Source: Thermoleophilia bacterium (GTDB taxonomy: Bacteria; Actinomycetota; Thermoleophilia; Gaiellales; Gaiellaceae). From it: DNA of 63,136 nucleotides. Position 1 is the first letter of the stretch. The number at the start of each line of letters is the position of its first letter. The stretch lies in contig JAICME010000001.1 of the NCBI GenBank assembly GCA_025929425.1, positions 1-63,136 of the forward strand, given 5' to 3'. Both the position numbers and the translations under genes were made by a program. The notes beneath the pieces were generated by a model. It did not search any database and was not told the DNA's origin. It saw only the letters and a program-made list of their open reading frames with translations. This document shows positions 1-63,136 of this stretch, piece by piece.

Positions 1-1
1 G

Positions 2-184
2 ATGGAGCAGTCCCTCGCCGACCTCGTCCTCCGCCGCGTGATCAGCCGTAACACGGCGCTTGGCGTGACGAGCCGGCGTGAGGAGTTCGAAGCCCTCCTT
101 GCCCGCAGCGGCGTCGCACCACGCACAGACGAACACCTCCCCGAGGCCCTCCGTGGCCTCCGAATCGCAGGAGCCACACAGTGA
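2..184 (+). CDS. pilT: Type IV pilus retraction ATPase PilT-like, C-terminal fragment (gene begins upstream of the window)
   Basis: The ORF is open to the window edge. The tail MEQSLADLVLRRVIS...EEFEALL resembles the conserved PilT/PilU C-terminal helix. Its stop overlaps the pilM GTG (GTGA at 181-184). Confidence 0.5.
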   Translation: MEQSLADLVLRRVISRNTALGVTSRREEFEALLARSGVAPRTDEHLPEALRGLRIAGATQ

Positions 185-1407
185 GCGGGATCAGCGACTT
201 CCTGAAAAAGGACCTCTCCTTGAAGCGCAAGCCTTCGGCAAGTGCCGAGGCCGCAACCACCACGACGGAGGAGCCGAAGACCGAGGCGCCGAAGCGGAGC
301 GTGTCGCTTCCCAAGCGAGCGCCGAAGCAACGGAAGAGCGCCGCGCCGATTGCGAGCGGCCGGCACAAGCAGCTCGTCGGGCTGAGCATCGGTGCATCCG
401 AGCTCGCTGCCGCCGTCGTCGTGAACAACGGCCGGCCGAAGCTCGTCAAGGCCGCGCGGCACACCCTTCCTGCCGACGTCGTCGCGAGCGGCGAGGTGCG
501 CGATCCCGAAGTCCTCGCCAACGAGATCTCGGCCTTCTTCCAGGAGGCCGACCTTCCGCGCAAGAACGTGCGGCTCGGCATCGGCAGCAGCCGGACCGGT
601 GTTCGTGTCTTCGAGCGGCCGGAGGTCGACGACCCGCGGCAGCTCGCCAACGCGATCCGTTTCCGCGCGTACGAGACCCTTCCGATCCCGATCGAGGAAG
701 CGATGCTCGACTACCACGTCGTCGAGAGCGCGACGGCACCCGACCGGGTGCTGCTCGCGGTCGCCTATCGCGACCTCGTCGACCGCTTCGCGGCGACGTG
801 CACCGCGGCGAAGATCGAGCTCGCGGGAATCGACATCGAGGCGTTTGCCCTCCTGCGTGCAGTCGGCGGCGAGCCGCTTGCTGCCGACCAGCGCGCCGAG
901 GCCGCCCGCGTGGCCGTCTCGATCGGACACGACCGCACGACGGTCGCCGTCTCCGACGGACGACTCTGCGAGTTCACGAGAGTGCTCGACTGGGGCGGCG
1001 TCCGCGTCACCTCGGCGATCGAGCGGGCCCTCGAGGTGGACGCCACCGAGGCCGACCGGATCAAGCGGTCGATCGACATCTCGAGCCAGGCTCCTGCGGA
1101 TCCGGCCGACGAGCGCACCGGCAAGGCGGTCGAGGCCGCTCGCCGCGAGGTGCACGGCCTGGCCCGCGAGCTGGCCTCCTCTCTCCACTTCTACCAGGAT
1201 CAGCCCGACTCCCTGGGCTTCGCCGAGATCATCATCACCGGCGGCGGCGCCCACCTACAGGGACTGGCCGAGCAGCTCGAGGAGCTGGTCGGCATCAGCG
1301 TCCGTGTCGCCGACCCATTCGCGCGCGTCGGCTCGGGACACGGCATCAGCTCCGGTGGCCAGGACGGCTCGCTCGCCGTCGCAATCGGACTGGGAATCGA
1401 GGACTGA
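181..1407 (+). CDS. pilM: Type IV pilus assembly protein PilM (actin-like ATPase fold)
   Basis: 408 aa. PilM-like strings are VGLSIGASELAAAVV, AGIDIEAFALLRAV and IIITGGGAHLQGL. It sits immediately before pilN/pilO. Confidence 0.8.
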   Translation: MSGISDFLKKDLSLKRKPSASAEAATTTTEEPKTEAPKRSVSLPKRAPKQRKSAAPIASGRHKQLVGLSIGASELAAAVVVNNGRPKLVKAARHTLPADVVASGEVRDPEVLANEISAFFQEADLPRKNVRLGIGSSRTGVRVFERPEVDDPRQLANAIRFRAYETLPIPIEEAMLDYHVVESATAPDRVLLAVAYRDLVDRFAATCTAAKIELAGIDIEAFALLRAVGGEPLAADQRAEAARVAVSIGHDRTTVAVSDGRLCEFTRVLDWGGVRVTSAIERALEVDATEADRIKRSIDISSQAPADPADERTGKAVEAARREVHGLARELASSLHFYQDQPDSLGFAEIIITGGGAHLQGLAEQLEELVGISVRVADPFARVGSGHGISSGGQDGSLAVAIGLGIED

Positions 1408-2033
1408 TGCGCGCCGTCAACCTACTCCCCCGCCAGCAGGTCCAGCGGACCCGGGAACGGACGAACACGGTCGCGCTCGGAGCCGGAATCGGCGGAGCCG
1501 TGGTCGTGCTCGTGCTCGTCGCAGGCTTCCTGCTCGCGAACCGGAGCGTCAACAGGCAACGTGACGCCCTCTCCACCGCTCGGGCTGTGCTAGCCGCCAC
1601 GCCGGCGCATCACGTCTCGGCAGAGACGAATGCCTTCCGCTCCTCGATCCTCAATCAGCGGGAGCAGCGGTCGCTCGCCCTCGCAGCGGCGATCGGCAGG
1701 CGGGTCGCCTGGGATCGCATCCTGCGCCGGATGGCGCTCGTCCTACCCGACGACGTCTGGCTGACGAACGTCACCGGCACGATGCCGCTCGAGCCTACGA
1801 CCGCCACGGTGCCGACGACCCCGAGTGCCTTGCCGACTGCCCCGACCGCGCTCACGCTTCAGGGGAGCACCTACAGCCAGGCCGGTGTCGCGCGGCTTCT
1901 CGCGCGCCTCCAGGTCGTCCCCGACCTCAAGAACGTCCAGCTCCAGACCAGCACCGCAACCATGATTGGCAATCAGCGGATCATCAACTTCACCATCGTC
2001 TCGGACATCCGCAAGGGAAGGGGAGCCTCGTGA
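1407..2033 (+). CDS. pilN: Type IV pilus assembly protein PilN
   Basis: ATG 1407 overlaps the pilM stop (TGATG). The N-terminus MRAVNLLPRQQ plus one TM helix (LGAGIGGAVVVLVLVAGFLL) is the classic PilN start. ORF-track entry 78..2033 is this gene plus a non-genic upstream extension. Confidence 0.75.
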   Translation: MRAVNLLPRQQVQRTRERTNTVALGAGIGGAVVVLVLVAGFLLANRSVNRQRDALSTARAVLAATPAHHVSAETNAFRSSILNQREQRSLALAAAIGRRVAWDRILRRMALVLPDDVWLTNVTGTMPLEPTTATVPTTPSALPTAPTALTLQGSTYSQAGVARLLARLQVVPDLKNVQLQTSTATMIGNQRIINFTIVSDIRKGRGAS

Positions 2034-2746
2034 CCGCCCGTCTTGCAAGCCTTTCGCCGAGGGCGCAGGGCGCGGTCGTCGCCGGTGTGCTCCTCGTCGT
2101 CCTCCTGCTCGGCTACCTCGTTCTGATCTCGCCGAAGCGCTCGACCGCCGCAGACCTGAAGAAGCAGACGGCGGCGGTGCAGCAGCAGATCGACCAGAAC
2201 AGCTCGAGCGCGTTCACGAAGGCCCTGCCGGCGGTGCGCGCGGCCAGCATCTTCAAGTTGACGCAGGCGATGCCGAGTCAGCTCGACACGCCCGACGTGA
2301 TCCTGCAGCTGAACCAGCTCGCCGAGGACTCGGGCCTGTCGTTCGACCAGGTCCAGCCGGGCGCTGGGGCCTCGAGCCTCGGCAGCACGCTCACAACGGA
2401 CCCGTTCGCGGCCGAGCCGATCCAGGTTCAGTTCACGGGAAACTTCTACAACCTCCTCGCATTCCTCCAGCGGCTGCGCAACCTCGTTCGCGTGGAGAAC
2501 GGAAACCTCTTCACCGCCGGCCGCCTGTTCGACGTCAGTGACGTCGCGTTCGCTGCCGGATCGAAGGGATTCCCGCAGATCCAGGCGACATTGACCATCA
2601 ATGCCTTCGTGCCCCAGGCGCCGGCCTCGACCGCGGTGGTTCCGGGCTCGACCGACACGACGTCGACGACCACGACCGCCACGACCACGACCACGACCTC
2701 GAACCCCACGTCGGCGGCGCCGAGCACGAGCGGAGGGACCTCATGA
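2030..2746 (+). CDS. pilO: Type IV pilus assembly protein PilO-like with Thr-rich C-terminal tail
   Basis: GTGA overlap with pilN. It has an N-terminal TM (AVVAGVLLVVLLLGYLVLI), then a coiled-coil (ADLKKQTAAVQQQID) and a PilO-like core. The tail is TTSTTTTATTTTTTS. Confidence 0.7.
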   Translation: MTARLASLSPRAQGAVVAGVLLVVLLLGYLVLISPKRSTAADLKKQTAAVQQQIDQNSSSAFTKALPAVRAASIFKLTQAMPSQLDTPDVILQLNQLAEDSGLSFDQVQPGAGASSLGSTLTTDPFAAEPIQVQFTGNFYNLLAFLQRLRNLVRVENGNLFTAGRLFDVSDVAFAAGSKGFPQIQATLTINAFVPQAPASTAVVPGSTDTTSTTTTATTTTTTSNPTSAAPSTSGGTS

Positions 2747-3459
2747 GCCGTAAGAGCAGAATGAAGGGTGTCCGGGAAGCGAAGGATCGGCGCGCGAAGC
2801 GGATGGCCATCGGTGGCGCAGTCCTGCTCGTCGCAGTCCTCGCCTTCGAGATGCCCAAGGTCCTCAAGAGCCACGGCGGCAGCAACAGCTCTGCGCCTCC
2901 GGCTGCAACGACGACCACTACGAGCTACGGGGCTTCGACGACGCCCACGGGCACGCCTGTCGCGTCCGCGGCTGTCTTGCCTGCACCGAGCGCGAAGCTG
3001 ACGAGTTCGGACCTCGCACCGCGGCGATCGAAGTCGGAGCTCTACTCGTTCAGTCATTTCGCCGGCAAGGACCCGTTCGTCCAGCAGGTTTCGGCCTCCG
3101 ACATCACGAGCTCGCCGTCTGGGACCTCCGGCGCGAGCGGTGGTAGCAGCGGTGTCATCACCGCCGGCCCCCCGCCCTCGGCGCGGACGACGGCCGCGCG
3201 CATGCTCGCCCGGACTGGTGTGGTGACGCTCCAGGTCAACGGCAAGACTCAGTCGGTCCGGGTCGGCGGAAGCTTCCCGAGCTCGAACCCGCTCTTCAAG
3301 CTCGTCTCGGTCTCGCGTGGACTCGTGAGGATCGGCATCGCAAGCGGCTCGTACCAGAGCGGGGCGCAGACGGTCTCGCTCGTCTCTGGCCGCACGCTGA
3401 CCCTCGTCGACACGGCGGATGGCGTTCGCTACCGGATCAGGTTGCTCTCGGCGTCGTGA
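2743..3459 (+). CDS. PilP-like pilus assembly protein (membrane-anchored, Ser/Thr-rich linker)
   Basis: ATGA overlap with pilO. It has an N-terminal TM (IGGAVLLVAVLAF), a low-complexity linker, a GKDPF motif (PilP proteins carry R/K-D/N-PF) and a C-terminal beta-rich domain. Operon position supports the call. Confidence 0.5.
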   Translation: MSRKSRMKGVREAKDRRAKRMAIGGAVLLVAVLAFEMPKVLKSHGGSNSSAPPAATTTTTSYGASTTPTGTPVASAAVLPAPSAKLTSSDLAPRRSKSELYSFSHFAGKDPFVQQVSASDITSSPSGTSGASGGSSGVITAGPPPSARTTAARMLARTGVVTLQVNGKTQSVRVGGSFPSSNPLFKLVSVSRGLVRIGIASGSYQSGAQTVSLVSGRTLTLVDTADGVRYRIRLLSAS

Positions 3460-3959
3460 CCGCGGCTGTAGTCATCGATCTGCGGAGGGGCCGCCTGAGC
3501 GGGCTCTTCGCGAGAATGCGCGACGAAGACGGGATCGGGCTCATCGAGCTCCTGATCGCGCTCCTCGTCCTGAACGTCGGCATCTTCGCCACGCTCGGCG
3601 CGTTCACCTCGGCGGCGTCGACTCTGAAGCGCTCGAGCCGGATCTCCACAGCCGCGGCTATCGCCGATCAGGAGATCGAGGCGCTGCATAACCTCAAGTA
3701 CAGCCAGATCGTCAACGTCGGCCCGGCCGCGTGGCCAAGCGCGCAGACGCCCGACGGCGGGTCCTACACCTTTCAGGTCGTGGTGACCTCAGGAGCCGGC
3801 GTCCAGGTCACCGGCGGCAGCGCGAACCTCAAGCAGGCCGCAGTGACCGTGACCAGCAACGCCGACCCCAGGGCCAAGGTGACCAGCATCACGACCTTCT
3901 CCCGGTGTACGCAGTCGGGCCTCCAAGGAGATACAGGGCAGACGCCCTGTCAGAGCTGA
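3456..3959 (+). CDS. Prepilin-type N-terminal cleavage/methylation domain protein (minor pilin / pseudopilin)
   Basis: The class III signal is ...MRDEDG|IGLIELLIALLVLNVGIFATLGAF, with Gly at -1 and Glu at +5. An alternative in-frame ATG at 3516 would give the classic 6-aa leader MRDEDG. The GTG at 3456 overlaps the upstream stop. Confidence 0.8.
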   Translation: MTAAVVIDLRRGRLSGLFARMRDEDGIGLIELLIALLVLNVGIFATLGAFTSAASTLKRSSRISTAAAIADQEIEALHNLKYSQIVNVGPAAWPSAQTPDGGSYTFQVVVTSGAGVQVTGGSANLKQAAVTVTSNADPRAKVTSITTFSRCTQSGLQGDTGQTPCQS

Positions 3960-5179
3960 TGGCCGGCTTCGCTTACAGCGCAATCAGCATCGACGGGCTC
4001 GAGACCGTCGGCGAAATCCACGCGCCCGACCTCGAGGCAGCCCGCGAGCAGCTTCGTATTCGCGGTCTGCTCGCGCACACGCTTCGCGAACTTCCCGCCA
4101 GCGGCGAGGACAACCTGCGGACGGCGTTCAAGAAGATCAAGCCTCGCTCGATGCAGATCTTCTCGCGCCAGTTCGCGACCATGATCGAGGCCGGCCTCAA
4201 CATCGTCGCGTCCCTCGTGATCCTCGAGGAGCAGACCGACGATGTCTATCTGGCCGAGATCATCTCCGAGCTCCGCGCCGACGTCGAGGGAGGCCTTCTC
4301 CTCTCTCAGGCGATGGCGCGGCACCCGAAGGTGTTCAACGAGCTCTATGTCTCGATGGTGCAGGCCGGTGAGGCCTCGGGCATGCTCGACAACGTCCTCG
4401 ACCGTGTCGCGGACCAGATCGAGAAGGAGACGAAGCTCAAGCGCCGCGTGAAGGGCGCGATGATCTACCCGACGGTGGTCTTCACCTTCGCCACGCTCGT
4501 CCTCGTGGCCATGCTGATGTTCATCGTCCCGATCTTCGCGAGGATCTTCACCGAGCTGGGCGGCCAGCTGCCGTTCCTGACACGGGTCGTCGTGAGCGCC
4601 TCCGACCTCCTTCGGGCGCGGTGGTACATCATCTTCCCGCTCGTCGCGTTCGGCGTCTGGGGCACGCTTCGCTACAAGAAGTCCGAGTCAGGCCGCCAGA
4701 AGTGGGATCAGATCAAGCTCCGGATCCCGCTCAAGATCGGCGAGGTCGTGCTCAAGATCACGATGGCGCGGCTCCTGCGCACGCTTGCCACGCTCGTCGC
4801 CGCCGGCGTCGACATCATCAAGGCGCTCGAGATCTCAGGCTCGACGGCCGGCAACTGGCTCGTCGAGAAGGCGCTGACCGACGCCCGCATCAAGGTGCAG
4901 GAGGGCGTTCCGATTGCCGAGCCGCTGACGAACAACCCGCTCTTCCCGCCCATGGTCAGTCAGATGGTCAAGATCGGCGAGGAGACGGGTGAGCTCGAGA
5001 AGATGCTCTCGAAGATCGCCGACTTCTACGAGGACGAGGTCGACAGCGCGATCCAGTCCCTGACCTCCATCATCGAGCCGATCATGATGATCGGAGTCGG
5101 GATGATGGTCGGCGTCATCATCATCGCGATGTACCTGCCGATGTTCAAGATGATGCAGCTGATCGGTAACTCCGGCTGA
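3959..5179 (+). CDS. pilC: Type IV pilus platform protein PilC (GspF family)
   Basis: ATG 3959 overlaps the upstream TGA. The 407-aa protein has two GspF-type repeats (FSRQFATMIEAGLNIVASL; MARLLRTLATLVAAGVDIIKAL) and TM helices. ORF-track 3731..5179 carries a non-genic N-terminal extension. Confidence 0.88.
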   Translation: MAGFAYSAISIDGLETVGEIHAPDLEAAREQLRIRGLLAHTLRELPASGEDNLRTAFKKIKPRSMQIFSRQFATMIEAGLNIVASLVILEEQTDDVYLAEIISELRADVEGGLLLSQAMARHPKVFNELYVSMVQAGEASGMLDNVLDRVADQIEKETKLKRRVKGAMIYPTVVFTFATLVLVAMLMFIVPIFARIFTELGGQLPFLTRVVVSASDLLRARWYIIFPLVAFGVWGTLRYKKSESGRQKWDQIKLRIPLKIGEVVLKITMARLLRTLATLVAAGVDIIKALEISGSTAGNWLVEKALTDARIKVQEGVPIAEPLTNNPLFPPMVSQMVKIGEETGELEKMLSKIADFYEDEVDSAIQSLTSIIEPIMMIGVGMMVGVIIIAMYLPMFKMMQLIGNSG

Positions 5180-6287
5180 TCCGGCTGAGCCCGGCGCACG
5201 AGACGGCATAGACGGCACGTATCGCGGCTCGCTCCAGACCGCGGGCGCGAGCCGGGTCGGGCATGTCGCCCTGCAGCATCTTCGCAAGGGCGCGGAACGT
5301 GATCGGTAGCCGCGCGAGCGCGTAGGTCGTGCCCGGGAAGTGCTCGAACGCGCGCTTCGCCTGCCAGCCGGCCCGGGTCAGCGGCGTAATCCGCCGTTCC
5401 ACCGCCGCCTGGTACGGCTCGAGCGTCTCGGCGCGGCCGGCGAGCACGTCGAGCGCCGCCTCGGACACGAGCTGCGCGGAGAGGAACGCCTCGTACATCC
5501 CGTCCCCCGAGAGCGGGTCGACGAGCCCGGCGGCATCTCCGATCACGGCCGTCGTCCCACGCGCGAGCCGTGTGGCGGTCAGCCGCATCGGCAGCCGGTA
5601 GCCGCGGGTGTCCTGCGCCGCGGCCGGGTCGATGCCGTAGGCCTCGCACATCCGCTGCAGCTCGGCGCGAAGCTTCGGCCCCTCCTCCCCGTTCCCGCCG
5701 ACGCCGACGTTGATGTGGTCGCCCTTCGGAAAGATCCAGCCGTAGCCACCACGGATGACGGCGATCTCGAGCACCATCGCTCCCGCGTAGCGGGCTTCGT
5801 ACGGGTAGTTCGCCTCGAGCGCGACGCCGTGCTCGACCTGCTCGGCGAGGCCGAGCTGTTTCGCGGACGCGCCGTTGCAGCCGTCGGCGCCGATCACGAT
5901 CCGCGCATCGAGCTCCCGTGCGTCGGCCGTCTCCCCCTCTCGCACCTCCGCCCCGGCCTCGGCCGCCTTGTGGAGGAGGAAATGGTCGAGCCGCTTCCGC
6001 TGGGTCATGTACGCGAGAGGCGCATGCGCCCGGCGGGTGAAGCGGTGCCGGTAGCGAAGCCCACACTCGAGCCGGTGGGCGACGTCCTCGACCACGGGCT
6101 CGATCGAGAACGGCAGCAACCGCGCAGCGCGACCGGTCACGCCGCCGCCGCACGGCTTGTCGCGCGGGAACCTCGCCTTGTCTATGAGGAGCACGCTCGC
6201 GCCCGCGGTCGCCAGCCGATACGCGGCCGTCGAACCCGCGGGCCCACCGCCGACGATTGCAACGTCGTAGCTCGTCACGACCCCCAA
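5145..6287 (-). CDS. Geranylgeranyl reductase family FAD-dependent oxidoreductase
   Basis: The N-terminus YDVAIVGGGPAGSTAAYRLATAGASVLLIDKARFPRDKPCGGGV is typical of this family. The 3' end overlaps pilC convergently by 35 nt. Confidence 0.8.
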   Translation of the reverse strand: MGVVTSYDVAIVGGGPAGSTAAYRLATAGASVLLIDKARFPRDKPCGGGVTGRAARLLPFSIEPVVEDVAHRLECGLRYRHRFTRRAHAPLAYMTQRKRLDHFLLHKAAEAGAEVREGETADARELDARIVIGADGCNGASAKQLGLAEQVEHGVALEANYPYEARYAGAMVLEIAVIRGGYGWIFPKGDHINVGVGGNGEEGPKLRAELQRMCEAYGIDPAAAQDTRGYRLPMRLTATRLARGTTAVIGDAAGLVDPLSGDGMYEAFLSAQLVSEAALDVLAGRAETLEPYQAAVERRITPLTRAGWQAKRAFEHFPGTTYALARLPITFRALAKMLQGDMPDPARARGLERAAIRAVYAVSCAGLSRISRSYRSAASS

Positions 6288-6309
6288 AGCTACAATGGCG
6301 CCCCTCGTC

Positions 6310-6391
6310 GGGGGTGTGCCCGAGCGGCCAAAGGGAACGGGCTGTAAACCCGTCGGCTCAGCCTACGGAGGTTCGAATCCTCCCGCCCCCA
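6310..6391 (+). tRNA. tRNA-Tyr (anticodon GUA), class II with long variable arm, no encoded CCA
   Basis: Hand-folded. Acceptor GGGGGTG/CGCCCCC (one G-U). D-arm CCCG-AGCGGCCAAA-GGGA. Anticodon stem ACGGG/CCCGT with loop CTGTAAA. Long variable arm. T-arm GGAGG-TTCGAAT-CCTCC. Closely parallels E. coli tyrT. Confidence 0.9.
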
Positions 6392-6404
6392 CTCACTCAC
6401 TCAC

Positions 6405-7133
6405 TCACAGCGGGGCGCTTTGGAGGATGTTCACCGCCCTCGCCACAACCATCACGGCGAGGGCGAGGCTGATCGCCGACTCGATGAGCATCAGCATCTT
6501 CGCCCAGCGGCTCAGCGGCATCGCATCCGTGGGACTGAACGCCGTCGCATTCGTGAACGAGACGTAGAGGTAGTCGAGAAACTGAGGCTGCCAGCCCATT
6601 TCCGCGAACTGCGGCTCCGTTTGCTGAGGGAAGAGAAAGTCGCGCTCCGTGTGGGTGCGCGTCGGGCGTGTGATCGGCCCGCCGGCATCGAGCTGCCAGT
6701 ACCAGAGCGCGAAGAGAAGGACGTTCACGACCCACATGTGGACCGCGGCTCTGAGCAGCGTCGAAGCGGTCGCCTGCGCGCCGTTCACGAGTAGGTGGAT
6801 GAGGAGGATGATCGATGCCGAGTTCGCGGCGCTGACGATCGCGATCGACGCCAGGACGAGGCGGCGGCGGGTCACGCGCAGGACCTCCGGACGCCGCTCG
6901 AGAGCTCGCGCGAACGGCCCGCTCGGGCGGATGATGCCGAGCGCGACCAGGACGAGGACGGTGAGTGCCGGGACGACCCAGCGGACGACGCCGAAGGCTC
7001 CCCCACCCGAGCTCACGATGAAGCGCGAAGGGAGGTCGGCGTAGAGCCCGGCCGCCGCGACTAGCGCCGCTGCAGGCCAGAGCGGCGACTCGCCGAGCTC
7101 ATCGCTCGGCGCGAGCGCGCGGCGCACGTCCAC
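6405..7133 (-). CDS. Integral membrane protein (tentatively DUF1345-like)
   Basis: 242 aa with about 5-6 hydrophobic helices. The C-terminal string LYVSFTNATAFSPTDAMPLSRWAKMLMLIESAISLAL recalls DUF1345. The family call is unverified. Confidence 0.6.
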   Translation of the reverse strand: MDVRRALAPSDELGESPLWPAAALVAAAGLYADLPSRFIVSSGGGAFGVVRWVVPALTVLVLVALGIIRPSGPFARALERRPEVLRVTRRRLVLASIAIVSAANSASIILLIHLLVNGAQATASTLLRAAVHMWVVNVLLFALWYWQLDAGGPITRPTRTHTERDFLFPQQTEPQFAEMGWQPQFLDYLYVSFTNATAFSPTDAMPLSRWAKMLMLIESAISLALAVMVVARAVNILQSAPL

Positions 7134-7198
7134 CCGTGTGAGGCTACGCGGGGCGTCGGCGGGAACCGCCCGCGAACGGGGCTACAATCGGCCTTCCA

Positions 7199-7271
7199 GC
7201 CCTCTTAGCTCAGTTGGTAGAGCACCTCCATGGTAAGGAGGGGGTCGACGGTTCGAGTCCGTCAGAGGGCT
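7199..7271 (+). tRNA. tRNA-Thr (anticodon GGU)
   Basis: Hand-folded. Acceptor GCCCTCT/AGAGGGC. D-arm GCTC-AGTTGGTA-GAGC. Anticodon stem CCTCC/GGAGG with loop ATGGTAA. T-arm GACGG-TTCGAGT-CCGTC. Discriminator T. Confidence 0.92.
7230..7271 (+). repeat. attL-like copy of a 42-bp direct repeat (3' half of tRNA-Thr)
   Basis: ATGGTAAGGAGGGGGTCGACGGTTCGAGTCCGTCAGAGGGCT is identical to 18362-18403. A further ACCTC matches one mismatch upstream in both copies. Confidence 0.9.
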
Positions 7272-7332
7272 TTGCTGATTTGCAGGGACTTCGGCTTAGT
7301 AACCGGCTGGCACTCGAACCAAGATCCCATGT

Positions 7333-7351
7333 GAGGGAACACTGAGGGAAC
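7333..7351 (+). repeat. 19-bp motif GAGGGAACACTGAGGGAAC (internal GAGGGAAC x2), left-arm copy
   Basis: Identical to 18223-18241. Lies 62 nt inside the island from the tRNA end. Confidence 0.85.
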
Positions 7352-7589
7352 TCGCGGCGTTCTGATTCGGCAGAGAACCGAGGGGCGCGTTGACCTACGT
7401 GAACCGGCCGCAGGAGGGTTCGAGGTCAGCTGTGCCTAGCTCAACCTGCAGCGAAGATTCGCCGAGCCGGTGCGATAGACGCGTGGGCGCCGTCGCTATC
7501 GGCACGAGTCCAACTAGACCCGTCCCGGCCTCGGGAAGGTGGTCGCGGCCGGCACCTTCAGGAGCACACTTGCCGATGCAGCTGCGTTG

Positions 7590-7967
7590 TCACGAGCCCA
7601 CTAACCAGAGGAGCACGTTCTCCCACTCACTGAAGGCGTCGGGTCCGGTTGTATCCCACTCGTCGGGAAGCTCCGCCTCCTGGAGTCCTCGATGGAAACC
7701 GCGCAGTGTCCACTCTGTGACCATCCAGACCACGACGCGGACCGGGACCGAGTACGTCTTTCCCTTCTGGAGTTCCGCAAGGAGGCGCAAGAAGACCCGC
7801 TGCGCCGCCTCGTCGCCGGCCTCGCGTGTTCCGAGCCGGAAGAAGCAGCGATCGCGCACCGGCGTGAAGTAGCCGGCGAGCAGCAGCTTGTGCTCCCCCT
7901 CATGTAGTAGCCGCTGATCCTCAGCGTCGCGAGCATCGTGCATCGACGACATAGTCCTCGAGGACAC
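7590..7967 (-). CDS. Sigma-70/ECF region-2-like protein lacking region 4 (truncated sigma or stand-alone sigma2 domain)
   Basis: 125 aa. AGDEAAQRVFLRLLAELQKGKTY..PVRVVVWMVTEWTLRGFHR matches the sigma region 2.1-2.4 pattern. No HTH region 4 follows. Confidence 0.5.
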   Translation of the reverse strand: MSSRTMSSMHDARDAEDQRLLHEGEHKLLLAGYFTPVRDRCFFRLGTREAGDEAAQRVFLRLLAELQKGKTYSVPVRVVVWMVTEWTLRGFHRGLQEAELPDEWDTTGPDAFSEWENVLLWLVGS

Positions 7968-8047
7968 GGCTCGATCTTACGACGACCCGATTGGAAGTAA
8001 GAGAACGCGCTCGACTCGGGGACTCCTTGGAAATGAAAGGAGCCCAG

Positions 8048-8977
8048 ATGATCGAGAACAGCATCCAGCTCGGCGATCCGGTCGAGCACCGCGGCATCGT
8101 GATCGCGCCCCTCTTTCCCCGGCAGGATTCCATCGCCGAGTTCGTGACACTCGAAGAAGCGCTCCCACTCGGCTTTCGCATCACCGAGATCGACGCAGCG
8201 GGCTCCGTCCCCGAGCTCATAGCTTCCAATCCACTTGATTCGCCGGTTCTCCTGTACGACGGCGAAGAGCTGCTTGGGGCGAAGCAAAACCGAATACTCA
8301 ACGTCACGGTGCTCGTGGATGCGAAGAGCGAGACCCGAGTCCCAGTTTCGTGCGTCGAGCAGGGCCGCTGGCATGCCCAGAGCGCCACGTTCAGTGCGAC
8401 CAAACACACCGCATATCCGGATCTTCGCCGCCGCAAGGCAGAGCGCCTGAGCGCCTCGCCGATGTCGCCAGGCGTCGCCCAATCGGCAGTCTGGGAGGAG
8501 GTCGCCGCGAAGGCTGGCCGCCATGGTGTCCACTCGCCAACTGGGGCGCATGCCGACATCTATCGGAATCGTGCAGAGGAACTATCGCGCCTGCGGCGAG
8601 CATTCCCGCTCGTGCCCGGCCAGTCCGGTGCTGTGCTCGTACTGGGGGACGACCAGCTCTGCCTCGACTATTTGTCGCGACCCGCAGCCTTCGCCCGCCT
8701 CTACCCGAAGCTGCTCGACGGCTACCTCCTCGACGCACTAGATCGCCAAGGGAGGACAGCTTGCCCCGATCGGCTGACTGAGTTCATAGGCGCCGTCTCC
8801 GGTGCCAACCGGCACGACTCATCCTCGGTCGGGCTCGGTAAGGACCTTCGCCTAGCTGGCGATGACGTGGTCGGCTCAGGCCTCGCGCTCAACGAGGAGC
8901 TGCTTCAGCTATCCGCATTCACACGCGATGCTCACCGCCCGGTGACGCGCATCGGGCCTCCGAGCCGCCGCCATTGA
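8048..8977 (+). CDS. Conserved uncharacterised protein (recalled as DUF6569-like family; unverified)
   Basis: Start chosen at ATG 8048, 5 nt after GGAG; the ORF is open from 7991. The strings SVPELIASNPLDSPVLLYDGEELLGAKQNRILNVTVLV...TRVPVSCVEQGRW and SGAVLVLGDDQLCLDYLSRPAAFARLYPKLLDGYLLDAL match a widespread bacterial family of unknown function. Confidence 0.65.
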   Translation: MIENSIQLGDPVEHRGIVIAPLFPRQDSIAEFVTLEEALPLGFRITEIDAAGSVPELIASNPLDSPVLLYDGEELLGAKQNRILNVTVLVDAKSETRVPVSCVEQGRWHAQSATFSATKHTAYPDLRRRKAERLSASPMSPGVAQSAVWEEVAAKAGRHGVHSPTGAHADIYRNRAEELSRLRRAFPLVPGQSGAVLVLGDDQLCLDYLSRPAAFARLYPKLLDGYLLDALDRQGRTACPDRLTEFIGAVSGANRHDSSSVGLGKDLRLAGDDVVGSGLALNEELLQLSAFTRDAHRPVTRIGPPSRRH

Positions 8978-9031
8978 GGTCGAACGCATTGAGGACTGAC
9001 ACCTCTCGTTGGGCGGGCCGTCTGGCCCTCG

Positions 9032-9616
9032 TCAGATTCCCCAAGCGGAGTCGTCTTCCGTTGCGTCGGAGGACCCCACCAGCTCAAACTGACGCAGATC
9101 GAAGCCGAAAGAGTGCCGGGCGTTCCCACGATCATCGAGCAATCGGTTGAGGTAGTCGTGACCGCGGACAGACCCGACCTCGATCGAGTGCCGAAGAGCA
9201 GGGAATGACGCGCGCCATACACCATGGATCCGGTCGACTTTATAGCTAGCTCCGCCGATGTCCCTGCGGGTTTCTTGCCAGTCGATCCAGAAGTAGATGT
9301 CCAGAGACGGGTAGTGCTCGCAGTAGCGCTCATAGTCCTTCCGGTTGAAGGTGACTGCGTACCGGGGATCAATCCCAAAGCGCTCACGTGCTTTGAAAAA
9401 CGGCGTCCGTTGGCACTTCAGATCGGCGAGATGCCCTTCGACAAGGAGGTCGGGCGCATAGGGATCCTGCGCCTTCGCGGGATTAAGCACGGCCTGGAAT
9501 CCGAGCGCCGGGAGGACACGTTGGACAAAGGTCCACTCCTTCTCGCGTCCTGCCTCGACCCAATAGCGCTTGTCTTGAGGCGAGACGCCCATCTCGCTCA
9601 CCCGTATCGGCGGCAC
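9032..9616 (-). CDS. PD-(D/E)xK nuclease-fold-like hypothetical protein
   Basis: 194 aa. The ordered motif is E(KEW)...APD-LLVEGHLA-DLK (PD...D-x-K), with the spacing expected of restriction-endonuclease-like cores. No adjacent methyltransferase. Confidence 0.5.
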   Translation of the reverse strand: MPPIRVSEMGVSPQDKRYWVEAGREKEWTFVQRVLPALGFQAVLNPAKAQDPYAPDLLVEGHLADLKCQRTPFFKARERFGIDPRYAVTFNRKDYERYCEHYPSLDIYFWIDWQETRRDIGGASYKVDRIHGVWRASFPALRHSIEVGSVRGHDYLNRLLDDRGNARHSFGFDLRQFELVGSSDATEDDSAWGI

Positions 9617-9907
9617 AGCCGAAATGGGTTAGGCGCCCGTGGACGAAACCCTCGTCCGCGTAGGTGCCGCCGTCTCACTCGCCGCAGGCCTACTTGCGCG
9701 AGAATCGCCTCGTGAACGGCGAGCTGATCGGTGATCGGGAGAAGCGGCGATCCCGATACGCGACGTTCTGGGCGTGTGGTTGGGTCGAAGCGGCTCGAGG
9801 ATGAACTTCATGGACTCGCGTAGCTATATCGCCGTCACTGACGAAGCCGCTTGCCTCGGCGAAGGTGGCAGTTTCCCTAATACTCGAACAACGTCCCAGC
9901 AGCCCTG

Positions 9908-10759
9908 ATGCCTCTCCGCCGCCCACAATCACAAGCGCCTGGAGAAGCCGTAGGGCCCCCGATCCCGTGGCCCCGCTTGCTCGTCGCTGCCCTTGGCCTT
10001 GCGTTCCTCGCCTACGGCTGCCTTCTTGCATGGAAGGCATCGTCGGCAGATCTTGTCCTCGGGGTTGGGGCGGTACTCTTGCTCCTAGCTTTTCTGGTTC
10101 CGGCCGACTGGCGGAAATTGACAGTCGGACTTCCAGGCGGTGGATCGCTCGAGGTCGAACGGGCAGAAGCTGCGCAGGAGGCCCTCCGGAGCCTCCCACA
10201 CGAGTTGCAGCAAGAGATCGTCCAGGCCGAAGCCCTACCCGAACTCGAAGCTCCAGCAGAGGCCGTGGCCAACGAAGGCGGCGATGGAGACGGGGTGGCG
10301 GCCGGACAGCCCGAGCCAGCGCCCGCGCCGCCTGCTGAACCTGCCGAGTCGCCCGCGGAACGACTTGCGCGGTTCTTGATCACCCAAGATGCGTTCGCCA
10401 CACACGAAACGGCGACGCGATGGCTTCAGTTGAGGCTCAAGCGCAGGGTGGATTTGGCCTCCTCGCCGACGCCGGTCACCTGCGCGGTGCGCAAGGCCGG
10501 CGGCGGTTGGGCTGTCGGGGTGCCCCGCCTTACTGGGGCGGGTGATCCCCCCAGGCTCTTCGGGACGACAACCGTCGCTCGAGCAGGGACATGGCTCGAG
10601 TATCAGGCCGTCTTCCCGGACTTCTTCATGGAAGCCGGCGCTGACGTCGAGGTGGAGTTCCCTCCTGGCGAGTATGTCGTTTACTGGGGCACGCCGACTT
10701 CGACCGGCGGGGTGCACCTGCTCGCCACCGACCGCTTCGGTTGGCCGCCGGGGGCCTAG
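9908..10759 (+). CDS. Hypothetical membrane-anchored protein (2 TM, acidic Pro/Glu/Ala linker, about 130-aa C-terminal domain)
   Basis: 283 aa. TM helices are LLVAALGLAFLAYGCLLAW and VLGVGAVLLLLAFLV. The linker is EALPELEAPAEAVANEGGDGDG...PAPAPPAEPAESPAE. No family recognised. Confidence 0.5.
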   Translation: MPLRRPQSQAPGEAVGPPIPWPRLLVAALGLAFLAYGCLLAWKASSADLVLGVGAVLLLLAFLVPADWRKLTVGLPGGGSLEVERAEAAQEALRSLPHELQQEIVQAEALPELEAPAEAVANEGGDGDGVAAGQPEPAPAPPAEPAESPAERLARFLITQDAFATHETATRWLQLRLKRRVDLASSPTPVTCAVRKAGGGWAVGVPRLTGAGDPPRLFGTTTVARAGTWLEYQAVFPDFFMEAGADVEVEFPPGEYVVYWGTPTSTGGVHLLATDRFGWPPGA

Positions 10760-11003
10760 GTCATCCGCGAGGTTGCTCGGCTCGAACCAGTGAACCCCAG
10801 CTTCCGACACTGGCCAACCCAGCTCAGGCGTTTCGCGCTGGCGAGTAGTTGAGCTGAAAGGCCGCGAGGGCTCAAGTGCTACTGCGGATACGCCGGCGGT
10901 ACGGCCCAGGGTCGCGCCTCGTGCAGCCCTGCTTTGAGGAATCCTTAGCCAACCCGCTGAGTCTTCAGCTAGTCCGCCTCCCCTCAATGCTAGTCGGGCT
11001 CCC

Positions 11004-13148
11004 TTGCACCGGCCTTCCGACCCCGTCGAGTGGCAATCACGGCCCGGGTCGGCATATCCTCGTTCTGTGGCGATCGACGCCTCGGAGCTGCGACACGGCC
11101 GCGTTCGCGGGCGCTACTTTCGCGAGAACTTCGCGCAGGCGGGAATCGATCTCACGCAGATCATCCCCGAGCTCGTGACCAACGCTGACGCTGCAATAGC
11201 CGCGGCAGGACGCGAGCGCGGCCGGATCCACCTGCGAATCGGACCTGCGGATCGGGAATTCCAGCAGGCGTGGAAGGCTTCCCTCCGTAAGCTCCGTCTA
11301 CCGGCACTGCGCAGCTGGCGCTACGAGCTCGTCTGTTCCGATGACGGCGAAGGCGTCGACGCCGACGCTGTGGATCAGCGTCTCGGCGCACTCGGAGTCG
11401 TCCCGGAAAGCGAAGGTCAACGCGGTCTCTTCGGCCGCGGTCTGCGCGACGTCTGGCTCGCCCAAGGCGGCGGGCGCATCCAGGGCGTGCGCGGCGAGTG
11501 TGCCGTGGAGTCATGGTTCTTGCCTGCTGCCGGCGACGAACCGTACGTCTACACGCACGTCCTCGACGCTTCCGTCACACCCGCGATCCGTCACGAGCTC
11601 GGCATCCCACGCGAGGGGACACGAGTGACGGTGCCGCTGGCCGACGGGCGGCTCCCGCCCAACGCCCGCCTGCGCAGGCTGGTCTCCGACCTCGTGCAAC
11701 TGCGACCGATCCTCGAGGACGAGACCCGCGAGCTGCTGCTCGAACTGCCGGAAGAACCGCTGCAACTCATCCGCTACGGGCCGCCGGAGCCGGACCCGGA
11801 GCGGCCGCTCCTCTTAGATGAAGAGGTCGAGCTTCAGCGTGGCGTGACGGCGCGAATCCTCGTTCGCCGCGCCGCACAGCCAATACCACTCAACCCCGCC
11901 CGCGCCGCCCGCCGCGGCGGACTCGTCGTGCTATCAGGGCGCGCCGCGCACGAAACGACGCTCGCCGGGTTCGAAGCCCGTCCCGGCGCTCGACACCTGT
12001 ACGGCGAGGTTCGCTGCGAAGCGATCGAGCAGCTGCAGCGCGAGGCGCTCGAGACCCCACGACCGCAGGTCGTCGTCCGCGTCGACCGCAGCGGCCTCAA
12101 CGACGCCCATCCGCTCGTGCGCCGGCTGTACGCGCAGCTCGAGCGGATTCTGCGCCCGATCGTCGACGCAGAAGAACGGCGAGCCGGCGCTCGTTTAGTT
12201 CGCGCCGGCAGAGAGACCGCCGCCCGGGACGCGGTCGGGCTGCGCGCGCTCAACGACGCGCTCCGCACCGCCTTCGACGCCCCCGGGCGAGCCGGTTTTG
12301 CGCGGCGAGGCAGACCCACGGAGCAGCCGCCGCTCGAGGAGCGGGAGGAGCGGGAGGAGCGGGAGATCGTCCCACCGCCCTCTGCACCGCGCTCGTCTGC
12401 GGTCGTCGACGCCGCGATTCGCTTCAAGCAGTCGCCAGTACGCCTCCACCCGGGCGAGCAGCGGACCGTCTCGCTCCTCTTCGACCCGATGCGCGTCCCG
12501 GCTGGTACGCCAATCGACGTCGCCACGGACCCCGGCCTCTCGCTTTCGCTCTGGCGCAATGCCGTACCGCCACCGGTGTCAGGCGGATGGTCCCGTGTCA
12601 GCGGCAAGGTTCGGGCGCTCGTCTCCGCCGAACCCGGCTCGCAGCTGAGCGCCTTCGCCGAGGCTGGCGGCCATGACGCCGAGCTCGTCGTCGTTGTTGT
12701 CCGTCACCACGGGAGCGGCTGGGTGCGCGAGATCGCGCGCAAGGACGAGGATTCGCACGTCGAGGCCGAGTTCGAACCCGAGACGGGCATCGTCACGGTT
12801 TACGAAGGACGGCGCGAGTTCAAAGCCCTCGAGCGCGCTGCACGGCAGGCCGGCTTAGCACGCTCGCGCGTCCGCGAGTACGTCCCATACCGGATGCTCG
12901 AGGTCGAGGTCGCCGCCAACGCCCTCTACTGGTGGGCCGCAGAACGGATCCTGGAGCGGCGTCTTCCGGGCGAGCGACCAGCCGACCCGGCTGAGTTCGC
13001 CGCCGTCGTGCGCATGGAGGCCCAGATGCTCCGCCACCGGTTCCACGACAAGTTGATGAAGGCTTTCCTGGGGCCTGAAGTCTTCGACGGAACGGTCGTC
13101 GTTGCGCAACAGCCGACGACGGCGAGCGAGCAGCTCCGCCTCGGTTGA
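11004..13148 (+). CDS. GHKL-superfamily ATPase (HATPase_c_3/MORC-like N-terminal domain) with about 500-aa uncharacterised C-terminal region
   Basis: The three Bergerat-fold motifs occur in order: ELVTNADAA (ExxxNxxD), CSDDGEGV (DxGxG) and RGLFGRGLRDVW (GxxGxG). The start is ambiguous: TTG 11004 or in-frame GTG 11067. Confidence 0.7.
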   Translation: MHRPSDPVEWQSRPGSAYPRSVAIDASELRHGRVRGRYFRENFAQAGIDLTQIIPELVTNADAAIAAAGRERGRIHLRIGPADREFQQAWKASLRKLRLPALRSWRYELVCSDDGEGVDADAVDQRLGALGVVPESEGQRGLFGRGLRDVWLAQGGGRIQGVRGECAVESWFLPAAGDEPYVYTHVLDASVTPAIRHELGIPREGTRVTVPLADGRLPPNARLRRLVSDLVQLRPILEDETRELLLELPEEPLQLIRYGPPEPDPERPLLLDEEVELQRGVTARILVRRAAQPIPLNPARAARRGGLVVLSGRAAHETTLAGFEARPGARHLYGEVRCEAIEQLQREALETPRPQVVVRVDRSGLNDAHPLVRRLYAQLERILRPIVDAEERRAGARLVRAGRETAARDAVGLRALNDALRTAFDAPGRAGFARRGRPTEQPPLEEREEREEREIVPPPSAPRSSAVVDAAIRFKQSPVRLHPGEQRTVSLLFDPMRVPAGTPIDVATDPGLSLSLWRNAVPPPVSGGWSRVSGKVRALVSAEPGSQLSAFAEAGGHDAELVVVVVRHHGSGWVREIARKDEDSHVEAEFEPETGIVTVYEGRREFKALERAARQAGLARSRVREYVPYRMLEVEVAANALYWWAAERILERRLPGERPADPAEFAAVVRMEAQMLRHRFHDKLMKAFLGPEVFDGTVVVAQQPTTASEQLRLG
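12336..12365 (+). repeat. In-frame 9-nt tandem repeat (GAGGAGCGG x3 + GAG) encoding EEREEREERE inside the GHKL gene
   Basis: Read directly from the sequence at 12336-12365. Confidence 0.9.
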
Positions 13149-13191
13149 CGAGGTCGAGGGGCAGTTCGAGCAGATCGCGCACTCCTACGCA

Positions 13192-13223
13192 CTGCCGGTA
13201 ACCAGACAGCCTGCGACCGGCAG
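13192..13223. terminator. Possible bidirectional hairpin between convergent GHKL and membrane-protein genes
   Basis: CTGCCGGT - 16 nt - ACCGGCAG. An 8-bp perfect stem with a long loop and no U-tract. Confidence 0.3.
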
Positions 13224-13226
13224 CTG

Positions 13227-14120
13227 TTAGCTCGTCGCACCCGTGGATGGGGTATCACCAAATCCTGCCCATCTACGGAGATCGGATAGCTGCACGGTCT
13301 CACTCGGAAGCCATCGCTGGTGGAGCGGGAGCTTAATCGTCGACCGGAGGCCATCAACCAGGACGTCCTGCATCGCCTGGAGCGTGTTTGCGCGGGCACG
13401 CCAGAGCACGAGGGCAGCTCCGAAGCCGAGCACAGACCATGCGAGGCCGGCAGCGAGCGCATCTACCCATCCACTCGGTATGGCATCCGCATGCACCGCG
13501 GCGTTATATGTGAATGCGACCAAGGTCGCCGTTAAGACTGCGTACCGCGATCCTCCGAGCGCGTGATAGGTCTCTGCTCGGCCCCCATATTCTCCCCGAA
13601 GGATCTCACTGTCGTCCTTATCCACGGCGTAGAGCATCAACCAGCGCACTGCCCGCCAGTTGGTCCGTCGCGCCAAGCGGTATGCGCGACGACCTTCTCG
13701 GGTGTTTTCCACTAGTTCGAATCGCCCCCGCGGCCCAACCTTCCAGATGCGTTTATCTGAGTTGAAAATCGCGCGTTCAGAGAGGTCTACCGTCAAACCT
13801 CGTTTGTCGACCACCGCGAGATGCTCGGGATCGAGCCGGGTCAAAACATTTCGCCCTCGATCGAGGGGGACAGGAAACCACGGAGACCAGGTCGCCATTC
13901 CGTCCCAGAGGAGGTAGTAGATCTGATTCATCAAGAATCCGAGTGGTACGCCGAGTGCGATGAGCAGCACTGCGATCCCCGAATCCAGTTGATGACCGAC
14001 AACGGCGCCCGCCACCTCACGCTTCGTGATCAGCGCGAGCATGAACTCGTCGAGGACCAACACCATGATCAGCACAGCGCCCGGGATGCTCCAGCGGATC
14101 AGTTGCCGCGAGGTGTCCAT
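13227..14120 (-). CDS. Hypothetical multi-pass membrane protein with central soluble domain
   Basis: 297 aa. N-terminal TMs are IPGAVLIMVLVLDEFMLALI and GIAVLLIALGVPLGFLM. C-terminal TMs are YAVLTATLVAFTY and ALAAGLAWSVLGFGAALVLW. It lies in the most AT-rich part of the island. Confidence 0.6.
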   Translation of the reverse strand: MDTSRQLIRWSIPGAVLIMVLVLDEFMLALITKREVAGAVVGHQLDSGIAVLLIALGVPLGFLMNQIYYLLWDGMATWSPWFPVPLDRGRNVLTRLDPEHLAVVDKRGLTVDLSERAIFNSDKRIWKVGPRGRFELVENTREGRRAYRLARRTNWRAVRWLMLYAVDKDDSEILRGEYGGRAETYHALGGSRYAVLTATLVAFTYNAAVHADAIPSGWVDALAAGLAWSVLGFGAALVLWRARANTLQAMQDVLVDGLRSTIKLPLHQRWLPSETVQLSDLRRWAGFGDTPSTGATS

Positions 14121-14186
14121 TCGCGCTGAACCGCTTTAGAGGACTCGACCGTTGAGCCCGGCCGACGCAAGGAGCGCGCGCGTCAT

Positions 14187-14423
14187 CTAGCCCGGCGGTG
14201 GGAACGGGTCATGGGCGGGAGGCACGGTGTCGCGCTTGCGGATCTGGCCACCGCGACTGTGCACAAGGAGCTCGCCGCCCCCGTCGCCGCGCAGGATTTG
14301 GCGCGCGCGATCGACGGCTCGCTCTTGCGTAGGGAGGATCGCACTCGCCCGCTTCGCGTGCGGCGCGACGACCTTCCACTGGTTCCCGTCCCGCACGACA
14401 TGCCGCTGGTTCTGCTTGTTCAT
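14187..14423 (-). CDS. DUF2188 domain protein
   Basis: 78 aa. HVVRDGNQWKVV..AKRASAILPTQERAVDRARQI....GGELLVHSRGGQIRKRDT follows the DUF2188 pattern as I recall it. Confidence 0.65.
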   Translation of the reverse strand: MNKQNQRHVVRDGNQWKVVAPHAKRASAILPTQERAVDRARQILRGDGGGELLVHSRGGQIRKRDTVPPAHDPFPPPG

Positions 14424-14543
14424 GCCACCTCCTAGAGTTGGAATTCTGATTGTAGCATGTTCGGATCATCATATCCACCTACAGTTCGTCGTCTCACTGT
14501 GCTACGATCTGACCATCCGAAACGCCGCAGGAGGTGAGATCGC

Positions 14544-14867
14544 TTGGAGAAGAGTCTTGAGAAGAGGTTGAGCGGCACGTTGCGCGATCGCGGTCAGATC
14601 ACGATCCCCAAGGAGATTCGGGAGGAGGCGCAGCTCGAGGAAGGCGCAGAGGTTGATTTCGAGGTTCGAGAACCCGGCGAAGTAGTGATCCGGCGCAAGA
14701 TCTCCTTTGACACCCTCGAGCTCGACGACGAGTTCGTCCATTCCGTGATCTCGTCGACGACTCAGGGATACGAGACCCTGCGCGCTGACGACACGGCGTG
14801 GGACTCGGAGCTCGAGGAGCGTGCTGTGCTCGAAGGGTCGCTCGGCGACGGGCTTTCCGAGGACTGA
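14544..14867 (+). CDS. mazE: AbrB/MazE/SpoVT-family antitoxin
   Basis: TTG start 8 nt after AGGAGG. It has a swapped-hairpin motif (RGQITIPKEIREEAQLEEGAEVDFEV) and an acidic C-terminal tail. The stop overlaps the mazF ATG. Confidence 0.8.
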   Translation: MEKSLEKRLSGTLRDRGQITIPKEIREEAQLEEGAEVDFEVREPGEVVIRRKISFDTLELDDEFVHSVISSTTQGYETLRADDTAWDSELEERAVLEGSLGDGLSED

Positions 14868-15244
14868 TGAGCGCACCGCATTGGGCAGAGGTCTGGGACG
14901 TTGACTTCGGCAATCCAGCCGGTCACGAGCAGGGCCGACAGCGGCCGGCGGTCGTCGTAAGCGCCGACTGGTTCAACGACACACGGGCGGAGTTGCACAT
15001 CGTCGTTCCAATCAGCGGCACCCTGCGCGGCAACATCGGCACGCACTATCGAATTGACGCGCCGTCCGGTGGCCTCGACGTTGACAGCGAGGCAATGTGC
15101 GAGCACCTCCGCTCCGTCTCGGCTGAGCGGTTCGTCCGCAAGCGTGGAGTGCTTGATCGGGCGCAGATGGACGAGCTGACAAAGCGGGTCAAGCTTTTGA
15201 TCTTGCAGGTGGCGCCGCCACGGCGGCGCGAAAGGGAAGGCTAG
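14867..15244 (+). CDS. mazF: MazF/PemK-family type II toxin (mRNA interferase)
   Basis: ATG 14867 overlaps the mazE TGA. The pattern is WDVDFGNPAGHEQGRQRPAVVVS...HIVVPISGT....THYRI.....GLDVDSEAMCEHLRSVSAERF. Confidence 0.85.
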   Translation: MSAPHWAEVWDVDFGNPAGHEQGRQRPAVVVSADWFNDTRAELHIVVPISGTLRGNIGTHYRIDAPSGGLDVDSEAMCEHLRSVSAERFVRKRGVLDRAQMDELTKRVKLLILQVAPPRRREREG

Positions 15245-15252
15245 GAATAAGC

Positions 15253-15489
15253 GTGCACATCTTCATCAACAGGCGAAAGATCGATGTGGCCGGTGGGATC
15301 ATGACTGGCGAGCAGATCTTGGTCGCCGGCGAGTACGGGCCTGACTACAACCTCTATCTACTCAAGGGCGAGGGTGACCCAAGCGGCGGTACGCCTGTTG
15401 GGCGTGAGGAGAACCTCGAGGTCAAGAACGGAATGCATTTCAGAGCAATCCCAGGGAACGCGAATTTTGGCAACCGCGGTCAGCGATAA
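15253..15489 (+). CDS. Beta-grasp ubiquitin-like protein, single 'multiubiquitin'-type domain
   Basis: GTG start 8 nt after the mazF stop. The 78-aa sequence IFINRRKIDVAGGIMTGEQILVAGEYGPDYNLYLLKG...PVGREENLEVKNGMHFRAIPGNANFG fits the bacterial Multiubiquitin family pattern. It ends ...FGNRGQR, with no terminal GG. Confidence 0.7.
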   Translation: MHIFINRRKIDVAGGIMTGEQILVAGEYGPDYNLYLLKGEGDPSGGTPVGREENLEVKNGMHFRAIPGNANFGNRGQR

Positions 15490-15862
15490 TCCGCTCCTCG
15501 CCGAGGACCTTGGGCGCGTAGCTGAGGCTGGCTACGACACTGAATTGCTCCTTGCCGGCGACCAGGTCGGCGTCGTCGTGCGCGACGTGCCACTGCCAGA
15601 GGGCCGGTGGTCACAGGAGTCGACCGATGTAATGCTGATGACCACCGTCCTCTATCCGCAATCGGCGATGGACATGTTTTGGACGCCGCCTGATCTCCGC
15701 CTCGCTTCGGGCGACGAGCCGACGGCTTCAAACCTCGAGGTGCACTTCGAACGCCCGTGGCGCCGCTTCAGCTGGCATCGAAATTCCGAGTGGCGTCCGG
15801 GTCGCGACGACCTCCTTTCGCACTTTGAGTTCGCCCTGGCTCGTCTCAACGATGGCAGGTGA
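15467..15862 (+). CDS. E2/UBC-fold-like protein (Prok-E2_E-like), no cysteine
   Basis: The start is uncertain: TTG 15467 (23-nt overlap with the Ubl gene) or GTG 15374. The string VVVRDVPLPEGRW...DVMLMTTVLYPQSAMDMFWTPPDLRL is analogous to the E2 YP..PP segment. No HPN motif and no Cys anywhere in the 131 aa. Confidence 0.6.
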   Translation: MATAVSDNPLLAEDLGRVAEAGYDTELLLAGDQVGVVVRDVPLPEGRWSQESTDVMLMTTVLYPQSAMDMFWTPPDLRLASGDEPTASNLEVHFERPWRRFSWHRNSEWRPGRDDLLSHFEFALARLNDGR

Positions 15863-17178
15863 CTTACCTGGCAGTCAGCGAGCGTTCGGCTGAGGAGGTC
15901 TCTTCAAGGCTGCTTGCGGCCGCGCCGGCAGAGTCAGGTGTGTTCGTTCTCCTCAATCGGGTGGAGCGAGGCAGCGGCGCGCGGCTCGCTGTCGGATCTC
16001 CGATCTGGGACGTCGAGTTGGCACAGCAGAGAGCCGGACGAGTCGAACCAAGCGGACGGATGATCTCTGCTGCAGTGTCTGCGGCCAATCGCGAGGGCTG
16101 CGGTCTCGCCTTCATTCACACACACCCGGGTGATCGCCGCCCGCCTCATCTGTCCTCCCTTGACCACGAGACGACTATCCGACTCGGCGCCGCCTTCGAT
16201 GAACTTGTCGATGGCCCATTTGCAAGTCTGGTTGTTAGTCCCGGCGGCTGGGGAGGTGCGCTCTACGAACACGGATCCCTTCTCCCACTCGACGGCTTAG
16301 CGCTGGTTGGCCGGCGGCTTCGGCTATTCCGAGTGGGGAAGGCGCCTAAAGGAGTCGGCGATGAGACCGACAGTCGTCAGCGTCGGCTCCTCGGCGAGGA
16401 TGGAAATCGGCTTCTTCGCTCACTTCGAGTTGGGGTGGTAGGAGTCGGCGGGACCGGCTCGCCAATCGCGGAAATTCTGGCGCGGATTGGAGTAGCCGAA
16501 TTGCTGCTCATTGACCCCGACAAGCTCGAGCCGTCCAATGTGCGTCGGGTCTTCTCGGTAGGGCGAGCCGAAGGGCAAGGAGGCGAATCGAAGGTTGGCG
16601 CGGTAGCCCGCGGACTCGAGGGACTAGACCTCGGTACGCGAGTCACTGCTGTGGAGGCCGACGTCCGCGAACGCGAGATTCAGGGCCAGCTTCTTGAGTG
16701 CGACGTCGTCTACGGCGCGACTGACAACCACGCGAGCCGGTCGATGCTGACCGAGCTATCGGCCCGCGGTCACTTACCACTGATCGATGTCGGTGTTCGC
16801 GCGGGCGTACGAGAGACCGGCGAGCTCGACGCGCTCTATGTCGAGCGGCGACTGCAGATCCCTGATGGACCCTGCCTTTGGTGTTGGGGCGTCCTCGATG
16901 CTGAGCGCGTGCGGCTTGAGCTGATGCCAGCGTTCGAACGGGAGGCCCTTGCCGCAGAAGGCTACGTCGCCGGAATCGACGCGGCGCCCGAGCCAACCAT
17001 CGCCCCTTTGACGGTGACGGCCGCGGGACTCGCCACCACCACCCTCCTCGGCCTTCTCGGCGGAGGCTTGGAGGTGGGCCCGCTTCGGGCAGGCTTCGAG
17101 TCGCTAAGGGTCGAGTCGATCGCCTACGCAGACGAGCCCGATCCTGACTGCATCTGCCGACGCTGGCGCCCCGCGTAG
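15859..17178 (+). CDS. JAB/JAMM metallopeptidase domain fused to ThiF/MoeB-type E1 adenylyltransferase
   Basis: GTGA overlap with the E2-like gene. JAMM elements are AESGVFVLL, then FIHTHPGDRRPPHLSSLD (HxH...SxxD). E1 elements are VGVVGVGGTGSPIAEILARIGVAELLLIDPDKLEPSNVRRV and YGATDNHASRS. The Cys pairs CLWC and CIC look like a Zn site. Confidence 0.85.
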   Translation: MTYLAVSERSAEEVSSRLLAAAPAESGVFVLLNRVERGSGARLAVGSPIWDVELAQQRAGRVEPSGRMISAAVSAANREGCGLAFIHTHPGDRRPPHLSSLDHETTIRLGAAFDELVDGPFASLVVSPGGWGGALYEHGSLLPLDGLALVGRRLRLFRVGKAPKGVGDETDSRQRRLLGEDGNRLLRSLRVGVVGVGGTGSPIAEILARIGVAELLLIDPDKLEPSNVRRVFSVGRAEGQGGESKVGAVARGLEGLDLGTRVTAVEADVREREIQGQLLECDVVYGATDNHASRSMLTELSARGHLPLIDVGVRAGVRETGELDALYVERRLQIPDGPCLWCWGVLDAERVRLELMPAFEREALAAEGYVAGIDAAPEPTIAPLTVTAAGLATTTLLGLLGGGLEVGPLRAGFESLRVESIAYADEPDPDCICRRWRPA

Positions 17179-17449
17179 AGGCGATGACCTGTCGGCACCC
17201 CTTCCCGGTCCCAGGAGAACACCCGTGTGCGCCGAACCGGTGGTTTAGGCTTGGCCCGAACCTGCCGAAAACCGGAGTGACAGTGAACAAGCGGGCAGCA
17301 AGACGGAAGGCATTGGAGGAGGCGGCGGCCGCACGCAAGCACGTCGTGCAACACGGCCAGATCGGTTTTAACTACCGCCCCACTCCACCGAGCGGTCCCG
17401 CGCCGCACTCCGAGGACGCGGCAAACCGCCGCACGCCTCGTCGCCGCGG

Positions 17450-17890
17450 CTAGCGCGGGTCGTTTCGATTCGTCAGGGGTATGCCTTCGAGGCCCGAGCT
17501 GCGCACGCAAATCCGCGTCGAAGCATGCGGAGCGCGATCGATGTCGACGCGCAACATCATGTCGAGGTCACCGGCCACATGTGCCGAGAGCGCAAACGTG
17601 TCGACTCGCAGGGTCGGGAGACTGAAGTCATCGTCGTAGTCCGGGATGACGTGCGGGAAGAGTGCAATCGCGTGTTCTTGATCTTCCTCGGCGAGAGCCG
17701 CAATTACCTCGACCTCATGAACGCCACAGTCGACGTCGTCGTAGCGCACCTCGACGATACCGCCCGCCTCGATCAAATAGGGGTAGCTGTCGACGATGAA
17801 GATTCCGTCGTGTTTCCAGCCGATATCGATCTCGTTCGTCTGGAGGTCGACCTTCGGGACCTCTTTGGTGAGGAGAACGCTGGCGTCCAT
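17450..17890 (-). CDS. Hypothetical acidic protein
   Basis: 146 aa, rich in D/E, with no recognisable family. Convergent to the E1 gene. AT-richer codon usage, like the rest of the island. Confidence 0.5.
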   Translation of the reverse strand: MDASVLLTKEVPKVDLQTNEIDIGWKHDGIFIVDSYPYLIEAGGIVEVRYDDVDCGVHEVEVIAALAEEDQEHAIALFPHVIPDYDDDFSLPTLRVDTFALSAHVAGDLDMMLRVDIDRAPHASTRICVRSSGLEGIPLTNRNDPR

Positions 17891-18020
17891 CAGCAGTAAC
17901 CCCTACCTCTATCTCGCACGGCCTTTAGGCCGCTCTCGGGTGTCGGTGTGATCGCCGGCCGGTGGGCGCCGACAGGCGAGGTGCTTGTCGCTGTGATGGA
18001 TCGTAAAAGGTGAGGCGGAC

Positions 18021-18050
18021 GGAGCCGTCCGGCGCCCACCGGACGGCTCC
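18021..18050. other. Perfect 12-bp-stem hairpin / palindrome in the non-coding right arm of the island
   Basis: GGAGCCGTCCGG-CGCCCA-CCGGACGGCTCC. Confidence 0.85.
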
Positions 18051-18222
18051 CGAGATCGAGCCGCGACTAGCACTCCAGCAACCGGAGCTCTTCCATTGAA
18101 GCGAGTCGTTCGGACGGTGCGAGCCACTCAGGGGCCGCCGAACGCGCTCGACGCACGTCTGCGAAACCCGGGGCGGCACCGAGCAGCACTCAACCTGCTG
18201 CGCGTCGCGGAGCCTAAGACCC

Positions 18223-18241
18223 GAGGGAACACTGAGGGAAC
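18223..18241 (+). repeat. 19-bp motif GAGGGAACACTGAGGGAAC, right-arm copy
   Basis: Identical to 7333-7351. Lies 121 nt inside the island from the attR-like repeat. Confidence 0.85.
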
Positions 18242-18361
18242 ACCAACGCGGGCACGCGCGGGTAAGCGGGGTCACTCGTCTTCGGACAATTCCTTCTTCT
18301 TGCGCGGCTTTCGTGCCCGCGACTTCCCGGCCTTGCCCTCGGTTCCCTCCCCGGAACCTCG

Positions 18362-18403
18362 ATGGTAAGGAGGGGGTCGACGGTTCGAGTCCGTCAGAGG
18401 GCT
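18362..18403 (+). repeat. attR-like copy of the 42-bp direct repeat (partial tRNA-Thr 3' half, not a functional tRNA)
   Basis: Identical to 7230-7271. No acceptor 5' strand or D-arm lies upstream. Confidence 0.9.
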
Positions 18404-18475
18404 CTGCAGAATCCGCTGCGGCCGAGACTGAGCCTCAGGCGCTAGGCAGAGTGCTTCGACCTGGACGGCGCGTAC

Positions 18476-19051
18476 GTGCGCCGGGACACCCGAGCTGGGG
18501 ACGCCGGACTACCCTTCGCCAATGGCGGTGACGCCGTGACCGGCTGGGAGACATCGGAGCGCGTGCTCGAGTCAGGCGGTTTCGAGTCGCGCCAGCGGGT
18601 GCTCGTGGGGGAGCCCGTGGTCGAGGCGTCCGAGGCCGGCGCCTGCACGCTCGGCGTCACCTACTGGCAGGCGGTCGACCGCTTCACCCGCGGTTGCGTC
18701 CGCGCGAGCTGGACGGGCGGCGGAGGCAGGCTGAAGCTGCTCGGCGGTGCGACGCTGCTCACCTTCGGGCCGCCGGAGCTCTCGTTCGACGGCGGGCTGG
18801 TCAACTGCCGGCACACGATCCGGGGTGGACTGCTCGCGCTCCGAGCCGGCGGCTCCGTCACACTCGCACAGCGACCCGAGGGCCATCAACAGGAGCTGAG
18901 CGTCACGGTCGAGGGATACCTGCCGCGGCTCGCCGCCCGCACGGGCGCACCGGCCTGGACCGGGATGCTCTACGCGAAAGGGCAGAGCCCCTTCCATGCC
19001 GCAGTCAGCCGCCGCTACTTCGAGCTCCTACTGCGGAACCGTGATTCGTGA
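18476..19051 (+). CDS. Hypothetical protein, translationally coupled to the downstream NmrA/SDR-like gene
   Basis: 191 aa. GTGA overlap at 19048-19051. No confident family; the start could be internal. Confidence 0.5.
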   Translation: MRRDTRAGDAGLPFANGGDAVTGWETSERVLESGGFESRQRVLVGEPVVEASEAGACTLGVTYWQAVDRFTRGCVRASWTGGGGRLKLLGGATLLTFGPPELSFDGGLVNCRHTIRGGLLALRAGGSVTLAQRPEGHQQELSVTVEGYLPRLAARTGAPAWTGMLYAKGQSPFHAAVSRRYFELLLRNRDS

Positions 19052-19908
19052 ACGTCACCGTCTTCGGCGCAACCGGCATCGTCGGCCGGGCGCTCGTGCC
19101 CCTGCTGGCCGAGCACGAGCTGACCGCGGTCTCGCGCACCCCGCGTGACGAGCCCGGCACCCGCTACATGGTGGCCGACGCAGTGAGCGGCGACGGTGTC
19201 GCCGCGGCCCTGGACGGTGCGGACGTCGTCTACTACCTCGTCCACTCGCTCGGCGCGCGCGACTTCGAGGAGCAGGATCGCGCGGCAGCGGAGACGGTCG
19301 CGCACGAGGCCGCGAACGCAGGCGTGAAGCAGATCGTCTACCTCGGAGGGCTCGGCGCCGATGGCCCCGACGCGTCGCCGCACCTGCGCAGCCGCCGCGA
19401 GACCGGAGAGCGGCTCGCCTCCGCGGGCGTCCCGGTGACTACCCTGCGCGCGGCCATGATCGTCGGCAAGGGGAGCGCCGCCTTCGAGACGATCCTCGGC
19501 CTCGTCAAGCGGCTGCCCGTCATGGTGACGCCGAGCTGGGTCTCGACGCCGACGCAGCCGATCGCGCTCGACGATGTCGCCCGCTACCTGGCAGGCGTCT
19601 GCGGCAACGAGGCCACGTATGGCCAGGGCTACGACACGGGCGGGCCGGAGGTGATGACCTACCGGCAGATGATCGAGCGGATCGCTGCCCTGCTCGGCCG
19701 GAAACCGACGATCGTCGAAGTCCCGGTGCTGACGCCGTACCTCTCCTCGCTCTGGCTCAACCTGGTCACGCCGGTGAGCGCGTCGGTCGCGCGGCCGCTT
19801 GTCGAAGGACTGCGCAATCCGACTGTCGCACGCGAGGAACGGATCCGGAAACTGTTGCCCTTCGAGCTCACGCCGTTCGACGAGGCGGCGCGGCGGGCAC
19901 TCGCCTGA
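19048..19908 (+). CDS. NAD(P)H-binding NmrA/atypical SDR family protein
   Basis: MNVTVFGATGIVGRALVPLL Rossmann motif, 286 aa. Confidence 0.8.
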   Translation: MNVTVFGATGIVGRALVPLLAEHELTAVSRTPRDEPGTRYMVADAVSGDGVAAALDGADVVYYLVHSLGARDFEEQDRAAAETVAHEAANAGVKQIVYLGGLGADGPDASPHLRSRRETGERLASAGVPVTTLRAAMIVGKGSAAFETILGLVKRLPVMVTPSWVSTPTQPIALDDVARYLAGVCGNEATYGQGYDTGGPEVMTYRQMIERIAALLGRKPTIVEVPVLTPYLSSLWLNLVTPVSASVARPLVEGLRNPTVAREERIRKLLPFELTPFDEAARRALA

Positions 19909-20284
19909 GCGGCGCACCGCGTCGAGCGGAGGCTCCTGAGATCAGTGCTGCTCAACCGATTGCGGGCCGGATGTTCGCGTTGTGGCAGAAGACGTTGTCG
20001 GGGTCACGTTCCCATGCGTCACGCCAACGCCTCTCCAGCCGACGACCAGCCGAATCGTGCCGCGACGGCGAGTACGACAAGCGCCGCCGTGGCGAGAGAA
20101 CGGACACGGCGCAGCGTGCGCGGCGGCATGCGAGCGCTTGCAAGTTAGACCTCAGGCCACTCGTCCCGAGCCGAGCAAGACTCGGCGCCCCGGAAACGGA
20201 GTCGTCTAGACGCCGAGGGAGCCGGCGCCGGGTGTCAGAGGCGGCTGATGCCCACCGCCACGGTCACGGGGAAAGGAACACGCG

Positions 20285-20494
20285 TCATGCCGCTTTGTCT
20301 GGCTCGATCGGCTTCAGGATTCGGGCTGCCAGAGCCGGTGCGCAGCCGGCCTCGATCAGCTGGATCAGTTCGTGAAGGTCGTACCGCTCGTCTTGTGCCA
20401 CTCGAGCGGCGAGTGAACGCGGGATGCCGGCCCGCAGGAGTTGCGCTCGGCGCCACTGAACCACTGCTTGCAGATCTGGGCGCTTCGTCGGCAT
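20285..20494 (-). CDS. Small hypothetical protein (69 aa)
   Basis: MPTKRPDLQAVVQWRRAQLLRAGIPRSLAARVAQDERYDLHELIQLIEAGC, helical. Start taken at the internal ATG at 20494. Weak support. Confidence 0.35.
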   Translation of the reverse strand: MPTKRPDLQAVVQWRRAQLLRAGIPRSLAARVAQDERYDLHELIQLIEAGCAPALAARILKPIEPDKAA

Positions 20495-20807
20495 GGCGCG
20501 TTTCTGCCTCCGGTTGCTTTCGTTAGGTCGTTCTTCGCAAATCGCACGCAGCCGGATTGCACCCGTCCCGCTCGAGCAGAGTCGTGATGACGCGCCGCCC
20601 GCTACGTCGCGCACGCGACAACCGGCACGGCGCGAGCCTCGCGCGCCTTTCCTGGCCCTACGCAGTGGTGCATGATCACCGAGACCCCATGGAACTCTCG
20701 AGCAATCCCGGGAAGAGCAGGCAATTCGGCCCGGTGAAGCTGGCGGCGCCGGCCGTCAGCCGCGATCATCGCCGCCCGCGCGGGCAGGCACGCACCGGAG
20801 GTGCGCG

Positions 20808-23800
20808 GTGACCGCCGGCGAGCCTGTCGAGCGTGGAGGTTCGCTGGCCGACCTGATCGAGGCGCGCGATTGGTCGGAGACACCGGTCGGACCGATGGAG
20901 GGCTGGCCGCCGAGCCTGCGAACCGCGCTGAGCATCTGCCTCGAGTCGCGCTTCCCGATCCTGATCTGGTGGGGGGCCGAGTTCGTGATGCTCTACAACG
21001 ACGCGTACGCGCCGCTGATCGGCAGCAAGCATCCGAACGCGCTGGGTCAGCGCGGAGCGGACTGCTTCCCGGAGATCTGGGACATCATCGGCCCGATGCT
21101 CGCGGGCGTCCGCGAGCGGGGCGAGTCGACCTGGTCGGCCGACCGGCTGCTTCTCCTCGAGCGGCGCGGCTTCCCCGAGGAGTGCTATTTCACGTTCTCC
21201 TACAGCCCGATCAGGGACGAGTCGGGCGCGATCGCAGGCGTGTTCACGGCGGTTGCGGAGACGACGAGCCACGTGATCGGCGCGAGGCGGCTGCGGATCC
21301 TGCGCGAGCTGACGGCGGCAACGGGAGAGGCGCGGACGCCACTCGACGTCTGCACGCGCGCGGCAGACGTGCTGCGCGGCAGCGAGTCCGTCGCATTCTC
21401 CCTCGCGTACCTGTTCGATCCGGACGGCTCGGTCGCCCGGCTCGCCGCGACGTCTGACGTGAAGAAGCGGGCGAGCGTCGCGCCGCGGCTCGTTCCGGTG
21501 ACAGACGATGGCTCGCAGCCCTGGCCGCTCGCTTCTGTGGCCTCGGGGGGCCCGTCCCTGTTGCTCGACGACGTCGCCGAACGCGTCGGCGGCGGTGCGG
21601 CCGCTGACGAGCTCGCCCGCCGCGCGATGGTGCTGCCGCTCCAACGAGGCTCGACCGCTCCCGTCGGTGCACTCGTCCTCGGTCTGAACGAGCGCCGGCC
21701 GGTCGACGACGAGTACCTCTCCTTCCTCAATCTGGTGGCACGGCAGGTGGGCACGGCCATCGCAGACGCCGAGCGAGCAGAGGCCGAGCGGAAGCGCAGC
21801 GAAGCACTCGCAGAGCTCGACCGGGCGAAGACGCTCTTCTTCACCAACGTCAGCCATGAGCTGCGGACGCCGCTGACGCTGATCCTCTCACCGCTGGAAG
21901 AACTGCTCGCCACGGCGGAGCAACCGGTCGAGCCGCGGGTCGAGCTCGAGCTCATCCGCAGGAACGCCCTGCGGTTGCTGCGGCTCGTGAACACACTGCT
22001 GGACTTCTCGCGTGCAGAGTCCGGTCGGATCGACGCGCTCTTCCAGCCGACCGACCTCGCGGCGGTCACGGCCGACCTCGCGAGCGCCTTCCGCTCGGCG
22101 GTCGAGGCGGCTCGGTTAGGTCTCGTCGTCGATTGCGCGCCGCTCGACGAGCCGATCTGGGTCGACCGCGAGGCATGGGAGAAGATCGTGCTCAACCTCC
22201 TCTCGAACGCGCTCAAGTTCACCTTCGCAGGCGAGATCGCCGTCTCGCTGCACCTCGAGAAGGACGACGTCGTGTTGCGCGTGCGCGACACCGGCGTCGG
22301 AGTGCCGGCGGAGGAGTTGCCGCGTCTGTTCGAGCGTTTCCATCGGATCAAGGACGCAGCGGCACGAAGCCACGAAGGGAGCGGCATCGGGCTTGCGCTC
22401 GTCGACGAGCTCACGCGGCTGCACGGCGGCAACGCAGTCGTGGAGAGCGAGGTCGGGACCGGCTCAACCTTCACGGTGCGGCTCCCGCGCGGGAGCGCAC
22501 ACCTCCCGGCCGACAAACTCGGCGGACCCGAGGGCACGGCCGCACGCAGCCTCGGAGCCGCCCCCTACGTCGAGGAGGCGTTGCGCTGGCTGCCGGGCGA
22601 GACGCGACCGGAGCAAGCAGGCGCCGCCGAGCTCCTTCGGGACGACCTCGTACGCGAGTCCAGTACGCCGCGAACCGCGAACGCTCGCGTCCTGATCGCC
22701 GACGACAACGCCGATATGCGCGCCTACCTTGCTCGGCTCCTGCGCCGCTACTGGCAGGTCGAAACCGTTGCCGACGGCGAGGCTGCGCTCGCGCGCGCAC
22801 GACAGTCGCCTCCCGACCTCGTGCTCAGCGACGTGATGATGCCGCGGCTCGACGGCTTCGGGTTGCTCCGCGAGCTCCGCGCCGACGCGCGCACGAGCAA
22901 CGTCCCGGTTGTGCTCGTCTCGGCACGCGCTGGGACCGAAAGCGCGATCGAGGGACTCGAAGCAGGCGCCGACGACTACCTGGTCAAACCCTTCTCCGCA
23001 CGCGAACTGGTCGCGCGAGTACGTGCGAACCTCGAGCTCGCACGGCTGCGCGTCGAAGCCGCTCAGCTCGAGGCGACCGCCGCCGAGCGCGCTCGCGCCG
23101 AGCGCGTGCTGCTGACGCTTCCGGAAGGCGTCTTCACCGTCGACTCCGCAGGCACCATCGACCTCTGGAACCCGGCCGCCGCGCGGATCACCGGCCTCGC
23201 CGGAGAGACCGTCGTCGGCAGTCCGGTCGAGCAAGCCCTGCCGGGGTGGCACGGGCTCGCACCGCGTCTCGCTCTGCGCCGCGGAAAACCGACGACCTAC
23301 CCGTTCGAGCTTGCCGCCGGCGAGGTCTGGCTGTCGCTGGTCGCGAGCCCCTACGCCGACGGAACGCTGTACGCGTTCCGCGACGCGACCGAGGCCGCTC
23401 GACTCGAGCAGATGCGCCGAGACGTGATCACGACCGTCTCGCACGAGTTGCGAACGCCGGTCACCTCGATCTACGGCGCCGTCGCGACGCTCGCCCGCGA
23501 CGACACCCCCCTCACCGAGAGCACTCGCGGGGAACTGATCGAGATGCTCCACGCCGAGACCGAGCGACTCTCCCGCATCGTCAACGACCTGCTCACCGCC
23601 AACTCGCTCGCCGACGACGATTCACGTCAACCGGCCGGCGACTGCGACCTCACGGCGCTCGTGGAGCGCGTACTCGGACGCGCACGGGAGCGCTGCCCCG
23701 ACAACCTGCAACTGCGCAAGCAGCTACCGGAGCGGACCGATCCGGCCGGCGTCGACGAGGAGCGCCTCGAGCAGATCCTCGACGCCCTTCTCGACAACGC

Positions 23801-24146
23801 CATCCGCTACAGCCCGGCCGGCGGCGAGATCGAGCTCTCGGTCGAGCGCTCCGACAACGTCATCCGCTTCAGCGTCCGCGACACCGGCATCGGCATCGAC
23901 ACACGCCACCACCCCCACATCGGGGAGAAGTTCTACCGGGCCGACCCCGAACAGCAGACCGGCGCCGCCGGACTCGGGCTCGGCCTCTACATCTGCCACC
24001 GACTCGCCTCGCTGCTCGACGGCCACCTCTGGTTCGAGTCCAGCGCCGGGGCCGGATCCACGTTCTTCCTCGAGCTCGCAGAGCTGCCTGCAGCGAAGTC
24101 GCACGAGGGCCCCCCGGCGACACCCCCGACCCTGGCGACCCGCTGA
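20808..24146 (+). CDS. Hybrid sensor histidine kinase with two kinase cores (PAS-like - GAF-like - HisKA/HATPase - REC - PAS - HisKA/HATPase)
   Basis: Two H-boxes (NVSHELRTPLT; TVSHELRTPVT). Two G-boxes (HEGSGIGLALV; AAGLGLGLYICHRL). One REC domain (VLIADDNADMR...DLVLSDVMMPRLDG...KPFSAREL). Confidence 0.88.
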   Translation: MTAGEPVERGGSLADLIEARDWSETPVGPMEGWPPSLRTALSICLESRFPILIWWGAEFVMLYNDAYAPLIGSKHPNALGQRGADCFPEIWDIIGPMLAGVRERGESTWSADRLLLLERRGFPEECYFTFSYSPIRDESGAIAGVFTAVAETTSHVIGARRLRILRELTAATGEARTPLDVCTRAADVLRGSESVAFSLAYLFDPDGSVARLAATSDVKKRASVAPRLVPVTDDGSQPWPLASVASGGPSLLLDDVAERVGGGAAADELARRAMVLPLQRGSTAPVGALVLGLNERRPVDDEYLSFLNLVARQVGTAIADAERAEAERKRSEALAELDRAKTLFFTNVSHELRTPLTLILSPLEELLATAEQPVEPRVELELIRRNALRLLRLVNTLLDFSRAESGRIDALFQPTDLAAVTADLASAFRSAVEAARLGLVVDCAPLDEPIWVDREAWEKIVLNLLSNALKFTFAGEIAVSLHLEKDDVVLRVRDTGVGVPAEELPRLFERFHRIKDAAARSHEGSGIGLALVDELTRLHGGNAVVESEVGTGSTFTVRLPRGSAHLPADKLGGPEGTAARSLGAAPYVEEALRWLPGETRPEQAGAAELLRDDLVRESSTPRTANARVLIADDNADMRAYLARLLRRYWQVETVADGEAALARARQSPPDLVLSDVMMPRLDGFGLLRELRADARTSNVPVVLVSARAGTESAIEGLEAGADDYLVKPFSARELVARVRANLELARLRVEAAQLEATAAERARAERVLLTLPEGVFTVDSAGTIDLWNPAAARITGLAGETVVGSPVEQALPGWHGLAPRLALRRGKPTTYPFELAAGEVWLSLVASPYADGTLYAFRDATEAARLEQMRRDVITTVSHELRTPVTSIYGAVATLARDDTPLTESTRGELIEMLHAETERLSRIVNDLLTANSLADDDSRQPAGDCDLTALVERVLGRARERCPDNLQLRKQLPERTDPAGVDEERLEQILDALLDNAIRYSPAGGEIELSVERSDNVIRFSVRDTGIGIDTRHHPHIGEKFYRADPEQQTGAAGLGLGLYICHRLASLLDGHLWFESSAGAGSTFFLELAELPAAKSHEGPPATPPTLATR

Positions 24147-24162
24147 CGAGCCGTACCTGGAC

Positions 24163-24188
24163 GCGGAGGGAGAACGGCCTCCCTCCGC
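24163..24188 (+). terminator. Intrinsic-terminator-like hairpin after the kinase gene
   Basis: GCGGAGGGAG-AACGGC-CTCCCTCCGC, a 10-bp perfect stem 17 nt after the stop, followed by ...GGTTTG. Confidence 0.6.
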
Positions 24189-24334
24189 GCGCCTCCGGTT
24201 TGCGCCGAGTTCCGCGAGCGACGAGCGTCGAGACAGTGCGCTACGTGCCGCGCCCGGCATTGCTTCCGCGCTCTGCGGCTCGGACTGTACGTCTTCCCAG
24301 GATGTAAATAGGCGCGCGCGGGCGGCGGACAACC

Positions 24335-25177
24335 CTAGGTTGCGTGCCGGAGCTTCGCGAGGGCGCGCTCCTCGATCTGACGGACGCGCTCGGCGCTGAC
24401 TCCGAGCCGCTCGCCGACCTCCGAGAGCTTCTCAGCCGCGACGTCGAAGCCGAATCGCGCCTGCACGACCTCCCGCTCCCGCTCTGTTAGCCGTGCCAGC
24501 AGCGCGCGGAGTTGCTCACCGGCGACCGCGTCGACAACGTCTTCATAGGCGTCTGCCGAGAGGGGGTCTTCGAGCAGGTCTCCGAGCGTTCCGAGCTCCC
24601 CTTCCGCGTTGTCGATCGGCTCGTCCAGACTGCGGGAGCGCGCGTCGACGCTCAGGAGCGACTCCGCCTGGTGGAGCTCGATGTTCGTCCGGTCGGCCAG
24701 CTCGCCGATCCTGGCCGAGCGGCGCTCGCCCTGGTAGATCCGCTGATGCTCCGATTTGAGCTGTGAGAGTTGGCGGAGGGCCTTCGGCGGTAGCCGCATC
24801 GGTCGCATGAAGTCGCTGCGCGCCTCCTGGAGGGACTGCCTGATCCACCAGGTGGCGAACGGGGCGAACGGAACTCCCCGGTCGGGATCGAACCGCTGCA
24901 GCGCGCGTAACAGGCCGACGATCCCCTCCTGGAGCAGGTCGGCCTGCTCCAGACCCTCTGTGCGGTAGCGGCGCGCCGTCGAGTGGACAAGCGGAAGCAG
25001 CCGCCGGATCAGCTCCTCCCGCGCCGCCGCGTCGCCGGCCTGGGCGCGACGTGCGAGCGCGTCGGCCTCGTCACCCGAAACCGCCTGCGACGACTCGGCT
25101 TCCGTCCACAGCTTCTGGGCAGCGGCCTCGCCGTCACGCTGGTCGACCCGCCCTGCCAGTTCCCCTTTCACGGCCAC
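24335..25177 (-). CDS. Sigma-70 family RNA polymerase sigma factor (SigB/group 2-3-like)
   Basis: Region 2 is DLLQEGIVGLLRALQRFDPDRGVPFAPFATWWIRQ. Region 4 is LTEREREVVQARFG...LSEVGERLGVSAERVRQIE. Confidence 0.88.
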   Translation of the reverse strand: MAVKGELAGRVDQRDGEAAAQKLWTEAESSQAVSGDEADALARRAQAGDAAAREELIRRLLPLVHSTARRYRTEGLEQADLLQEGIVGLLRALQRFDPDRGVPFAPFATWWIRQSLQEARSDFMRPMRLPPKALRQLSQLKSEHQRIYQGERRSARIGELADRTNIELHQAESLLSVDARSRSLDEPIDNAEGELGTLGDLLEDPLSADAYEDVVDAVAGEQLRALLARLTEREREVVQARFGFDVAAEKLSEVGERLGVSAERVRQIEERALAKLRHAT

Positions 25178-25202
25178 ACCGCGATCGTGCCAAAGAGAGA
25201 TC

Positions 25203-25234
25203 GGGTCGCGGCGGAGCCCGGCTTGCCGCGACCC
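25203..25234 (-). terminator. Intrinsic-terminator-like hairpin downstream of hsp20
   Basis: GGGTCGCGGC - 12 nt - GCCGCGACCC, a 10-bp perfect stem 22 nt after the hsp20 stop. On the minus strand it is followed by TCTCTCTTT. Confidence 0.6.
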
Positions 25235-25255
25235 GTCCCCGGTGTGGCCTGCGAT

Positions 25256-25693
25256 CTACTTCTCGATCGCCTTCTTCCCGTCTCCTCCGATCGTGATCTT
25301 CTTCGGCTTCCGCTCGGCCGGCTTCGGGATTCGCAGCTCGAGAACGCCGTCCTGGTAGCCGGCCTCGATCGAGTCGCTGTCGACGCCCTGCGGAAGGGTG
25401 AGCGTGCGCACGAACGAGCCGTACGGCCGCTCCACGAGCTGGGCCTGCCCTGTCTCGTCCGCAACACGCGAGCCCGAAATCGAGAGCACGCTGTCGTTGA
25501 CCTCCACGTTCACATCGTCGGCCTTCACTCCCGGCAAGTCGACCTTGACCAGGTACTCGTCGACGGTTTCGTGCACGTCGACGAGCGGAGTGAAGCCGGT
25601 CACCCGGTTGCCGTTCCCCGTGCTTCGCATCAACTCGTCCATCAGCCGGAACGGCGCGGCGAGGAACGGATCGCGGATCAACAGGTTCGTCAT
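25256..25693 (-). CDS. Hsp20/alpha-crystallin family small heat-shock protein
   Basis: Start at ATG 25693 (MTNLLIRDPF). The alpha-crystallin core is VDVHETVDEYLVKVDLPGVKADDVNVEV...GVLELRIPK. Confidence 0.88.
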   Translation of the reverse strand: MTNLLIRDPFLAAPFRLMDELMRSTGNGNRVTGFTPLVDVHETVDEYLVKVDLPGVKADDVNVEVNDSVLSISGSRVADETGQAQLVERPYGSFVRTLTLPQGVDSDSIEAGYQDGVLELRIPKPAERKPKKITIGGDGKKAIEK

Positions 25694-25775
25694 TCCACAC
25701 CTCCAGTCCGAAGATTCGGTTTTCGTGAGATTCAGTAGGCCCCGGTGGGCGGCATTCAAGCCCTGCTCGGCGAGA

Positions 25776-26147
25776 TCACCAGCCGGAGCGCAGCCACGAA
25801 AGGGCGATGAGAAGCATCTCCTCGAGATCTCCCCGTGGGGCTTGGTCGGTCACTGCAGGCACACGCCCACCCAGGACCACGTGCCGTGAGCCTGGAGCCG
25901 CGTAGCGAACCGATCCTCCCGGCGGATCGGGAGGCCGCGACCGGTCGTACAGCGCGCGACGACCCGGGTCGCGCAGCTCGTCATAGGCATCGGTGACGGC
26001 TTGGAACCGCTCGGCCGATCCCACGCCGCCGCTGTCGGGATGGCTGGCGCGCGCGGCGCGCCTGTACGCACGGGCGATCTCCGCGGCCGACGCCCGCCGG
26101 GACACACCGAGGACGACGTACGGATCCTCGGGCTCACGACTCGTCAT
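25776..26147 (-). CDS. J-domain-only DnaJ-like protein
   Basis: DPYVVLGVSRRASAAEIARAYRRAARASHPD contains the HPD tripeptide. 123 aa, with no Zn-finger or C-terminal domains. Confidence 0.8.
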   Translation of the reverse strand: MTSREPEDPYVVLGVSRRASAAEIARAYRRAARASHPDSGGVGSAERFQAVTDAYDELRDPGRRALYDRSRPPDPPGGSVRYAAPGSRHVVLGGRVPAVTDQAPRGDLEEMLLIALSWLRSGW

Positions 26148-26230
26148 CAGAACTCCACCTCTCTCCTAAGTACACCCGACCTCGATGCAGTCCAGCCGGA
26201 CTGCAGCCGCTGAAGCAGGCCTTCAAGGAA

Positions 26231-27913
26231 ATGGCCACGCCGGCCGATGTGGGGCCAATGGGTTCCGTTTCGGAGCGCGTGCGGCCTGCTCCGTCAGCGC
26301 CGATCGCCGTTGCGGCACGAGCATTCGGAGATAGCTATCCGGTGTTGGTGCCCCAGCGGCCACTCCGCGCTGCGGCGATCGTGCTCGCCGCCGCGAGCGT
26401 CTGGTACGTGCCATGGCTGCTGAGCTCGCTGAACTCAGGGGCCCTCTGGATCGCCTGGCCGTTCGCCGTGGCGAACCTCTTCACCATCGCAACCGGGCTG
26501 CTGAGCGTGGCGAACTCGTGGCGCCGCGAGGCACCGAAGCCGAGACCGCTGGCCGCAGCCGCGGAAGCGCCCCTCATCGGCGTCCTCATTCCGACCTGTG
26601 GCGAGCCCGTCCCGATGATCCTGCGCACGATCCAGTCGGTGCTCGAGCAGGACTGGCCGCACGAGCGGATGGTCGTCGTCGTCAGCGACGACGCCGCGGA
26701 TCCCGTGCTGCGAGATGCGCTCGAGGACTGGCCTGTTCTCTACCACTTGCCGCCGCCGCGCTGGGCTCCGGGGCGCGACGGCGCCGCGAAAGCCGGCAAT
26801 CTCAACTCCGCCCTTCAGTTCCTGCGCGAGCAGCATCCGGAGGTTGCGTACGTCGAAACCAGAGATGCCGACGATGAGCTCGGTTCGACGTCGTTCCTGC
26901 GCCAGTGCACGGGTCAACTCGAGCACGACCCGCACCTCGCATTCGTGCAGACGATCAAGGAGGCGCAGGTCGCTGCCGGTGATCCGTTCAACAATCGCGA
27001 AGCAGTCTTCTACCGAAGTCAGATGCTCGCCCGGAACGCGGCCAACGCCGTCTTCCCATGCGGCTCCGGTGTGGTCTGGCGGGAGACGGCGCTGGCGGAG
27101 ATCGGCGACTTCCCGACCTGGAACCTCGTCGAGGATCTGCAATCGGGGGTCGAGGCGCTGCGGCGTGGCTGGCGCGGCCTCTACCTGCCGATCGTGGGAG
27201 CGGTGCCACAGCACTCCCCTCACGACGTCCCCAACTTCTACAAGCAGCGTGGCACCTGGGCGCTCGACACCACCCGTCTCGTCGTCTGGGGCAACCTCGA
27301 CGGTTTGAACATCCGGCAGAAGCTCCAGTTCCTCGAGCTTCTCTTCTTCTATCTGGCCAGCTTCACGGTCCCCATCTATCTGATCGCGCTTCTCGGCGCC
27401 CTGCTGGGCTTCCCCCCGCTCGCCGCCGGCGGTCTGGACTTCGCCGTCCACATGGTTCCGCTCGTCGTCGCGACGGAACTCTGGCTGTTCGTCCTCAACA
27501 CGCCTTTCAACGACCGCCGGACGCGACAGAGGCGTCCCTATCGCGAGCTCTGGAAAGTCCGCACGATGTGGGCAGGTCTGGCGCCCGTCTTCATGAAGGC
27601 GGTGGCGCAGGGCCTGATCGGCGGTCCGAACCGAAAGCCGGTGTACCGCGTGACGCTCAAGAGCGACGACACCCGCTGGCACTGGCGTCACACCCTTCCG
27701 CAGACGGTCGTCGTGATGACCCTCGCCGTCGTCGCGATCACCGCGATCCGCTTCCATACCTACCCCAACGTCACCCTGCTCGTGGGCAGCGTCTACTGGG
27801 GCGCCTTGAACATCGTTCTTCTGGCGAACTTCATCAGCCGCAGCTGGCACGGCATGCGCGTTGCGCGCACGATTCTCGGACGCCGACGCGCGGAAGTCTC
27901 GCCGGCAGCCTAG
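26231..27913 (+). CDS. Family 2 glycosyltransferase, processive cellulose-synthase-like, membrane-embedded
   Basis: GT2 signatures are LIPTCGEP, VVVVSDDAADP, ETRDADDE and a Q(R/Q)xRW-like KQRGTWAL. TM helices flank the domain on both sides. Confidence 0.8.
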   Translation: MATPADVGPMGSVSERVRPAPSAPIAVAARAFGDSYPVLVPQRPLRAAAIVLAAASVWYVPWLLSSLNSGALWIAWPFAVANLFTIATGLLSVANSWRREAPKPRPLAAAAEAPLIGVLIPTCGEPVPMILRTIQSVLEQDWPHERMVVVVSDDAADPVLRDALEDWPVLYHLPPPRWAPGRDGAAKAGNLNSALQFLREQHPEVAYVETRDADDELGSTSFLRQCTGQLEHDPHLAFVQTIKEAQVAAGDPFNNREAVFYRSQMLARNAANAVFPCGSGVVWRETALAEIGDFPTWNLVEDLQSGVEALRRGWRGLYLPIVGAVPQHSPHDVPNFYKQRGTWALDTTRLVVWGNLDGLNIRQKLQFLELLFFYLASFTVPIYLIALLGALLGFPPLAAGGLDFAVHMVPLVVATELWLFVLNTPFNDRRTRQRRPYRELWKVRTMWAGLAPVFMKAVAQGLIGGPNRKPVYRVTLKSDDTRWHWRHTLPQTVVVMTLAVVAITAIRFHTYPNVTLLVGSVYWGALNIVLLANFISRSWHGMRVARTILGRRRAEVSPAA

Positions 27914-28329
27914 GAACGCGTCGACCGGCCGACGAGCGCGCCGAGCACGGCGCCGAAGATCGCATGGCCGACGACCTCCTGGGCGGCGACCCGCGGGCTG
28001 CGAACGAGCGGCGGCCACGCACCGTCGCGGCGGTCGGGATGGATCCTGTCGACGATCGCCATCGCAGGCCACGCAAGCGTGTTCTCGACCTCTGCCGCGA
28101 CGATTCCGGCCTTCACGCCCTGCAACCCGAGCCGCTCGAATGCCACCCCGAAGGCCGCACCGTTCGCCACATGGAGAGCGAGGCCCGCTACGGGCCAGGC
28201 CCGGCCTCGGGTGGCGAATCTGCCGAGCAGCCGGGCATTCGAGTACGTCGTGCCGGTCAGCCTCCGCAGGACCGGCTCGCTCGCCGACCACGCCACAGCA
28301 GCGGCCGCCCCTGCAGCCGCGCCCCTCAC
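27910..28329 (-). CDS. Hypothetical membrane protein
   Basis: Start set at GTG 28329, which makes a GTGA overlap with the upstream cupin gene. The ORF-track start at 28413 would overlap by 88 nt. Hydrophobic segments are present. Confidence 0.45.
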   Translation of the reverse strand: MRGAAAGAAAAVAWSASEPVLRRLTGTTYSNARLLGRFATRGRAWPVAGLALHVANGAAFGVAFERLGLQGVKAGIVAAEVENTLAWPAMAIVDRIHPDRRDGAWPPLVRSPRVAAQEVVGHAIFGAVLGALVGRSTRS

Positions 28330-28949
28330 TCGCCGTCCTCGCACGGCACGTTGACGTAACCGGAGCGGAACGGGGTCGCCTCGCCGGAAGCGGGGTCGAA
28401 CGCGTGACGCCACACGCAGCCCGTGTCGTTCGTCAGGAGGTGGATCGAGACGGAGGTCTCGGTAGACGTCGTGCGCACCCGGTGGATGTCGTCGCGCGGC
28501 GGGATCAGGGCATAGAAATCGCCCGGGAGGAGACCGCGCCGCTCGACGAGCTCGAGCGTCCCGTCTCGCTGCGCGTAGATCTCCTCGTCCTGCTCACCGC
28601 GGTAGAGGCCGACCAGCCCCCAGGCGAGGTGGTCGTGGATCGGTGTCGCGGAGCCCGACGGGACGACGAGGGAGAAGAGCGACAACGACTGGTCCGCGGC
28701 GCGGTAGAGGAGCCACTGGCCGATGCCCCCTCCCATCCCGCTCTCCGGCGCGGCGGCCTGGTACTCGGCGGGGAGCCAGTCGGGGTCGGCCAGCAGCTCC
28801 GCGAACCGCGGCCTGAGCATGTCGCATGCGTGCTCCGGCGAGGAGGCTGCCGAGATCGTCGTCTTGACGTCCGAGACGAACGCTCGCACGGTCGCCGTGT
28901 CGATAACGAACTCATGGTCCACGACTCCCAATTCTGCAGCGATCCCCAT
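28326..28949 (-). CDS. Cysteine dioxygenase type I-like cupin protein
   Basis: SGSATPIHDHLAWGLVGLYRGEQDEEIY and VSIHLL are cupin metal-site strings. Confidence 0.65.
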   Translation of the reverse strand: MGIAAELGVVDHEFVIDTATVRAFVSDVKTTISAASSPEHACDMLRPRFAELLADPDWLPAEYQAAAPESGMGGGIGQWLLYRAADQSLSLFSLVVPSGSATPIHDHLAWGLVGLYRGEQDEEIYAQRDGTLELVERRGLLPGDFYALIPPRDDIHRVRTTSTETSVSIHLLTNDTGCVWRHAFDPASGEATPFRSGYVNVPCEDGE

Positions 28950-29141
28950 GCAGCTGCGGTCTGGTCGGGCCTCGATCCGCTCGCGCTCGGACCCTCAGAC
29001 GCCGCGCGACGAAAGGAGGGCGTGGCGCAGTTCGGCGAGGCCGCCAGACGCTCCGCCTCGAGACGCTCGAGCAGGTGACGCACGTGCGGGTCGGCGAGCC
29101 ACGCCCGTGACGCGGCTGCGCTGATCGCCGGCTTCGCCGAC

Positions 29142-32003
29142 TCAGCGTGACGCGACGTCGTCGGCCGCGCGGAGCGAGTCGAGCGACCGGCGAATCTCGT
29201 GCGTGAGGATCGCGTACATCGTGGGCTCGATGATCTCGAGCGCCTGACGGAACGCGGACTCCGCGCTCTCGGTGCGACCCTGCGCCGCCAGGACGAGCCC
29301 GCGCGCGTGCAGCAACGAGGCGCGCGTCCAGACGTCGTCACGGCCTACACGCCGCTCGGCGTCGGCGACCAGCCGGTCGGCCTCGTCGACCTTGCCCTGC
29401 TCGACGAGCACCTCGGCGAGTCCGCGCTCCGCCTCGACGAGGAAACCCTGCTCATGCGTCTTCCGCAGCCGCCGCACGGCTTCGCGGAACGTCTTCTCCG
29501 CGAGAGGAAGCTCGCCCCGCTGGCAGTAGACCGACGCGAGGTTGGACAGCGTCCAGCCGTAGCGGCCGGCGGCTCCGATCTCCTCGAAGATCTCCAGCGC
29601 CTCACGCAGATAGCGCTCGGCCTCGTCGGACTCGTTCTCGCCGAAGCGCCGCCCGTGGACGGCGAGTGCGTAGCCCATCGCCTCGCGGCTGCCACTCGAT
29701 TCCGCGAGCGACTCCGCCTCCTCCAGCAGCGCGACAGCGCCGGCGGTGTCGCCCCGCACGCCCGCGATCGCGGACAGCTGGGTGCGCGCGAGACTCTCGA
29801 GCTCGGGCCGCCCGGCCCTGTGGGCCAGATCGAGCATCGCCTCGCCATGACGCGTGGCGCCTTCCCCGTCGCCGAGCCACCAGAAGATCATCGTGATCAA
29901 CGCGTGCGCGTCGTAGAGCCCCGCAGGCTCGTCCTCGGGGAGGATCGCGAGTGCCTCGTCGGCGAGGTCGTGCGCCCGCTCGACGTCTCCCTCCGAGTGG
30001 AGCGCCAGGTCTGCGAGGAGGACGAGTGCGCGACCCTCGACGTCATGCCTGCCCACCGCACGTGCTTCGGCGAGCGCCTCCTCCGCCTCGTCGCCGACCG
30101 TCGGAACGTCGGCGAGGCGCCACGCCGCGTGGGCGGCGAGGTAGCGCCGTTCCGGACTCGGGTCGAGCTCGACCGCTCGCAGCAACGTCCGGCGCGCGAC
30201 ACCCAGAGCCCCGCGCCGCAGGGCGCGCCGGCCTGCTTCCTCCAGCGCCGTAGCCGTCGACAGTGCGAGATCCGCCGGAACGGCGCCGTCGAGCTCGGTG
30301 AGCAGATCGGTCGCCTGCTCGAGGTGGTGGGCCCTGATCTCGGCCAGCTCGTCGCGGGCGCGCTCCTCGACCCAGGCGGCGAAAGCCTGGTGCTCCTGCG
30401 CGCGGCGGACCTTGCTCATGCCGCTGTAGGCGACGTCACGGATCAGACCGTGCTTGAAGCGGAAGGCGACCTCGCCCGCGATCGTCGAGTGCTCCTCGCA
30501 GACGAGGAACTCGCGGCTGCAGAGCGCCTCGAGCAGCTCGGCGACCTCGAGGTCCGGGGCGAGCGACTCGAGAGCGCCCTGCCAGAAGACGCGACCGACG
30601 AGCGCCGCGCTCTGCAAGACATGCTTCTCTCCGGCCGCGAGACCGTCGATCCGGGCCGCGATCAGCGCCTGCAATGTCTCGGGGATGCCGTCGAGGCCAC
30701 AACCCTCGCGGAGCGCCTGCACGATCTCCTCGAGGAAGAGCGGATTTCCCTCGGCCCGCTCGAGCAGCGGCCCGCGCTCCCCCGCCGGCACGTTGCCCCG
30801 GCTCAGGAGAGCATCCGCGAGTTCTCCGCTCTCGGTTCCGTCGAGCGGGGCGAGATCGATCGCCGTCGCGGTACGGATGCCGCCGCCCCACGCGGGGCGC
30901 GCGTCGAGCAGCTCGGGGCGCGCGAGGGCGATGATCAGCACGGGAACTTCGCGCAGGGAACGGGCGAGGTGCTCGATCACGTCGAGCAACGGCTCCTCGG
31001 CCCAATGGACGTCCTCGAACACGAGGACGAGCGGCTGCGCGTCGGCGAGCTGCTCGGCCCAGCGCAGCGCCGCCCAGCTCAGCTGCCCAGGCTGATGCTC
31101 TCCTCCCTCCGCGGCGCCGAGCACACCCAGCGCCGCGCCGAGCAGGTCGGCAACCGCCTCGCTCTCGCAGCAGGCACGCAGCTTCTCGAATGCCTCGTTC
31201 GCGGGGTCGTCGTCGCGGATCCCGGCGCTCGCCTTGATCATCGAGGCGAGCGGCCAGTAGGTCACGCCCTCGCCATAGGGGAGCGTCCGCCCATAGAGCG
31301 TCGTCGCGCGCTCCAGGCCCGCGGTGAACTCGTTGATCAGGCGCGTCTTGCCGAGCCCCGGCTCGCCGAAAACGGTCAGGAGCTGCGCGCGCCGATCCTT
31401 GACGGCGCGCGAGAACGAGTTCTCGAGCAGCTCGAGCTCAGGCTCCCGGCCGATGAACGGCGCCGCGTCGAGCCGGCTCGAGTCATGCGCCCGGATCGCC
31501 CGCCAGGTCCACAGCGGCTCCGTGCGCCCCTTGACCTCGAGCGGCCCCGCATCGTCGACCTCGACCGCGCTTGCCGCGAGACGGCGGGCCGCTGAGCCGA
31601 GCAGGATCTCGCCCGGCTGCGCCGCCTGCTGCAGGCGAGCGGCGAGATTGACCGCCTCCCCCGTCGCGAAGGTCGAGTCGCTGTCCCCGATCACGATCTC
31701 GCCCGACTCGACGCCGATGCGAACGGAGAGCTGAAGCTCCTCGACCTTCGGCACGATCTCGAGTGCGGCCCGGACGGCGCGCTCGGCGTCGTCCTCGTGG
31801 GCGATCGGAACGCCGAAGGCCGCCATCACCGCGTCGCCCGCGAACTTCTCGACGGTTCCTCCGTGAGCCTCGATGCGACTCGCGACGACGTCGAAGTACC
31901 GCTCGACGCGCCGGCGGACCACTTCGGGATCTGCGCTCGCGACCAGGCCCGTCGAGTCGACGAGATCGGCGAAGAGGACGGTGGCTACCTTGCGTTCGAC
32001 CAT
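29142..32003 (-). CDS. Class III adenylate/guanylate cyclase fused to STAND-type P-loop ATPase and TPR-like repeats
   Basis: Start at ATG 32003 (MVERKVATVLFADLVDSTG...GGTVEKFAGDAVMAAFG). P-loop is FGEPGLGKTRL. The long C-terminal region has helical repeats. The 103-codon upstream extension in the ORF track is Arg/Ser junk. Confidence 0.85.
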   Translation of the reverse strand: MVERKVATVLFADLVDSTGLVASADPEVVRRRVERYFDVVASRIEAHGGTVEKFAGDAVMAAFGVPIAHEDDAERAVRAALEIVPKVEELQLSVRIGVESGEIVIGDSDSTFATGEAVNLAARLQQAAQPGEILLGSAARRLAASAVEVDDAGPLEVKGRTEPLWTWRAIRAHDSSRLDAAPFIGREPELELLENSFSRAVKDRRAQLLTVFGEPGLGKTRLINEFTAGLERATTLYGRTLPYGEGVTYWPLASMIKASAGIRDDDPANEAFEKLRACCESEAVADLLGAALGVLGAAEGGEHQPGQLSWAALRWAEQLADAQPLVLVFEDVHWAEEPLLDVIEHLARSLREVPVLIIALARPELLDARPAWGGGIRTATAIDLAPLDGTESGELADALLSRGNVPAGERGPLLERAEGNPLFLEEIVQALREGCGLDGIPETLQALIAARIDGLAAGEKHVLQSAALVGRVFWQGALESLAPDLEVAELLEALCSREFLVCEEHSTIAGEVAFRFKHGLIRDVAYSGMSKVRRAQEHQAFAAWVEERARDELAEIRAHHLEQATDLLTELDGAVPADLALSTATALEEAGRRALRRGALGVARRTLLRAVELDPSPERRYLAAHAAWRLADVPTVGDEAEEALAEARAVGRHDVEGRALVLLADLALHSEGDVERAHDLADEALAILPEDEPAGLYDAHALITMIFWWLGDGEGATRHGEAMLDLAHRAGRPELESLARTQLSAIAGVRGDTAGAVALLEEAESLAESSGSREAMGYALAVHGRRFGENESDEAERYLREALEIFEEIGAAGRYGWTLSNLASVYCQRGELPLAEKTFREAVRRLRKTHEQGFLVEAERGLAEVLVEQGKVDEADRLVADAERRVGRDDVWTRASLLHARGLVLAAQGRTESAESAFRQALEIIEPTMYAILTHEIRRSLDSLRAADDVASR

Positions 32004-32025
32004 GGTCGAATCGTACGGGCCGCGG

Positions 32026-32415
32026 CTACCCCCACCTGTCCGGCGAGAGGATGAGCCAGTAGCCGTCGGGATCGACGAACGCGACCGCGCCTTCAGGGGT
32101 CCAGTACGGGTTCGACGGCGACTGCGGCTCGTGGCCGGCCGCCCTGATCGAAACTGCTCGGTCGGCGACGGCGGTCGCCGACCCGAGATAGAGGACGAGC
32201 TGATCCTCCGCCGTCGGCGACGGCTGGACGTCATCGTGGTGTACGAACTCGAGCTGGTGCGCCGCGTCCGGTAGGCCGAGGATGACACCGCTGAAGCCCT
32301 CGTGGTCTGCAAACGACGAGAGGATCGGCAGACCGACGGCGTCGCGATAGAAGGCGCACGCGCGGTCGAGATCGCGGGTCGGACGCGCGACGCGAACCTG
32401 CATGAGCGCCATCAT
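32026..32415 (-). CDS. VOC/glyoxalase-bleomycin-resistance family protein
   Basis: 129 aa from ATG 32415: VRVARPTRDLDRACAFYRDAVGL...VAFVDPDGYWLIL. Confidence 0.75.
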   Translation of the reverse strand: MMALMQVRVARPTRDLDRACAFYRDAVGLPILSSFADHEGFSGVILGLPDAAHQLEFVHHDDVQPSPTAEDQLVLYLGSATAVADRAVSIRAAGHEPQSPSNPYWTPEGAVAFVDPDGYWLILSPDRWG

Positions 32416-32587
32416 TGTCCGTTCGGTGCGGCGGGGTCGGACTCGCCGTTCCGAGCCGCACGAACTGGTCGTGGCGGTTGGGGCGCTCTCACAATCGCAA
32501 ATCCACGCTTCGAGCCGGGGTCGATGGCACCGCCGATCCCGCTGGCTCCGAGACCAGGGCTGATGGCGATAGCAGCCCGGCCCGTAA

Positions 32588-32863
32588 CTAGGGCTCGCGA
32601 CGCCGGCCCGGCCACGCGCCGGTGAGCCAGGCGAAGCCGGTCGCGCCTGCGCGGTCGATGAGCGCCTTGACGCCTCCGAAGACCGCGCCTTCGGCCGCGG
32701 CCGCAAGCACGACCTCGTGCCAGCCCGTGCTTTCGTCCGTTGCCTTCGGCGCCTCTTCCTGGTGCCTGACAACGCTCCATACGCGCTTGAAGATCCTGCG
32801 CGCGAGCAGGCCGCCGAGCACGCTGACGATCAGCCCGAAGGGTTTGTAGATCAGCCTGGCCAC
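32588..32863 (-). CDS. DUF4235 domain membrane protein
   Basis: MARLIYKPFGLIVSVLGGLLARRIFKRVW is the typical DUF4235 N-terminus. Confidence 0.65.
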   Translation of the reverse strand: MARLIYKPFGLIVSVLGGLLARRIFKRVWSVVRHQEEAPKATDESTGWHEVVLAAAAEGAVFGGVKALIDRAGATGFAWLTGAWPGRRREP

Positions 32864-32897
32864 GGCAAGCCGCTTCCCGGAATCACGTGGGCCGACA

Positions 32898-33473
32898 CTA
32901 GTCGGCCCTGTCGGGCAGAGTCGGCTGGTCCGTGGGATAGACGCCGACGGCGAAGCCGTAGATCGTCTCGCCGAACCGCGGAAGCTGGTCGAACTCTGTC
33001 ACCAGCTCCGCCATTCGCTGCCAGAACTCCGACGCCTGCGCCTCCGAGATCCGGGCGTGCCGGAGGAAGCCCCAGAGCTTTCCGTCTCTGAACGCTGCGG
33101 CCGACTCTCCGGCCGCGACCTCGAAGTCGTTGAAGTCCCGGGGCATCTCGTCACCTTCCGGGCCACGCTCTACCCCGACGTAGAAGATGCGCGCCGTGCG
33201 CCCGTAGAATCGCTCCTCGATTGCCCGCACCCGCCGGGTCCTCACCACCTGTACCAGCCCGGCGTCGGCGAGCACCTTGACGTGGTGGGCGATGGTGCTC
33301 TTGGGCCGCTCAAGCGCGACCGCGAGCTCGGTCACCGTCGCCGCCCGCTCGTGGAGGAGGCCGAGAATCGTTGTGCGAACGACGTGGCTGAGCGCCTTGA
33401 CCTGGGACGGCGTCGTGAGCGCGATCCGGTCGGCGAGGTCGTAGCCCGGAGGAGTCGTGTTCAGCTCGGTCAT
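32898..33473 (-). CDS. ArsR-family winged-helix transcriptional regulator with C-terminal extension
   Basis: LSHVVRTTILGLLHERAATVTELAVALERPKSTIAHHVKVLADAGLV. Confidence 0.8.
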   Translation of the reverse strand: MTELNTTPPGYDLADRIALTTPSQVKALSHVVRTTILGLLHERAATVTELAVALERPKSTIAHHVKVLADAGLVQVVRTRRVRAIEERFYGRTARIFYVGVERGPEGDEMPRDFNDFEVAAGESAAAFRDGKLWGFLRHARISEAQASEFWQRMAELVTEFDQLPRFGETIYGFAVGVYPTDQPTLPDRAD

Positions 33474-33536
33474 TTCGTGAACAGACTAACACTGTAGTAT
33501 GTTCCAACTTTACGGATCAAACACAGGAGAGTCGCA

Positions 33537-34106
33537 ATGCCCGAGGTAGTCGTCTATCACCACGTCCAGGGTCTGACCGACGGCGTGCGTTTGTTCGCCG
33601 ACCGGCTGCGGGAGGCCGGGCACACCGTGCACACGCCCGACATGTTCGACGGACGCACATTCGCGACGCTCGAGGACGGCATGGCGTTCGCGCGGGCGGA
33701 GGGATTCGGTGCTCTGGCCGAGCGCGGCGTGGCCGCCGGCGAGGAGATCGGTTCCGAGGCGGTTTACGCGGGCTTTTCCTTCGGCGTCATGCCTGCCCAG
33801 CAGCTCGCACAGACGCGGCCCGGCGCCCGGGGAGCGCTGCTCATGTGCTCGTGCTTGCCCACCTCCGAGTTCGGCGGCGACTGGCCTGACGACGTCCCGG
33901 TGCAGGTGCACGGAAAGGAGGGCGACGAGTTCTTCGCCGAAGACCTCGAGGCCGCCCAGGCGCTCGTCGGCTCGACCGATAGGGCCGAGCTCTTCCTCTA
34001 TCCGGGAGAGGAGCATCTCTTCGCCGACTCGTCGCTCCCCGCCTACGACCCCGACGCTGCAAGGCTGCTCACAGAGCGGGTGCTGGCGTTCCTCGAAGCG
34101 GTCTAG
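33537..34106 (+). CDS. Dienelactone hydrolase family protein
   Basis: 189 aa. VVYHHVQGLTDGVRLFADRLREAGHTVHTPDMFDG, with an alpha/beta-hydrolase layout. Confidence 0.7.
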   Translation: MPEVVVYHHVQGLTDGVRLFADRLREAGHTVHTPDMFDGRTFATLEDGMAFARAEGFGALAERGVAAGEEIGSEAVYAGFSFGVMPAQQLAQTRPGARGALLMCSCLPTSEFGGDWPDDVPVQVHGKEGDEFFAEDLEAAQALVGSTDRAELFLYPGEEHLFADSSLPAYDPDAARLLTERVLAFLEAV

Positions 34107-35296
34107 CTTCGGCGCGGGTCGCCCTCGACGACGCCGTGCGGCTCGCCGTAGTCGGCGAGCAGTTCGAGGAACGGCACGGCATCGAATGACTCCGGGCCGA
34201 GGACGCCCGTCCCCTGCCACGCGCCGGAGGCGAGCAGCTCGATGGCGATGACCGGGTTGATGGCCGTCTGGAGAACGACCGCCTGGTGCCCGTACTCCCG
34301 CATCGTCTGCTCGTTGTCGGCGACGTGGTAGAGATAGACGGCTCCGTCGCCGCCGTCCTTGCGCTTCCCGGTCACGAGCGTGCCGGCGCAGGTCTTGCCG
34401 CTCATCCGGTCACCCAGCGTGGCGGGATCGGGCAGTGCGGCCGCGACCATGTCGCGCGGCGCGACCTCCACGTCGCGCACCTTCACCGGCTGGGTCGAGT
34501 CGAGCCCGAGCTTGTGCAGCGTGCGGAGCACGTCGATAAACTCGGCGCCGAGGCCGTACTTGAAGGTGACGCGCCTGCAGTCGATCTCGCGCGGCACGAG
34601 CACCACTTCCTCGTGCTCGACGTTTACGCACTCGATCTCGCCGATCCCGTCGGGGAACTCGAACAGCTCCGGCTCGGAGAACGGCTCGGTGGTGTAGAAG
34701 CCGCGCTCCTTCTCCCAGATCAGCGGCGGGTTCAGGCACTCCTCGATCGTCGTCCAGATCGAGAAGGTCGGTGCGAAGTCGTAGCCCTCGACGACGAGGT
34801 CCGCGCCGTCGCGAACGGCGACCTCGTCGATCTCGTCGAAGAGGTGGTCGGCGGCGTAGCGGGCGAAGACGTCGGCGAGCCCTGGCTCGACGCCGATGCC
34901 GGCCAGAGCCAGCAGCCCACGTTCACGCCAGCGCTCGTGCCGGTCGAACTCCTCCTCGCCCAGCAGGACGTTCGGGCCCGACAGCGTCATCGCCATGTCG
35001 AGATAGGTGCACCCGTAGTCGAAGGCGGCGTCGAGGATCGGCGGGTTGAAGCGCGGGTCGGCGGCGTTGAGGACGGCATCCGCCTCGGTCTCGCGAAGGA
35101 GAGCGACGAGCGCCTCGCGATCGCCCGCGTCCACCTGGGCCGCAGAGAAGCGGTCGTCTCCCTCGCGCTGCACGACGGCAGTCGGACGCGCCGGATCGAG
35201 GTCGGCGAACGTGACGTGCTCGAAGAAGTCCCGCTGTCGCGCAACAGCCGCAGTCGCAGCCCCAACCGCGCCCGATCCGACCACGAGCACCTTCAT
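34103..35296 (-). CDS. Saccharopine dehydrogenase family NAD(P)-binding protein
   Basis: Start at ATG 35296 (MKVLVVGSGAVGAATAAV), an ATGA overlap with the upstream OMT stop. 397 aa. Confidence 0.8.
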   Translation of the reverse strand: MKVLVVGSGAVGAATAAVARQRDFFEHVTFADLDPARPTAVVQREGDDRFSAAQVDAGDREALVALLRETEADAVLNAADPRFNPPILDAAFDYGCTYLDMAMTLSGPNVLLGEEEFDRHERWRERGLLALAGIGVEPGLADVFARYAADHLFDEIDEVAVRDGADLVVEGYDFAPTFSIWTTIEECLNPPLIWEKERGFYTTEPFSEPELFEFPDGIGEIECVNVEHEEVVLVPREIDCRRVTFKYGLGAEFIDVLRTLHKLGLDSTQPVKVRDVEVAPRDMVAAALPDPATLGDRMSGKTCAGTLVTGKRKDGGDGAVYLYHVADNEQTMREYGHQAVVLQTAINPVIAIELLASGAWQGTGVLGPESFDAVPFLELLADYGEPHGVVEGDPRRS

Positions 35297-35922
35297 CAGC
35301 GGCGCCGGATCAACGTCACGCCCTCGCGAAACGGGAGAAGGACCGCCTCGACGCGATCGTCGCGCAGGACGTGCTCGTTGAAGCGGGCGATCGCCTGCGC
35401 AGTCTCGCCCTCGGAGTCGAGGCCGAAGAGCGTGTTGTCGGCGAGGATGACGCCGTTCGGCGCGAGCTTCGGAAGGACCGTCTCGTAGTAGTCGATGTAA
35501 CCCCCCTTGTCTGCGTCGATGAAGACGAGGTCGAACGGGCCCTCGAGCGATGCGAGCGACTCCACCCCTGGCCCGAGCCGGAAGTCGATCCGGTCGGCGA
35601 CGCCGGCCTCCGCTGCGTAGCGGCGCGCGACCGCGGTGGTCTCCTCGTGCACGTCGCAGCTGACGAGACGCCCGCCCGGGGGGAGCGCACGGGCCATCGC
35701 GATCGCCGACCAGCCCGTGAATGTCCCGACCTCGAGCACCCGCCTCGCCTGGATCATCCCGACGAGGAAGGAAAGGAACGCTCCCTCGATCACGCCGACC
35801 ATCATCTGCGGTGCGTCCTGCGTCTCGTTCGTCTCGGCGGCGAGGCGTTCGAAGACGTCGGCGCGTGCGCTCGTGTAGCGCTCGGCGTACGCCTCGACCT
35901 CGTCCGGGATGTAGCGCGCCAT
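35296..35922 (-). CDS. Class I SAM-dependent O-methyltransferase (caffeoyl-CoA OMT-like)
   Basis: VLEVGTFTGWSAIAMA (motif I) and FDLVFIDADKGGY. Confidence 0.85.
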   Translation of the reverse strand: MARYIPDEVEAYAERYTSARADVFERLAAETNETQDAPQMMVGVIEGAFLSFLVGMIQARRVLEVGTFTGWSAIAMARALPPGGRLVSCDVHEETTAVARRYAAEAGVADRIDFRLGPGVESLASLEGPFDLVFIDADKGGYIDYYETVLPKLAPNGVILADNTLFGLDSEGETAQAIARFNEHVLRDDRVEAVLLPFREGVTLIRRR

Positions 35923-35976
35923 CGGGCGTGGACACTAGGGCAAACCGGCAGGCGCAGCGGTGCGTATCCGCTCGTG

Positions 35977-36378
35977 ATGGCCCAGTACATCGACCTCTCG
36001 GCCGGCCGGAGGGCGGGCGGTGTGGTCGCCGCACGGGGGGCCGCTGCTCTTCTCGTCGCTGCCGCAGGCGCGATCCATCTCTACCTGTGGTTCGACTACT
36101 TCCACCGCGTGCATGTGGTCGGTGCCCTCTTCCTCGCCAACGCCGCCGTTGGGCTCACGCTCGGGACGGCTCTGCTCGCGAGGCGAGACGTCCGCGTGCT
36201 GCTCGCCGCCGGCGGGTATGCCGCCGGGACGCTGGTCGCATTCGTGGTGAGCACCCGCTGGGGGTTGTTCGGCTACCGGGAGACGTTCTGGGGCAGCTGG
36301 CAGGAGGCTGCGGGGGGCGTCGAGCTTGCCGCGACGGTGCTCGCCGCACTCCTCCTCGCGGACTTCCGCGTCCGCTAG
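35977..36378 (+). CDS. Hypothetical 4-TM membrane protein
   Basis: ATG 35977. 133 aa with four hydrophobic helices. The ORF-track entry 35371..36378 includes an antisense extension. Confidence 0.55.
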   Translation: MAQYIDLSAGRRAGGVVAARGAAALLVAAAGAIHLYLWFDYFHRVHVVGALFLANAAVGLTLGTALLARRDVRVLLAAGGYAAGTLVAFVVSTRWGLFGYRETFWGSWQEAAGGVELAATVLAALLLADFRVR

Positions 36379-36454
36379 CCGTCCGGCTCGGAGGGGGCGG
36401 GCCGTCGCCAGGGGATGCGCCGGTACGCCCCGCTCCGTGCGGGTGGGGCTAGTC

Positions 36455-37015
36455 CTAGCCCCAGCCTCCGCCGCCGCTGGTGGTCGTGCCACCTCCGGAC
36501 GCGGACTTGTGCTTGATCAGGACGCCCTTCGGCGAGAGCACGTACCACTTGCCGCCGTTCAGGTTCTGTCCTTCGCCCTTCGCCTGTCCCGCCGCCGTGT
36601 CATTCACGAACGTGTAGAGCGGCCACTTGTTGTAGGTGACGACGCGACCGCCGGACGGGTTCTTGACGGAGCTCAGCAGCGAAGTCTTCGCCGCTCCGCC
36701 GGCCTTCGGCTTGCTCTTCGACTTCCACTTCAGCGGCGGCCAGAAGCTCGCGCACTGACCGGTGCACGTGACACGACTGCGCTGATCCTTCATGAACACA
36801 TAGAGCGTGCGGCCCTTCGCGTTCACCAGCACCACCCCGAGGCCGCTGACCTTGCGGGTCGTCACGGCAGCCGTGCTGAGCGTGTGCTCCGCCCCGGCGA
36901 CGCCGCCCGTGGGGGCCGGGGAGGCGGACGAGCCGCCACCGCAGCCGGCCACGACGAGCCCGAGCACCGCGACCGAAGCGGCCCCGAGCAGTCGAAGCTG
37001 GTATCGGTTTCTCAC
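36455..37015 (-). CDS. Secreted lipoprotein of the Y-x-[FWY]-x-x-D repeat family (COG4315-like)
   Basis: GTG 37015. Lipobox is LVVAGCGG. Repeats are GRTLYVFMKD and WPLYTFVND, with CTGQC. Gly-rich tail. Confidence 0.7.
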   Translation of the reverse strand: MRNRYQLRLLGAASVAVLGLVVAGCGGGSSASPAPTGGVAGAEHTLSTAAVTTRKVSGLGVVLVNAKGRTLYVFMKDQRSRVTCTGQCASFWPPLKWKSKSKPKAGGAAKTSLLSSVKNPSGGRVVTYNKWPLYTFVNDTAAGQAKGEGQNLNGGKWYVLSPKGVLIKHKSASGGGTTTSGGGGWG

Positions 37016-37114
37016 TTCATCTCCTCCTTCACGTGGCCGTACCCAGTACACATCGCAGAGTTTCGGCAGATGGATTGCGAATCCGTCCATCGGGTTGCGC
37101 GGGTAGAGGTAGAC

Positions 37115-38284
37115 GTGGAAGCCACTGATCCCGCGAGCCAGAGTTCGCCCGAGGGATTCTCCCCGCTCTACTTCGTCGGTTTCGCGATCGCATCGATCGG
37201 CGGGCCTCTCGCCCTCCCCAACTTCTTGCCGGGGACGGCGGGTGACGAAGGCATCGCGTCGGCCGGCCTCGTCGTCCTGCTCGCGCTCGCGGTCTTCGCG
37301 GCGCCACTCGTGCTCTGGCTCGTGTACTCGAGGCGGGTCGTCTCGCCCGGAGGATTGAGCGCGTTCGTCGAGGCGGCGGCCGGACGGCAGGCGGCGCTCG
37401 TCCACGGCTGGATCTGGGCGTTCGCGTACTTCCTCTACCTGCCCTACACGATCACGTTCGTCGTCTATGACGTCCTGACTCCCATCTTTCCCGGCCTCCA
37501 CTCCTATCGCTGGGTGCTCGAGCTCGTCCTGCCTATCGTGATCGTCCTGCTCGTGCTGGCGCCCGTGCGTCTGGCCCTTGCCGCGCTCGCGCTGGTCGGG
37601 CTCGCGCAGGTCGTGTTCATGCTCGTGCTGGGCGGCGTGACGCTCGGACACGTGCCGGTTCACTTCGCCGCGGATCCGAGCCTCGACCCGATCGGGCGCG
37701 GCGTCGGCGGAACCGCGCTCCTCTTTGTCTGCGCGAGCCTGCCGCTCTATCTCGGCGCCGAGGTTCGCGGCGCCGGCCGCGCGGTGCGGCGCGGGCTGAC
37801 CGCCGCGGTGGCCGTCGTCGGGATCTGCTTCTTCGTCGCCGCGCTGCCGCTCGCCACCGTCCCGGGGGCGCTCAGGGATTTCCCGGTCCCGGCGGCCACG
37901 ATCGCGAAGTACTACAGCGGCCGTCCCCTGGAGGTCGCGGTGGCTCTCGGCATCGCGCTCGGCACGCTTGGGCTCATCGTGGCCGAGTACCTCGCGCTCG
38001 GCCGTCTGCTGCACTGGCTTCACGGCGTGCCGTTGCGGCGTGTCCTCATCTGGATCGCCGGCCCCTTCGTCGTCGCCGACGCGATCTCGCTGATCGATCC
38101 CGAAGCGTTCTACGACAAGCTGCTCAAGCCCTCGCTCGGAGCGCTCTTCGTCTCCCAGCTCATCGTCTTCGCCGTTTTCCCACTCTTCCGGCGGGGCGTT
38201 CGCTGGTTGCCCCTCGTCGCGGTCGCGTCCGGTCTCGCGATCTGGGGCCTCTACACGCTCGTCTCGGGCAGCGCCTCGACCTAG
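37115..38284 (+). CDS. APC-superfamily amino acid/polyamine permease-like membrane protein
   Basis: About 389 aa from GTG 37115 with roughly 10-12 TM helices. Start uncertain. Confidence 0.6.
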   Translation: MEATDPASQSSPEGFSPLYFVGFAIASIGGPLALPNFLPGTAGDEGIASAGLVVLLALAVFAAPLVLWLVYSRRVVSPGGLSAFVEAAAGRQAALVHGWIWAFAYFLYLPYTITFVVYDVLTPIFPGLHSYRWVLELVLPIVIVLLVLAPVRLALAALALVGLAQVVFMLVLGGVTLGHVPVHFAADPSLDPIGRGVGGTALLFVCASLPLYLGAEVRGAGRAVRRGLTAAVAVVGICFFVAALPLATVPGALRDFPVPAATIAKYYSGRPLEVAVALGIALGTLGLIVAEYLALGRLLHWLHGVPLRRVLIWIAGPFVVADAISLIDPEAFYDKLLKPSLGALFVSQLIVFAVFPLFRRGVRWLPLVAVASGLAIWGLYTLVSGSAST

Positions 38285-38898
38285 CCGGCGACCGCCGAGC
38301 CGACGATCAAGGGCCGGACGAACTTCGGCGCCTTCGGCATCTCCGTCCGCTCGAGCTGGGAGACGCTGAAGCCCGTTGCCTCGATCGTCGTGAGTGTCGG
38401 CCGGTTGCAGTCGCAGTCGACGACGATCCGGTTCAGCCAGTTCATCCGGTCCTGGAAACGCGCGAGCGCGGCCTCGTCGGAGCGCACGTGTTCGAGAAAC
38501 AGGAGGCGACCGCCGGGCCGGAGGACGCGCTTGATCTCACGGAGCGACCGGGCCTGGTCATCGACGCCGCAGAGCACGAGCGTCGAGACGACGGTGTCGA
38601 AGCTGTCGTCCTCGAAGGGCAGATCCTCCGCCGGAGCCCGCAGAATCTTGGCGAGCGGGGCTTCGTCGCGCGCCTTCTTCTGGAGGCGGCGAAGCATCGC
38701 CGGCTCGGGCTCGGTGAAGACGAGCGACTCGACCTCGTTGTAGTGGGCGAGGTTCGCACCGGTGCCGGCGCCGATCTCGAGGACGGATCCGCCGGCCTCG
38801 GTGAGCAGCCCCCGGCGCAGGGCTCGCAATCCCGCGTCCTCGCTCTTGCGGGACATCGGGTCGTACAGGGCGGCGAAGACGTTCTTTCGTAGGCTCAT
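38281..38898 (-). CDS. Class I SAM-dependent methyltransferase (Methyltransf_11-like)
   Basis: VLEIGAGTGANL and GGRLLFLEH. Confidence 0.8.
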   Translation of the reverse strand: MSLRKNVFAALYDPMSRKSEDAGLRALRRGLLTEAGGSVLEIGAGTGANLAHYNEVESLVFTEPEPAMLRRLQKKARDEAPLAKILRAPAEDLPFEDDSFDTVVSTLVLCGVDDQARSLREIKRVLRPGGRLLFLEHVRSDEAALARFQDRMNWLNRIVVDCDCNRPTLTTIEATGFSVSQLERTEMPKAPKFVRPLIVGSAVAG

Positions 38899-38982
38899 GC
38901 GCCGAGATTACGCGGGTCATCGGCCCGGCGGGCCACGCGCGACTGCGGCCTCTCCGTGCCGCGAGCGAGCGAGCTGCTATGG

Positions 38983-38998
38983 TGAACTAAATGGTTCA
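38983..38998. promoter_or_regulatory. Candidate ArsR operator: inverted repeat TGAAC-N6-GTTCA overlapping the arsR-like start codon
   Basis: Read directly from the sequence. Short, with no functional evidence. Confidence 0.25.
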
Positions 38999-39302
38999 GT
39001 ATCACACGACGACCGACCGCGCCTTTGCAGCCCTCGCGGACCCGACGCGCCGTGCCGTTCTCGAACGGCTCGGCTCGGGGAGCGCGACCGTCAGCGAGCT
39101 CGCCGAGCCCTTCGGCATGTCGCTGACCGGGATGAAGAAGCACATCCGGCTGCTGGAGGAGGCGGAGCTCGTCACGACGGAGAAGGTCGGCCGTGTTCGC
39201 AGATGCATGCTCGCCCCGTACGCCTTCGAGGGCATCAGCACGTGGCTGCAACGTCTCGACCGTTTCGCCCAGGTAGTCGAACGCACGAAAGGAGCAGGAT
39301 GA
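38991..39302 (+). CDS. ArsR/SmtB family transcriptional regulator
   Basis: FAALADPTRRAVLERLGSGSATVSELAEPFGMSLTGMKKHIRLLEEAELV. Confidence 0.88.
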   Translation: MVQYHTTTDRAFAALADPTRRAVLERLGSGSATVSELAEPFGMSLTGMKKHIRLLEEAELVTTEKVGRVRRCMLAPYAFEGISTWLQRLDRFAQVVERTKGAG

Positions 39303-39721
39303 GCCCGACCAAGCAGGAGCAGGGATTCACGGCCGAGGAGAAGGCCGCCATGAAGGCCCGCGCGAAGGAGCTGAAGGCGACCGAGGACGGCGAGACCGCC
39401 ATCGCCCAGGCGCTCACGAAGATGTCGCCGGACGACCGCGCGATCGGCGAGCGGATCAACACCCTGGTGAGAGAGACCGCGCCCGAGCTCATCCCGAAGA
39501 CGTGGTACGGCATGCCGGCGTACGCGAACAAGGACGGCAAGGTCATCTGCTACTTCAAGAACGCCGGCAAGTTCAAGATGCGGTATTCGGAGCTCGGCTT
39601 CAACGACGCCGCGAGCCTCGACGAGGGCTCCATGTGGCCGATCGTCTACGCCCTCACGAAGCTGACGAAGTCCGACGAGGCCCGGATCGTGCAGCTCGTC
39701 AAGCAGGCGGTGGGTGCGTGA
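39299..39721 (+). CDS. DUF1801 (YdhG-like) domain protein
   Basis: ATGA overlap with arsR. 140 aa. WYGMPAYANKDGKVICYFKNAGKF is a pattern typical of the family. Confidence 0.65.
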   Translation: MSPTKQEQGFTAEEKAAMKARAKELKATEDGETAIAQALTKMSPDDRAIGERINTLVRETAPELIPKTWYGMPAYANKDGKVICYFKNAGKFKMRYSELGFNDAASLDEGSMWPIVYALTKLTKSDEARIVQLVKQAVGA

Positions 39722-40152
39722 ACGAGACCACGGTCACGACGCCGAGCGAGCTCGAGATCCGCGTCGAGCGGGTCTTCGACGCGCCGCGCGAGCACGTCTT
39801 CTCCGTCTGGACCGATCCGCAGCTGATCCCCGAATGGTGGGGCGACGGCACGGTCGTCGAGGAGATGGACGTCCGCCCCGGCGGCAGCTGGCGATTTCGC
39901 ACGGCGTACGGGATCGTCGCAGGCGAGTTTCGCGAGGTCGATCCGCCCGAGCGGCTCGTGCAGACCTTCCAGAACCACCTGCAGACGCTGGAATTCGAGG
40001 ATCTCGGCGACCGTACGAAGCTGACGCAGACGATGCGGTTCGCCTCGGCCGAGGAACGCCACACGACGATGCAGTACGGGGTCGAGGAAGGCTCGAAGAG
40101 CGGCTTCGCCCGGGTCGACGCCGTGCTGCAGAAGATCGCGATGCAAGGCTGA
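39718..40152 (+). CDS. SRPBCC/AHSA1 (activator of Hsp90 ATPase homolog 1-like) domain protein
   Basis: GTGA overlap with the upstream gene. RVFDAPREHVFSVWTDPQLIPEWWG...GGSWRF. ArsR-DUF1801-SRPBCC is a common operon arrangement. Confidence 0.8.
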   Translation: MNETTVTTPSELEIRVERVFDAPREHVFSVWTDPQLIPEWWGDGTVVEEMDVRPGGSWRFRTAYGIVAGEFREVDPPERLVQTFQNHLQTLEFEDLGDRTKLTQTMRFASAEERHTTMQYGVEEGSKSGFARVDAVLQKIAMQG

Positions 40153-40323
40153 TCACGCCGGACGACCGGTGGCAGCCACCATCACAAAAGCGTCAAGACA
40201 CCGTGACGCGCGTTCCGAGCAACCGTCGCTCGACCAAGCTGAAGCAGGCGTTCACGTACGGTGGAGGCGTTACGAAGACGTGACGCAGGCGTTGCAGTGG
40301 CTGCCACCGGCCTGTGACCGCTA

Positions 40324-41496
40324 TCAGCGTGTGACCTCTCCGGCGGCGCGCAGGCCGCTGCGGAGGGCTCCTTCCATCAGCGCGTGCCACTCTCCCGCCG
40401 TGTGCTCACCCGCGAAGGAGACCGCGCCGACCGGGCGGGCGAGCGCCTCGTCGTCGAGCGGCGAGGACAGCGTGCGGGCCGAGTAGGCACCGCGCGCCCA
40501 CGGGTCGTCGTGCCACGTCTGCAGGAGCGGCGGCCCGTCCGCGTAGTCGAGGTCGGGACGAAGGCGCCGCACGGCGTCCGCCCACCTCTCCGGTCCGTGG
40601 TCGACCTCGAGCAGCTCGAGCGCCGAGGGCGAGCCGGCGAAGGAGGACGCAGCCTCGACCCCATGCTGCGTCCAGGTCCAGAAGCGGAGGGGCACCGAGA
40701 GCGTCTGGCTCGGCGGAGCGGAGGCCGCGAGCGGCAGGAAGAGCTTCGCCGCCTGCCCGTAGCGGACAGCGGCCAGCGCCTCGTGCTTCCACTGCGGCAG
40801 CGGCGGATCCCACTCGAGCTCGAGCGCGTGCGGTGCGGGTGTCGCGACGATGCACGCAGCGGCGACGACCTCTTCGCCGCCGGCCCGGACGGTGACGCCG
40901 TCAGCCGACCAGACGACGCGCGTGACCGCCGTGGAAGTGCGAAGCGAGCCGCCGAGACGGTCCGCAAGCGAGAGCGCGATCCGGTCGTTGCCGCCGACGA
41001 CTCCGTGGCTGGGGAAGTCGCCGAACCCGGCTGCGCCCTCCGCGAGCGCAGAAGCGTCCTGATCCTCGAGCTCGTACCCGGACGAGACGGCGAGGCGGGC
41101 GGCAACCGCCTCGCGGGCACCGGCCGAGGGCACGAGCCTCTCGAGCGCTTCCGCGATCGAGCCGCTGCCCGGCTCCCGGAGCCCGGACGCTGCGGCCACC
41201 AGCTCGTCGCGCGTCACCGGCGGCCCGTCGCGTGGCTTACGGTCGCCGTAGAGCGTGCCCTTCTCGAAGAGCTGGAGACGGAGCCGCGCGACGGTCTCCC
41301 TCAGCGCGTCGTAGCCGGGAAGCACGAACTCGGCGCCGAGCTCGACGACGGCGCCGTTGTCGAGTCGTCGCGAGTGGACACGCCCACCGACGCGGTCCCG
41401 CGCCTCGAACACCGTCACGTCGACGCCGCCCCTCGCCAGCGCCTCCGCCGCCGCGAGCCCGGCGAAGCCGGCTCCGACGACGACGACCCTACTCAG
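40324..41496 (-). CDS. Flavin-containing amine oxidase (start non-canonical or gene 5'-damaged)
   Basis: FEARDRVGGRVHS...VSFAGEHTAGEWHALMEGALRSG. The FAD dinucleotide-binding motif VVVVGAGFAGLAAAEALARGG is encoded at 41419-41487, upstream of the first canonical start (GTG 41418). The only start-like codon before it is CTG 41496, overlapping the Rieske TGA. Confidence 0.7.
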   Translation of the reverse strand: MSRVVVVGAGFAGLAAAEALARGGVDVTVFEARDRVGGRVHSRRLDNGAVVELGAEFVLPGYDALRETVARLRLQLFEKGTLYGDRKPRDGPPVTRDELVAAASGLREPGSGSIAEALERLVPSAGAREAVAARLAVSSGYELEDQDASALAEGAAGFGDFPSHGVVGGNDRIALSLADRLGGSLRTSTAVTRVVWSADGVTVRAGGEEVVAAACIVATPAPHALELEWDPPLPQWKHEALAAVRYGQAAKLFLPLAASAPPSQTLSVPLRFWTWTQHGVEAASSFAGSPSALELLEVDHGPERWADAVRRLRPDLDYADGPPLLQTWHDDPWARGAYSARTLSSPLDDEALARPVGAVSFAGEHTAGEWHALMEGALRSGLRAAGEVTR

Positions 41497-42587
41497 GGCC
41501 GGTCACGCGCTGCGAGGTACGTCTGGTTGAAGGCGTACGGCAGCTCGTCCTTCTCCGCGTAGACCCCGTGGGTGAACGCGCGCGAGCGGACGCCCTGCTG
41601 CACGCGCTCGCAGACGACGTAGTCCTGGTGCGCGACGAGCTCGGAGAACTCGATCGTCTCGCGCGGGTCGAAGCCCGGGTCGGCGATCGCCTCGGGCCGG
41701 AACAGGTAGTCGGTGATGATCGTCGTCCGCTCGGGCCCCCGCGGCTGCATCCGCGTCGCGATCACGACGGTTCCGGTCAGGTCGATGAACATGTTCGGGA
41801 AGATGCTCGCGCCGTGCATCGCGTTCGCCTGCTGCTCGGTCAGGCCCGGCATGACCGGGATCGTCGTCGTGCCGGTGGCCGTGTAGCCGGCGCCTTCCAT
41901 CGACACGCCCCAGTCGTCGCGGCCCTCCTCGAACACGAGCCCCTTGCGGAAGGTCGGCGCGACTGCAACGAGCTCCGGATGGACGGTCGGGCAGTGCAGG
42001 CACTCGTTGTAGTTCTCGATCAGGATCTTCCAGTTCGCCGCGAGCTCGGTCACGGTCTGCTCCACCGTGCGCAGCTCGTCCATCCGCCATGGCTCGTACT
42101 GGAGCGGCCTGTCGTTCTGCCGCTCGAACGACGTACGCACGTCCGCTTTCGGCTCGCCGAGGTGAACGAAGACGAACCCCTGCCAGACGTCCACGTGAAC
42201 CGGCCAGAGCGAAAGCGCTGAACGGTCGACCTCGTCGGGATCGACGAGGGGCGTCCCGATCAGGTCGCCTTCGTACGAGTACGTCCAGGCGTGGTACGGG
42301 CACTTGATCGCACCCTTCGCGTGGCCTCGTGTCTCGGGGTCGCAGATGCGGCTTCCGCGATGCCGGCAGACGTTGTAGAAGCCGCGCAGCTCGCCGTCCT
42401 TGCCGCGGACGACGAGGATGCTCTCCCCCACCACGTCCACGGTGAGGAAGTCGCCCGGCTCAGGCGCGCGATCGGCGCGTCCGGCATAGAACCACTCGCC
42501 GAAGAAGATCTTCTCCCGCTCCAGCTCGAAGATCTCGGGTGCGTGGTAATCGCGCCCCGGAAGAGTCGGCCGACCCGCGCTCGACAT
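41493..42587 (-). CDS. Rieske [2Fe-2S] non-heme-iron oxygenase alpha subunit (GbcA/choline-monooxygenase-like)
   Basis: The Rieske motif is CRHRGSRIC...CPYHAWTY. The N-terminus is LPGRDYHAPEIFELEREKIFFGEWF. The catalytic-domain His residues are NECLHCPTVHPE. Confidence 0.85.
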   Translation of the reverse strand: MSSAGRPTLPGRDYHAPEIFELEREKIFFGEWFYAGRADRAPEPGDFLTVDVVGESILVVRGKDGELRGFYNVCRHRGSRICDPETRGHAKGAIKCPYHAWTYSYEGDLIGTPLVDPDEVDRSALSLWPVHVDVWQGFVFVHLGEPKADVRTSFERQNDRPLQYEPWRMDELRTVEQTVTELAANWKILIENYNECLHCPTVHPELVAVAPTFRKGLVFEEGRDDWGVSMEGAGYTATGTTTIPVMPGLTEQQANAMHGASIFPNMFIDLTGTVVIATRMQPRGPERTTIITDYLFRPEAIADPGFDPRETIEFSELVAHQDYVVCERVQQGVRSRAFTHGVYAEKDELPYAFNQTYLAARDRP

Positions 42588-42827
42588 GCCAGTATGTAAC
42601 CACAGCCACCCTTATATCGGCGTCCGAAGCTTGACACATCGTGCGCTGTCGGTTTGCATTGTGCGAACATCCCGACCCCAGGAGGGACCCATGCATCCGC
42701 GTGAACGGCCGACGAACAGGCGTCAGTTCCTAATCCGGGCGGGAGGAGCCGAGGGGACGCTCTCAGACGCCGACGGGCTGCGAAGCGTGTGCGGGGGAAT
42801 GCCCCGGTCGCAACCAGGAGGGGAACG

Positions 42828-44117
42828 ATGACATTCCATCCGAGAGAGTCACGCGGATACACCCGGCGCGAGGCGCTGCTGCGGGCCGGTGGGGCCGCGA
42901 TCTCACTCTCGAGCATTCCCGGTTTTCTCGCCGCCTGCGGCGGCAGCACACCCGGCACCACCAGCACCGGCGCCGCCGGTGGCTGGCCGGTCGGCCCAGG
43001 CGGCATTCCGCTCGCCCGTGCGTCACACCCCGTCACGCTGAAGCGCTGGGAGGACCCGATCGCGTCCGGGATGAAGCCCGAGACGGGCGGCACGTTCACC
43101 ATCTTCAACTACCCCGCCTACATCGACCCCGCCGTGCTCAAGGCCTTCGGCAAGAAGTACGGCGTCACGGTGAAGGTCACGCCCTTCGACAACATCGCCA
43201 CCGGCGTCACGAAGCTGGCATCGGGGACGGTCTCGCCCGACGTCACCGAGATGACGCCCGACCAACTCCCCCGCGTCGTCGCGGGCAAGCTGGTGAAGCC
43301 GCTCAATCTCGACTACATCCCGAACCTGAAGAACGTCTGGCCGGGTTTCCAGAGCCCGTACTACGACGTCGGATCCCGCTACGGAGTGCCGTACACCGTC
43401 TACTCCACCGGCATCGCCTACCGCACGGACCGCGTCAAGGAGGACATTCCCAACCTCAAGCCCAACCCCTGGGACATCTTCTGGCATTCCCAGAAGTACA
43501 CCGGCAAGGTCGCGCTGCTCTCGGAGGAGCGCGAGACGATCGCGATGGCGCTTCTGCACCGCGGAATCAAGGACATCAACACCGAGGACCCAACGCTCGT
43601 CAACCGGGCCGTGAAGGACCTGCAGGAGCTCTACAAGATCTGCAGCATCAAGGTCGGCGACCTGCAGTACGAGAACGTGCCCGAAGACAAGGCCTGGCTG
43701 AACCAGGCCTGGTCGGGCGACATGTTGGCCGGCTACCTGTACTACCTGCCCAACAAGCAGACGGGGAAGCTGCTGCGCTTCTGGAACCCGGGGTACGGCA
43801 ACGGCCCGATCGGCAACGACCTGTGGTGCGTCTGCTCGACCACCAAGAAGCCGGTGCTCGCCCATCTGTTCCTGAACTACATGCTCGACAACGGCGTCGG
43901 CTACAAGAACTTCGTCGACTTCAACGGCTATCAACCGCCGTTCAACGAGATCCAGTCGGAGAGCCTGATCAAGAAGGGCGTGATCCCGGAGACCCTCGCG
44001 AGCTCCGTGCTGACCGAACGCGACTTCGGGCCCAAGGCGCTCGTCGAGGCGGGCCTGACCAACACCGGCGAGTCGCTCTGGCAGAACGGGTACGCGACCT
44101 TCACCTCCGGGGCGTAG
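42828..44117 (+). CDS. ABC transporter substrate-binding lipoprotein, PotD/PotF (polyamine) family
   Basis: ATG 42828 lies 6 nt after AGGAGGGG. The N-terminus is Tat/lipobox-like (RREALLRAGGAAISL...LAACGG). About 429 aa. Confidence 0.8.
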   Translation: MTFHPRESRGYTRREALLRAGGAAISLSSIPGFLAACGGSTPGTTSTGAAGGWPVGPGGIPLARASHPVTLKRWEDPIASGMKPETGGTFTIFNYPAYIDPAVLKAFGKKYGVTVKVTPFDNIATGVTKLASGTVSPDVTEMTPDQLPRVVAGKLVKPLNLDYIPNLKNVWPGFQSPYYDVGSRYGVPYTVYSTGIAYRTDRVKEDIPNLKPNPWDIFWHSQKYTGKVALLSEERETIAMALLHRGIKDINTEDPTLVNRAVKDLQELYKICSIKVGDLQYENVPEDKAWLNQAWSGDMLAGYLYYLPNKQTGKLLRFWNPGYGNGPIGNDLWCVCSTTKKPVLAHLFLNYMLDNGVGYKNFVDFNGYQPPFNEIQSESLIKKGVIPETLASSVLTERDFGPKALVEAGLTNTGESLWQNGYATFTSGA

Positions 44118-44141
44118 GTGGACCGACCGTACGAGGCGTAG

Positions 44142-45059
44142 ATGTACCCCCGCTGGCTCTGGCCTCTCACGGCGCTTCCCGGTGTCGTCTGGCTCCTGCT
44201 GCTGTTCCTGCTGCCGCTCTACGCCGTCCTCGGCGTCGCCTTCGGCAACGTCGACCCTGTCCTGCTCCAGCCCATCCCGGCCTGGAACCCCGCCGACTGG
44301 AACACCAGCTGGTTCACCCACGTGCTGGGCCAGCTCGTCCCGGGCAACGCCTTCTGGGACGTCTTCGTGCGGACGTGCGAGTACGTCGGCCTTTCGCTCG
44401 CCGGCTGCATCCTGATCGGCTACCCCGTCGCGTACTTCGTCGCCCGGCACGCGTCCCGCACGAAGAGCCTGCTGCTGATCCTGCTCGTGCTGCCGTTCTG
44501 GATCAGCTACTTGATGCGGATGCTGGCGTGGATCAACCTGCTCTCACCGGGCGGCTACGGGCTGCGGTTCCTGTCGGCGACCGGCATCAGCAGCGTGCTG
44601 TTCCATCTCGGCGTGATCTCCGACCCATCGAACTACCTCGGCGGGCAGAGCTTCACCGTGATCCTGGGGCTGATCTACGGCTACATCCCCTACTTCATCC
44701 TCCCGCTCTACGCCTCGCTCGACCGCATCGACCGCTCGCACCTGGAAGCGGCCCGTGACCTCGGTGCGAGTCCGTTCCGGGCCTTCTGGCACGTCACGGT
44801 GCCACTGTCGAAGACGGGCCTGCTCGGCGGTGCCGTGCTGATCACGCTGCCGATGTTCGGCGACTACTACACGCCGAACATCGTGTCGGGTGCGCCGACC
44901 ACGTCGATGATCGGCAACCAGATCGATCTGTACTTCCACGGCGGCCCCCAGCCCACGATCGGGGCCGCGATCACGATCCTGCTCTCGGCTTTCCTCATGA
45001 TCCTGATGCTCTATTACATGCGGACGATTCACCGCGCGTCGAGGGAGATCCCGGCGTGA
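44142..45059 (+). CDS. ABC transporter permease (PotB-like)
   Basis: 6 TM helices and an EAA loop, LEAARDLGASPFRAFWHVTVPL. Confidence 0.85.
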   Translation: MYPRWLWPLTALPGVVWLLLLFLLPLYAVLGVAFGNVDPVLLQPIPAWNPADWNTSWFTHVLGQLVPGNAFWDVFVRTCEYVGLSLAGCILIGYPVAYFVARHASRTKSLLLILLVLPFWISYLMRMLAWINLLSPGGYGLRFLSATGISSVLFHLGVISDPSNYLGGQSFTVILGLIYGYIPYFILPLYASLDRIDRSHLEAARDLGASPFRAFWHVTVPLSKTGLLGGAVLITLPMFGDYYTPNIVSGAPTTSMIGNQIDLYFHGGPQPTIGAAITILLSAFLMILMLYYMRTIHRASREIPA

Positions 45060-45988
45060 GCCAGGCCCTCGCCCCTCGGCGCGAGTCCGAGTTCGGGTAC
45101 ACCCAGCGGCTACGCGGCTGGCTCGGCAACCACTGGGGCAAGCCGCGCTTCCTCGTGCTCGTCACCTGGAGCTACATCGTCTGGTCGATCGTCCCGGTGC
45201 TGGTCGCCATCCAGTTCTCGTTCAACGACAGCCGCTCGTTGAGCAGCTGGCACGGCTTCACGTTGAAGTGGTACACGAGCACGAACCCGAACATCGACTC
45301 GGTCTTCCACAGCGCGGAATTGCGAGGTGCTCTGGAGCAGAGCATGAAACTCGCAGGGCTGGACGTGCTGATCGCCACACCGATCGGCGTCTTGCTGGCG
45401 CTCGGCCTGGCCCGTTGGCGCGGTCGCGGCTCGGGCGCCTCTAACTTCCTGATGCTGTTTCCGCTCGTCACACCCGAGATCGTGGCCGGGGTGTCGCTGC
45501 TCCTCCTCTTCAGCCAGCTGCTCACGTTCGTGCCCTTCGGGACCGTCGCGCAGTTGCTCGGCCACGTCACATTCTCGATCAGCTACGTCGTCGTGATCGT
45601 GCGCGGCCGGCTGTTCTCGATCGGCCCGTCGTACGAGGAAGCCGCAGCCGACCTGGGCGCCGCGCCCGCCACGAGGCTCACTCGGGTGCTCCTGCCGCTC
45701 CTGTTGCCGGCGATCGTTGCCAGCGCCGCAATCGTGTTCGCGATCTCGATCGACGACTTCGTGATCAGCCAGTGGCTCTCGAACGGCGCCAACTCGACGA
45801 CCGTCCCGATGGAGATCTACGACGCGACGCGCGCCACACCCCAGCCGTCGACGGACGGCATCGCGACGGTGATCATGGTGATCACGCTGCTCTCGGTGGT
45901 CGCGGGCGTCCTCGTCTACCGCTTCTTCACTCGGGGCGAGTCCGGCCGTGGATCGGCCATCGACGACGTCGCCGGATTCGGGATCTGA
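45056..45988 (+). CDS. ABC transporter permease (PotC-like)
   Basis: 4-nt overlap with the upstream permease. The EAA loop is YEEAAADLGAAPATRLTRVLLPLL. Confidence 0.85.
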   Translation: MSQALAPRRESEFGYTQRLRGWLGNHWGKPRFLVLVTWSYIVWSIVPVLVAIQFSFNDSRSLSSWHGFTLKWYTSTNPNIDSVFHSAELRGALEQSMKLAGLDVLIATPIGVLLALGLARWRGRGSGASNFLMLFPLVTPEIVAGVSLLLLFSQLLTFVPFGTVAQLLGHVTFSISYVVVIVRGRLFSIGPSYEEAAADLGAAPATRLTRVLLPLLLPAIVASAAIVFAISIDDFVISQWLSNGANSTTVPMEIYDATRATPQPSTDGIATVIMVITLLSVVAGVLVYRFFTRGESGRGSAIDDVAGFGI

Positions 45989-46026
45989 GGCTGCCGGTGC
46001 AACTTCAACCGCAGAGGACGTGACGC

Positions 46027-47199
46027 GTGGCCGGTGGTGAGGTAGAGGTCGTCGACCTCGTCAAGATGTTCAACGAGGTGACCGCGGTCGACGGCATCAA
46101 CCTGCAGATGCCGGCCGGGGAGTTCTTCTCGATGCTGGGCCCGTCCGGTTGCGGCAAGACGACGACGCTGCGGATGATCGCCGGATTCGAGCAACCCACC
46201 AGCGGCCAGATCCTGCTCGACGGCCGGAACATGGCCTTCACACCGCCGCACAAGCGCAACGTGAACATGGTGTTCCAGAACTACGCGCTGTTCCCCCACC
46301 TCAACGTGTTCGACAACATCGCCTTCGGCCTGCGCCGCGACAAGCGGCCCAAGGCAGAGATCCGCCGGCGCGTGGGCGAAGCCCTCGAACTCGTGCAGCT
46401 GACGGGAATGGAGAAGCGCAAGCCGGGGCAGATGTCGGGCGGTCAGCAGCAGCGCGTGGCGCTGGCGCGTGCGCTCGTGCTGCAGCCCGCGGTGCTGCTG
46501 CTCGACGAGCCGCTCGGTGCCCTCGACGCGAAGCTCCGAAAGACGCTCCAGATCGAACTGAAGGAGCTACAGCAGCAGGTCGGCATCACGTTCATCTACG
46601 TGACGCACGACCAGGAGGAGGCGCTCACGATGAGCGATCGCATCGCCGTGATGAGCGCCGGAAGGGTCGAACAAGTCGGTCCGCCACAGCACCTGTACGA
46701 GGAACCGACGACGACCTTCGTCGCCGACTTCCTCGGGGTGTCGAACCTGATGACCGCCACTGCGCGGGGCGAGTCGAACGGCCGGTGCAAGGTCTCCCTC
46801 GGCGAGTTCGCGCTGTACGCCGCGAATGGAGACGTGTCGACCACCGGCGAAACCCGCATCGTGATCCGACCCGAGCGCGTGCGCCTGGAGGCGCACGGGA
46901 CGAGCGGCGAGAACCGGATCCCCGGCATGGTCGAGCGCGTCGTCTACCTCGGCAACGGGAACCAGATCATCGTCGGCCTCGCCCACGGCGAGAGGATCCA
47001 GGCGCTCGTCCAGAACACCGGCGACGAGCTCGCGTACCGCCAGGGCGACCCGGTCCAGGCGTACATGCCGGCGGAAGCGCTACGCGTGCTCACCGATACC
47101 GGCACGGCGCCGCTCGAGGACGACCCGCGGGCACGCCCGGCCGTGCGTCCGGTCGAGCCGATCGCCGAAGAGGCGTCCACACCCAACGTGAACGTCTGA
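46027..47199 (+). CDS. ABC transporter ATP-binding protein (PotA-like)
   Basis: Walker A is GPSGCGKTT. Signature is MSGGQQQRVALARAL. Walker B is LLLDEPLGALD. It has a C-terminal TOBE-like domain. Confidence 0.9.
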   Translation: MAGGEVEVVDLVKMFNEVTAVDGINLQMPAGEFFSMLGPSGCGKTTTLRMIAGFEQPTSGQILLDGRNMAFTPPHKRNVNMVFQNYALFPHLNVFDNIAFGLRRDKRPKAEIRRRVGEALELVQLTGMEKRKPGQMSGGQQQRVALARALVLQPAVLLLDEPLGALDAKLRKTLQIELKELQQQVGITFIYVTHDQEEALTMSDRIAVMSAGRVEQVGPPQHLYEEPTTTFVADFLGVSNLMTATARGESNGRCKVSLGEFALYAANGDVSTTGETRIVIRPERVRLEAHGTSGENRIPGMVERVVYLGNGNQIIVGLAHGERIQALVQNTGDELAYRQGDPVQAYMPAEALRVLTDTGTAPLEDDPRARPAVRPVEPIAEEASTPNVNV

Positions 47200-48356
47200 T
47201 GGACGCCCTGCGGCTCGATGCCGAGGCCGCCGAGTGGCAGGAACGGGCGCGGCGCTTCGTCGAGGAGGAGCTCTATCCCGCCGAAGAGCGGATCGCCGAG
47301 CGGGGCTCGATCGACGCGGACGAGGTGCGAGAGCTGCGCGTGCGGGCGCGGGCGGAGGGTTTCTCGCACTACAACCTGCCGCAAGACCTGGGCTGCGCAG
47401 ACCTGCCGCTCATCGCGCAGGTTGCGATCGAGGAGCAGGCCGGACGCGCGACGAACGGGCTCGGCTTCGTCGTCGCCGACCGCGGGCCGCGCGAGCTCGT
47501 CGAGCTGGCGACGGAGGATCAGCTCGAGCGCCGGCTGCGGCCGGTGCTGCGGCGGGAGATCGTCGAGGCCTGGGCGGTGACGGAGCCCGGGGCAGGGTCT
47601 GATGTGGGAGGAATCGCCGCGACGGCGACCCGCGACGGCGCCGACTGGGTGCTGGACGGCGAGAAGTGGTTCGTCACCGGCGGCGACCATGCGGGGCTGT
47701 TCGTCGTTCTGGCTCAGGCGGACGGAGAGCAAGCGCTCTTCCTCGTCTCGCGCGACGCCCCCGGGCTCGAGATCGTCCGCCGGCCGCACTTCATGCACGA
47801 CCCGTACATCGACGGCCACATCGAGCTGCGACTCACCGCTTGCCGCGTCCCCGATCGCGACCGGCTCCCGAGCGGCGACGACGGAGCGCGCCGCTGGTTC
47901 ACGATCGAGCGGCTGATGATCGCCGCGCGCTGTTGCGGCGCGGCCGCACGGCTCCTCGAGCTGGCGACAGAGTGGGCCGCCGGGCGCGAGGCGTTCGGGC
48001 AGGCGATCGCCGACTACCAGGGAGTCTCCTTCCCGCTCGCCGACTCGCTGACGGAGCTCCTCGCCGCGCGCCTCCTCACCTACCACGCGGCGCACGAGCT
48101 GGACGCGAACCCCTCACCGGGCGTCGCTCACGGCAAGGTCGCGATGGCGAAGCTCTACGCCTCGGAAACGGCGAACCGGATCGCCGACCGCGCGCTCCAG
48201 ATCTTCGGCGGCCGCGGCTACATGACCGAGCATCCGGTCGAGCGGCACTTCCGCGAACTGCGCGTCGACCGCATCTGGGAGGGCACGAGCGAGATCCAGC
48301 GCGTGATCATCGCCCGCGGCCTGTTCAAGCGCGGCGCGGAGCCGTATCTCGCCTAG
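47199..48356 (+). CDS. Acyl-CoA dehydrogenase family protein
   Basis: ATG 47199 overlaps the potA-like TGA. AWAVTEPGAGSD...IFGGRGYMTEHPVERHFRELRVDRIWEGTSEIQRVIIAR. Confidence 0.88.
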   Translation: MDALRLDAEAAEWQERARRFVEEELYPAEERIAERGSIDADEVRELRVRARAEGFSHYNLPQDLGCADLPLIAQVAIEEQAGRATNGLGFVVADRGPRELVELATEDQLERRLRPVLRREIVEAWAVTEPGAGSDVGGIAATATRDGADWVLDGEKWFVTGGDHAGLFVVLAQADGEQALFLVSRDAPGLEIVRRPHFMHDPYIDGHIELRLTACRVPDRDRLPSGDDGARRWFTIERLMIAARCCGAAARLLELATEWAAGREAFGQAIADYQGVSFPLADSLTELLAARLLTYHAAHELDANPSPGVAHGKVAMAKLYASETANRIADRALQIFGGRGYMTEHPVERHFRELRVDRIWEGTSEIQRVIIARGLFKRGAEPYLA

Positions 48357-49156
48357 ACGGGGCCGAGGATCTCGTCGATCTGACGCTCGACGTTGAAGCC
48401 GCGCATCTCGGCCAGATCCGGCGCGCAGTCGCGCGGGAGCTCCACGGCCGAGCCGGCGCCGTGCGCTTCCTCGCGCGTCGCTGCCCCGGCGACGGCCGCG
48501 TGCAGGGAGCGCAGGTACGCGAGATCGGTCTCGGCGATGCGCAGCGCTTCGTCGGGCTCGAGCGGGGAACCGTGGCCGGGAATCACCATCTCCGGCGGGT
48601 CTGCGCGAAGCGTCTCGACCAGTCCGGCCAGCGTGAACCGGTAGGCGGCCGGAGACTTGGCGAACGGAAACTCCACCGGCGACAGGTGGTCGCCGACGAT
48701 GAGCAGGCCGAGGTCGCGGATCCGGTAGCCGGTGCCGTCTTCGGTGTGTCCCGTGAGCGGGAAGGTCTCGACGACGAACGGGCCGAGGGCGACCGCCGCT
48801 CCTCGCGTGAAGGTCTGGTCGACTCGGGGCGGGCCCGAGACCTCGAGCTCATACGTCTCGGCGGCGCGCTCGACGGAGTCGACGCCTCGGCTCCGCACTC
48901 GTTCGGCCGTCTCCTCCCCCATGACGGCTGCGGCGTCCGGAAACGCGCCGATGCCGCAGACATGATCCCAGTCGCCGTGCGTGATCAGGACGTGCCGGAT
49001 CGGAGCGTCGAGCTCGAGCGCCCGCCGGCCGATCCGGGCCACTTCCTCCGACGAGATCGCCGGATCGACCACGAGGGACTCGCCCTCTGCGACGACGAGC
49101 AACGAGGTGGTGCTCCAGAGCGCAGCCTCGAAGCGTTCCCACATCGACCTAGGCAC
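48353..49156 (-). CDS. MBL-fold metallo-hydrolase
   Basis: VLITHGDWDHVCG (HxHxDH-type variant) and GHTEDG. Confidence 0.75.
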   Translation of the reverse strand: MPRSMWERFEAALWSTTSLLVVAEGESLVVDPAISSEEVARIGRRALELDAPIRHVLITHGDWDHVCGIGAFPDAAAVMGEETAERVRSRGVDSVERAAETYELEVSGPPRVDQTFTRGAAVALGPFVVETFPLTGHTEDGTGYRIRDLGLLIVGDHLSPVEFPFAKSPAAYRFTLAGLVETLRADPPEMVIPGHGSPLEPDEALRIAETDLAYLRSLHAAVAGAATREEAHGAGSAVELPRDCAPDLAEMRGFNVERQIDEILGPV

Positions 49157-50435
49157 CCCGCAGATTCAACACAGCACAGGCTCCTGCTTCCAGCCCCGAC
49201 TCGATCGCTCCGTCGATGAAGCCCGACCAGCCGTTCGCGAGGTCCGAGCCGGCGAGGAGCACGCGGCCCTCGGGACGGCGCATCTCCGCGTGGTGACGCG
49301 TGTACCACCCGGGCGGATGGATCGCCCAGGTCCCGCGCGCGTACTCGTCGGCGAGCCAGTCGTGCCACGTGGCATCGATGAGCTCGTAGCCGGGGAGGAT
49401 CTCGTCGAGGTCGCGCTGCAGCCCGTTCGGATCGCAGCGCTCTGCGTCGATCCCGAAGCCGATCTGGAGCTGTTCCCCGGCGCCGAGCAGCACCTCGGTG
49501 TCGAGGTAGCCGAACGGGTGCCGCGGCCTGATCGCGTTGTCGAACACGTCGCTGCCCCGGGTGCGGAGGAAGATCTTGAGCCCGCGCGACGCCTGCCCCG
49601 CCGCGATCGCCTCCTGCTTCCCCTCCGACAGCGCGGGCTCGAACTCGATCGTGCCGAGCACGTTCAGCGGCACGGCGACCACGGCGACGGCCGCATCGTG
49701 CAGCTCGCCGGCTCGCGTCTCCACCTCGACGCGGTCTCCGCGCACGCGCACTGCGGCCACCGGCGTGTCGAGCCGCGCCTCGACCGGCGCGGCCGAGGCG
49801 ATCGCCTGCAGCAACGCACCCGTCCCCGCGGCGAGCATGACCCGGCCGCCCGTGTACTGGGTGAGCGCGAGGCTGTAGCCCGAGAGGGCGTGCCAGCGCA
49901 GCACCGAGACTGCGCCCGCGTCCTCGAGAGGTGCGCTCGCCACCGACTCGAGCTCGGCCTCGAGCACGGCGCGCTCCTCCTCGTCCAGCTCGAGCTCGGC
50001 GACGCGCTCGGCGATGGTCAGCCGGTCGAAGCGGGCGAGCTCCTCCTGTGCGAGCAGCGGGTCGTACGGATTCGGGAGCGCCTCGTGGACACCCTCGACG
50101 AAGCGGTTCCAGCCTCGCTCGGCGATCGCATCGCGCTCGGCGATCGAGCCCTCGCGCCGCTCGTCTCCCACCCACCAGTGCGCCCGCTGCGCGTCCTCGC
50201 TCAGCTCCACCTTCAGACCGGCGCGCGTGATCTCGGACCACGTATGCGGCTGATGCCAGTGCACCCACCCGCCGCCGTACTCGATCGGGATCCCGTGCCA
50301 GACGGCGCTCCACGTGCGCCCGCCGAGCCGGTCCCGCGCCTCGAGCAGGAGGACGGAGCGGCCGCGCAGCGCGATCTCGCGAGCCGCGGTGACGCCGGCG
50401 AAACCGCCCCCGACGACGATCGCGTCGTGGGTCAT
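49149..50435 (-). CDS. Flavin-containing amine oxidase (putrescine/monoamine oxidase-like)
   Basis: Start at ATG 50435: MTHDAIVVGGGFAGVTAAREIALRGRSVLLLEARDRLGGRTW. The C-terminus is LLAGSDLANGWSGFIDGAIESG. Confidence 0.85.
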   Translation of the reverse strand: MTHDAIVVGGGFAGVTAAREIALRGRSVLLLEARDRLGGRTWSAVWHGIPIEYGGGWVHWHQPHTWSEITRAGLKVELSEDAQRAHWWVGDERREGSIAERDAIAERGWNRFVEGVHEALPNPYDPLLAQEELARFDRLTIAERVAELELDEEERAVLEAELESVASAPLEDAGAVSVLRWHALSGYSLALTQYTGGRVMLAAGTGALLQAIASAAPVEARLDTPVAAVRVRGDRVEVETRAGELHDAAVAVVAVPLNVLGTIEFEPALSEGKQEAIAAGQASRGLKIFLRTRGSDVFDNAIRPRHPFGYLDTEVLLGAGEQLQIGFGIDAERCDPNGLQRDLDEILPGYELIDATWHDWLADEYARGTWAIHPPGWYTRHHAEMRRPEGRVLLAGSDLANGWSGFIDGAIESGLEAGACAVLNLRGA

Positions 50436-52468
50436 GCGAGGACGAAGCGCGCGTCGAGGCCGACGGCGCCCTCGCGACGAACGAGGAGCGGGTTGACCTC
50501 GACCTCCGCGATCTCCGGGTGGGCGGCGGCGAAGTACGACAGCGCAGCGACCGCACGTGCGGCCGCGGTGACGTCGAGCGGCGGACGCCCGCGCACTCCG
50601 GTGAGCAGCGGCGCCGAGCCGAGAGAGCGCACGAGCTCCTCCGCCGTCACCTCGTCGACCGGAGCGAGCGCTGCGGCGACATCGCGCACCGTCTCCGTGT
50701 GGAGCCCACCCGCGGCAACCACCACGAGCGGCCCGAAGCGCGGGTCGCGACGAGCACCGACGAGAAGCTCGAAGCCTGCCGCCACGTCCTCCGCGGTCTC
50801 GACGGAGAAGGCTTCGGACGCGAGCCGCGCCGCAAGATCGTCGAATGCCGCGGCGAAGTCTCGCTCGTCGCGCAGGCCGACGACGACGCCGCCCGCATCG
50901 GACTTGTGGAGCGGACCGAGCGCCTTGAGCACGACCGGGTAGCCGAGCTCGGCGGCCGCCGTAAGCGCCTCCTCCCGGCCGGCGACGGTTCGCGCTTCCC
51001 CGAACGCGATGCCGGCTTCCGCGAGCGCGGCCCGTGCCGCCGGATAGGTCGCGTCCGTCAGCGGCGGCGCCACGGCAGGGAGGGCAGGTAGCGGCGACGT
51101 GGGCGCGCCGTCCGCGGCAAGCGCCGCGACCGCGTCGACAGCCGACTCGATCACCCGATACACGGGAACCCCGGCTGCACGCAGCGCCCGAGCCGCCGGC
51201 GAGCTCGCGTACATGGTGTGGACGACGAGCGGCTTCCCGCTTTCGGTCACCGCCTGCGCGAGCAGCTCTGCGACGGCGACCTCGCGATCGCTCATCTCGT
51301 CCGAGAGCGTGCTGTACCCGCCGTAGTACGCCGTGAAGAGGACCGCGTCGGTGTCCTCCGCCGCGAGCAGGGCACGCGTCGTGCGCGCGAAGCTGAAGAC
51401 GTCCTGCTCGCCCGCGCCGGCGAGATCGACGGGGTTCGCGGTCGGGGCATGCGGCGGCAGGAGCTCGCGCAAGCTCGCCTGCGTCTGCTCCGAGAGCAGC
51501 GGCAACTCCATCCCACGTCCCTCCAGCAGGTCGCCGGCGATGGCTCCGTAGCCACCGCCGTCGCCGATCACCGCGAGCCGGCGGCCGCGCGGCCGGTACG
51601 GCGCGAGGAGTGCGTGTACCGCGTCGACGAGCGCCCGCGGTGTGTCCACGAGGTGAATCCCGCCGGCCCGACACGCCGCCTCGACCGCGTCGCGGCCGCT
51701 CGTCAGCGCGCCGGTGTGGGAGCGGGCTGCGCGGGCACCCGCAGCGCTGCGACCGGCCGTGAGCAGGACGACCGGCTTCCCGGCCGTCCGCGCCGCCTCG
51801 ACGAACGCGCGACCGTCGCGAAAGTCCTCGCAGTAGACACCGATCACGCGCGTGCCCTCGTGCTCACCGAGCGCAGCGACGAGCTCGGTGACGCCCACGT
51901 CGGCCTGGTTCCCGATCGAGACCGCGCGCGAGAACCCCAGCCCGAAGTCCTCGAGCAGCAGGCCGACCTCGAGCAGGACGTTGCCGCTCTGCGAGACGAA
52001 GCCGACCGGGCCGGCGGACAGCGGAGTCGAGGCGAGTTGGAGCTCGGATGCCCCGTCGAAGATGCCGAGGCAGTTCGGGCCGACGAGCGCCGCGCCGGCG
52101 GCACGCACTCGCTCGACCAGCGCGCGCTCGCGCGCCGCGCCTTCCTCCCCCAGCTCGGCGAAGCCGGCCGCGATCGCCACGAGCGCCCGGGCGCCCGCGG
52201 CGAGCGAGTCGTCGACCGCCGCCTCGAGCCCGTCCGCCGGGACGCTGAGGACGACGAGCTCCGGCGCCTCCGGCAGGTCGGCGAGCGAGCGATGGACGGT
52301 CAGCCCGTGCACCTCGCCGCCGTTCCGGCCGACGAGATAGACGCGCCGCCGGTGCGCTCCGAGAGCCGCGTCGCGCGCGAACCAGTAGCCCCACTTCGCC
52401 GGATCGGACGAAACGCCCACGATCGCGACCGTCTGGGGCTCGAACAGCGGCGTCAGGTCGCGCGTCAC
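50432..52468 (-). CDS. ADP-forming acyl-CoA synthetase (acetate--CoA ligase family: CoA-binding + ATP-grasp)
   Basis: GTG 52468 makes a GTGA overlap with the upstream gene. LFEPQTVAIVGVSSDPAKWGY...LVGPNCLGI...VSIGNQADV, with a C-terminal ATP-grasp (YPVVLKALGPLHKSDAGGVVVGL). Confidence 0.85.
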   Translation of the reverse strand: MTRDLTPLFEPQTVAIVGVSSDPAKWGYWFARDAALGAHRRRVYLVGRNGGEVHGLTVHRSLADLPEAPELVVLSVPADGLEAAVDDSLAAGARALVAIAAGFAELGEEGAARERALVERVRAAGAALVGPNCLGIFDGASELQLASTPLSAGPVGFVSQSGNVLLEVGLLLEDFGLGFSRAVSIGNQADVGVTELVAALGEHEGTRVIGVYCEDFRDGRAFVEAARTAGKPVVLLTAGRSAAGARAARSHTGALTSGRDAVEAACRAGGIHLVDTPRALVDAVHALLAPYRPRGRRLAVIGDGGGYGAIAGDLLEGRGMELPLLSEQTQASLRELLPPHAPTANPVDLAGAGEQDVFSFARTTRALLAAEDTDAVLFTAYYGGYSTLSDEMSDREVAVAELLAQAVTESGKPLVVHTMYASSPAARALRAAGVPVYRVIESAVDAVAALAADGAPTSPLPALPAVAPPLTDATYPAARAALAEAGIAFGEARTVAGREEALTAAAELGYPVVLKALGPLHKSDAGGVVVGLRDERDFAAAFDDLAARLASEAFSVETAEDVAAGFELLVGARRDPRFGPLVVVAAGGLHTETVRDVAAALAPVDEVTAEELVRSLGSAPLLTGVRGRPPLDVTAAARAVAALSYFAAAHPEIAEVEVNPLLVRREGAVGLDARFVLA

Positions 52469-53907
52469 GAGACGCCGACCGAACGGCCTGCGCGTTCGGG
52501 CCGTGGGAGCGATCCATGCTGCTGCGTCAGCTCGGCGACCTTCTCCCGAACCGGTTCTCGCACCGGCGCCGCGCGTCCGCTCGTGGTATCGACGTGGAGC
52601 AGCATCTGCTCCGCGGTCGCCAGCGGGTCCGCCTCGCCGTCCCGGAGCAGGACATGAAAGAGGTGGAGCCGCTTCTCGTCGGAGTCGAGCACCTGCGTCG
52701 TCACACGAACGCGATCGCCGGCCTCGAGTTGGCGCAGGTGCGAGAGGTGGGTCTCGACGGTGAAGAAGCTGCCGCCGTCCTCGAGGTAGCCCGCGTCGAC
52801 GCCGAGGCCCCCGAGAAGCGCATCTGTCGCGTCGGCGAAGAGCTCGAGGTAACGGCTCTCGTGGACGTGCCCGTTGTAGTCGACCCACTCCGGTGGAATG
52901 TGCCGAACGGACGTCGGCGCTGCCGCGCCGAGCAGCTCGCGCTCCCAGGCCGCGAGCGTCGCGCCGGCGGCGGTCTCCTCGGCTCGCAAGGCCTGAAGCA
53001 GGCGCACGAGCACCCGGTCACGAAGCTGCTCGAGCTCGCGCGGGGACCGTCCGTCGGCCTGCGCGTCGGATTGCTCGGCGATCCTCTCCACGAGCTCGTC
53101 GGTGAGCTCGGGGACGTCGGTCAGGTGCGTCCACGGCCACTCGAGCGCGGGCCCGAACTGGCGGATGAAGTGGCGCATTCCCTCCTCCCCGCCCGCGATG
53201 CGATAGGTGAGAAAGGTTCCCATGAAGGCCCAGCGCAGGCCCGCTCCGTAGCGGATCGCGTCGTCGACCTCCTCGACCGTCGCGGCGCCGTCCGAGACGA
53301 GCCAGAGCGCCTCGCGCCAGAGGGCCTCGAGCAGCCGGTCGGCAACGAAGCCGTCGATCTCGCTGCGGACGACGAGCGGCTGCATCCCGACCGAGCGAAA
53401 GACGGCGCCCGCACGCTCGACCGTCTCCGGCGCGGTCCGGACGCCGGCGCAGAGCTCGACGAGCGGCAGGAGGTAGACCGGGTTGAAGGGATGCGCGACG
53501 CAGAATCGCTCGGGCCGCTCCATCTCGGCTTGCAGCTCGCTCGGCCGCAGGCCCGAGGTCGAGGAGCAGATGAGCGCGTCCGGCGGAGCCGCACGATCTC
53601 CCTCCGCCAGCAACCCGCGCTTCAGCTCGATCCGCTCCGGCGCGGACTCCTGGACGAGCTCGACTCCGGCGACCGCCTCCTCGAGGGAGTCGACGATGCG
53701 GAGCTCGCCCTCCTCCGGTAGCGGGGCGAGCGTGAGCTGCTGGAACGCCGTGCGCGCGTCGTCGAGCACTCGAGCGGCGCGCGCCGAGGCCTCCGCGGAC
53801 GGGTCGAAGAGCCGGACGTCGGAGCCGTTGAGCACGAACCGGGCGGCCCAGCCGGCGCCGATCACGCCGCCGCCGAGCAGGCCCACCCGCGTGGGGTTAG
53901 ACGACAC
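52465..53907 (-). CDS. 3-hydroxyacyl-CoA-dehydrogenase-fold enzyme of the L-carnitine dehydrogenase type with C-terminal hotdog thioesterase domain
   Basis: [29 protein letters not shown], plus an HADH C-terminal domain and a roughly 140-aa hotdog-like tail ([14 protein letters not shown]...[17 protein letters not shown]). Adjacent to a BKACE gene. Confidence 0.75.
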
Positions 53908-54796
53908 CGACCCGCAGCGCGAGCTTCTCCCGCACCTCCTCCGGCCCGAGCACGCGCACGTTCATCCGCTCGAGGATCTCGACCGCCCGCGCCACGAGCT
54001 CACCGTTGGTCGCGAGCCGGCCGCGCGAGAGATAGAGGTTGTCCTCGAGCCCGACCCGAACATTCGCGCCGACGAGCGGCGCGAGCGCCACGAACGGCAG
54101 CTCCATCCGCCCGATCGAGAACGCGGAGTAGACGGCGTTCTCGGGCAGCTGGTTGACCAGCGCGAGCACGGTGCCGAGGTCATCGGGCGCGCCGTACGGA
54201 ATGCCGGTACAGAGCTGGATCAGCGGCGGATCCTCGATCAGGCCGTCGCGGATCAGTTCGTGGACGAACACGAGATGGCCGGTGTCGAAGACCTCGAGCT
54301 CGGGCCGCACGCCGAGCTCGCGGATCCGTGCGGCCATCGCGCGGAGCATCCCCGGCGTGTTGACCATCACGTAGTCGCCGCCGGCGACGAAGTTCATCGT
54401 CCCGCAGTCGAGCGTGCAGATCTCGGGGCGCAACTCCTCGACGTGGGCGAGGCGCTCGGCCGCGCCGGCCATGTCCGTTCCGGCGGGATCCGGCGGCAGC
54501 GGCGCGTCCTCCCCGCCGAGAACGAGGTCGCCGCCCATCCCCGCGGTGAGGTTGAGGACGACGTCGACGCCCGAGGCGCGGATCTGCTCGACCACCGCGC
54601 GGTAGAGGGCCGGATCGCGGGCGCCACGCCCGCTGTCGGGGTCGCGCACGTGAATGTGCGCGATCGCGGCCCCTGCGCGCGCCGCCTCGATCGCGGCGTC
54701 GGCTATCTGCTCCGGCGTGACCGGGACGTGCTCGCTGCGGCCCGCAGTGTCCCCCGCTCCGGTGACCGCACAGGTGACGAAAACTTCCCAGTTCAC
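53897..54796 (-). CDS. Beta-keto acid cleavage enzyme (BKACE/DUF849; 3-keto-5-aminohexanoate / dehydrocarnitine cleavage family)
   Basis: Start set at GTG 54796, 5 nt after [18 protein letters not shown]...[27 protein letters not shown]. The ORF-track start at 54889 would nearly abut the divergent ACAD start. Confidence 0.8.
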
Positions 54797-54869
54797 GGCG
54801 TCCTCCGTTCGAAATGCGAACTGCCGTTGCACATCCTGCGACGGACGTACCATAATCGACCGCAATCCG

Positions 54870-56021
54870 ATGGTGCAAAGCGCCCCCACGCGCCCGCTCG
54901 ACCTCGACTCGCTCCGCGCCGCCGCGCACGCGTTCGCCCGTGACGAGATGCGCCCGGTCGCCCTCTCCTACGACGAGTCCGAGGAGTACCCGCTCGACGT
55001 GCTGCGGCGCGCCGCCGCGGCCGGGCTCACGCACTACGACCTCCCGACCGAGTACGGCGGGAGCGGCGTCGAGAGCCTGAGCGACCGCTGCGCGGTGATC
55101 GAGGAGCTGGCCTGGGGCGACTCCCCCATCTTCTGGGTGATCGCGCAGGGCGGGTTCTTCGCAGGGCCGTTGCTCGCCCTCGGCTCGGAGGAGCAGAAGC
55201 AGCGCTGGCTGCCTGCGCTCTGCAGCGCCGAACCGCCCGCGTGCTCGGTCGCGATCACCGAGCCCGAGCACGGCTCCGACGCGGCCGCCATCGAGACGAC
55301 GGCGACGCGGCGCGACGGCGGCTACGTCCTCAACGGCCGCAAGAAGTTCATCGGCAACGGCCACATCGCCGATCTCTGCATCGTCTTCGCCACCGTCGAA
55401 CCGGGCAGCCGCTCGCGCGGTGTGACCGCGTTTCTCGTCGAGGCGGGCGACGAGGGCTTCGTGCGCGGGCCGCGCCTGCCGAAGATGGGCAGCCGCTGCT
55501 TCCCGGCTGCCGAGGTCTCGTTCGACGACTGCTTCGTTCCCGAGGATCGGCGGCTCGGCGCGGAGGGAGCGGCGTTCCGCGGACTGATGTGGGTGTTCGA
55601 CGTGGCACGCATCCAGCTCGCCGCAGCCTCGGTCGGGCTCGGACGCGCCGCGCTCGAGCTCGCGGTCGACTACGCGAAGGAGCGCGAGGCCTTCGGCCGG
55701 CCGATCCACGAGTTCCAGGCCGTCTCGTTCCGGCTCGCCGAGGTAAAGCTGAAGCTCGACCAGGCGCGGCTGATGACGCACCGCGCCGCGGAGCTCGCCG
55801 ACACGGGACACCCCTTCTCGACCGAGGCCGCGATGGCGAAGCTCGCGGCATCCGAGGCGTCCGTCTTCGCCGCCTCCGCCGCGGTGATGACGCTCGGCGG
55901 CGCCGGCTACATCCGCGACTCGCTCGCGCAGAAGTGGTACCGCGACGCCAAACTCGACGAGATCTGGGACGGGACGAGCGACATCATGCGTCTCCTGATC
56001 GCACGTAGCCTCTTCGCCTGA
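54870..56021 (+). CDS. Acyl-CoA dehydrogenase family protein
   Basis: ATG 54870. [13 protein letters not shown]...[38 protein letters not shown]. Confidence 0.88.
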
Positions 56022-58072
56022 TGGCCCGCGACCCGCGCTACGACGTCCTCTTCGAGCCCGTGCAGCTCGGGCCGGTGACCGCACGCAACCGCTTCTTCCA
56101 GGTGCCGCACTGCAACGGCATGGGCCACCGCGACCCGACCGCCCACGCGGTCATGCGCGGCGTCAAGGCCGAGGGCGGCTGGGCCGTCGTCTGCACCGAG
56201 GAGGTCGAGTATCACCCGAGCTCCGACGTCAACGGCTTCATCGAGGGGCGCATCTGGGACGACGCCGACATTCCCGCGCACGAGCGGCTCGTCGAGCAGG
56301 TGCACGCCCACGACTCACTCGCCGGGATCGAGCTCGTCCACAGCGGAATGATCAGCGCGAACCTCTACGGCCGGATGCCTTCGCACGGCCCGTCGAACCT
56401 GCCCATCACGGGCTATGAACCGGCACAGGCACGCGCGATGAGCCGCGAGGACATCGCCGACCTGCGGCGCCGCCACCGGCAGGCGGTGCAGCGGTCGCTC
56501 CGCGCCGGCTACGACCTCGTCTACGTCTACGCGGCGCACGGCTTGACCACGCTCCAGCACTTCCTCTCCCGCCGCTACAACCTGCGAGAGGACGAGTACG
56601 GCGGCACGCTCGAGAATCGCGCGCGCCTACTGCGGGAGGTGCTGGAGGACACGCTCGAGGAGTGCGACGGCCGCGCCGCCGTCGCCTGCCGACTCGTCGT
56701 CGACGAGTTGATCGGCGAGGAAGGGATCGAGCGCCCGGAGATCGAGGAGCTGTTTGCACTGGTCGGCGAGCTACCCGACGTGTGGGACGTCATGGTGGGC
56801 TTCTGGCCTGACGACTCGCGCACGTCGCGGTTCGCGCACGAAGCGTGGACCGAAGAGCACTTCCGCGGGATCAAGCAACTCACCTCGAAGCCGCTCGTCG
56901 GCATCGGCTGGCTCACGTCACCAGACACGATGGTGCGACTGATCCGTGACGGCGTGATCGACTTCGTCGGCGCTGCGCGCCCCTCGATCGCCGACCCGTT
57001 CCTCCCCGTCAAGGTCGAGGAGGGACGACTCGAGGACATCCGCGAGTGCATCGCCTGCAACGTCTGCGTGACCGGCGACTGGACTGCGACACCGATCATG
57101 TGCACCCAGAACCCGTCGATGGGCGAGGAATGGCGACGAGGCTGGCACCCGGAGCGCTTCCGGCCGGCCGGTTCGGACTCGAAGGTACTGGTCGTCGGCG
57201 GCGGGCCGGCCGGGCTCGAAGCCGCGATGGCGCTCGGCAAGCGCGGTTACGAAGTCGTTCTCGCCGAGGCCGGTCGCGAGCTCGGTGGTCGCGTTCTGCG
57301 CGAGGCGCGCCTCCCAGGGCTCGCAGCGTGGATCCGCGTGGCCGACTATCGCCGCGGACAGCTCGCGAAGCTCCCCAACGTCGAGCTCGCGCTCGAGAGC
57401 GAGGTCACGGCCGACGAAGTGCGGAGCTACGGCTTCGACCATGTCGCCGTCGCGACCGGCGCACGCTGGCGCGCCGACGGCGTCGGGCGGTGGCACACGC
57501 GTCCCCCGGCACTCGACTCCGACGTCGAGACGTTGACGCCCGACGACCTCATGGCCGGCCGCCGTCCGGCCGGTGACCGGATCCTCCTCTTCGACGACGA
57601 CCACTACTACCTCGGCGGCGTGCTCGCGGAGCTGCTCGCGGCCGACGGAAAACACGTAACGCTCGTGACCTCCGCACCGCGCGTCTCGGAGTGGAGCGTG
57701 AACACGATGGAGCACGAGCGGATCCACCGGCGGCTCGTCGAGGCAGGCGTCGAGCTCGCGACCACGCAGGCGCTCGTCACGGTCGAGGGTGGAGCGGCAC
57801 GGCTCGCCGAGGTCTACACCGGCCGCGAACGAGAGGTCCCGCTCGACGGTCTCGTCCTCGTAACGGCCCGGCTGCCGAACGACGCGCTCGCACTGGATCT
57901 CGGCGCGACCCCGATCGGCGACGCATACGCGCCCGGCACGATCGCGAGCGCAGTGTGGGAGGGGCGCCGCTATGCCGAGGAGCTCGACGGAGAGCCGCAC
58001 GGAGACGCCGTCCCGTTCCGCCGCGAGGTGGTGGAGCTCGCGCCGCTCGGGGAACAGGTCTCGATCACATGA
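56021..58072 (+). CDS. OYE-fold FMN / 4Fe-4S / ADP-binding flavoprotein of the trimethylamine dehydrogenase - DgcA - 2,4-dienoyl-CoA reductase family
   Basis: The N-terminal TIM barrel carries NRFFQVPHCNGMG. The Cys cluster is CIACNVCV...C. A Rossmann motif follows (KVLVVGGGPAGLEAAMAL). 683 aa. Confidence 0.85.
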   Translation: MARDPRYDVLFEPVQLGPVTARNRFFQVPHCNGMGHRDPTAHAVMRGVKAEGGWAVVCTEEVEYHPSSDVNGFIEGRIWDDADIPAHERLVEQVHAHDSLAGIELVHSGMISANLYGRMPSHGPSNLPITGYEPAQARAMSREDIADLRRRHRQAVQRSLRAGYDLVYVYAAHGLTTLQHFLSRRYNLREDEYGGTLENRARLLREVLEDTLEECDGRAAVACRLVVDELIGEEGIERPEIEELFALVGELPDVWDVMVGFWPDDSRTSRFAHEAWTEEHFRGIKQLTSKPLVGIGWLTSPDTMVRLIRDGVIDFVGAARPSIADPFLPVKVEEGRLEDIRECIACNVCVTGDWTATPIMCTQNPSMGEEWRRGWHPERFRPAGSDSKVLVVGGGPAGLEAAMALGKRGYEVVLAEAGRELGGRVLREARLPGLAAWIRVADYRRGQLAKLPNVELALESEVTADEVRSYGFDHVAVATGARWRADGVGRWHTRPPALDSDVETLTPDDLMAGRRPAGDRILLFDDDHYYLGGVLAELLAADGKHVTLVTSAPRVSEWSVNTMEHERIHRRLVEAGVELATTQALVTVEGGAARLAEVYTGREREVPLDGLVLVTARLPNDALALDLGATPIGDAYAPGTIASAVWEGRRYAEELDGEPHGDAVPFRREVVELAPLGEQVSIT

Positions 58073-58830
58073 GCACGACCGAGCCTCGCGCGAAGACGAT
58101 CCAGTCGGTCGATCGCGCCGCGGCGCTGATCAAAGCGATCGCGGACAGCCCGCACCCGCCGACGGTCAACGAGCTCGCCACGGCGTGCGACCTCAACCGG
58201 AGCACGACCTGGCGGCTCCTCGCGACGCTCGACAGCCACGGCCTGATCGAACGCGACCCGATTAGCCAGCGCTACAGCCTCGGCTACGCCTTCCTCCGCA
58301 TCGCGGCCGGTGCAGACGTCGATCCGCTCGTGCGCCGCGGCCGCCCCGTTCTCGAGCTGCTCGCACAGGACACGGGCGAGGCGACGAACCTCGCGGTCGC
58401 GCGGCGTTTCAGCCTCGTCTACGTCGATCAGGTCGACCCGCCGCACGTGATGGCGCCGAACTGGTTCGGGCGAACGGTGCCGCTACACGCCACCTCCACC
58501 GGCAAGGCCTACCTCGCGTATCTGCCCGAGGAGGAGCAGGAGGCCGTCCTGCCGCGCCGCCTCGAGCGCTACACGGACACGACCGTGACCGACCGGCGGA
58601 GCCTGGCCGACGAGCTCCGCGCGGTGCGGCGCGACGGCTACGCGATCTGCGTCGGCGAGCTCGAGGAGTCGCTCTTCGGCGCCTCTGCGCCGGTGCTCTC
58701 CGAGCAAGGCCGCCCGGTGGCGATCGTCAGCGTGTGGGGCACCGAGCACCGCCTGCCGCGCGAACGCCTTCCGGAGGTGGGCCGCCGCGCCGTCGAGGCG
58801 GCCGAGGAGCTGAAAGAGTTGCTCAGATGA
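58069..58830 (+). CDS. IclR family transcriptional regulator
   Basis: ATGA overlap with the upstream gene. The HTH is PTVNELATACDLNRSTTWRLLATL, followed by a C-terminal IclR effector domain. Confidence 0.88.
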   Translation: MSTTEPRAKTIQSVDRAAALIKAIADSPHPPTVNELATACDLNRSTTWRLLATLDSHGLIERDPISQRYSLGYAFLRIAAGADVDPLVRRGRPVLELLAQDTGEATNLAVARRFSLVYVDQVDPPHVMAPNWFGRTVPLHATSTGKAYLAYLPEEEQEAVLPRRLERYTDTTVTDRRSLADELRAVRRDGYAICVGELEESLFGASAPVLSEQGRPVAIVSVWGTEHRLPRERLPEVGRRAVEAAEELKELLR

Positions 58831-58864
58831 GCGTAGGCTCGACGGAGCTCACCAGAGAGCGAAG

Positions 58865-59641
58865 GTGCCGGCTTTGCCGGCGCCGGGAGCGGAAAACGTG
58901 AGCGTTGTCGAGGTCGCACGCGACGGCGAGGTCGCCGTGATCCGGCTCAACCGGCCGGAGAAGCTGAACGCGATCTCGACCGAGGTAGAACGCGCGCTGC
59001 ACAAGGCGCTCGCCTCCGGAGACGTCCGCTCGAGCGGCGCCGTGATCCTCGCCGGCGAGGGTCGGGCCTTCTCGGCCGGCGCCGACATCTCGGAGTTCGA
59101 AGGCCGCTCGCCCGAGGACGTGCTTCGCTACTACAACGACACCGGCGGCGTGTACGAGGAGATCGCGGCGCTGCCGCAGCCCACGATCGCGGCGATCCAC
59201 GGCTACTGCCTCGGCGGCGCGCTCGAGCTCGCACTCGCGCTCGACTTCCGCATCGCCGACGACTCCGCCGTGTTCGGCTTCCCGGAGGTCTCGCTCGGGA
59301 TCCTCGCGAGCTCCGGCGGGCTGCACCGCGTCACGCGGCTGCTGGGACCGGCGCGCGCCAAGGAGCTGTTCCTGCTGTCCGAGCGGTTCGGCGCCGACGA
59401 CGCGCGGCGCGCGGGGGTCGTCACGGAGGTGGTCGAGGAGGGCAAGGCGCTCGACCGGGCGCTCGAGATCGCGGCTCGCCTCGCCGCGCTGCCGCGCGAC
59501 GCGGTTGCGGTGACGAAGCAGGCAATCGACGCGACGAGCGCCTCGCCGCGCGAGGCCGCACTCCTGATCGAGCGTCTCGCATACGCCGCACTCGCACAGA
59601 CGCAGGCGGCACAGGACGCGGCCGCCGGCTTCGGGAGCTAG
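58865..59641 (+). CDS. Enoyl-CoA hydratase/isomerase (crotonase) family protein
   Basis: VIRLNRPEKLNA...GEGRAFSAGADI...IHGYCLGGALELAL. The start could be GTG 58899. Confidence 0.88.
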   Translation: MPALPAPGAENVSVVEVARDGEVAVIRLNRPEKLNAISTEVERALHKALASGDVRSSGAVILAGEGRAFSAGADISEFEGRSPEDVLRYYNDTGGVYEEIAALPQPTIAAIHGYCLGGALELALALDFRIADDSAVFGFPEVSLGILASSGGLHRVTRLLGPARAKELFLLSERFGADDARRAGVVTEVVEEGKALDRALEIAARLAALPRDAVAVTKQAIDATSASPREAALLIERLAYAALAQTQAAQDAAAGFGS

Positions 59642-59643
59642 CC

Positions 59644-60042
59644 GTGATTCACGAGAAGGAGATCGAGATTCGCTGGCGCGACCTCGACGCCTTCAACCAC
59701 GTCAACCACGTCGTCTTTCTCACCTACCTCGAGGAGGTGCGCGACGAGTGGCTCGGGCGCGTGCTCGAGGACGCGGCGCTCGTCTGGGGCTACGTGATCG
59801 CGCGCGTCGAGATCGACTACCGCCGAGAGCTGACCCTCTCCGACGACGCGATCGTCGCGCGCTGCTCGCTCGAACGGCTCGGGACGAAGAGCGTGACGAC
59901 CCGGGAGGCGATCCTGACCCGCGACGGTGCGATCTCGGCCGAGGCGCTGGCGGTGCTCGTCGCGCGTGACGAGCAGACAGGCTCGCGTGTCATCTCCGAT
60001 CTCGAGCGCGCCGCTTTCGAGCGCGCCGCGGCGAGAGCGTAG
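59644..60042 (+). CDS. Acyl-CoA thioesterase, 4HBT/YbgC-like hotdog fold
   Basis: IEIRWRDLDAFNHVNHVVFLTYLEE. 132 aa. Confidence 0.8.
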   Translation: MIHEKEIEIRWRDLDAFNHVNHVVFLTYLEEVRDEWLGRVLEDAALVWGYVIARVEIDYRRELTLSDDAIVARCSLERLGTKSVTTREAILTRDGAISAEALAVLVARDEQTGSRVISDLERAAFERAAARA

Positions 60043-60044
60043 AG

Positions 60045-60071
60045 CGGCACCCGGCGCAGTGCCGGGTGCCG
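60045..60071. terminator. Bidirectional terminator-like hairpin between convergent genes
   Basis: CGGCACCCGGC-GCAGT-GCCGGGTGCCG, an 11-bp perfect stem. Confidence 0.6.
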
Positions 60072-60086
60072 TAGTTGCGATCGGTG

Positions 60087-62264
60087 TCAGCGCTGCGCCG
60101 GAACGCGCTTGACCGTCAGCGCCGCCGTGCCCGCTGAGGCCCGGTCGGCGTTGCCGTAGGCCTGCGCGACGAAGACAGCCGTCTTCGTCACCGTCCAGCG
60201 CGTGCTGAACGTGCCGTTCGATGCGACGGTCACGTGCCGAAGCTGCCACCGGTCCCCCATGTAGCGGGAGATCATCACGTCGTCGCCCCCGTGCGACGGC
60301 TTGAGCGTGCCGTGGATGGTGACCGTCGTGGGCTTCGCCACCGACCGTGGCTTGGCCGCGATTGCCAGCTTCGCCGAGGCTCCGGCGTCCCCGCCGCTCT
60401 TCGTCGCGTAGAGGACGCTGTCACCGACGAGCACGTAGCTCGTCACACCGGCGGAGTCGAGTGCCGTCGCCGGTCCGCCGCTCAGGTACTGCGGGTGCCA
60501 GTCCCTGCCCCCGTCGTTGGTGCGCAGCAAGTACGCGCCGGCCTGACTCGGGCCCATCGGAGTGACCAGGGCGAACCCGTGCTTCGCATCGCCGAACTCG
60601 ATGCCGTTGACGCGCCAGGAGCCGAGGCATTCGATCTCGCTCCACGTCTTCCCGGCGTTCGCCGTCTGCCAGAGCCCGCCGCGTCCGTCGAGGACATAAC
60701 CCGCACGCACCGTGCCGAACGAGGCATCCCGGATTCCGTGCTTGTTCGGGGCCTTGACCGCCTTCCACGTCGCACCGCCGTCCTTCGAGACGAACAGGCT
60801 CTTCGGCCCGTACGCCAGGACCGCGCCACCGACACGCTCCGCACCGGTGAGAAGAGGCTTCTGCAGGATCTGGGCGGCGACGGCCCGGAACGTCTCCCCG
60901 CCGTCCACCGAGCGCCGGACACCGATCGGACCTACGAGGACGACGTGGTCGGGGTCGAGCGCCACAACCGCGCGAGGTACCACGGCTCTGCCGGTGTCGA
61001 GGATCCGGTAGCTGGCGCCCCCGTTGTCGGACCGTTGCAGCGATCCGTCAGAGGCGAGCACGAACACCGTGTCCGCCGCGGGCGCGGCAAGGCCGACGAT
61101 TCTCGCGGACGTCGGCGGGCTGACGTTGGCCCAGCGCTGGCCGCCGTCCACCGTGCGGGCGAGCACGCCCTGGTCACCGCCGGCGTACGCCACCAGGCTC
61201 GACGCTCCGTGCAGAACACGGAACCGGCCCTGGATGCGGGATCCGACCGCCTTCCAGCTCGCTCCGGCGTCGTTCGAGACCTGAGCGCTCCCGTAGGCGC
61301 CGACGGTGATTGCGCGCACCGCCGTGGCGAAGAAGACCGCATGGGTCACGTCGCTCGACGGAACGACGGACGTGAAGGTCGAACCCCCGTCGATCGTGCG
61401 CAGCACCTGATTTCCGGTCGCCGTTGCGATCAGAGCGACCTTCGGCCCTGCCGTGGTGATCGACGTCAGGTCAGCGGCCGGGACACCGGTCACCGGCACC
61501 GCGGCCCAGGTCGCTCCGCTGTCGGTGCTCTTCAGCACCGTCAATGCGTTGCCGACGGCGTACATCGTCGTCGCGTCCGCCGTCGCGATCCCGTTCAGGG
61601 GGACCGACACCGCTGCAACCTGCGTCCAGGACACAGCCCCATCGGTCGTCCGCTGGATCGTGCCGCCGGCGGTGACCGCGAACGCCGTCGTGTTCGAGAC
61701 GGCGATCAGGTGATCCGGCGTGTCACCGGGAATCGCGGTCTTGCGCGTGAAAGTCTTCCCGCCGTCCGCGGTCGTCAGGACCGAGCCGTTCGAGAGGACG
61801 AGGTACCCCACCTGCGCGGACGGGAACGCGGCGGAGATGAGGCCGGCTCCGCCGTGTGCGAACGGCAGGCGGACGAACGTCGCGCCGAGGTTGTCGGAGC
61901 GCTCGAGCAGCGAGCCCGTGCCGACGACGACCGAGGCCGGATCGTTACCCACGACCTGCAGGATCGTGATCGGATCGCGAATCCCGGTCGCGATGCCCGA
62001 CCAGGTCGAGCCGCCGTCGAGGCTCTTCAGCAGAGTCCCGGATCCGCCGCCGGCATAGGTCGCGCCGCCGACGCTGACGAGGCTCGTCAGGTTCGGCGGA
62101 CCGAGCGGCGGGTTACCCGAGAACCAGCCCGAGCCGGGCGCCTTCACGCTCGATTGGGCACCCGACAGAGAAATGAGCGCCGCTGCGACCGCGAGTAGGA
62201 ACACCGACAGCGCACGACGCCGGCCCCCACGCGTAAGCAATGAGGCCAACACCATTTGACTCAC
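60087..62264 (-). CDS. Secreted multi-blade beta-propeller protein with BNR/Asp-box repeats (Ycf48/sortilin-VPS10-like)
   Basis: It has a signal peptide and about 12 S/T-x-D-x-G-x-T/S-W/F boxes. Examples: SLDGGSTW, TADGGKTF, TTDGAVSW, STDSGATW, TIDGGSTF, SNDAGASW, TVDGGQRW, SVDGGETF, SKDGGATW, TANAGKTW, TNDGGRDW. Confidence 0.8.
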   Translation of the reverse strand: MSQMVLASLLTRGGRRRALSVFLLAVAAALISLSGAQSSVKAPGSGWFSGNPPLGPPNLTSLVSVGGATYAGGGSGTLLKSLDGGSTWSGIATGIRDPITILQVVGNDPASVVVGTGSLLERSDNLGATFVRLPFAHGGAGLISAAFPSAQVGYLVLSNGSVLTTADGGKTFTRKTAIPGDTPDHLIAVSNTTAFAVTAGGTIQRTTDGAVSWTQVAAVSVPLNGIATADATTMYAVGNALTVLKSTDSGATWAAVPVTGVPAADLTSITTAGPKVALIATATGNQVLRTIDGGSTFTSVVPSSDVTHAVFFATAVRAITVGAYGSAQVSNDAGASWKAVGSRIQGRFRVLHGASSLVAYAGGDQGVLARTVDGGQRWANVSPPTSARIVGLAAPAADTVFVLASDGSLQRSDNGGASYRILDTGRAVVPRAVVALDPDHVVLVGPIGVRRSVDGGETFRAVAAQILQKPLLTGAERVGGAVLAYGPKSLFVSKDGGATWKAVKAPNKHGIRDASFGTVRAGYVLDGRGGLWQTANAGKTWSEIECLGSWRVNGIEFGDAKHGFALVTPMGPSQAGAYLLRTNDGGRDWHPQYLSGGPATALDSAGVTSYVLVGDSVLYATKSGGDAGASAKLAIAAKPRSVAKPTTVTIHGTLKPSHGGDDVMISRYMGDRWQLRHVTVASNGTFSTRWTVTKTAVFVAQAYGNADRASAGTAALTVKRVPAQR

Positions 62265-62357
62265 CTTCTTTCGTGGCCGCTGCCAGTAGCCGCGGACAGC
62301 GGCACCACGACTGCCCGTCCAACCGGGCGCTATCGCATCAGTAGCGCCGCTGATTTC

Positions 62358-63053
62358 TCAGTGCGTACTTTCGGCGGCCGGGGCCGAGCGCTCGAGGCGC
62401 CGGCGGATCCCTTCGACGGCGGCCTGCCAGACGCGGTTCTCGTCCTCTCCGGAACGCTGGTAGAGGCCGCCGAACGAGCCGTCGCCGAGAGCCGCCCGCC
62501 ACGTCTCCGGATTGCCCTCCTCCGGCCAGACGACCGGCGGCTTCCGCCCCGTGGGCATCTCGACCCCGGGCAATCGCGTCCAGGGGATGCTCTCCGACCA
62601 CGAGGCGTGGTCGTAGTCGGGATCGATCTCGGCGGCGATCGCGTCGGGCCGCCCGTCCCAGAGCTCGTGCCACGCGACCGCCGGTGCCCGAGACCGAGCC
62701 ATCTCCCGGCCGGCCCCGGTGTTCCCGCTGTGACCGTTCACGCAGAGGATCCGCGCGAAGCCCTGGCCGAGCAGCGAGTCGGCAATGTCTGCAAGCGCCG
62801 CGAGCAGGGTGCTTTCCCGCAGGGTGGGGCTACCCGGATACGCCGTGAATCCCGTCACGCCGTACGCGAGGGCCGGCAGAACCGGCACGCCGAGCGGCTC
62901 GGCGGCCTCGACCGAGGCGCGCTCGGCGAGGATGTTGTCCGTCTCGAGCGAGAGGTAGGCGTGCTGCTCGGTGGAGCCGACGGGAAGCACGATCCGGTCG
63001 TCCTGTTCGAGGTGCTCCTCGAGCTGCATCCAGTTCAGGTCACGGATCCTCAC
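62358..63053 (-). CDS. Creatininase (creatinine amidohydrolase) family protein
   Basis: GTG 63053. IVLPVGSTEQHAYLSLETD...LCVNGHSGN. Confidence 0.75.
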   Translation of the reverse strand: MRIRDLNWMQLEEHLEQDDRIVLPVGSTEQHAYLSLETDNILAERASVEAAEPLGVPVLPALAYGVTGFTAYPGSPTLRESTLLAALADIADSLLGQGFARILCVNGHSGNTGAGREMARSRAPAVAWHELWDGRPDAIAAEIDPDYDHASWSESIPWTRLPGVEMPTGRKPPVVWPEEGNPETWRAALGDGSFGGLYQRSGEDENRVWQAAVEGIRRRLERSAPAAESTH

Positions 63054-63136
63054 GCCGCGGCCCGCAGGCGTAGCTGCCGCTGCAGCTCGTGCGCAGCAGG
63101 CCCGAGCCCGAATGCCTTGCCGTCGACCGACGCGAC
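63050..63136 (-). CDS. 3' end of an unidentified upstream gene (28 codons, runs off the window)
   Basis: The frame is open to the window edge and its TGA overlaps the creatininase GTG (GTGA). No function can be assigned. Confidence 0.3.
   Translation of the reverse strand, partial: VASVDGKAFGLGPAAHELQRQLRLRAAA

Follow-up and report, generated by a model that had tools for sequence, protein, structure and literature searches.

A probable att-flanked, integrase-less genomic island at the tRNA-Thr(GGU) gene of a soil Gaiellaceae bacterium

How did some 11 kb of DNA come to lie between an intact tRNA-Thr(GGU) gene and a partial copy of the same gene in a soil Gaiellaceae bacterium, a member of an uncultured lineage, and can that DNA still move? 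The window that we analysed is a stretch of 63,136 nt from Thermoleophilia bacterium GCA_025929425.1 (JAICME010000001.1:1-63136), whose relevant features are collected in Table 1. A preliminary description had taken the segment for a site-specifically integrated element that had lost its integrase or was mobilised in trans, and that now served as a fixed defence island. Here, we present evidence that segment 7273-18361 is likely to be an att-flanked, integrase-less, CIME-like genomic island of 11.1 kb. The island is an ordinary, well-known kind of decayed mobile island and reveals no new mechanism.

A repeat search of the whole window returned the tRNA and its partial copy as a single 55-nt direct repeat with 52/55 identical positions. 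The exact 42-mer present in both cores corresponds to tRNA position 33, the start of the anticodon loop, through position 74. The intact tRNA-Thr, described earlier, was recovered by ARAGORN and Rfam, and the duplication of its last 42 nt by the repeat search; the view that the second copy is an att-type scar agrees with the lack of any second tRNA near 18.4 kb in ARAGORN and Rfam searches. The five further matching bases reported past the 42-mer are in fact a mismatch, three matches, a mismatch and two matches; upstream of the 42-mer, one mismatch is followed by five more matching bases. No further partial copy of tRNA-Thr occurs in the 63-kb window.

The DNA between the repeats is foreign in composition. 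No other 11.1-kb stretch of the window has so low a GC (64.7% vs 68-70%); median GC3 is 0.735 in the 13 island genes and 0.874 in 32 genes of the backbone (Mann-Whitney p=1.9e-6), and tetranucleotide distance, profiled along the window, peaks in the island. The hand counts from which a drop in G+C had been proposed (28/60 and 31/60 between the repeats, 43/60 outside) are all exact, and the comparison of composition suggested at that time separates island from backbone in GC, GC3 and tetranucleotides.

Table 1. Features of the tRNA-Thr(GGU) locus, with positions counted along the window.
Feature	Position	Strand	Remarks
tRNA-Thr(GGU), intact	7198..7272	+	ARAGORN; Rfam tRNA, 67.4 bits; anticodon loop to 3' end is the attL core
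attL copy of 55-nt direct repeat	7224..7278		Exact 42 nt at 7230-7271; repeat search and base-by-base check
Putative P' arm-type sites, GAGGGAAC x2	7333..7351 (7333/7344)	+	11-bp spacing; 61 and 72 nt past tRNA end
Stretch where integrase gene is expected	7352..7619		Ends at sigma truncation point
3'-truncated ECF-type sigma factor	7590..7967	-	Region 4 missing; homology ends at 7620
ARPP-1 domain protein	7991..8977	+	Pfam PF20208, E=2.4e-83; elsewhere partner of intact sigma module
Protein of 186-194 aa, function unassigned	9032..9616	-	No Pfam, PADLOC, NCBIfam, PHROGs or PDB match
Protein without family match	9908..10759	+	Long form has hydrophobic N-terminus; Pfam, PADLOC, NCBIfam, PHROGs searched
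GHKL-type ATPase, 693 aa	11067..13148	+	GyrB/MutL/Hsp90-like N-terminal half plus beta-sandwich
BA5345-family membrane protein	13227..14120	-	NCBIfam NF052507, 41.6 bits vs cut-off 40
DUF2188 protein	14187..14423	-	PF09954; phrog_3220
mazE	14544-14867	+	Pfam MazE_antitoxin, 9e-11
mazF	14867-15244	+	Pfam PemK_toxin, 8e-23; toxin-antitoxin pair with mazE
Bub-like (6E.1-type) ubiquitination-like operon	15253..17178	+	Ubl 15253-15489, E2 15467-15862, JAB-E1 fusion 15859-17178
Acidic 146-aa protein, last gene before attR	17450..17890	-	No Pfam, PADLOC, NCBIfam or PHROGs match
Putative P arm	18223..18349		Tandem GAGGGAAC at 18223 and 18234 (+), 11-bp spacing, plus inverted elements
Conserved inverted repeat in P arm	18247-18256 / 18312-18321
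Inverted GAGGGAAC in P arm	18342-18349	-	12 nt from exact core
attR copy of 55-nt repeat	18356..18410		Exact 18362-18403; without tRNA 5' half

The cargo is a patchwork of conflict-type modules, mobile independently of one another and degraded in part: a sigma/ARPP-1 fragment, a GHKL ATPase, MazEF and a Bub-like operon that lacks BubE. The 163 homologs of the sigma factor are mostly 169-170 aa long and carry Sigma70_r4. In tblastn the island gene shares 92/108 identities with residues 1-108 of the sigma of locus L179, a member of the 169-aa family, and its truncation, on the attL-facing side, lies ~270 bp from the P' pair. Where the 169-aa sigma is intact, at least six further genes come after it, none of which the island has; the module of loci L179-L184 comprises ARPP-1, NERD, sigma, a 187-aa gene, an M78 peptidase, GIY-YIG, SNF2 and an MTase. 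Residues E35/N39/D41, D92-G94-E95-G96 and G120-G125 of the GHKL ATPase are invariant across 39 homologs, and Foldseek, given a mediocre model (pLDDT 57.7), placed GyrB, ParE, Hsp90 and MutL as its best matches (E down to 4e-8). Homologs of this ATPase are 77-93% identical and adjoin IS110 or integrases, and to judge from these neighbours the gene behaves as a single-gene mobile module.

The Ubl, E2 and JAB-E1 genes match Pfam Multi_ubiq (weakly), Prok-E2_E and ThiF, and, among PDB entries, Citrobacter BubCD (1e-16) and BubB (6e-9). As in the type I Bub system (6E.1) of Citrobacter, the JAB-E1 fusion aligns with BubCD and the E2 with BubB, and the E2 keeps the DMF...S-x-H residues as read from the alignment. 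Unlike that system, the island encodes Ubl and E2 in separate overlapping ORFs in different frames rather than as a BubAB fusion, its operon follows directly after mazEF, and BubE is missing. According to the paper describing Bub, BubE, a DUF6527 serine protease, is present in all Bub operons; here, neither any ORF nor the six frames of 17150-18420 gave a match to its family, PF20137.

The inventory given in the preliminary description stands for the truncated sigma, ARPP-1, GHKL, membrane, DUF2188, MazEF and Ubl/E2/JAB-E1 genes, but its PD-(D/E)xK-like label for the ORF at 9032-9616 finds support in none of the resources searched (Table 1). The term defence island is partly supported: MazEF and the Bub-like genes were identified through Pfam and PDB, but PADLOC recognises the E1 alone, via CBASS E1-E2 models, the sigma is truncated, BubE is absent and most of the remaining genes are unknowns. 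PHROGs returned two families of unknown function and no phage structural, replication or lysis genes in the island, and megablast of the island against phage or plasmid records gave no match.

No gene that could move the segment was found within it. Searches of all ORFs and of six frames of both ends with Pfam, together with NCBIfam and PHROGs, detected no integrase, transposase or excisionase, and Pfam, NCBIfam and PHROGs detected no relaxase, T4SS, FtsK-like or other transfer gene; tblastn with 10 integrases and two profile searches likewise yielded no tyrosine integrase. Elsewhere in the window no recombinase was recovered among the best 25 of 50 Pfam families or by tblastn and tyrosine-integrase profiles, and no cognate integrase was found in the window. 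These searches uphold the earlier statement that recombinase, excisionase, transposase and conjugation genes are lacking and, with the tRNA repeat and the composition, support site-specific integration of an element without an integrase. That the island is both site-specifically integrated and integrase-less is highly probable.

Traces of a former integrase may be preserved at the island ends. The octamer GAGGGAAC occurs six times in the window vs 2.3 expected, and 5/6 copies lie at the ends of the island, at most ~150 bp from the two cores (Poisson probability ~1e-12), arranged as two tandem pairs spaced at 11 bp and a single inverted copy, all five octamers being perfect. By position, repetition and analogy these copies are putative arm-type sites of a tyrosine-integrase attP. 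The P arm of ~140 nt is homologous to an arm of metagenome contig L094, the surrounding genes of which differ. A GAGGGAAC pair equally far from the tRNA-Thr core was found in 17 metagenome contigs, with an integrase beside attL in 0/17. Elements of the L009 type have pairs at matching offsets (+62/+73) that fall in the int gene, within its 3' end, and overlap of the int 3' end with the P' pair recurs in L009, L114, L148 and L150-152. Other element families at tRNA-Thr keep this arrangement with motifs of their own: a pair lies ~+60 to +100 past the attL core, and wherever the distal core was fetched (L050, L056, L078, L161, L089) it is preceded at ~-115 to -145 by another pair or one copy. At tRNA-Thr, the searches found no element that has an integrase together with exact GAGGGAAC arms; the sole GAGGGAAC-armed integrase in a high-GC contig, that of L114, has no recognisable tRNA-Thr core.

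Because the arm pair overlaps the int 3' end in relatives and the sigma is cut ~270 bp from the pair, we infer that the integrase was probably lost through a local deletion, one that left no integrase remnant in 7352-7619. This stretch has no Pfam match in six frames, no match to the integrase-family HMM in --max mode, and no similarity to fetched loci except copies of the same island. The proposal that an integrase had been lost is accordingly backed by putative arm sites at both ends, by the int position in relatives and by the nearby truncation of the sigma.

The surroundings of the tRNA differ sharply on its two sides: the left flank (T2SS-F, GGR, tRNA-Tyr, DUF1345, tRNA-Thr) is preserved across dozens of Gaiellaceae MAGs, and to the right of tRNA-Thr nothing is conserved among them. 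None of these relatives carries the island genes at tRNA-Thr, other elements filling the site, and neither an empty site nor an excised circle was recovered among the relatives compared; since no relative has the right flank in common with the window, none offered a clean empty site. Partial tRNA copies (position ~29/32 to 75) lie a few kb from the tRNA in L009, L041, L050, L056, L078 (two) and L103, all related islands have their junction at the anticodon loop, and Phage_integrase genes adjoin the tRNA in L009 and L103. The tRNA-Thr(GGU) site is an integration hotspot for several integrase lineages in Gaiellales-like actinobacteria. The island itself is 99.9-100% identical across many samples. 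In the near-identical strain L089, the P arm of a different element abuts the same attR core, with a right flank 99.6% identical, and L161 carries a decayed core, an element X of 2.1 kb, a core and then the island in tandem. L094 has a P arm, core and P' arm of the same family as the arms of the window, and units of this kind form tandem arrays in L161, L094, L078 and L103. The locus varies between strains, so that the description of the island as fixed is not supported.

Several other readings of the locus must be weighed against these observations. It is scarcely credible that part of the tRNA gene was duplicated locally to give the repeat, or that the repeat is due to chance, with native genes in between: nothing favours this beyond the fact that genomes contain partial tRNA duplications, the chance expectation for shared exact 42-mers in the window is 2.5e-14, and the foreign composition, the lack of synteny in relatives, the recurrent anticodon-loop junction and the putative arm sites all oppose it. 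The GAGGGAAC pair past the tRNA might instead be a native feature of the clade, for example a regulatory site, with the true island limits elsewhere. The 17 contigs, in which ordinary-looking genes and no integrase follow a pair at the same distance from the core, agree with such a feature, as does a degenerate version in the close relative L025; it is nonetheless very unlikely, given that the same octamer pair recurs inward of attR, in the arm shared with L094, that the pair follows a partial core rather than the tRNA in 8/17 contigs, that the genes beyond it differ in each contig, and that integrase genes of other lineages contain motif pairs of different sequence at this offset.

The segment could also be a dead remnant, a fossil of an old integration that is fixed and immobile and whose arm repeats persist for want of decay time. 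We give this reading slightly less than an even chance. The lack of int, xis and transfer genes and the partly degraded cargo (truncated sigma, no BubE) are what it predicts, and the near-complete identity of the island across samples fits vertical inheritance in one species. Against it stand the attR core, identical to the tRNA at 42/42 positions, the five perfect arm octamers, the differences at the same junction seen in the near-identical strains L089 and L161, and the tandem arrays in the relatives L078, L094 and L103. The dead remnant and the CIME-like island differ solely in whether a helper can still move the segment. Mobilisation by a helper is possible, and attL and attR that are complete as judged by sequence would allow it, with the tandem arrays in L161, L094, L078 and L103 as indirect evidence, but we regard it as rather doubtful.

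For the CIME-like island, the following history may be proposed. A tyrosine integrase would have recombined the attP of the element with the segment of tRNA-Thr(GGU) from anticodon loop to 3' end, leaving an intact tRNA at attL and a copy of its 3' half at attR. The int gene would then have been lost, most likely by a deletion whose inner edge is the sigma truncation at 7620. The remaining element, with attL and attR and without recombination or transfer genes, could not excise itself, and would move only with a cognate integrase (and excisionase) supplied in trans or with a helper integrating alongside it, by accretion.

CIMEs, a category defined in Streptococcus and listed in ICEberg 2.0 (PMC6323972), have lost their integration and transfer genes and kept intact attL and attR. 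The island resembles them in its identical attL and attR cores with putative arm-type pairs on both inner flanks, in lacking integration, excision and transfer genes, and in the tandem accretion that other strains and relatives show at this site. Classical CIMEs, however, stem from ICEs or IMEs and ride conjugative helpers, whereas no link to conjugation is evident at the island and the integrase-bearing relatives here resemble prophages or satellites (tail and capsid genes, Prim-Pol, HTH_17 excisionase). Mycobacteriophage L5 is a tRNA-targeting tyrosine-integrase element at tRNA-Gly in an actinobacterial host. In elements of its type the common core covers the tRNA from anticodon loop to 3' end, and arm-type sites form tandem pairs, spaced by one helical turn, to either side of it. 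The island has the same core span, comparable paired putative arm-type sites and an actinobacterial host, but has neither an integrase nor an excisionase gene and differs in arm motif (GAGGGAAC) and in target (tRNA-Thr GGU). The L114/P0051 integrase family, with 93 homologs, one from a Solirubrobacteraceae MAG, provides a further comparison: L114 has exact GAGGGAAC pairs and a GCTGATTTGCAGG box, the latter also present at window 7274-7286, and L148, a prophage with an HTH_17 excisionase, sits next to tRNA-Tyr at tRNA-Thr(GGU) and carries, ~70 nt from the tRNA, a GTTCCC-type pair. These elements carry int and xis, and L148 and L150-152 phage-like genes too, whereas the island has the att architecture in common with them and no genes.

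A broader role for the locus is conceivable but unlikely, namely that tRNA-Thr(GGU) is an exchange platform at which integrase-less cassettes with complete arm sites, often bearing conflict genes, pile up in tandem and are reshuffled by prophage or satellite integrases acting in trans. If so, ~7 of the ~10 units delimited would be hitchhikers and not dead remnants, and selection for trans-mobilisation would explain why perfect arm pairs persist without int. For annotation, island finders based on integrases would miss this island and most of its neighbours at the tRNA-Thr site. The locus represents a well-delimited case in which conflict genes have been parked at a tRNA hotspot of an uncultured soil Gaiellaceae lineage after their carrier's presumed loss of its integrase, and it supplies testable att cores, arm motifs and a candidate family of helper integrases.

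The island lies between two copies of one end of the tRNA-Thr(GGU) gene. The longest direct repeat within 5-22 kb is 55 nt long, and the exact 42-mer inside it covers tRNA-Thr positions 33, where the anticodon loop begins, to 74 (see the table). Given the window's length of 63 kb and its composition, the chance expectation for a shared exact 42-mer is 2.5e-14, and no third copy is present in the window. The preliminary description had recorded this exact repeat correctly and was slightly off in adding five more matching bases. It had also rightly taken the second copy for a partial one: the distal copy lacks the 5' half and receives no tRNA call, the window has two tRNAs by ARAGORN, and Rfam concurs in only these two across 6-19 kb. 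The lower G+C that it had noted between the repeats, from three hand counts that all proved exact on recount, is borne out by composition statistics. The GC content of 7273-18361 is 64.7%, compared with 68.1% on the left side and 69.8% on the right, and the island is the window's lowest-GC 11.1-kb stretch. Median GC3 is 0.735 in 13 island genes and 0.874 in 32 backbone genes (Mann-Whitney p=1.9e-6), and tetranucleotide distance from the backbone peaks within the island, where the gene for a 693-aa protein (11-13 kb) is nearer to the backbone in composition (GC3 0.80). A second stretch, 42500-47500, is also low in GC and tetranucleotide-deviant, but has a GC3 of 0.91-0.93. The operon there encodes an ABC transporter (a solute-binding protein, two permeases, and an ATPase with a TOBE domain); the odd composition comes from these membrane proteins, and the stretch does not look like an island.

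Features at the island ends and their counterparts in related and viral contigs
Feature	Location	Detail
tRNA-Tyr	6310-6392	ARAGORN
tRNA-Thr(GGU)	7198-7272	ARAGORN
Direct repeat, 55 nt	7224-7278; 18356-18410	identities 52/55
Exact 42-mer	7230-7271; 18362-18403
GAGGGAAC tandem pair	7333 and 7344	11-bp spacing; 61 and 72 nt past tRNA
GAGGGAAC tandem pair	18223 and 18234
GAGGGAAC inverted copy	18342	12 nt before exact core
Inverted repeat CGCGGGCACG / CGTGCCCGCG	18247-18256; 18312-18321	perfect, 10 nt; 55 nt apart
Partial tRNA-Thr copy	L009	4 kb from full gene
Partial tRNA-Thr copy	L041	4 kb from full gene
Partial tRNA-Thr copy	L050	7.9 kb from full gene
Partial tRNA-Thr copy	L056
Partial tRNA-Thr copy	L103
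Partial tRNA-Thr copies	L078	two, tandem
Motifs of other families at tRNA-Thr		GCGTCCAC (L009-type), TGGAACA, TATGGAGC, AAAGGTGAG, TGTGGTGAG, GCGGGCAC
GAGGGAAC tandem motif, low-GC viral contig	L110, 10890-10936
GAGGGAAC tandem motif, low-GC viral contig	L139, 4882-4928

The earlier failure to find a recombinase, excisionase, transposase or conjugation gene by eye was upheld by every search. Among the sizeable island ORFs, Pfam detected no integrase, transposase, excisionase, relaxase or FtsK-like gene; six-frame Pfam searches of 7273-8050 and 17150-18420 gave no match at E<=1; and NCBIfam, PADLOC and PHROGs added no recombinase. A tblastn search of the whole 63-kb window with ten diverse tyrosine integrases reached a best E of 0.047, and the island ends gave no match to a 67-sequence integrase-family HMM with all filters off. 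An iterative integrase profile detected no integrase remnant in the island. A Pfam survey of the rest of the window, which is weak evidence, showed no integrase in the best 25 of 50 families listed. Two candidates were rejected: 46027-47199, which had matched genes near tRNA-Tyr in relatives, encodes an ABC ATPase, and the minus-strand peptide EFPQCSL is a translation of the arm pair discussed below. Plasmid and phage records gave no megablast match to the island.

Exact-protein look-ups, together with a one-genome-per-species scan, assign the window to Gaiellaceae (Actinomycetota, Thermoleophilia). The same island, with proteins 100% identical, is present on a 19.8-kb contig of GCA_025966345.1, and copies with nucleotide identity of 99.9-100% occur in many public soil runs; SRR32826132, SRR36618256 and SRR28085313 are among the samples with the island or a variant of it. 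A search of genome contigs with the geranylgeranyl-reductase-like (GGR) protein, taking one genome per species, yielded 80 relatives. The left-hand order of T2SS-F, the GGR gene, tRNA-Tyr, DUF1345 and tRNA-Thr is conserved across dozens of related MAGs, and to the right of tRNA-Thr these carry no gene matching any window gene. The window's right flank adjoins tRNA-Thr in 0 of the 80 relatives, neither a clean empty site nor a circle was seen, and exact-protein look-ups of DUF1345, R191 and NmrA returned mostly 1-3-kb Logan contigs ending within the repeat. Comparison of the relatives shows the tRNA-Thr site to be hypervariable. Partial tRNA-Thr copies, running from position ~29-32 to 75, lie a few kb from the full gene in several relatives. 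A Phage_integrase gene stands immediately beside tRNA-Thr in L009 and L103, and related integrases occur in L042 and L011. The site is an integration hotspot, and by the iterative profile only ~3 of ~10 delimited units there carry a tyrosine integrase, the others none. The distance from the GGR gene to tRNA-Tyr is 22 nt in the window (6287-6310) and 1.6-1.9 kb, with an ABC-ATPase-like gene between, in several of L008, L012, L016, L023, L025 and L030, so this neighbouring tRNA site, too, is variable.

The GAGGGAAC octamer, a putative arm-type site, occurs six times in the window, compared with 2.3 expected from shuffles. All but one of the six cluster at the island ends, and a Poisson model puts the probability of five falling within those 300 bp at ~1e-12. 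Their layout is that expected of an attP split by integration into P arm, core and P' arm, a reading supported by three controls: the geometry of other element families, overlap with int, and homology to the arm of the metagenome contig L094. Other families at the same tRNA-Thr have different motifs in the same geometry, each with a pair ~+60 to +100 after the attL core; the L009 pair, at +62/+73, has the offsets of the window pair. In the units with a fetched distal core, to which this comparison was limited (L050, L056, L078, L161 and L089), the same motif also lies ~-115 to -145 before that core; L050 has a pair there, and L078, L161 and L089 have one copy each. The P' motif of L040 and L071 consists of GCGGGCAC pairs. 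In integrase-bearing elements (L009, L114, L148 and, from Solirubrobacteraceae, L150-152) the P' pair lies inside the last int codons. L114, a high-GC viral contig, has exact GAGGGAAC pairs and shares a GCTGATTTGCAGG box with window 7274-7286. L148 is a prophage that carries tail genes and encodes an HTH_17 excisionase as well as an integrase; the integrase gene has at its 3' end a GTTCCCC/GTTCCCA pair ~70 nt from a tRNA-Thr(GGU) that adjoins tRNA-Tyr. The 140-nt P arm of the island (18222-18361) shares conserved blocks of homology with the arm of L094, where core and GAGGGAAC P' pair follow amid unrelated genes. The inverted repeat within the P arm, kept in L094, could be a hairpin or a second protein-binding element.

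At tRNA-Thr the searches turned up no GAGGGAAC element with an integrase, and an integrase is adjacent in 0 of 17 metagenome contigs with this attL; arm pairs often outlive int at this locus. A viral scan with the attL pattern gave 0 matches, and one with the bare arm pair gave 30, about the number estimated for random; an integrase adjoins four of the 30, and two of those four are unrelated low-GC tmRNA elements. In the low-GC viral contigs L110 and L139 the tandem motif lies between the tmRNA gene (L139) and P4-like integrase gene starts, which may reflect either convergence or an old arm-binding specificity. Several short-read contigs with the island's right end (L169, L174 and L177) end at 18327-18328, 34 nt before the core and outside the 42-nt repeat, which suggests that those samples contain one more branch of the sequence, from other copies or variants of the P arm.

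The left end of the island holds what may be a deletion scar. ORF 7590-7967, on the minus strand, has 163 homologues, most of them sigma-70/ECF factors of 169-170 aa with region 4; the window copy aligns to residues 1-108 with 85% identity, homology ends at 7620, and the missing 3' part is on the attL-facing side. The homologue search thus confirms the truncated sigma proposed previously, despite a pairwise BLASTP against two ECF sigmas that found no match. Elsewhere the genes that follow the intact sigma gene encode a 187-aa protein, an M78 peptidase, a GIY-YIG protein, an SNF2 helicase and a large methyltransferase, with ARPP-1 on the opposite side; in the island only sigma(1-108) and ARPP-1 remain. 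In L179 (6166-16510; also L180-L184) the module comprises ARPP-1, NERD, sigma, the 187-aa gene, M78 peptidase and GIY-YIG, then SNF2 helicase, N6/N4 methyltransferase and ResIII helicase, and it adjoins Mu-like transposition genes. The window's sigma and ARPP-1 (7590-8977) are a fragment of such a conserved module, which has the look of a regulatory head for a DISARM-like system; the literature found for ARPP-1 concerns eukaryotic ARPP-16/19 only. The 268 bp from the arm pair to the breakpoint match nothing. Because sigma is cut at 7620, this interval is unmatched and the P' pair lies inside int elsewhere, the most economical account would be a deletion that took int plus further genes.

The remaining cargo is fairly described as a conflict-type mosaic, partly degraded. 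The 693-aa protein (11067-13148) belongs to no family in any library searched; its Bergerat-fold motifs are invariant, and its mediocre model (pLDDT 57.7) finds its best structural matches in GyrB, ParE, Hsp90 and MutL. It is 77-93% identical over many Gaiellaceae MAGs, a conservation like that of housekeeping genes. Elsewhere its gene adjoins IS110 copies, or stands between two integrases with a Schlafen/HATPase_c_4 gene as neighbour (homologue contexts in L157 and L158), and since these mobile contexts differ, it travels as its own module. At 14544-17178, mazE, mazF, Ubl, E2 and JAB-E1 are co-directional, with 0-8 nt between neighbours or short overlaps, and with 8 nt between mazEF and the next operon. 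E2 and JAB-E1 align with BubB and BubCD of the Citrobacter ubiquitination-like operon, and the DMF...S-x-H residues are kept. Type I Bub operons consist of a BubAB fusion, BubCD and BubE, and BubE is present in all Bub operons (Bub paper). In contrast to Type I, the window's Ubl and E2 are encoded by two ORFs that are separate but overlap, and Pfam on island ORFs and on six frames of 17150-18420 detected no DUF6527/BubE gene. Either the mazE-JAB-E1 run represents a BubE-less variant that is coupled to MazEF, or the operon has decayed. Of the defence island proposed initially, the conflict-type character of the cargo stands, and a working defence function is unproven, PADLOC recognizing E1 only; the PD-(D/E)xK label given to 9032-9616 found no support.

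A cis-mobilizable element (CIME) is defined as one that has kept attL and attR and lost its integration and transfer genes (PMC6323972). The island retains both sites and lacks those genes, and so falls within this published definition. It differs from CIMEs with ICE helpers in that its candidate helpers are likely integrases of phage or satellite type, not ICEs. The supposition that the island is fixed is not supported: two contigs differ from the window at the junctions. Over the attR core and ~1.65 kb of right flank, L089 (SRR33878307) shares 99.6% identity with the window, and left of the core its P arm is another one, of the L009/TATGGAGC type. L161 (ERZ27311409) carries the island's left end at 97.6% identity overall, rising to 100% in the core and P' arm. 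Where the tRNA 5' half would stand, a 2.1-kb integrase-less unit (BBE oxidase, PadR) lies ahead of this end, and the unit itself follows a decayed core and the terminal part of an IS256-like gene, read from its C-terminal peptide. The island is thus a single module of arrays whose make-up varies among close strains.

Follow-up and report, generated by a model that had tools for sequence, protein, structure and literature searches.

How a ubiquitin-like protein (Ubl) could be conjugated by an operon whose E2-like protein contains no cysteine is the question raised by a locus in the 63,136-nucleotide stretch of DNA analysed here (the window). The original prediction described an operon of three genes, encoding a Ubl, an E2-like protein, and a JAB::E1 fusion, and proposed that the Ubl was either conjugated without a thioester relay or merely adenylated; it also held that this architecture had no experimental characterisation. 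The last statement is out of date, as the Bub pathway was characterised by Ye et al. in 2024, and in that pathway the Ubl is conjugated via Tyr and Ser oxyesters (Ye, Gong, Chambers & Corbett, bioRxiv 10.1101/2024.11.21.623953). Judged from its sequence, the locus is a real bacterial ubiquitin-like conjugation operon of the Bub type, in a variant without BubE and with MazEF. The reading preferred here, to which a probability of about 0.75 is assigned, is that a cassette on a mobile island encodes Bub-type (Type I/6E.1-like) conjugation without a catalytic cysteine, with a promoter that is probably shared with mazE-mazF and putatively autorepressed by MazE.

Gene organization of the cassette

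The features of the cassette are listed in Table 1. All three ORFs of the original prediction were found at the positions given for them; bubA and bubB overlap by 23 nt in the +1 frame, and bubB and bubCD are joined by a GTGA overlap (4 nt). The description as a three-gene operon was too narrow, since the conserved cassette also includes mazE, mazF, p56, and p146. The mazF ATG overlaps the mazE stop codon (TGATG) and mazF ends 8 nt before the bubA start, so that the junctions of the five genes from mazE to bubCD consist of overlaps of 1, 23, and 4 nt and one 8-nt gap. Gene order and overlaps were kept in dozens of homologues at 40-92% identity, and the ORFs were therefore regarded as real genes and not as chance reading frames. 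The five-gene order was maintained in relatives down to 48% BubCD identity.

Table 1. Coordinates of the cassette and of the repeats that bound the island.
Feature	Position	Strand	Description
attL-like repeat	7230..7271	+	3' part of tRNA-Thr(GGT) 7198-7272; 42-bp repeat
Candidate operator/promoter region	14452..14505	+	Upstream of mazE; inverted repeat GTAGCA-N41-TGCTAC, then Shine-Dalgarno GGAGGTGA; putative function
mazE	14544..14867	+	AbrB/SpoVT-type antitoxin, 107 aa; Pfam MazE_antitoxin (PF04014) E 9e-11; NCBIfam AbrB family E 1e-9
mazF	14867..15244	+	PemK/MazF endoribonuclease toxin, 125 aa; Pfam PemK_toxin (PF02452) E 8e-23, full length
bubA	15253..15489	+	GTG 15253 to TAA 15489, 78 aa; single beta-grasp Ubl, Multi_ubiq family
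bubB	15467..15862	+	TTG 15467 to TGA 15862, 131 aa; Cys-free, Lys-free E2, Prok-E2_E family
bubCD	15859..17178	+	GTG 15859 to TAG 17178, 439 aa; JAB/JAMM peptidase fused to E1 adenylation domain
p56	17283..17453	+	Small basic protein, 56 aa, pI 11.8
p146	17450..17890	-	Acidic orphan beta-sandwich protein, 146 aa, pI 4.3; convergent with operon
attR-like repeat	18362..18403	+	Closes ~11.1-kb island with cassette

The ubiquitin-like protein and its separation from the E2

The beta-grasp assignment of the 78-aa product was upheld by profile comparison: the clade Ubl profile was aligned with canonical Multi_ubiq Ubls by hhalign at a probability of 97.3% (E 2.5e-11, 71 columns), and the single bubA sequence matched Pfam Multi_ubiq at E 7e-4, under the gathering score. 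Neither the single sequence nor the clade-only profile matched the PDB. A profile including three canonical members matched the solved multi-ubiquitin structures 9d59, 8u38, 9d5b, and 9cd2; because these matches depend on the added canonical sequences, the homology claim is based on hhalign and Pfam.

As originally read, the Ubl ends in FGNRGQR rather than GG (C-terminus ...NANFGNRGQR; G73 codon at 15469-15471). Maturation by the JAB domain had been proposed either after ...FG or after ...RG. Since G73 is invariant and the tails that follow it are unconserved and vary from 0 to 5 residues, cleavage most likely falls after ...FG and not after ...RG; the mature Ubl thus likely ends in ...NANFG (G73), with NRGQR as a tail cut off by the JAB domain. 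In locus L004 the Ubl ends exactly at the Gly and is followed by a stop codon, with the E2 ATG 4 nt further on, and the fused bubAB forms read ...NANFG-linker-E2.

Separate Ubl and E2 genes in +1 overlap occur here and in L001-L004 and L011-L017, whereas fused versions are carried by the sister loci L006, L021, and L027 and by proteins P0013-P0062. A programmed +1 frameshift or a sequencing error joining Ubl and E2 was ruled out, because the split recurs in at least 11 loci, the E2 of split loci has its own TTG, ATG, or GTG start, and the Ubl of L004 stops at its Gly. The published definition of Type I comprises a BubAB fusion with BubE (Ye et al., bioRxiv 10.1101/2024.11.21.623953), and measured against it the different frames of Ubl and E2, together with the frameshifted genes of the MAG locus L005, might be taken as signs of a decaying, non-functional Type I remnant in which bubAB was frameshifted and bubE lost. 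Such decay is very improbable: the E2 of the recurrent split loci starts at or just past the Ubl end, the catalytic residues are intact, RefSeq annotates Ubl and E2 as separate genes also in BubE-containing loci, and the loci without BubE group into one coherent clade whose new partners are conserved.

The E2 and the JAB::E1 protein

The 131-aa product of bubB matched Pfam Prok-E2_E (PF14462) at E 3.8e-23 and its best solved structure was Citrobacter BubB (9eae_C, E 5.6e-9), in agreement with the predicted UBC/RWD-like fold. The absence of any cysteine was verified, and the protein has no lysine either. Ser-x-His and Asp stand in place of the catalytic Cys; the residues concerned, D69 (15671-15673), S102 (15770-15772), and H104 (15776-15778), were invariant across 30 E2 sequences, BubE-linked plasmid loci included.

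For bubCD, Pfam returned ThiF at E 4.7e-28 and a weak Prok-JAB match at E 0.038. The best solved structure was Citrobacter BubCD (9ea4, E 1e-16), aligned over both domains (residues 24-392), with E25, H87, H89, D102, and the ATP-binding Arg R230 opposite E28, H91, H93, D104, and R227. This alignment bears out the reading of the 439-aa protein as a JAMM peptidase joined to an adenylation domain with Cys pairs, and the N-terminal JAMM fold is further supported by conservation: JAMM residues E25, H89, S99, and D102, E1 residues R230 and D289, and crossover-loop Y369 were invariant in 16 homologues, and H87 was nearly so. The cysteines are C81 in the JAB half, C281 (LLECDVV), C339/C342, and C431/C433, the last four being the Zn pairs of a Cys4 zinc motif (CxxC...CxC); the E1 half therefore holds two such pairs plus one further cysteine, as had been noted. 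No cysteine lies between C342 and C431, and Y369 (16963-16965; EGYVAG) aligns with Y370 of Citrobacter BubCD. A crossover-loop Cys was found in none of the 18 loci (of 22) in which the motif could be located.

The Pfam ThiF match, and PADLOC E1-E2 (Cap2-type) models that match the adenylation domain, could be read as pointing to ordinary ThiF/MoeB activation of a sulfur carrier (ThiS/MoaD), to CBASS Cap2/Cap3, or to a Bil system. The PADLOC models, however, cover only the adenylation core, and the ThiF/MoeB NCBIfam equivalogs scored no higher than 74 bits where 275 was required (cut-offs 150-650), which sets the E1 apart from ordinary MoeB/ThiF enzymes. The E1 is fused to a JAMM domain and not to an E2, the E2 is of the Prok-E2_E family with Ser for Cys, and a scan of the island ORFs showed neither a CD-NTase nor a rhodanese domain, sulfur-transfer genes, or a ThiS/MoaD ending in GG. 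In L011-L013, Bil operons adjoin the cassette as separate systems and have a BilD_N E1 of their own. These three assignments are excluded by domain architecture and are scarcely credible.

Enzymes of the ThiF/MoeB type can be pure adenylases. The lack of cysteines in the E2 and in the E1 crossover loop would suit adenylation only, or an E2-like protein acting as a non-catalytic adaptor, with no covalent E1/E2 intermediates. Set against this, Y369, S102, H104, and D69 are invariant, and conjugation was lost when the matching residues of Citrobacter and E. coli Bub were mutated (Ye et al., bioRxiv 10.1101/2024.11.21.623953); both variants of this idea, which the original prediction had left standing, are improbable. 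Its other suggestion, a relay without thioesters, fared well: the E1 Tyr and the E2 Ser-x-His and Asp are conserved, and the closest structures are Citrobacter BubCD and BubB. The JAB domain had also been credited with reversing conjugation. No JAB-mediated deconjugation was observed in Citrobacter, in which the task fell to BubE (Ye et al., bioRxiv 10.1101/2024.11.21.623953); in the clade here, from which BubE is absent, the JAB domain may have such a role.

Absence of BubE and definition of the clade

A jackhmmer search seeded with Oscillatoria and Deinococcus BubE found no BubE in six frames of the 63-kb window or in the BubE-less loci, and recovered BubE in L018-L020 and L021b only. PF20137 was unassigned in the clade's own operons (L011-L017 and L021-L027, within 10 kb on either side in relatives); the sole PF20137 gene in L021 belongs to an adjoining divergent canonical operon. 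The regular expression C.C.C for the BubE zinc motif gave no match, a narrow pattern given that Oscillatoria BubE has C..C...C. BubE-less status thus covers the 63-kb window and +/-10 kb around the related loci, and a BubE elsewhere in the genome is possible.

In a neighbour-joining tree the BubE-less loci formed a clade of their own. A search for related loci with an 8-sequence alignment gave 10 genome loci. The loci fetched for the clade belong mainly to Actinomycetota MAGs and in one case to a Chloroflexota MAG. Because the published Bub catalogue started from operons containing DUF6527, it missed a BubE-less lineage.

Island and defence context

The cassette lies in an island of ~11.1 kb bounded by an exact 42-bp direct repeat at tRNA-Thr. 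GC content was 0.61-0.66 inside the island vs 0.69-0.72 outside, and GC3 was 0.68-0.79 vs 0.85-0.92; no integrase was recognised in the island. The neighbours in relatives include Bil, restriction-modification, and GmrSD, and together with the att repeats they support the island and defence context that had been suggested. No phage protection by Bub systems has been demonstrated so far (Ye et al., bioRxiv 10.1101/2024.11.21.623953).

Association with mazEF

Neighbourhoods were tabulated for the recurrence of mazEF, as the original prediction had advised. In L002, L005, L011-L017, L021, and L027 the pair immediately precedes the Bub genes; it is missing from one sub-branch that has p146 (L001, L003, and L023) and also from L004, L006, and L024-L026, which are deeper BubE-less loci. 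The start of mazF was reassigned to give the 125-aa product, and its relatives are likewise called at 125 aa. No report of mazEF linked to a Ubl conjugation operon was found in the literature searched.

Toxin-antitoxin modules are common island cargo. Because mazEF is missing from that sub-branch and from all deeper BubE-less loci, which keep bubA, bubB, and bubCD, it is not a required component and may be an addiction module in its own right. On such a reading MazEF would be a mere neighbour, hitch-hiking on a plasmid or island, and Bub would be autonomous (three genes plus p56/p146), unconnected with MazF in either regulation or effector function. This is possible but somewhat unlikely, as mazF and bubA are in the same orientation and spaced by 2-8 nt in loci at 48-82% BubCD identity, in split and fused bubAB forms alike. 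Moreover, the bubA Shine-Dalgarno lies inside the 3' end of mazF, and the promoter scan found no promoter-like site between mazF and bubA.

The inverted repeat upstream of mazE occurred once in the window and in 0 of 100 shuffles, and its TAGCA...TGCTA arms are conserved in L011-L017. The promoter and terminator scan revealed neither a sigma-70-like plus-strand promoter ahead of mazE nor any terminator downstream.

The accessory proteins p56 and p146

The p56 gene sits where BubE stands in canonical operons. Its product is rich in Arg at the C-terminus, has a conserved core with a TPPS motif (...V..F.Y.PTPPSGP...), and was conserved in 11 loci at 48-82% BubCD identity, with no match in Pfam, NCBIfam, or PHROG. 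The stop codon of p146 overlaps that of p56, and all loci with a BubCD identity of at least 48% have p146 downstream of bubCD; the family is rare, with ~20 representatives among 1.84 billion proteins. PADLOC, PHROGs, and NCBIfam returned nothing for the Ubl, the E2, p56, or p146.

The AF2 model of p146 built on a 22-sequence alignment reached pLDDT 89 and pTM 0.79 (pLDDT 41 with only 5 sequences). Compared with the PDB it had no significant neighbour, only generic Ig-like sandwiches, and its best fold matches were uncharacterised phage proteins (TM 0.54-0.67). A diverged BubE was ruled out for p146, with an hhalign probability of 0.1% and no conserved Ser, His, or Cys in the family. Most likely, p56 and p146 serve as regulator, adaptor, or substrate. 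A bolder and doubtful interpretation is that the clade is a third, undescribed Bub type in which BubE is replaced by p56 and the phage-protein-like p146 and the Ubl cascade is wired to MazEF. Were it true, the release of the MazF RNase would, for example, be gated by attachment of the Ubl to MazE, p146, or a phage protein, in an abortive-infection switch under ubiquitin-like control.

Proposed mechanism and significance

In the preferred reading, Bub-type conjugation from a shared promoter, the BubCD JAMM domain would remove NRGQR from the 78-aa Ubl, exposing Gly73, which the E1 domain (ThiF-like, homodimeric, and bearing a Cys4 zinc site) would adenylate. Tyr369 of the crossover loop would attack the adenylate to give a Ubl~Tyr oxyester, and the Ubl would be handed to BubB Ser102, aided by His104 and Asp69, and passed to a lysine on a target. 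The steps from adenylation through target transfer have been shown biochemically and structurally for the Citrobacter and E. coli homologues (Ye et al., bioRxiv 10.1101/2024.11.21.623953). For the locus here, adenylation, Tyr oxyester, Ser transfer, and target conjugation are what we infer, and the chemistry of the clade as a whole is presumed by transfer from homologues at 25-33% identity. The mazE-mazF pair and the Bub genes would probably be transcribed from one promoter, which MazE, perhaps with MazF, may autorepress; once the labile antitoxin is lost in a stressed or infected cell, Bub would be switched on and MazF freed at the same time.

A cysteine-free ubiquitin-like cascade is already explained by the 2024 Bub work, and the locus appears to confirm that chemistry. 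New here are a whole BubE-less Bub lineage and the strictly co-occurring p146, plus p56, often tightly coupled to MazEF. No target or phenotype has as yet been reported for any Bub system (Ye et al., bioRxiv 10.1101/2024.11.21.623953), and a single-Ubl, Lys-free-E2 variant with a MazF read-out and two candidate substrates or adaptors offers a possible entry point to Bub function.

Comparison with known systems

The nearest known system is Type I Bub (6E.1/DUF6527), represented by BubAB-BubCD-BubE of Citrobacter sp. RHBSTW-00271 (PDB 9ea4, 9eae, 9eav), although identity between the locus and characterised Bub members is only 25-33%. Shared with Type I are the JAB::E1 fusion with its JAMM residues and a crossover-loop Tyr for Cys, the Prok-E2_E E2 with Asp...Ser-x-His, the Multi_ubiq Ubl whose processing site has a conserved Gly, and the setting in a tRNA-inserted mobile/defence island. 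Unlike Type I, the locus lacks BubE/DUF6527 (the PF20137 Ser-His protease), has separate overlapping Ubl and E2 genes (fused in sister loci), and encodes one beta-grasp Ubl instead of three. MazEF occupies the slot usual for the stress-responsive regulators CapW, CapH+CapP, or CapK+CapS, and the clade-specific p56 and p146 and the Cys4 zinc motif (CxxC...CxC) of the E1 are further differences.

Type II Bub (6E.2, E. coli ZDHYS365 BubA-BubBD-BubE) appears to share the Tyr (E1)/Ser (E2) oxyester chemistry and the Multi_ubiq Ubl, but has an E2-E1 fusion without a JAB domain, Lys and His beside the Ser, and BubE. The Bil (bacterial ISG15-like) systems likewise place a Ubl/E2/JAB/E1 module in defence islands, and differ in their catalytic cysteines, IAD-AAD-CYS E1, separate JAB protein, and E2 of another family. 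The features of CBASS type II Cap2/Cap3 are absent, with neither a CD-NTase nor a catalytic-Cys E2-E1 fusion, nor is there a BilD_N in the cassette. The mazEF pair resembles classical mazEF in its AbrB-type MazE, PemK/MazF toxin, and overlapping genes, and departs from it in that a Ubl conjugation operon follows at 2-8 nt across the clade.

Assignment to the Bub family

Each of the three ORFs of the original prediction was present as described, and its residue-level observations were borne out on re-inspection: the E2-like protein contains no Cys (nor any Lys), the JAB::E1 fusion has C81, C281, C339/C342 and C431/C433 as its Cys set, and the Ubl ends in NANFGNRGQR. Using Pfam, clear matches were obtained for the 131-aa protein to Prok-E2_E (E 3.8e-23) and for the 439-aa protein to ThiF (E 4.7e-28), and weak ones for the 78-aa protein to Multi_ubiq (E 7e-4) and for the N-terminus of the 439-aa protein to Prok-JAB (E 0.038).

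Sequence searches of the PDB returned Citrobacter BubCD as the top match of the 439-aa protein (E 1e-16, residues 24-392, both domains) and Citrobacter BubB as the only match of the 131-aa protein (E 5.6e-9). These structures were reported by Ye, Gong, Chambers and Corbett, who renamed the "6E/DUF6527" neighbourhoods Bub, for bacterial ubiquitination-like (bioRxiv 10.1101/2024.11.21.623953). According to that work, the JAB domain of BubCD cuts the Ubl after a conserved Gly, the E1 uses an invariant crossover-loop Tyr (Y370) in place of a catalytic Cys, and the active residues of the E2 are Ser333/His335/Asp299, so that conjugation proceeds via oxyesters; BubE (DUF6527), a Ser-His protease, strips conjugates.

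All published Bub catalytic residues for JAB, E1 and E2 were found in the window proteins. The JAMM motif was located by PDB and homologue alignments at E25, H87, H89, S99 and D102 (Citrobacter E28, H91, H93 and D104), and PDB alignment placed the ATP-binding Arg at R230 (Citrobacter R227) and the crossover-loop Tyr, invariant in 16 homologues, at Y369 (EGYVAG; Citrobacter Y370). The E2 active site corresponds to D69, S102 and H104 (RRFSWHRN; Citrobacter D299, S333 and H335), invariant in 30 sequences that include the BubE-linked loci of Oscillatoria, Deinococcus and Microbacterium. No Cys was found between C342 and C431 of the bubCD protein. With a best NCBIfam equivalog score of 74 bits, where the cut-off is 275, the E1 falls outside the ordinary ThiF and MoeB enzymes, in keeping with the original prediction. 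The central mechanistic proposal, conjugation without a thioester relay, was right and had been demonstrated experimentally earlier for the Bub family. The locus is a BubE-less relative that very probably works like Type I Bub (BubAB-BubCD-BubE).

The Ubl and its separation from the E2

Searches of the PDB with the 78-aa sequence alone or with a clade-only Ubl profile gave no match. By profile-profile comparison, the clade profile matched canonical Multi_ubiq Ubls (97.3% probability, E 2.5e-11, 71/73 columns), and profiles with canonical members added matched the solved multi-ubiquitin beta-grasp structures 9d59, 8u38, 9d5b and 9cd2. The protein was accepted as a predicted single-domain Multi_ubiq Ubl, its putative beta-grasp fold being reached via homologues. 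FRAIPGNANFG is conserved in Ubl homologues and G73 is invariant; in fused relatives (about 209 aa) a linker and then the E2 come after the equivalent Gly, and in split ones the Ubl runs on for 0 to 5 non-conserved residues (Gly-stop in L004, H in L003, NRGQR in the window). Because G73 is invariant and the tails vary, the JAB is expected to cut the window Ubl after FG; the other cleavage site first proposed, after RG, was dropped.

Among the related loci carrying BubCD homologues (L001-L027), the +1 split, with the E2 start within or just past the Ubl 3' end, was also seen in L001-L004 and L011-L017; fused Ubl-E2 genes occur in sister loci L006, L021 and L027 and in many metagenomic proteins. 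Separate "multiubiquitin" and "E2/UBC" genes are listed by RefSeq in BubE-containing plasmid loci. The split is genuine, since it recurs in these loci, which rules out a frameshift artefact; in itself it is not new. In the Oscillatoria nigro-viridis plasmid, the RefSeq Ubl (...TTEG-stop) and E2 are separate genes in the same frame with a TAA codon between them; Oscillatoria BubAB was counted among the fusion proteins in the Bub paper (bioRxiv 10.1101/2024.11.21.623953). A Gaiellaceae MAG locus (L005), in which mazE, mazF, bubAB and bubCD are each broken over two frames, probably by assembly or sequencing errors, was left out of frame arguments.

The mazEF genes and the surrounding island

bubA starts 8 nt after the mazF stop, and its Shine-Dalgarno sequence is inside the mazF 3' end. 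Recurrence of mazEF, a check suggested with the original prediction, was found with 2-nt spacing in L002, L005, L011-L017, L021 and L027, which show 48-82% BubCD identity to the window and include split and fused bubAB alike. mazEF is absent beside the Bub genes of L001, L003, L023 and deeper loci. The alternative that MazEF is a mere hitch-hiker, though less likely, still carries considerable weight. The upstream slot of other Bub operons holds the stress-responsive regulators CapW, CapH+CapP or CapK+CapS, whereas that of the window holds MazEF; we infer that MazE(-MazF) may autorepress a five- or six-gene transcript, through which antitoxin loss would be coupled to Bub expression.

The island around the cassette spans 11.1 kb and has lower GC and GC3 than its flanks; no integrase gene was recognised in it. 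Upstream of the cassette, the island also carries the 714-aa and 297-aa genes as cargo, neither of which is shared with related loci. DUF2188 genes lie near BubE-less Bub operons in three differing contexts. The relatives' neighbours included Bil operons (L011-L013), HNH/AAA_15 genes, restriction-modification systems and GmrSD, which is consistent with a defence-island habitat; in the literature as of 2026, phage protection is demonstrated for no Bub operon. In L011-L013, the closest relatives, mazE has a complete, divergently oriented Bil-type operon immediately upstream (BilA_UBL_2, BilB-like, BilD_N E1), placing two different ubiquitin-like systems back to back. In a more distant family (L007-L010), the Ubl ends in ...PKGGG and 2 further residues, the E2-like protein (143-157 aa) bears an FWSW(N/K)W motif, and the JAB::E1 is about 500 aa long; a 174-aa protein is next in order in L009.

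Coordinates of features in the window and in related loci
Feature	Locus	Coordinates	Strand	Remarks
tRNA-Thr(GGT)	window	7198-7272		island insertion site
att-like direct repeats	window	7230-7271 and 18362-18403		exact 42 bp; copy of 3' half of tRNA-Thr(GGT)
second direct repeat	window	at 7333 and 18223		19 bp
ARPP-1 gene	window	7991-8977	+	full-length domain, PF20208, E 2e-83; family from predicted conflict systems
ARPP-1 gene neighbours	window	7590-7967; 9032-9616; 9908-10759	-; -; +	no family match
714-aa gene	window	11004-13148	+	weak N-terminal GHKL/HATPase_c match only, E 0.027
297-aa gene	window	13227-14120	-	predicted membrane protein; NCBIfam BA5345 family, E 1e-10
DUF2188 gene	window	14187-14423	-	divergent, upstream of operon
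DUF2188 gene	L006 (Chloroflexota MAG)	9642-9884		directly downstream of bubCD
DUF2188 gene	L023	2366-2605		3 kb upstream
inverted repeat	window	14452-14505		conserved GTAGCA-N41-TGCTAC, 5' of mazE
mazE	window	14544-14867		AbrB-type, E 9e-11; directly upstream of Bub genes
mazF	window	14867-15244		PemK, E 8e-23; directly upstream of bubA
bubA	window	15253-15489	+	Ubl, 78 aa; GTG start, AGGA just 5'
bubB	window	15467-15862	+	E2-like, 131 aa; TTG start; 23-nt overlap with Ubl ORF, +1 frame
bubCD	window	15859-17178	+	JAB::E1, 439 aa; GTGA overlap with E2-like ORF
p56	window	17283-17453	+	basic, 56 aa; core ...V..F.Y.PTPPSGP..., Arg-rich tail
p146	window	17450-17890	-	convergent; stop codon overlaps p56 stop
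Bil-type operons	L011; L012; L013	5645-8481; 334-3038; 321-3025
two Bub operons	L021	2125-4504 and 4668-7320	- and +
Ubl and E2 genes	L018 (Oscillatoria)	2922-3755
broken mazEF-bub genes	L005	254-3039
distant family, examples	L008; L009	1507-3753; 9088-11317

Downstream genes and absence of BubE

The BubE position downstream of bubCD is taken by two other genes, p56 and p146. The former was recognisable in 11 loci; the latter adjoins bubCD in all loci with BubCD identity of at least 48% and in none more distant. In a set of 1.84 billion proteins, the p146 family counts only about 20 representatives; no match of p146 was found in Pfam, NCBIfam or PHROG, and no Ser, His, Cys or Lys is invariant in the family. 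A relationship of p146 to BubE was rejected on comparison, the two being unrelated. An AlphaFold2 model built from a 22-sequence alignment was a confident all-beta sandwich (pLDDT 89, pTM 0.79), for which Foldseek found no significant neighbour in the PDB (best: generic Ig-like, UNC119 and RhoGDI sandwiches, TM at most 0.46). The best BFVD matches (E 4e-7 to 2e-6, TM 0.54-0.67) were uncharacterised small proteins of phages, the nearest being M1PKK7, A0A4Y5TYM2 and A0A2P1JU14 (Anoxybacillus phage A403). Our reading is that p146 is a non-enzymatic binding partner: an adaptor, substrate or decoy.

Using jackhmmer with BubE seeds from the Oscillatoria and Deinococcus loci, BubE was detected in L018, L019, L020 and the second, canonical operon of L021, which is divergent; the whole window, translated in six frames, gave no match, nor did any of the BubE-less loci, and the pre-computed Pfam annotation concurred. 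A neighbour-joining tree built from BubCD sequences groups the BubE-less loci in a separate clade. On the single metagenomic contig of L021, a canonical Type I operon with BubE and a divergent, MazEF-linked BubE-less operon with fused bubAB occur together, so the two types can be found side by side and one does not simply replace the other.

Comparison with known Bub systems

bubE has been described as present in all Bub operons because the catalogue was built from DUF6527-containing operons. Type I Bub as published has both BubE and a BubAB fusion, whereas the window lacks BubE and encodes the Ubl and E2 separately. What is potentially useful in the locus is its pair of clade-specific partners, p146 and p56, together with the recurrent coupling to MazEF; its predicted chemistry is already known from the Bub family, and what is new is a BubE-less variant with partners of its own.
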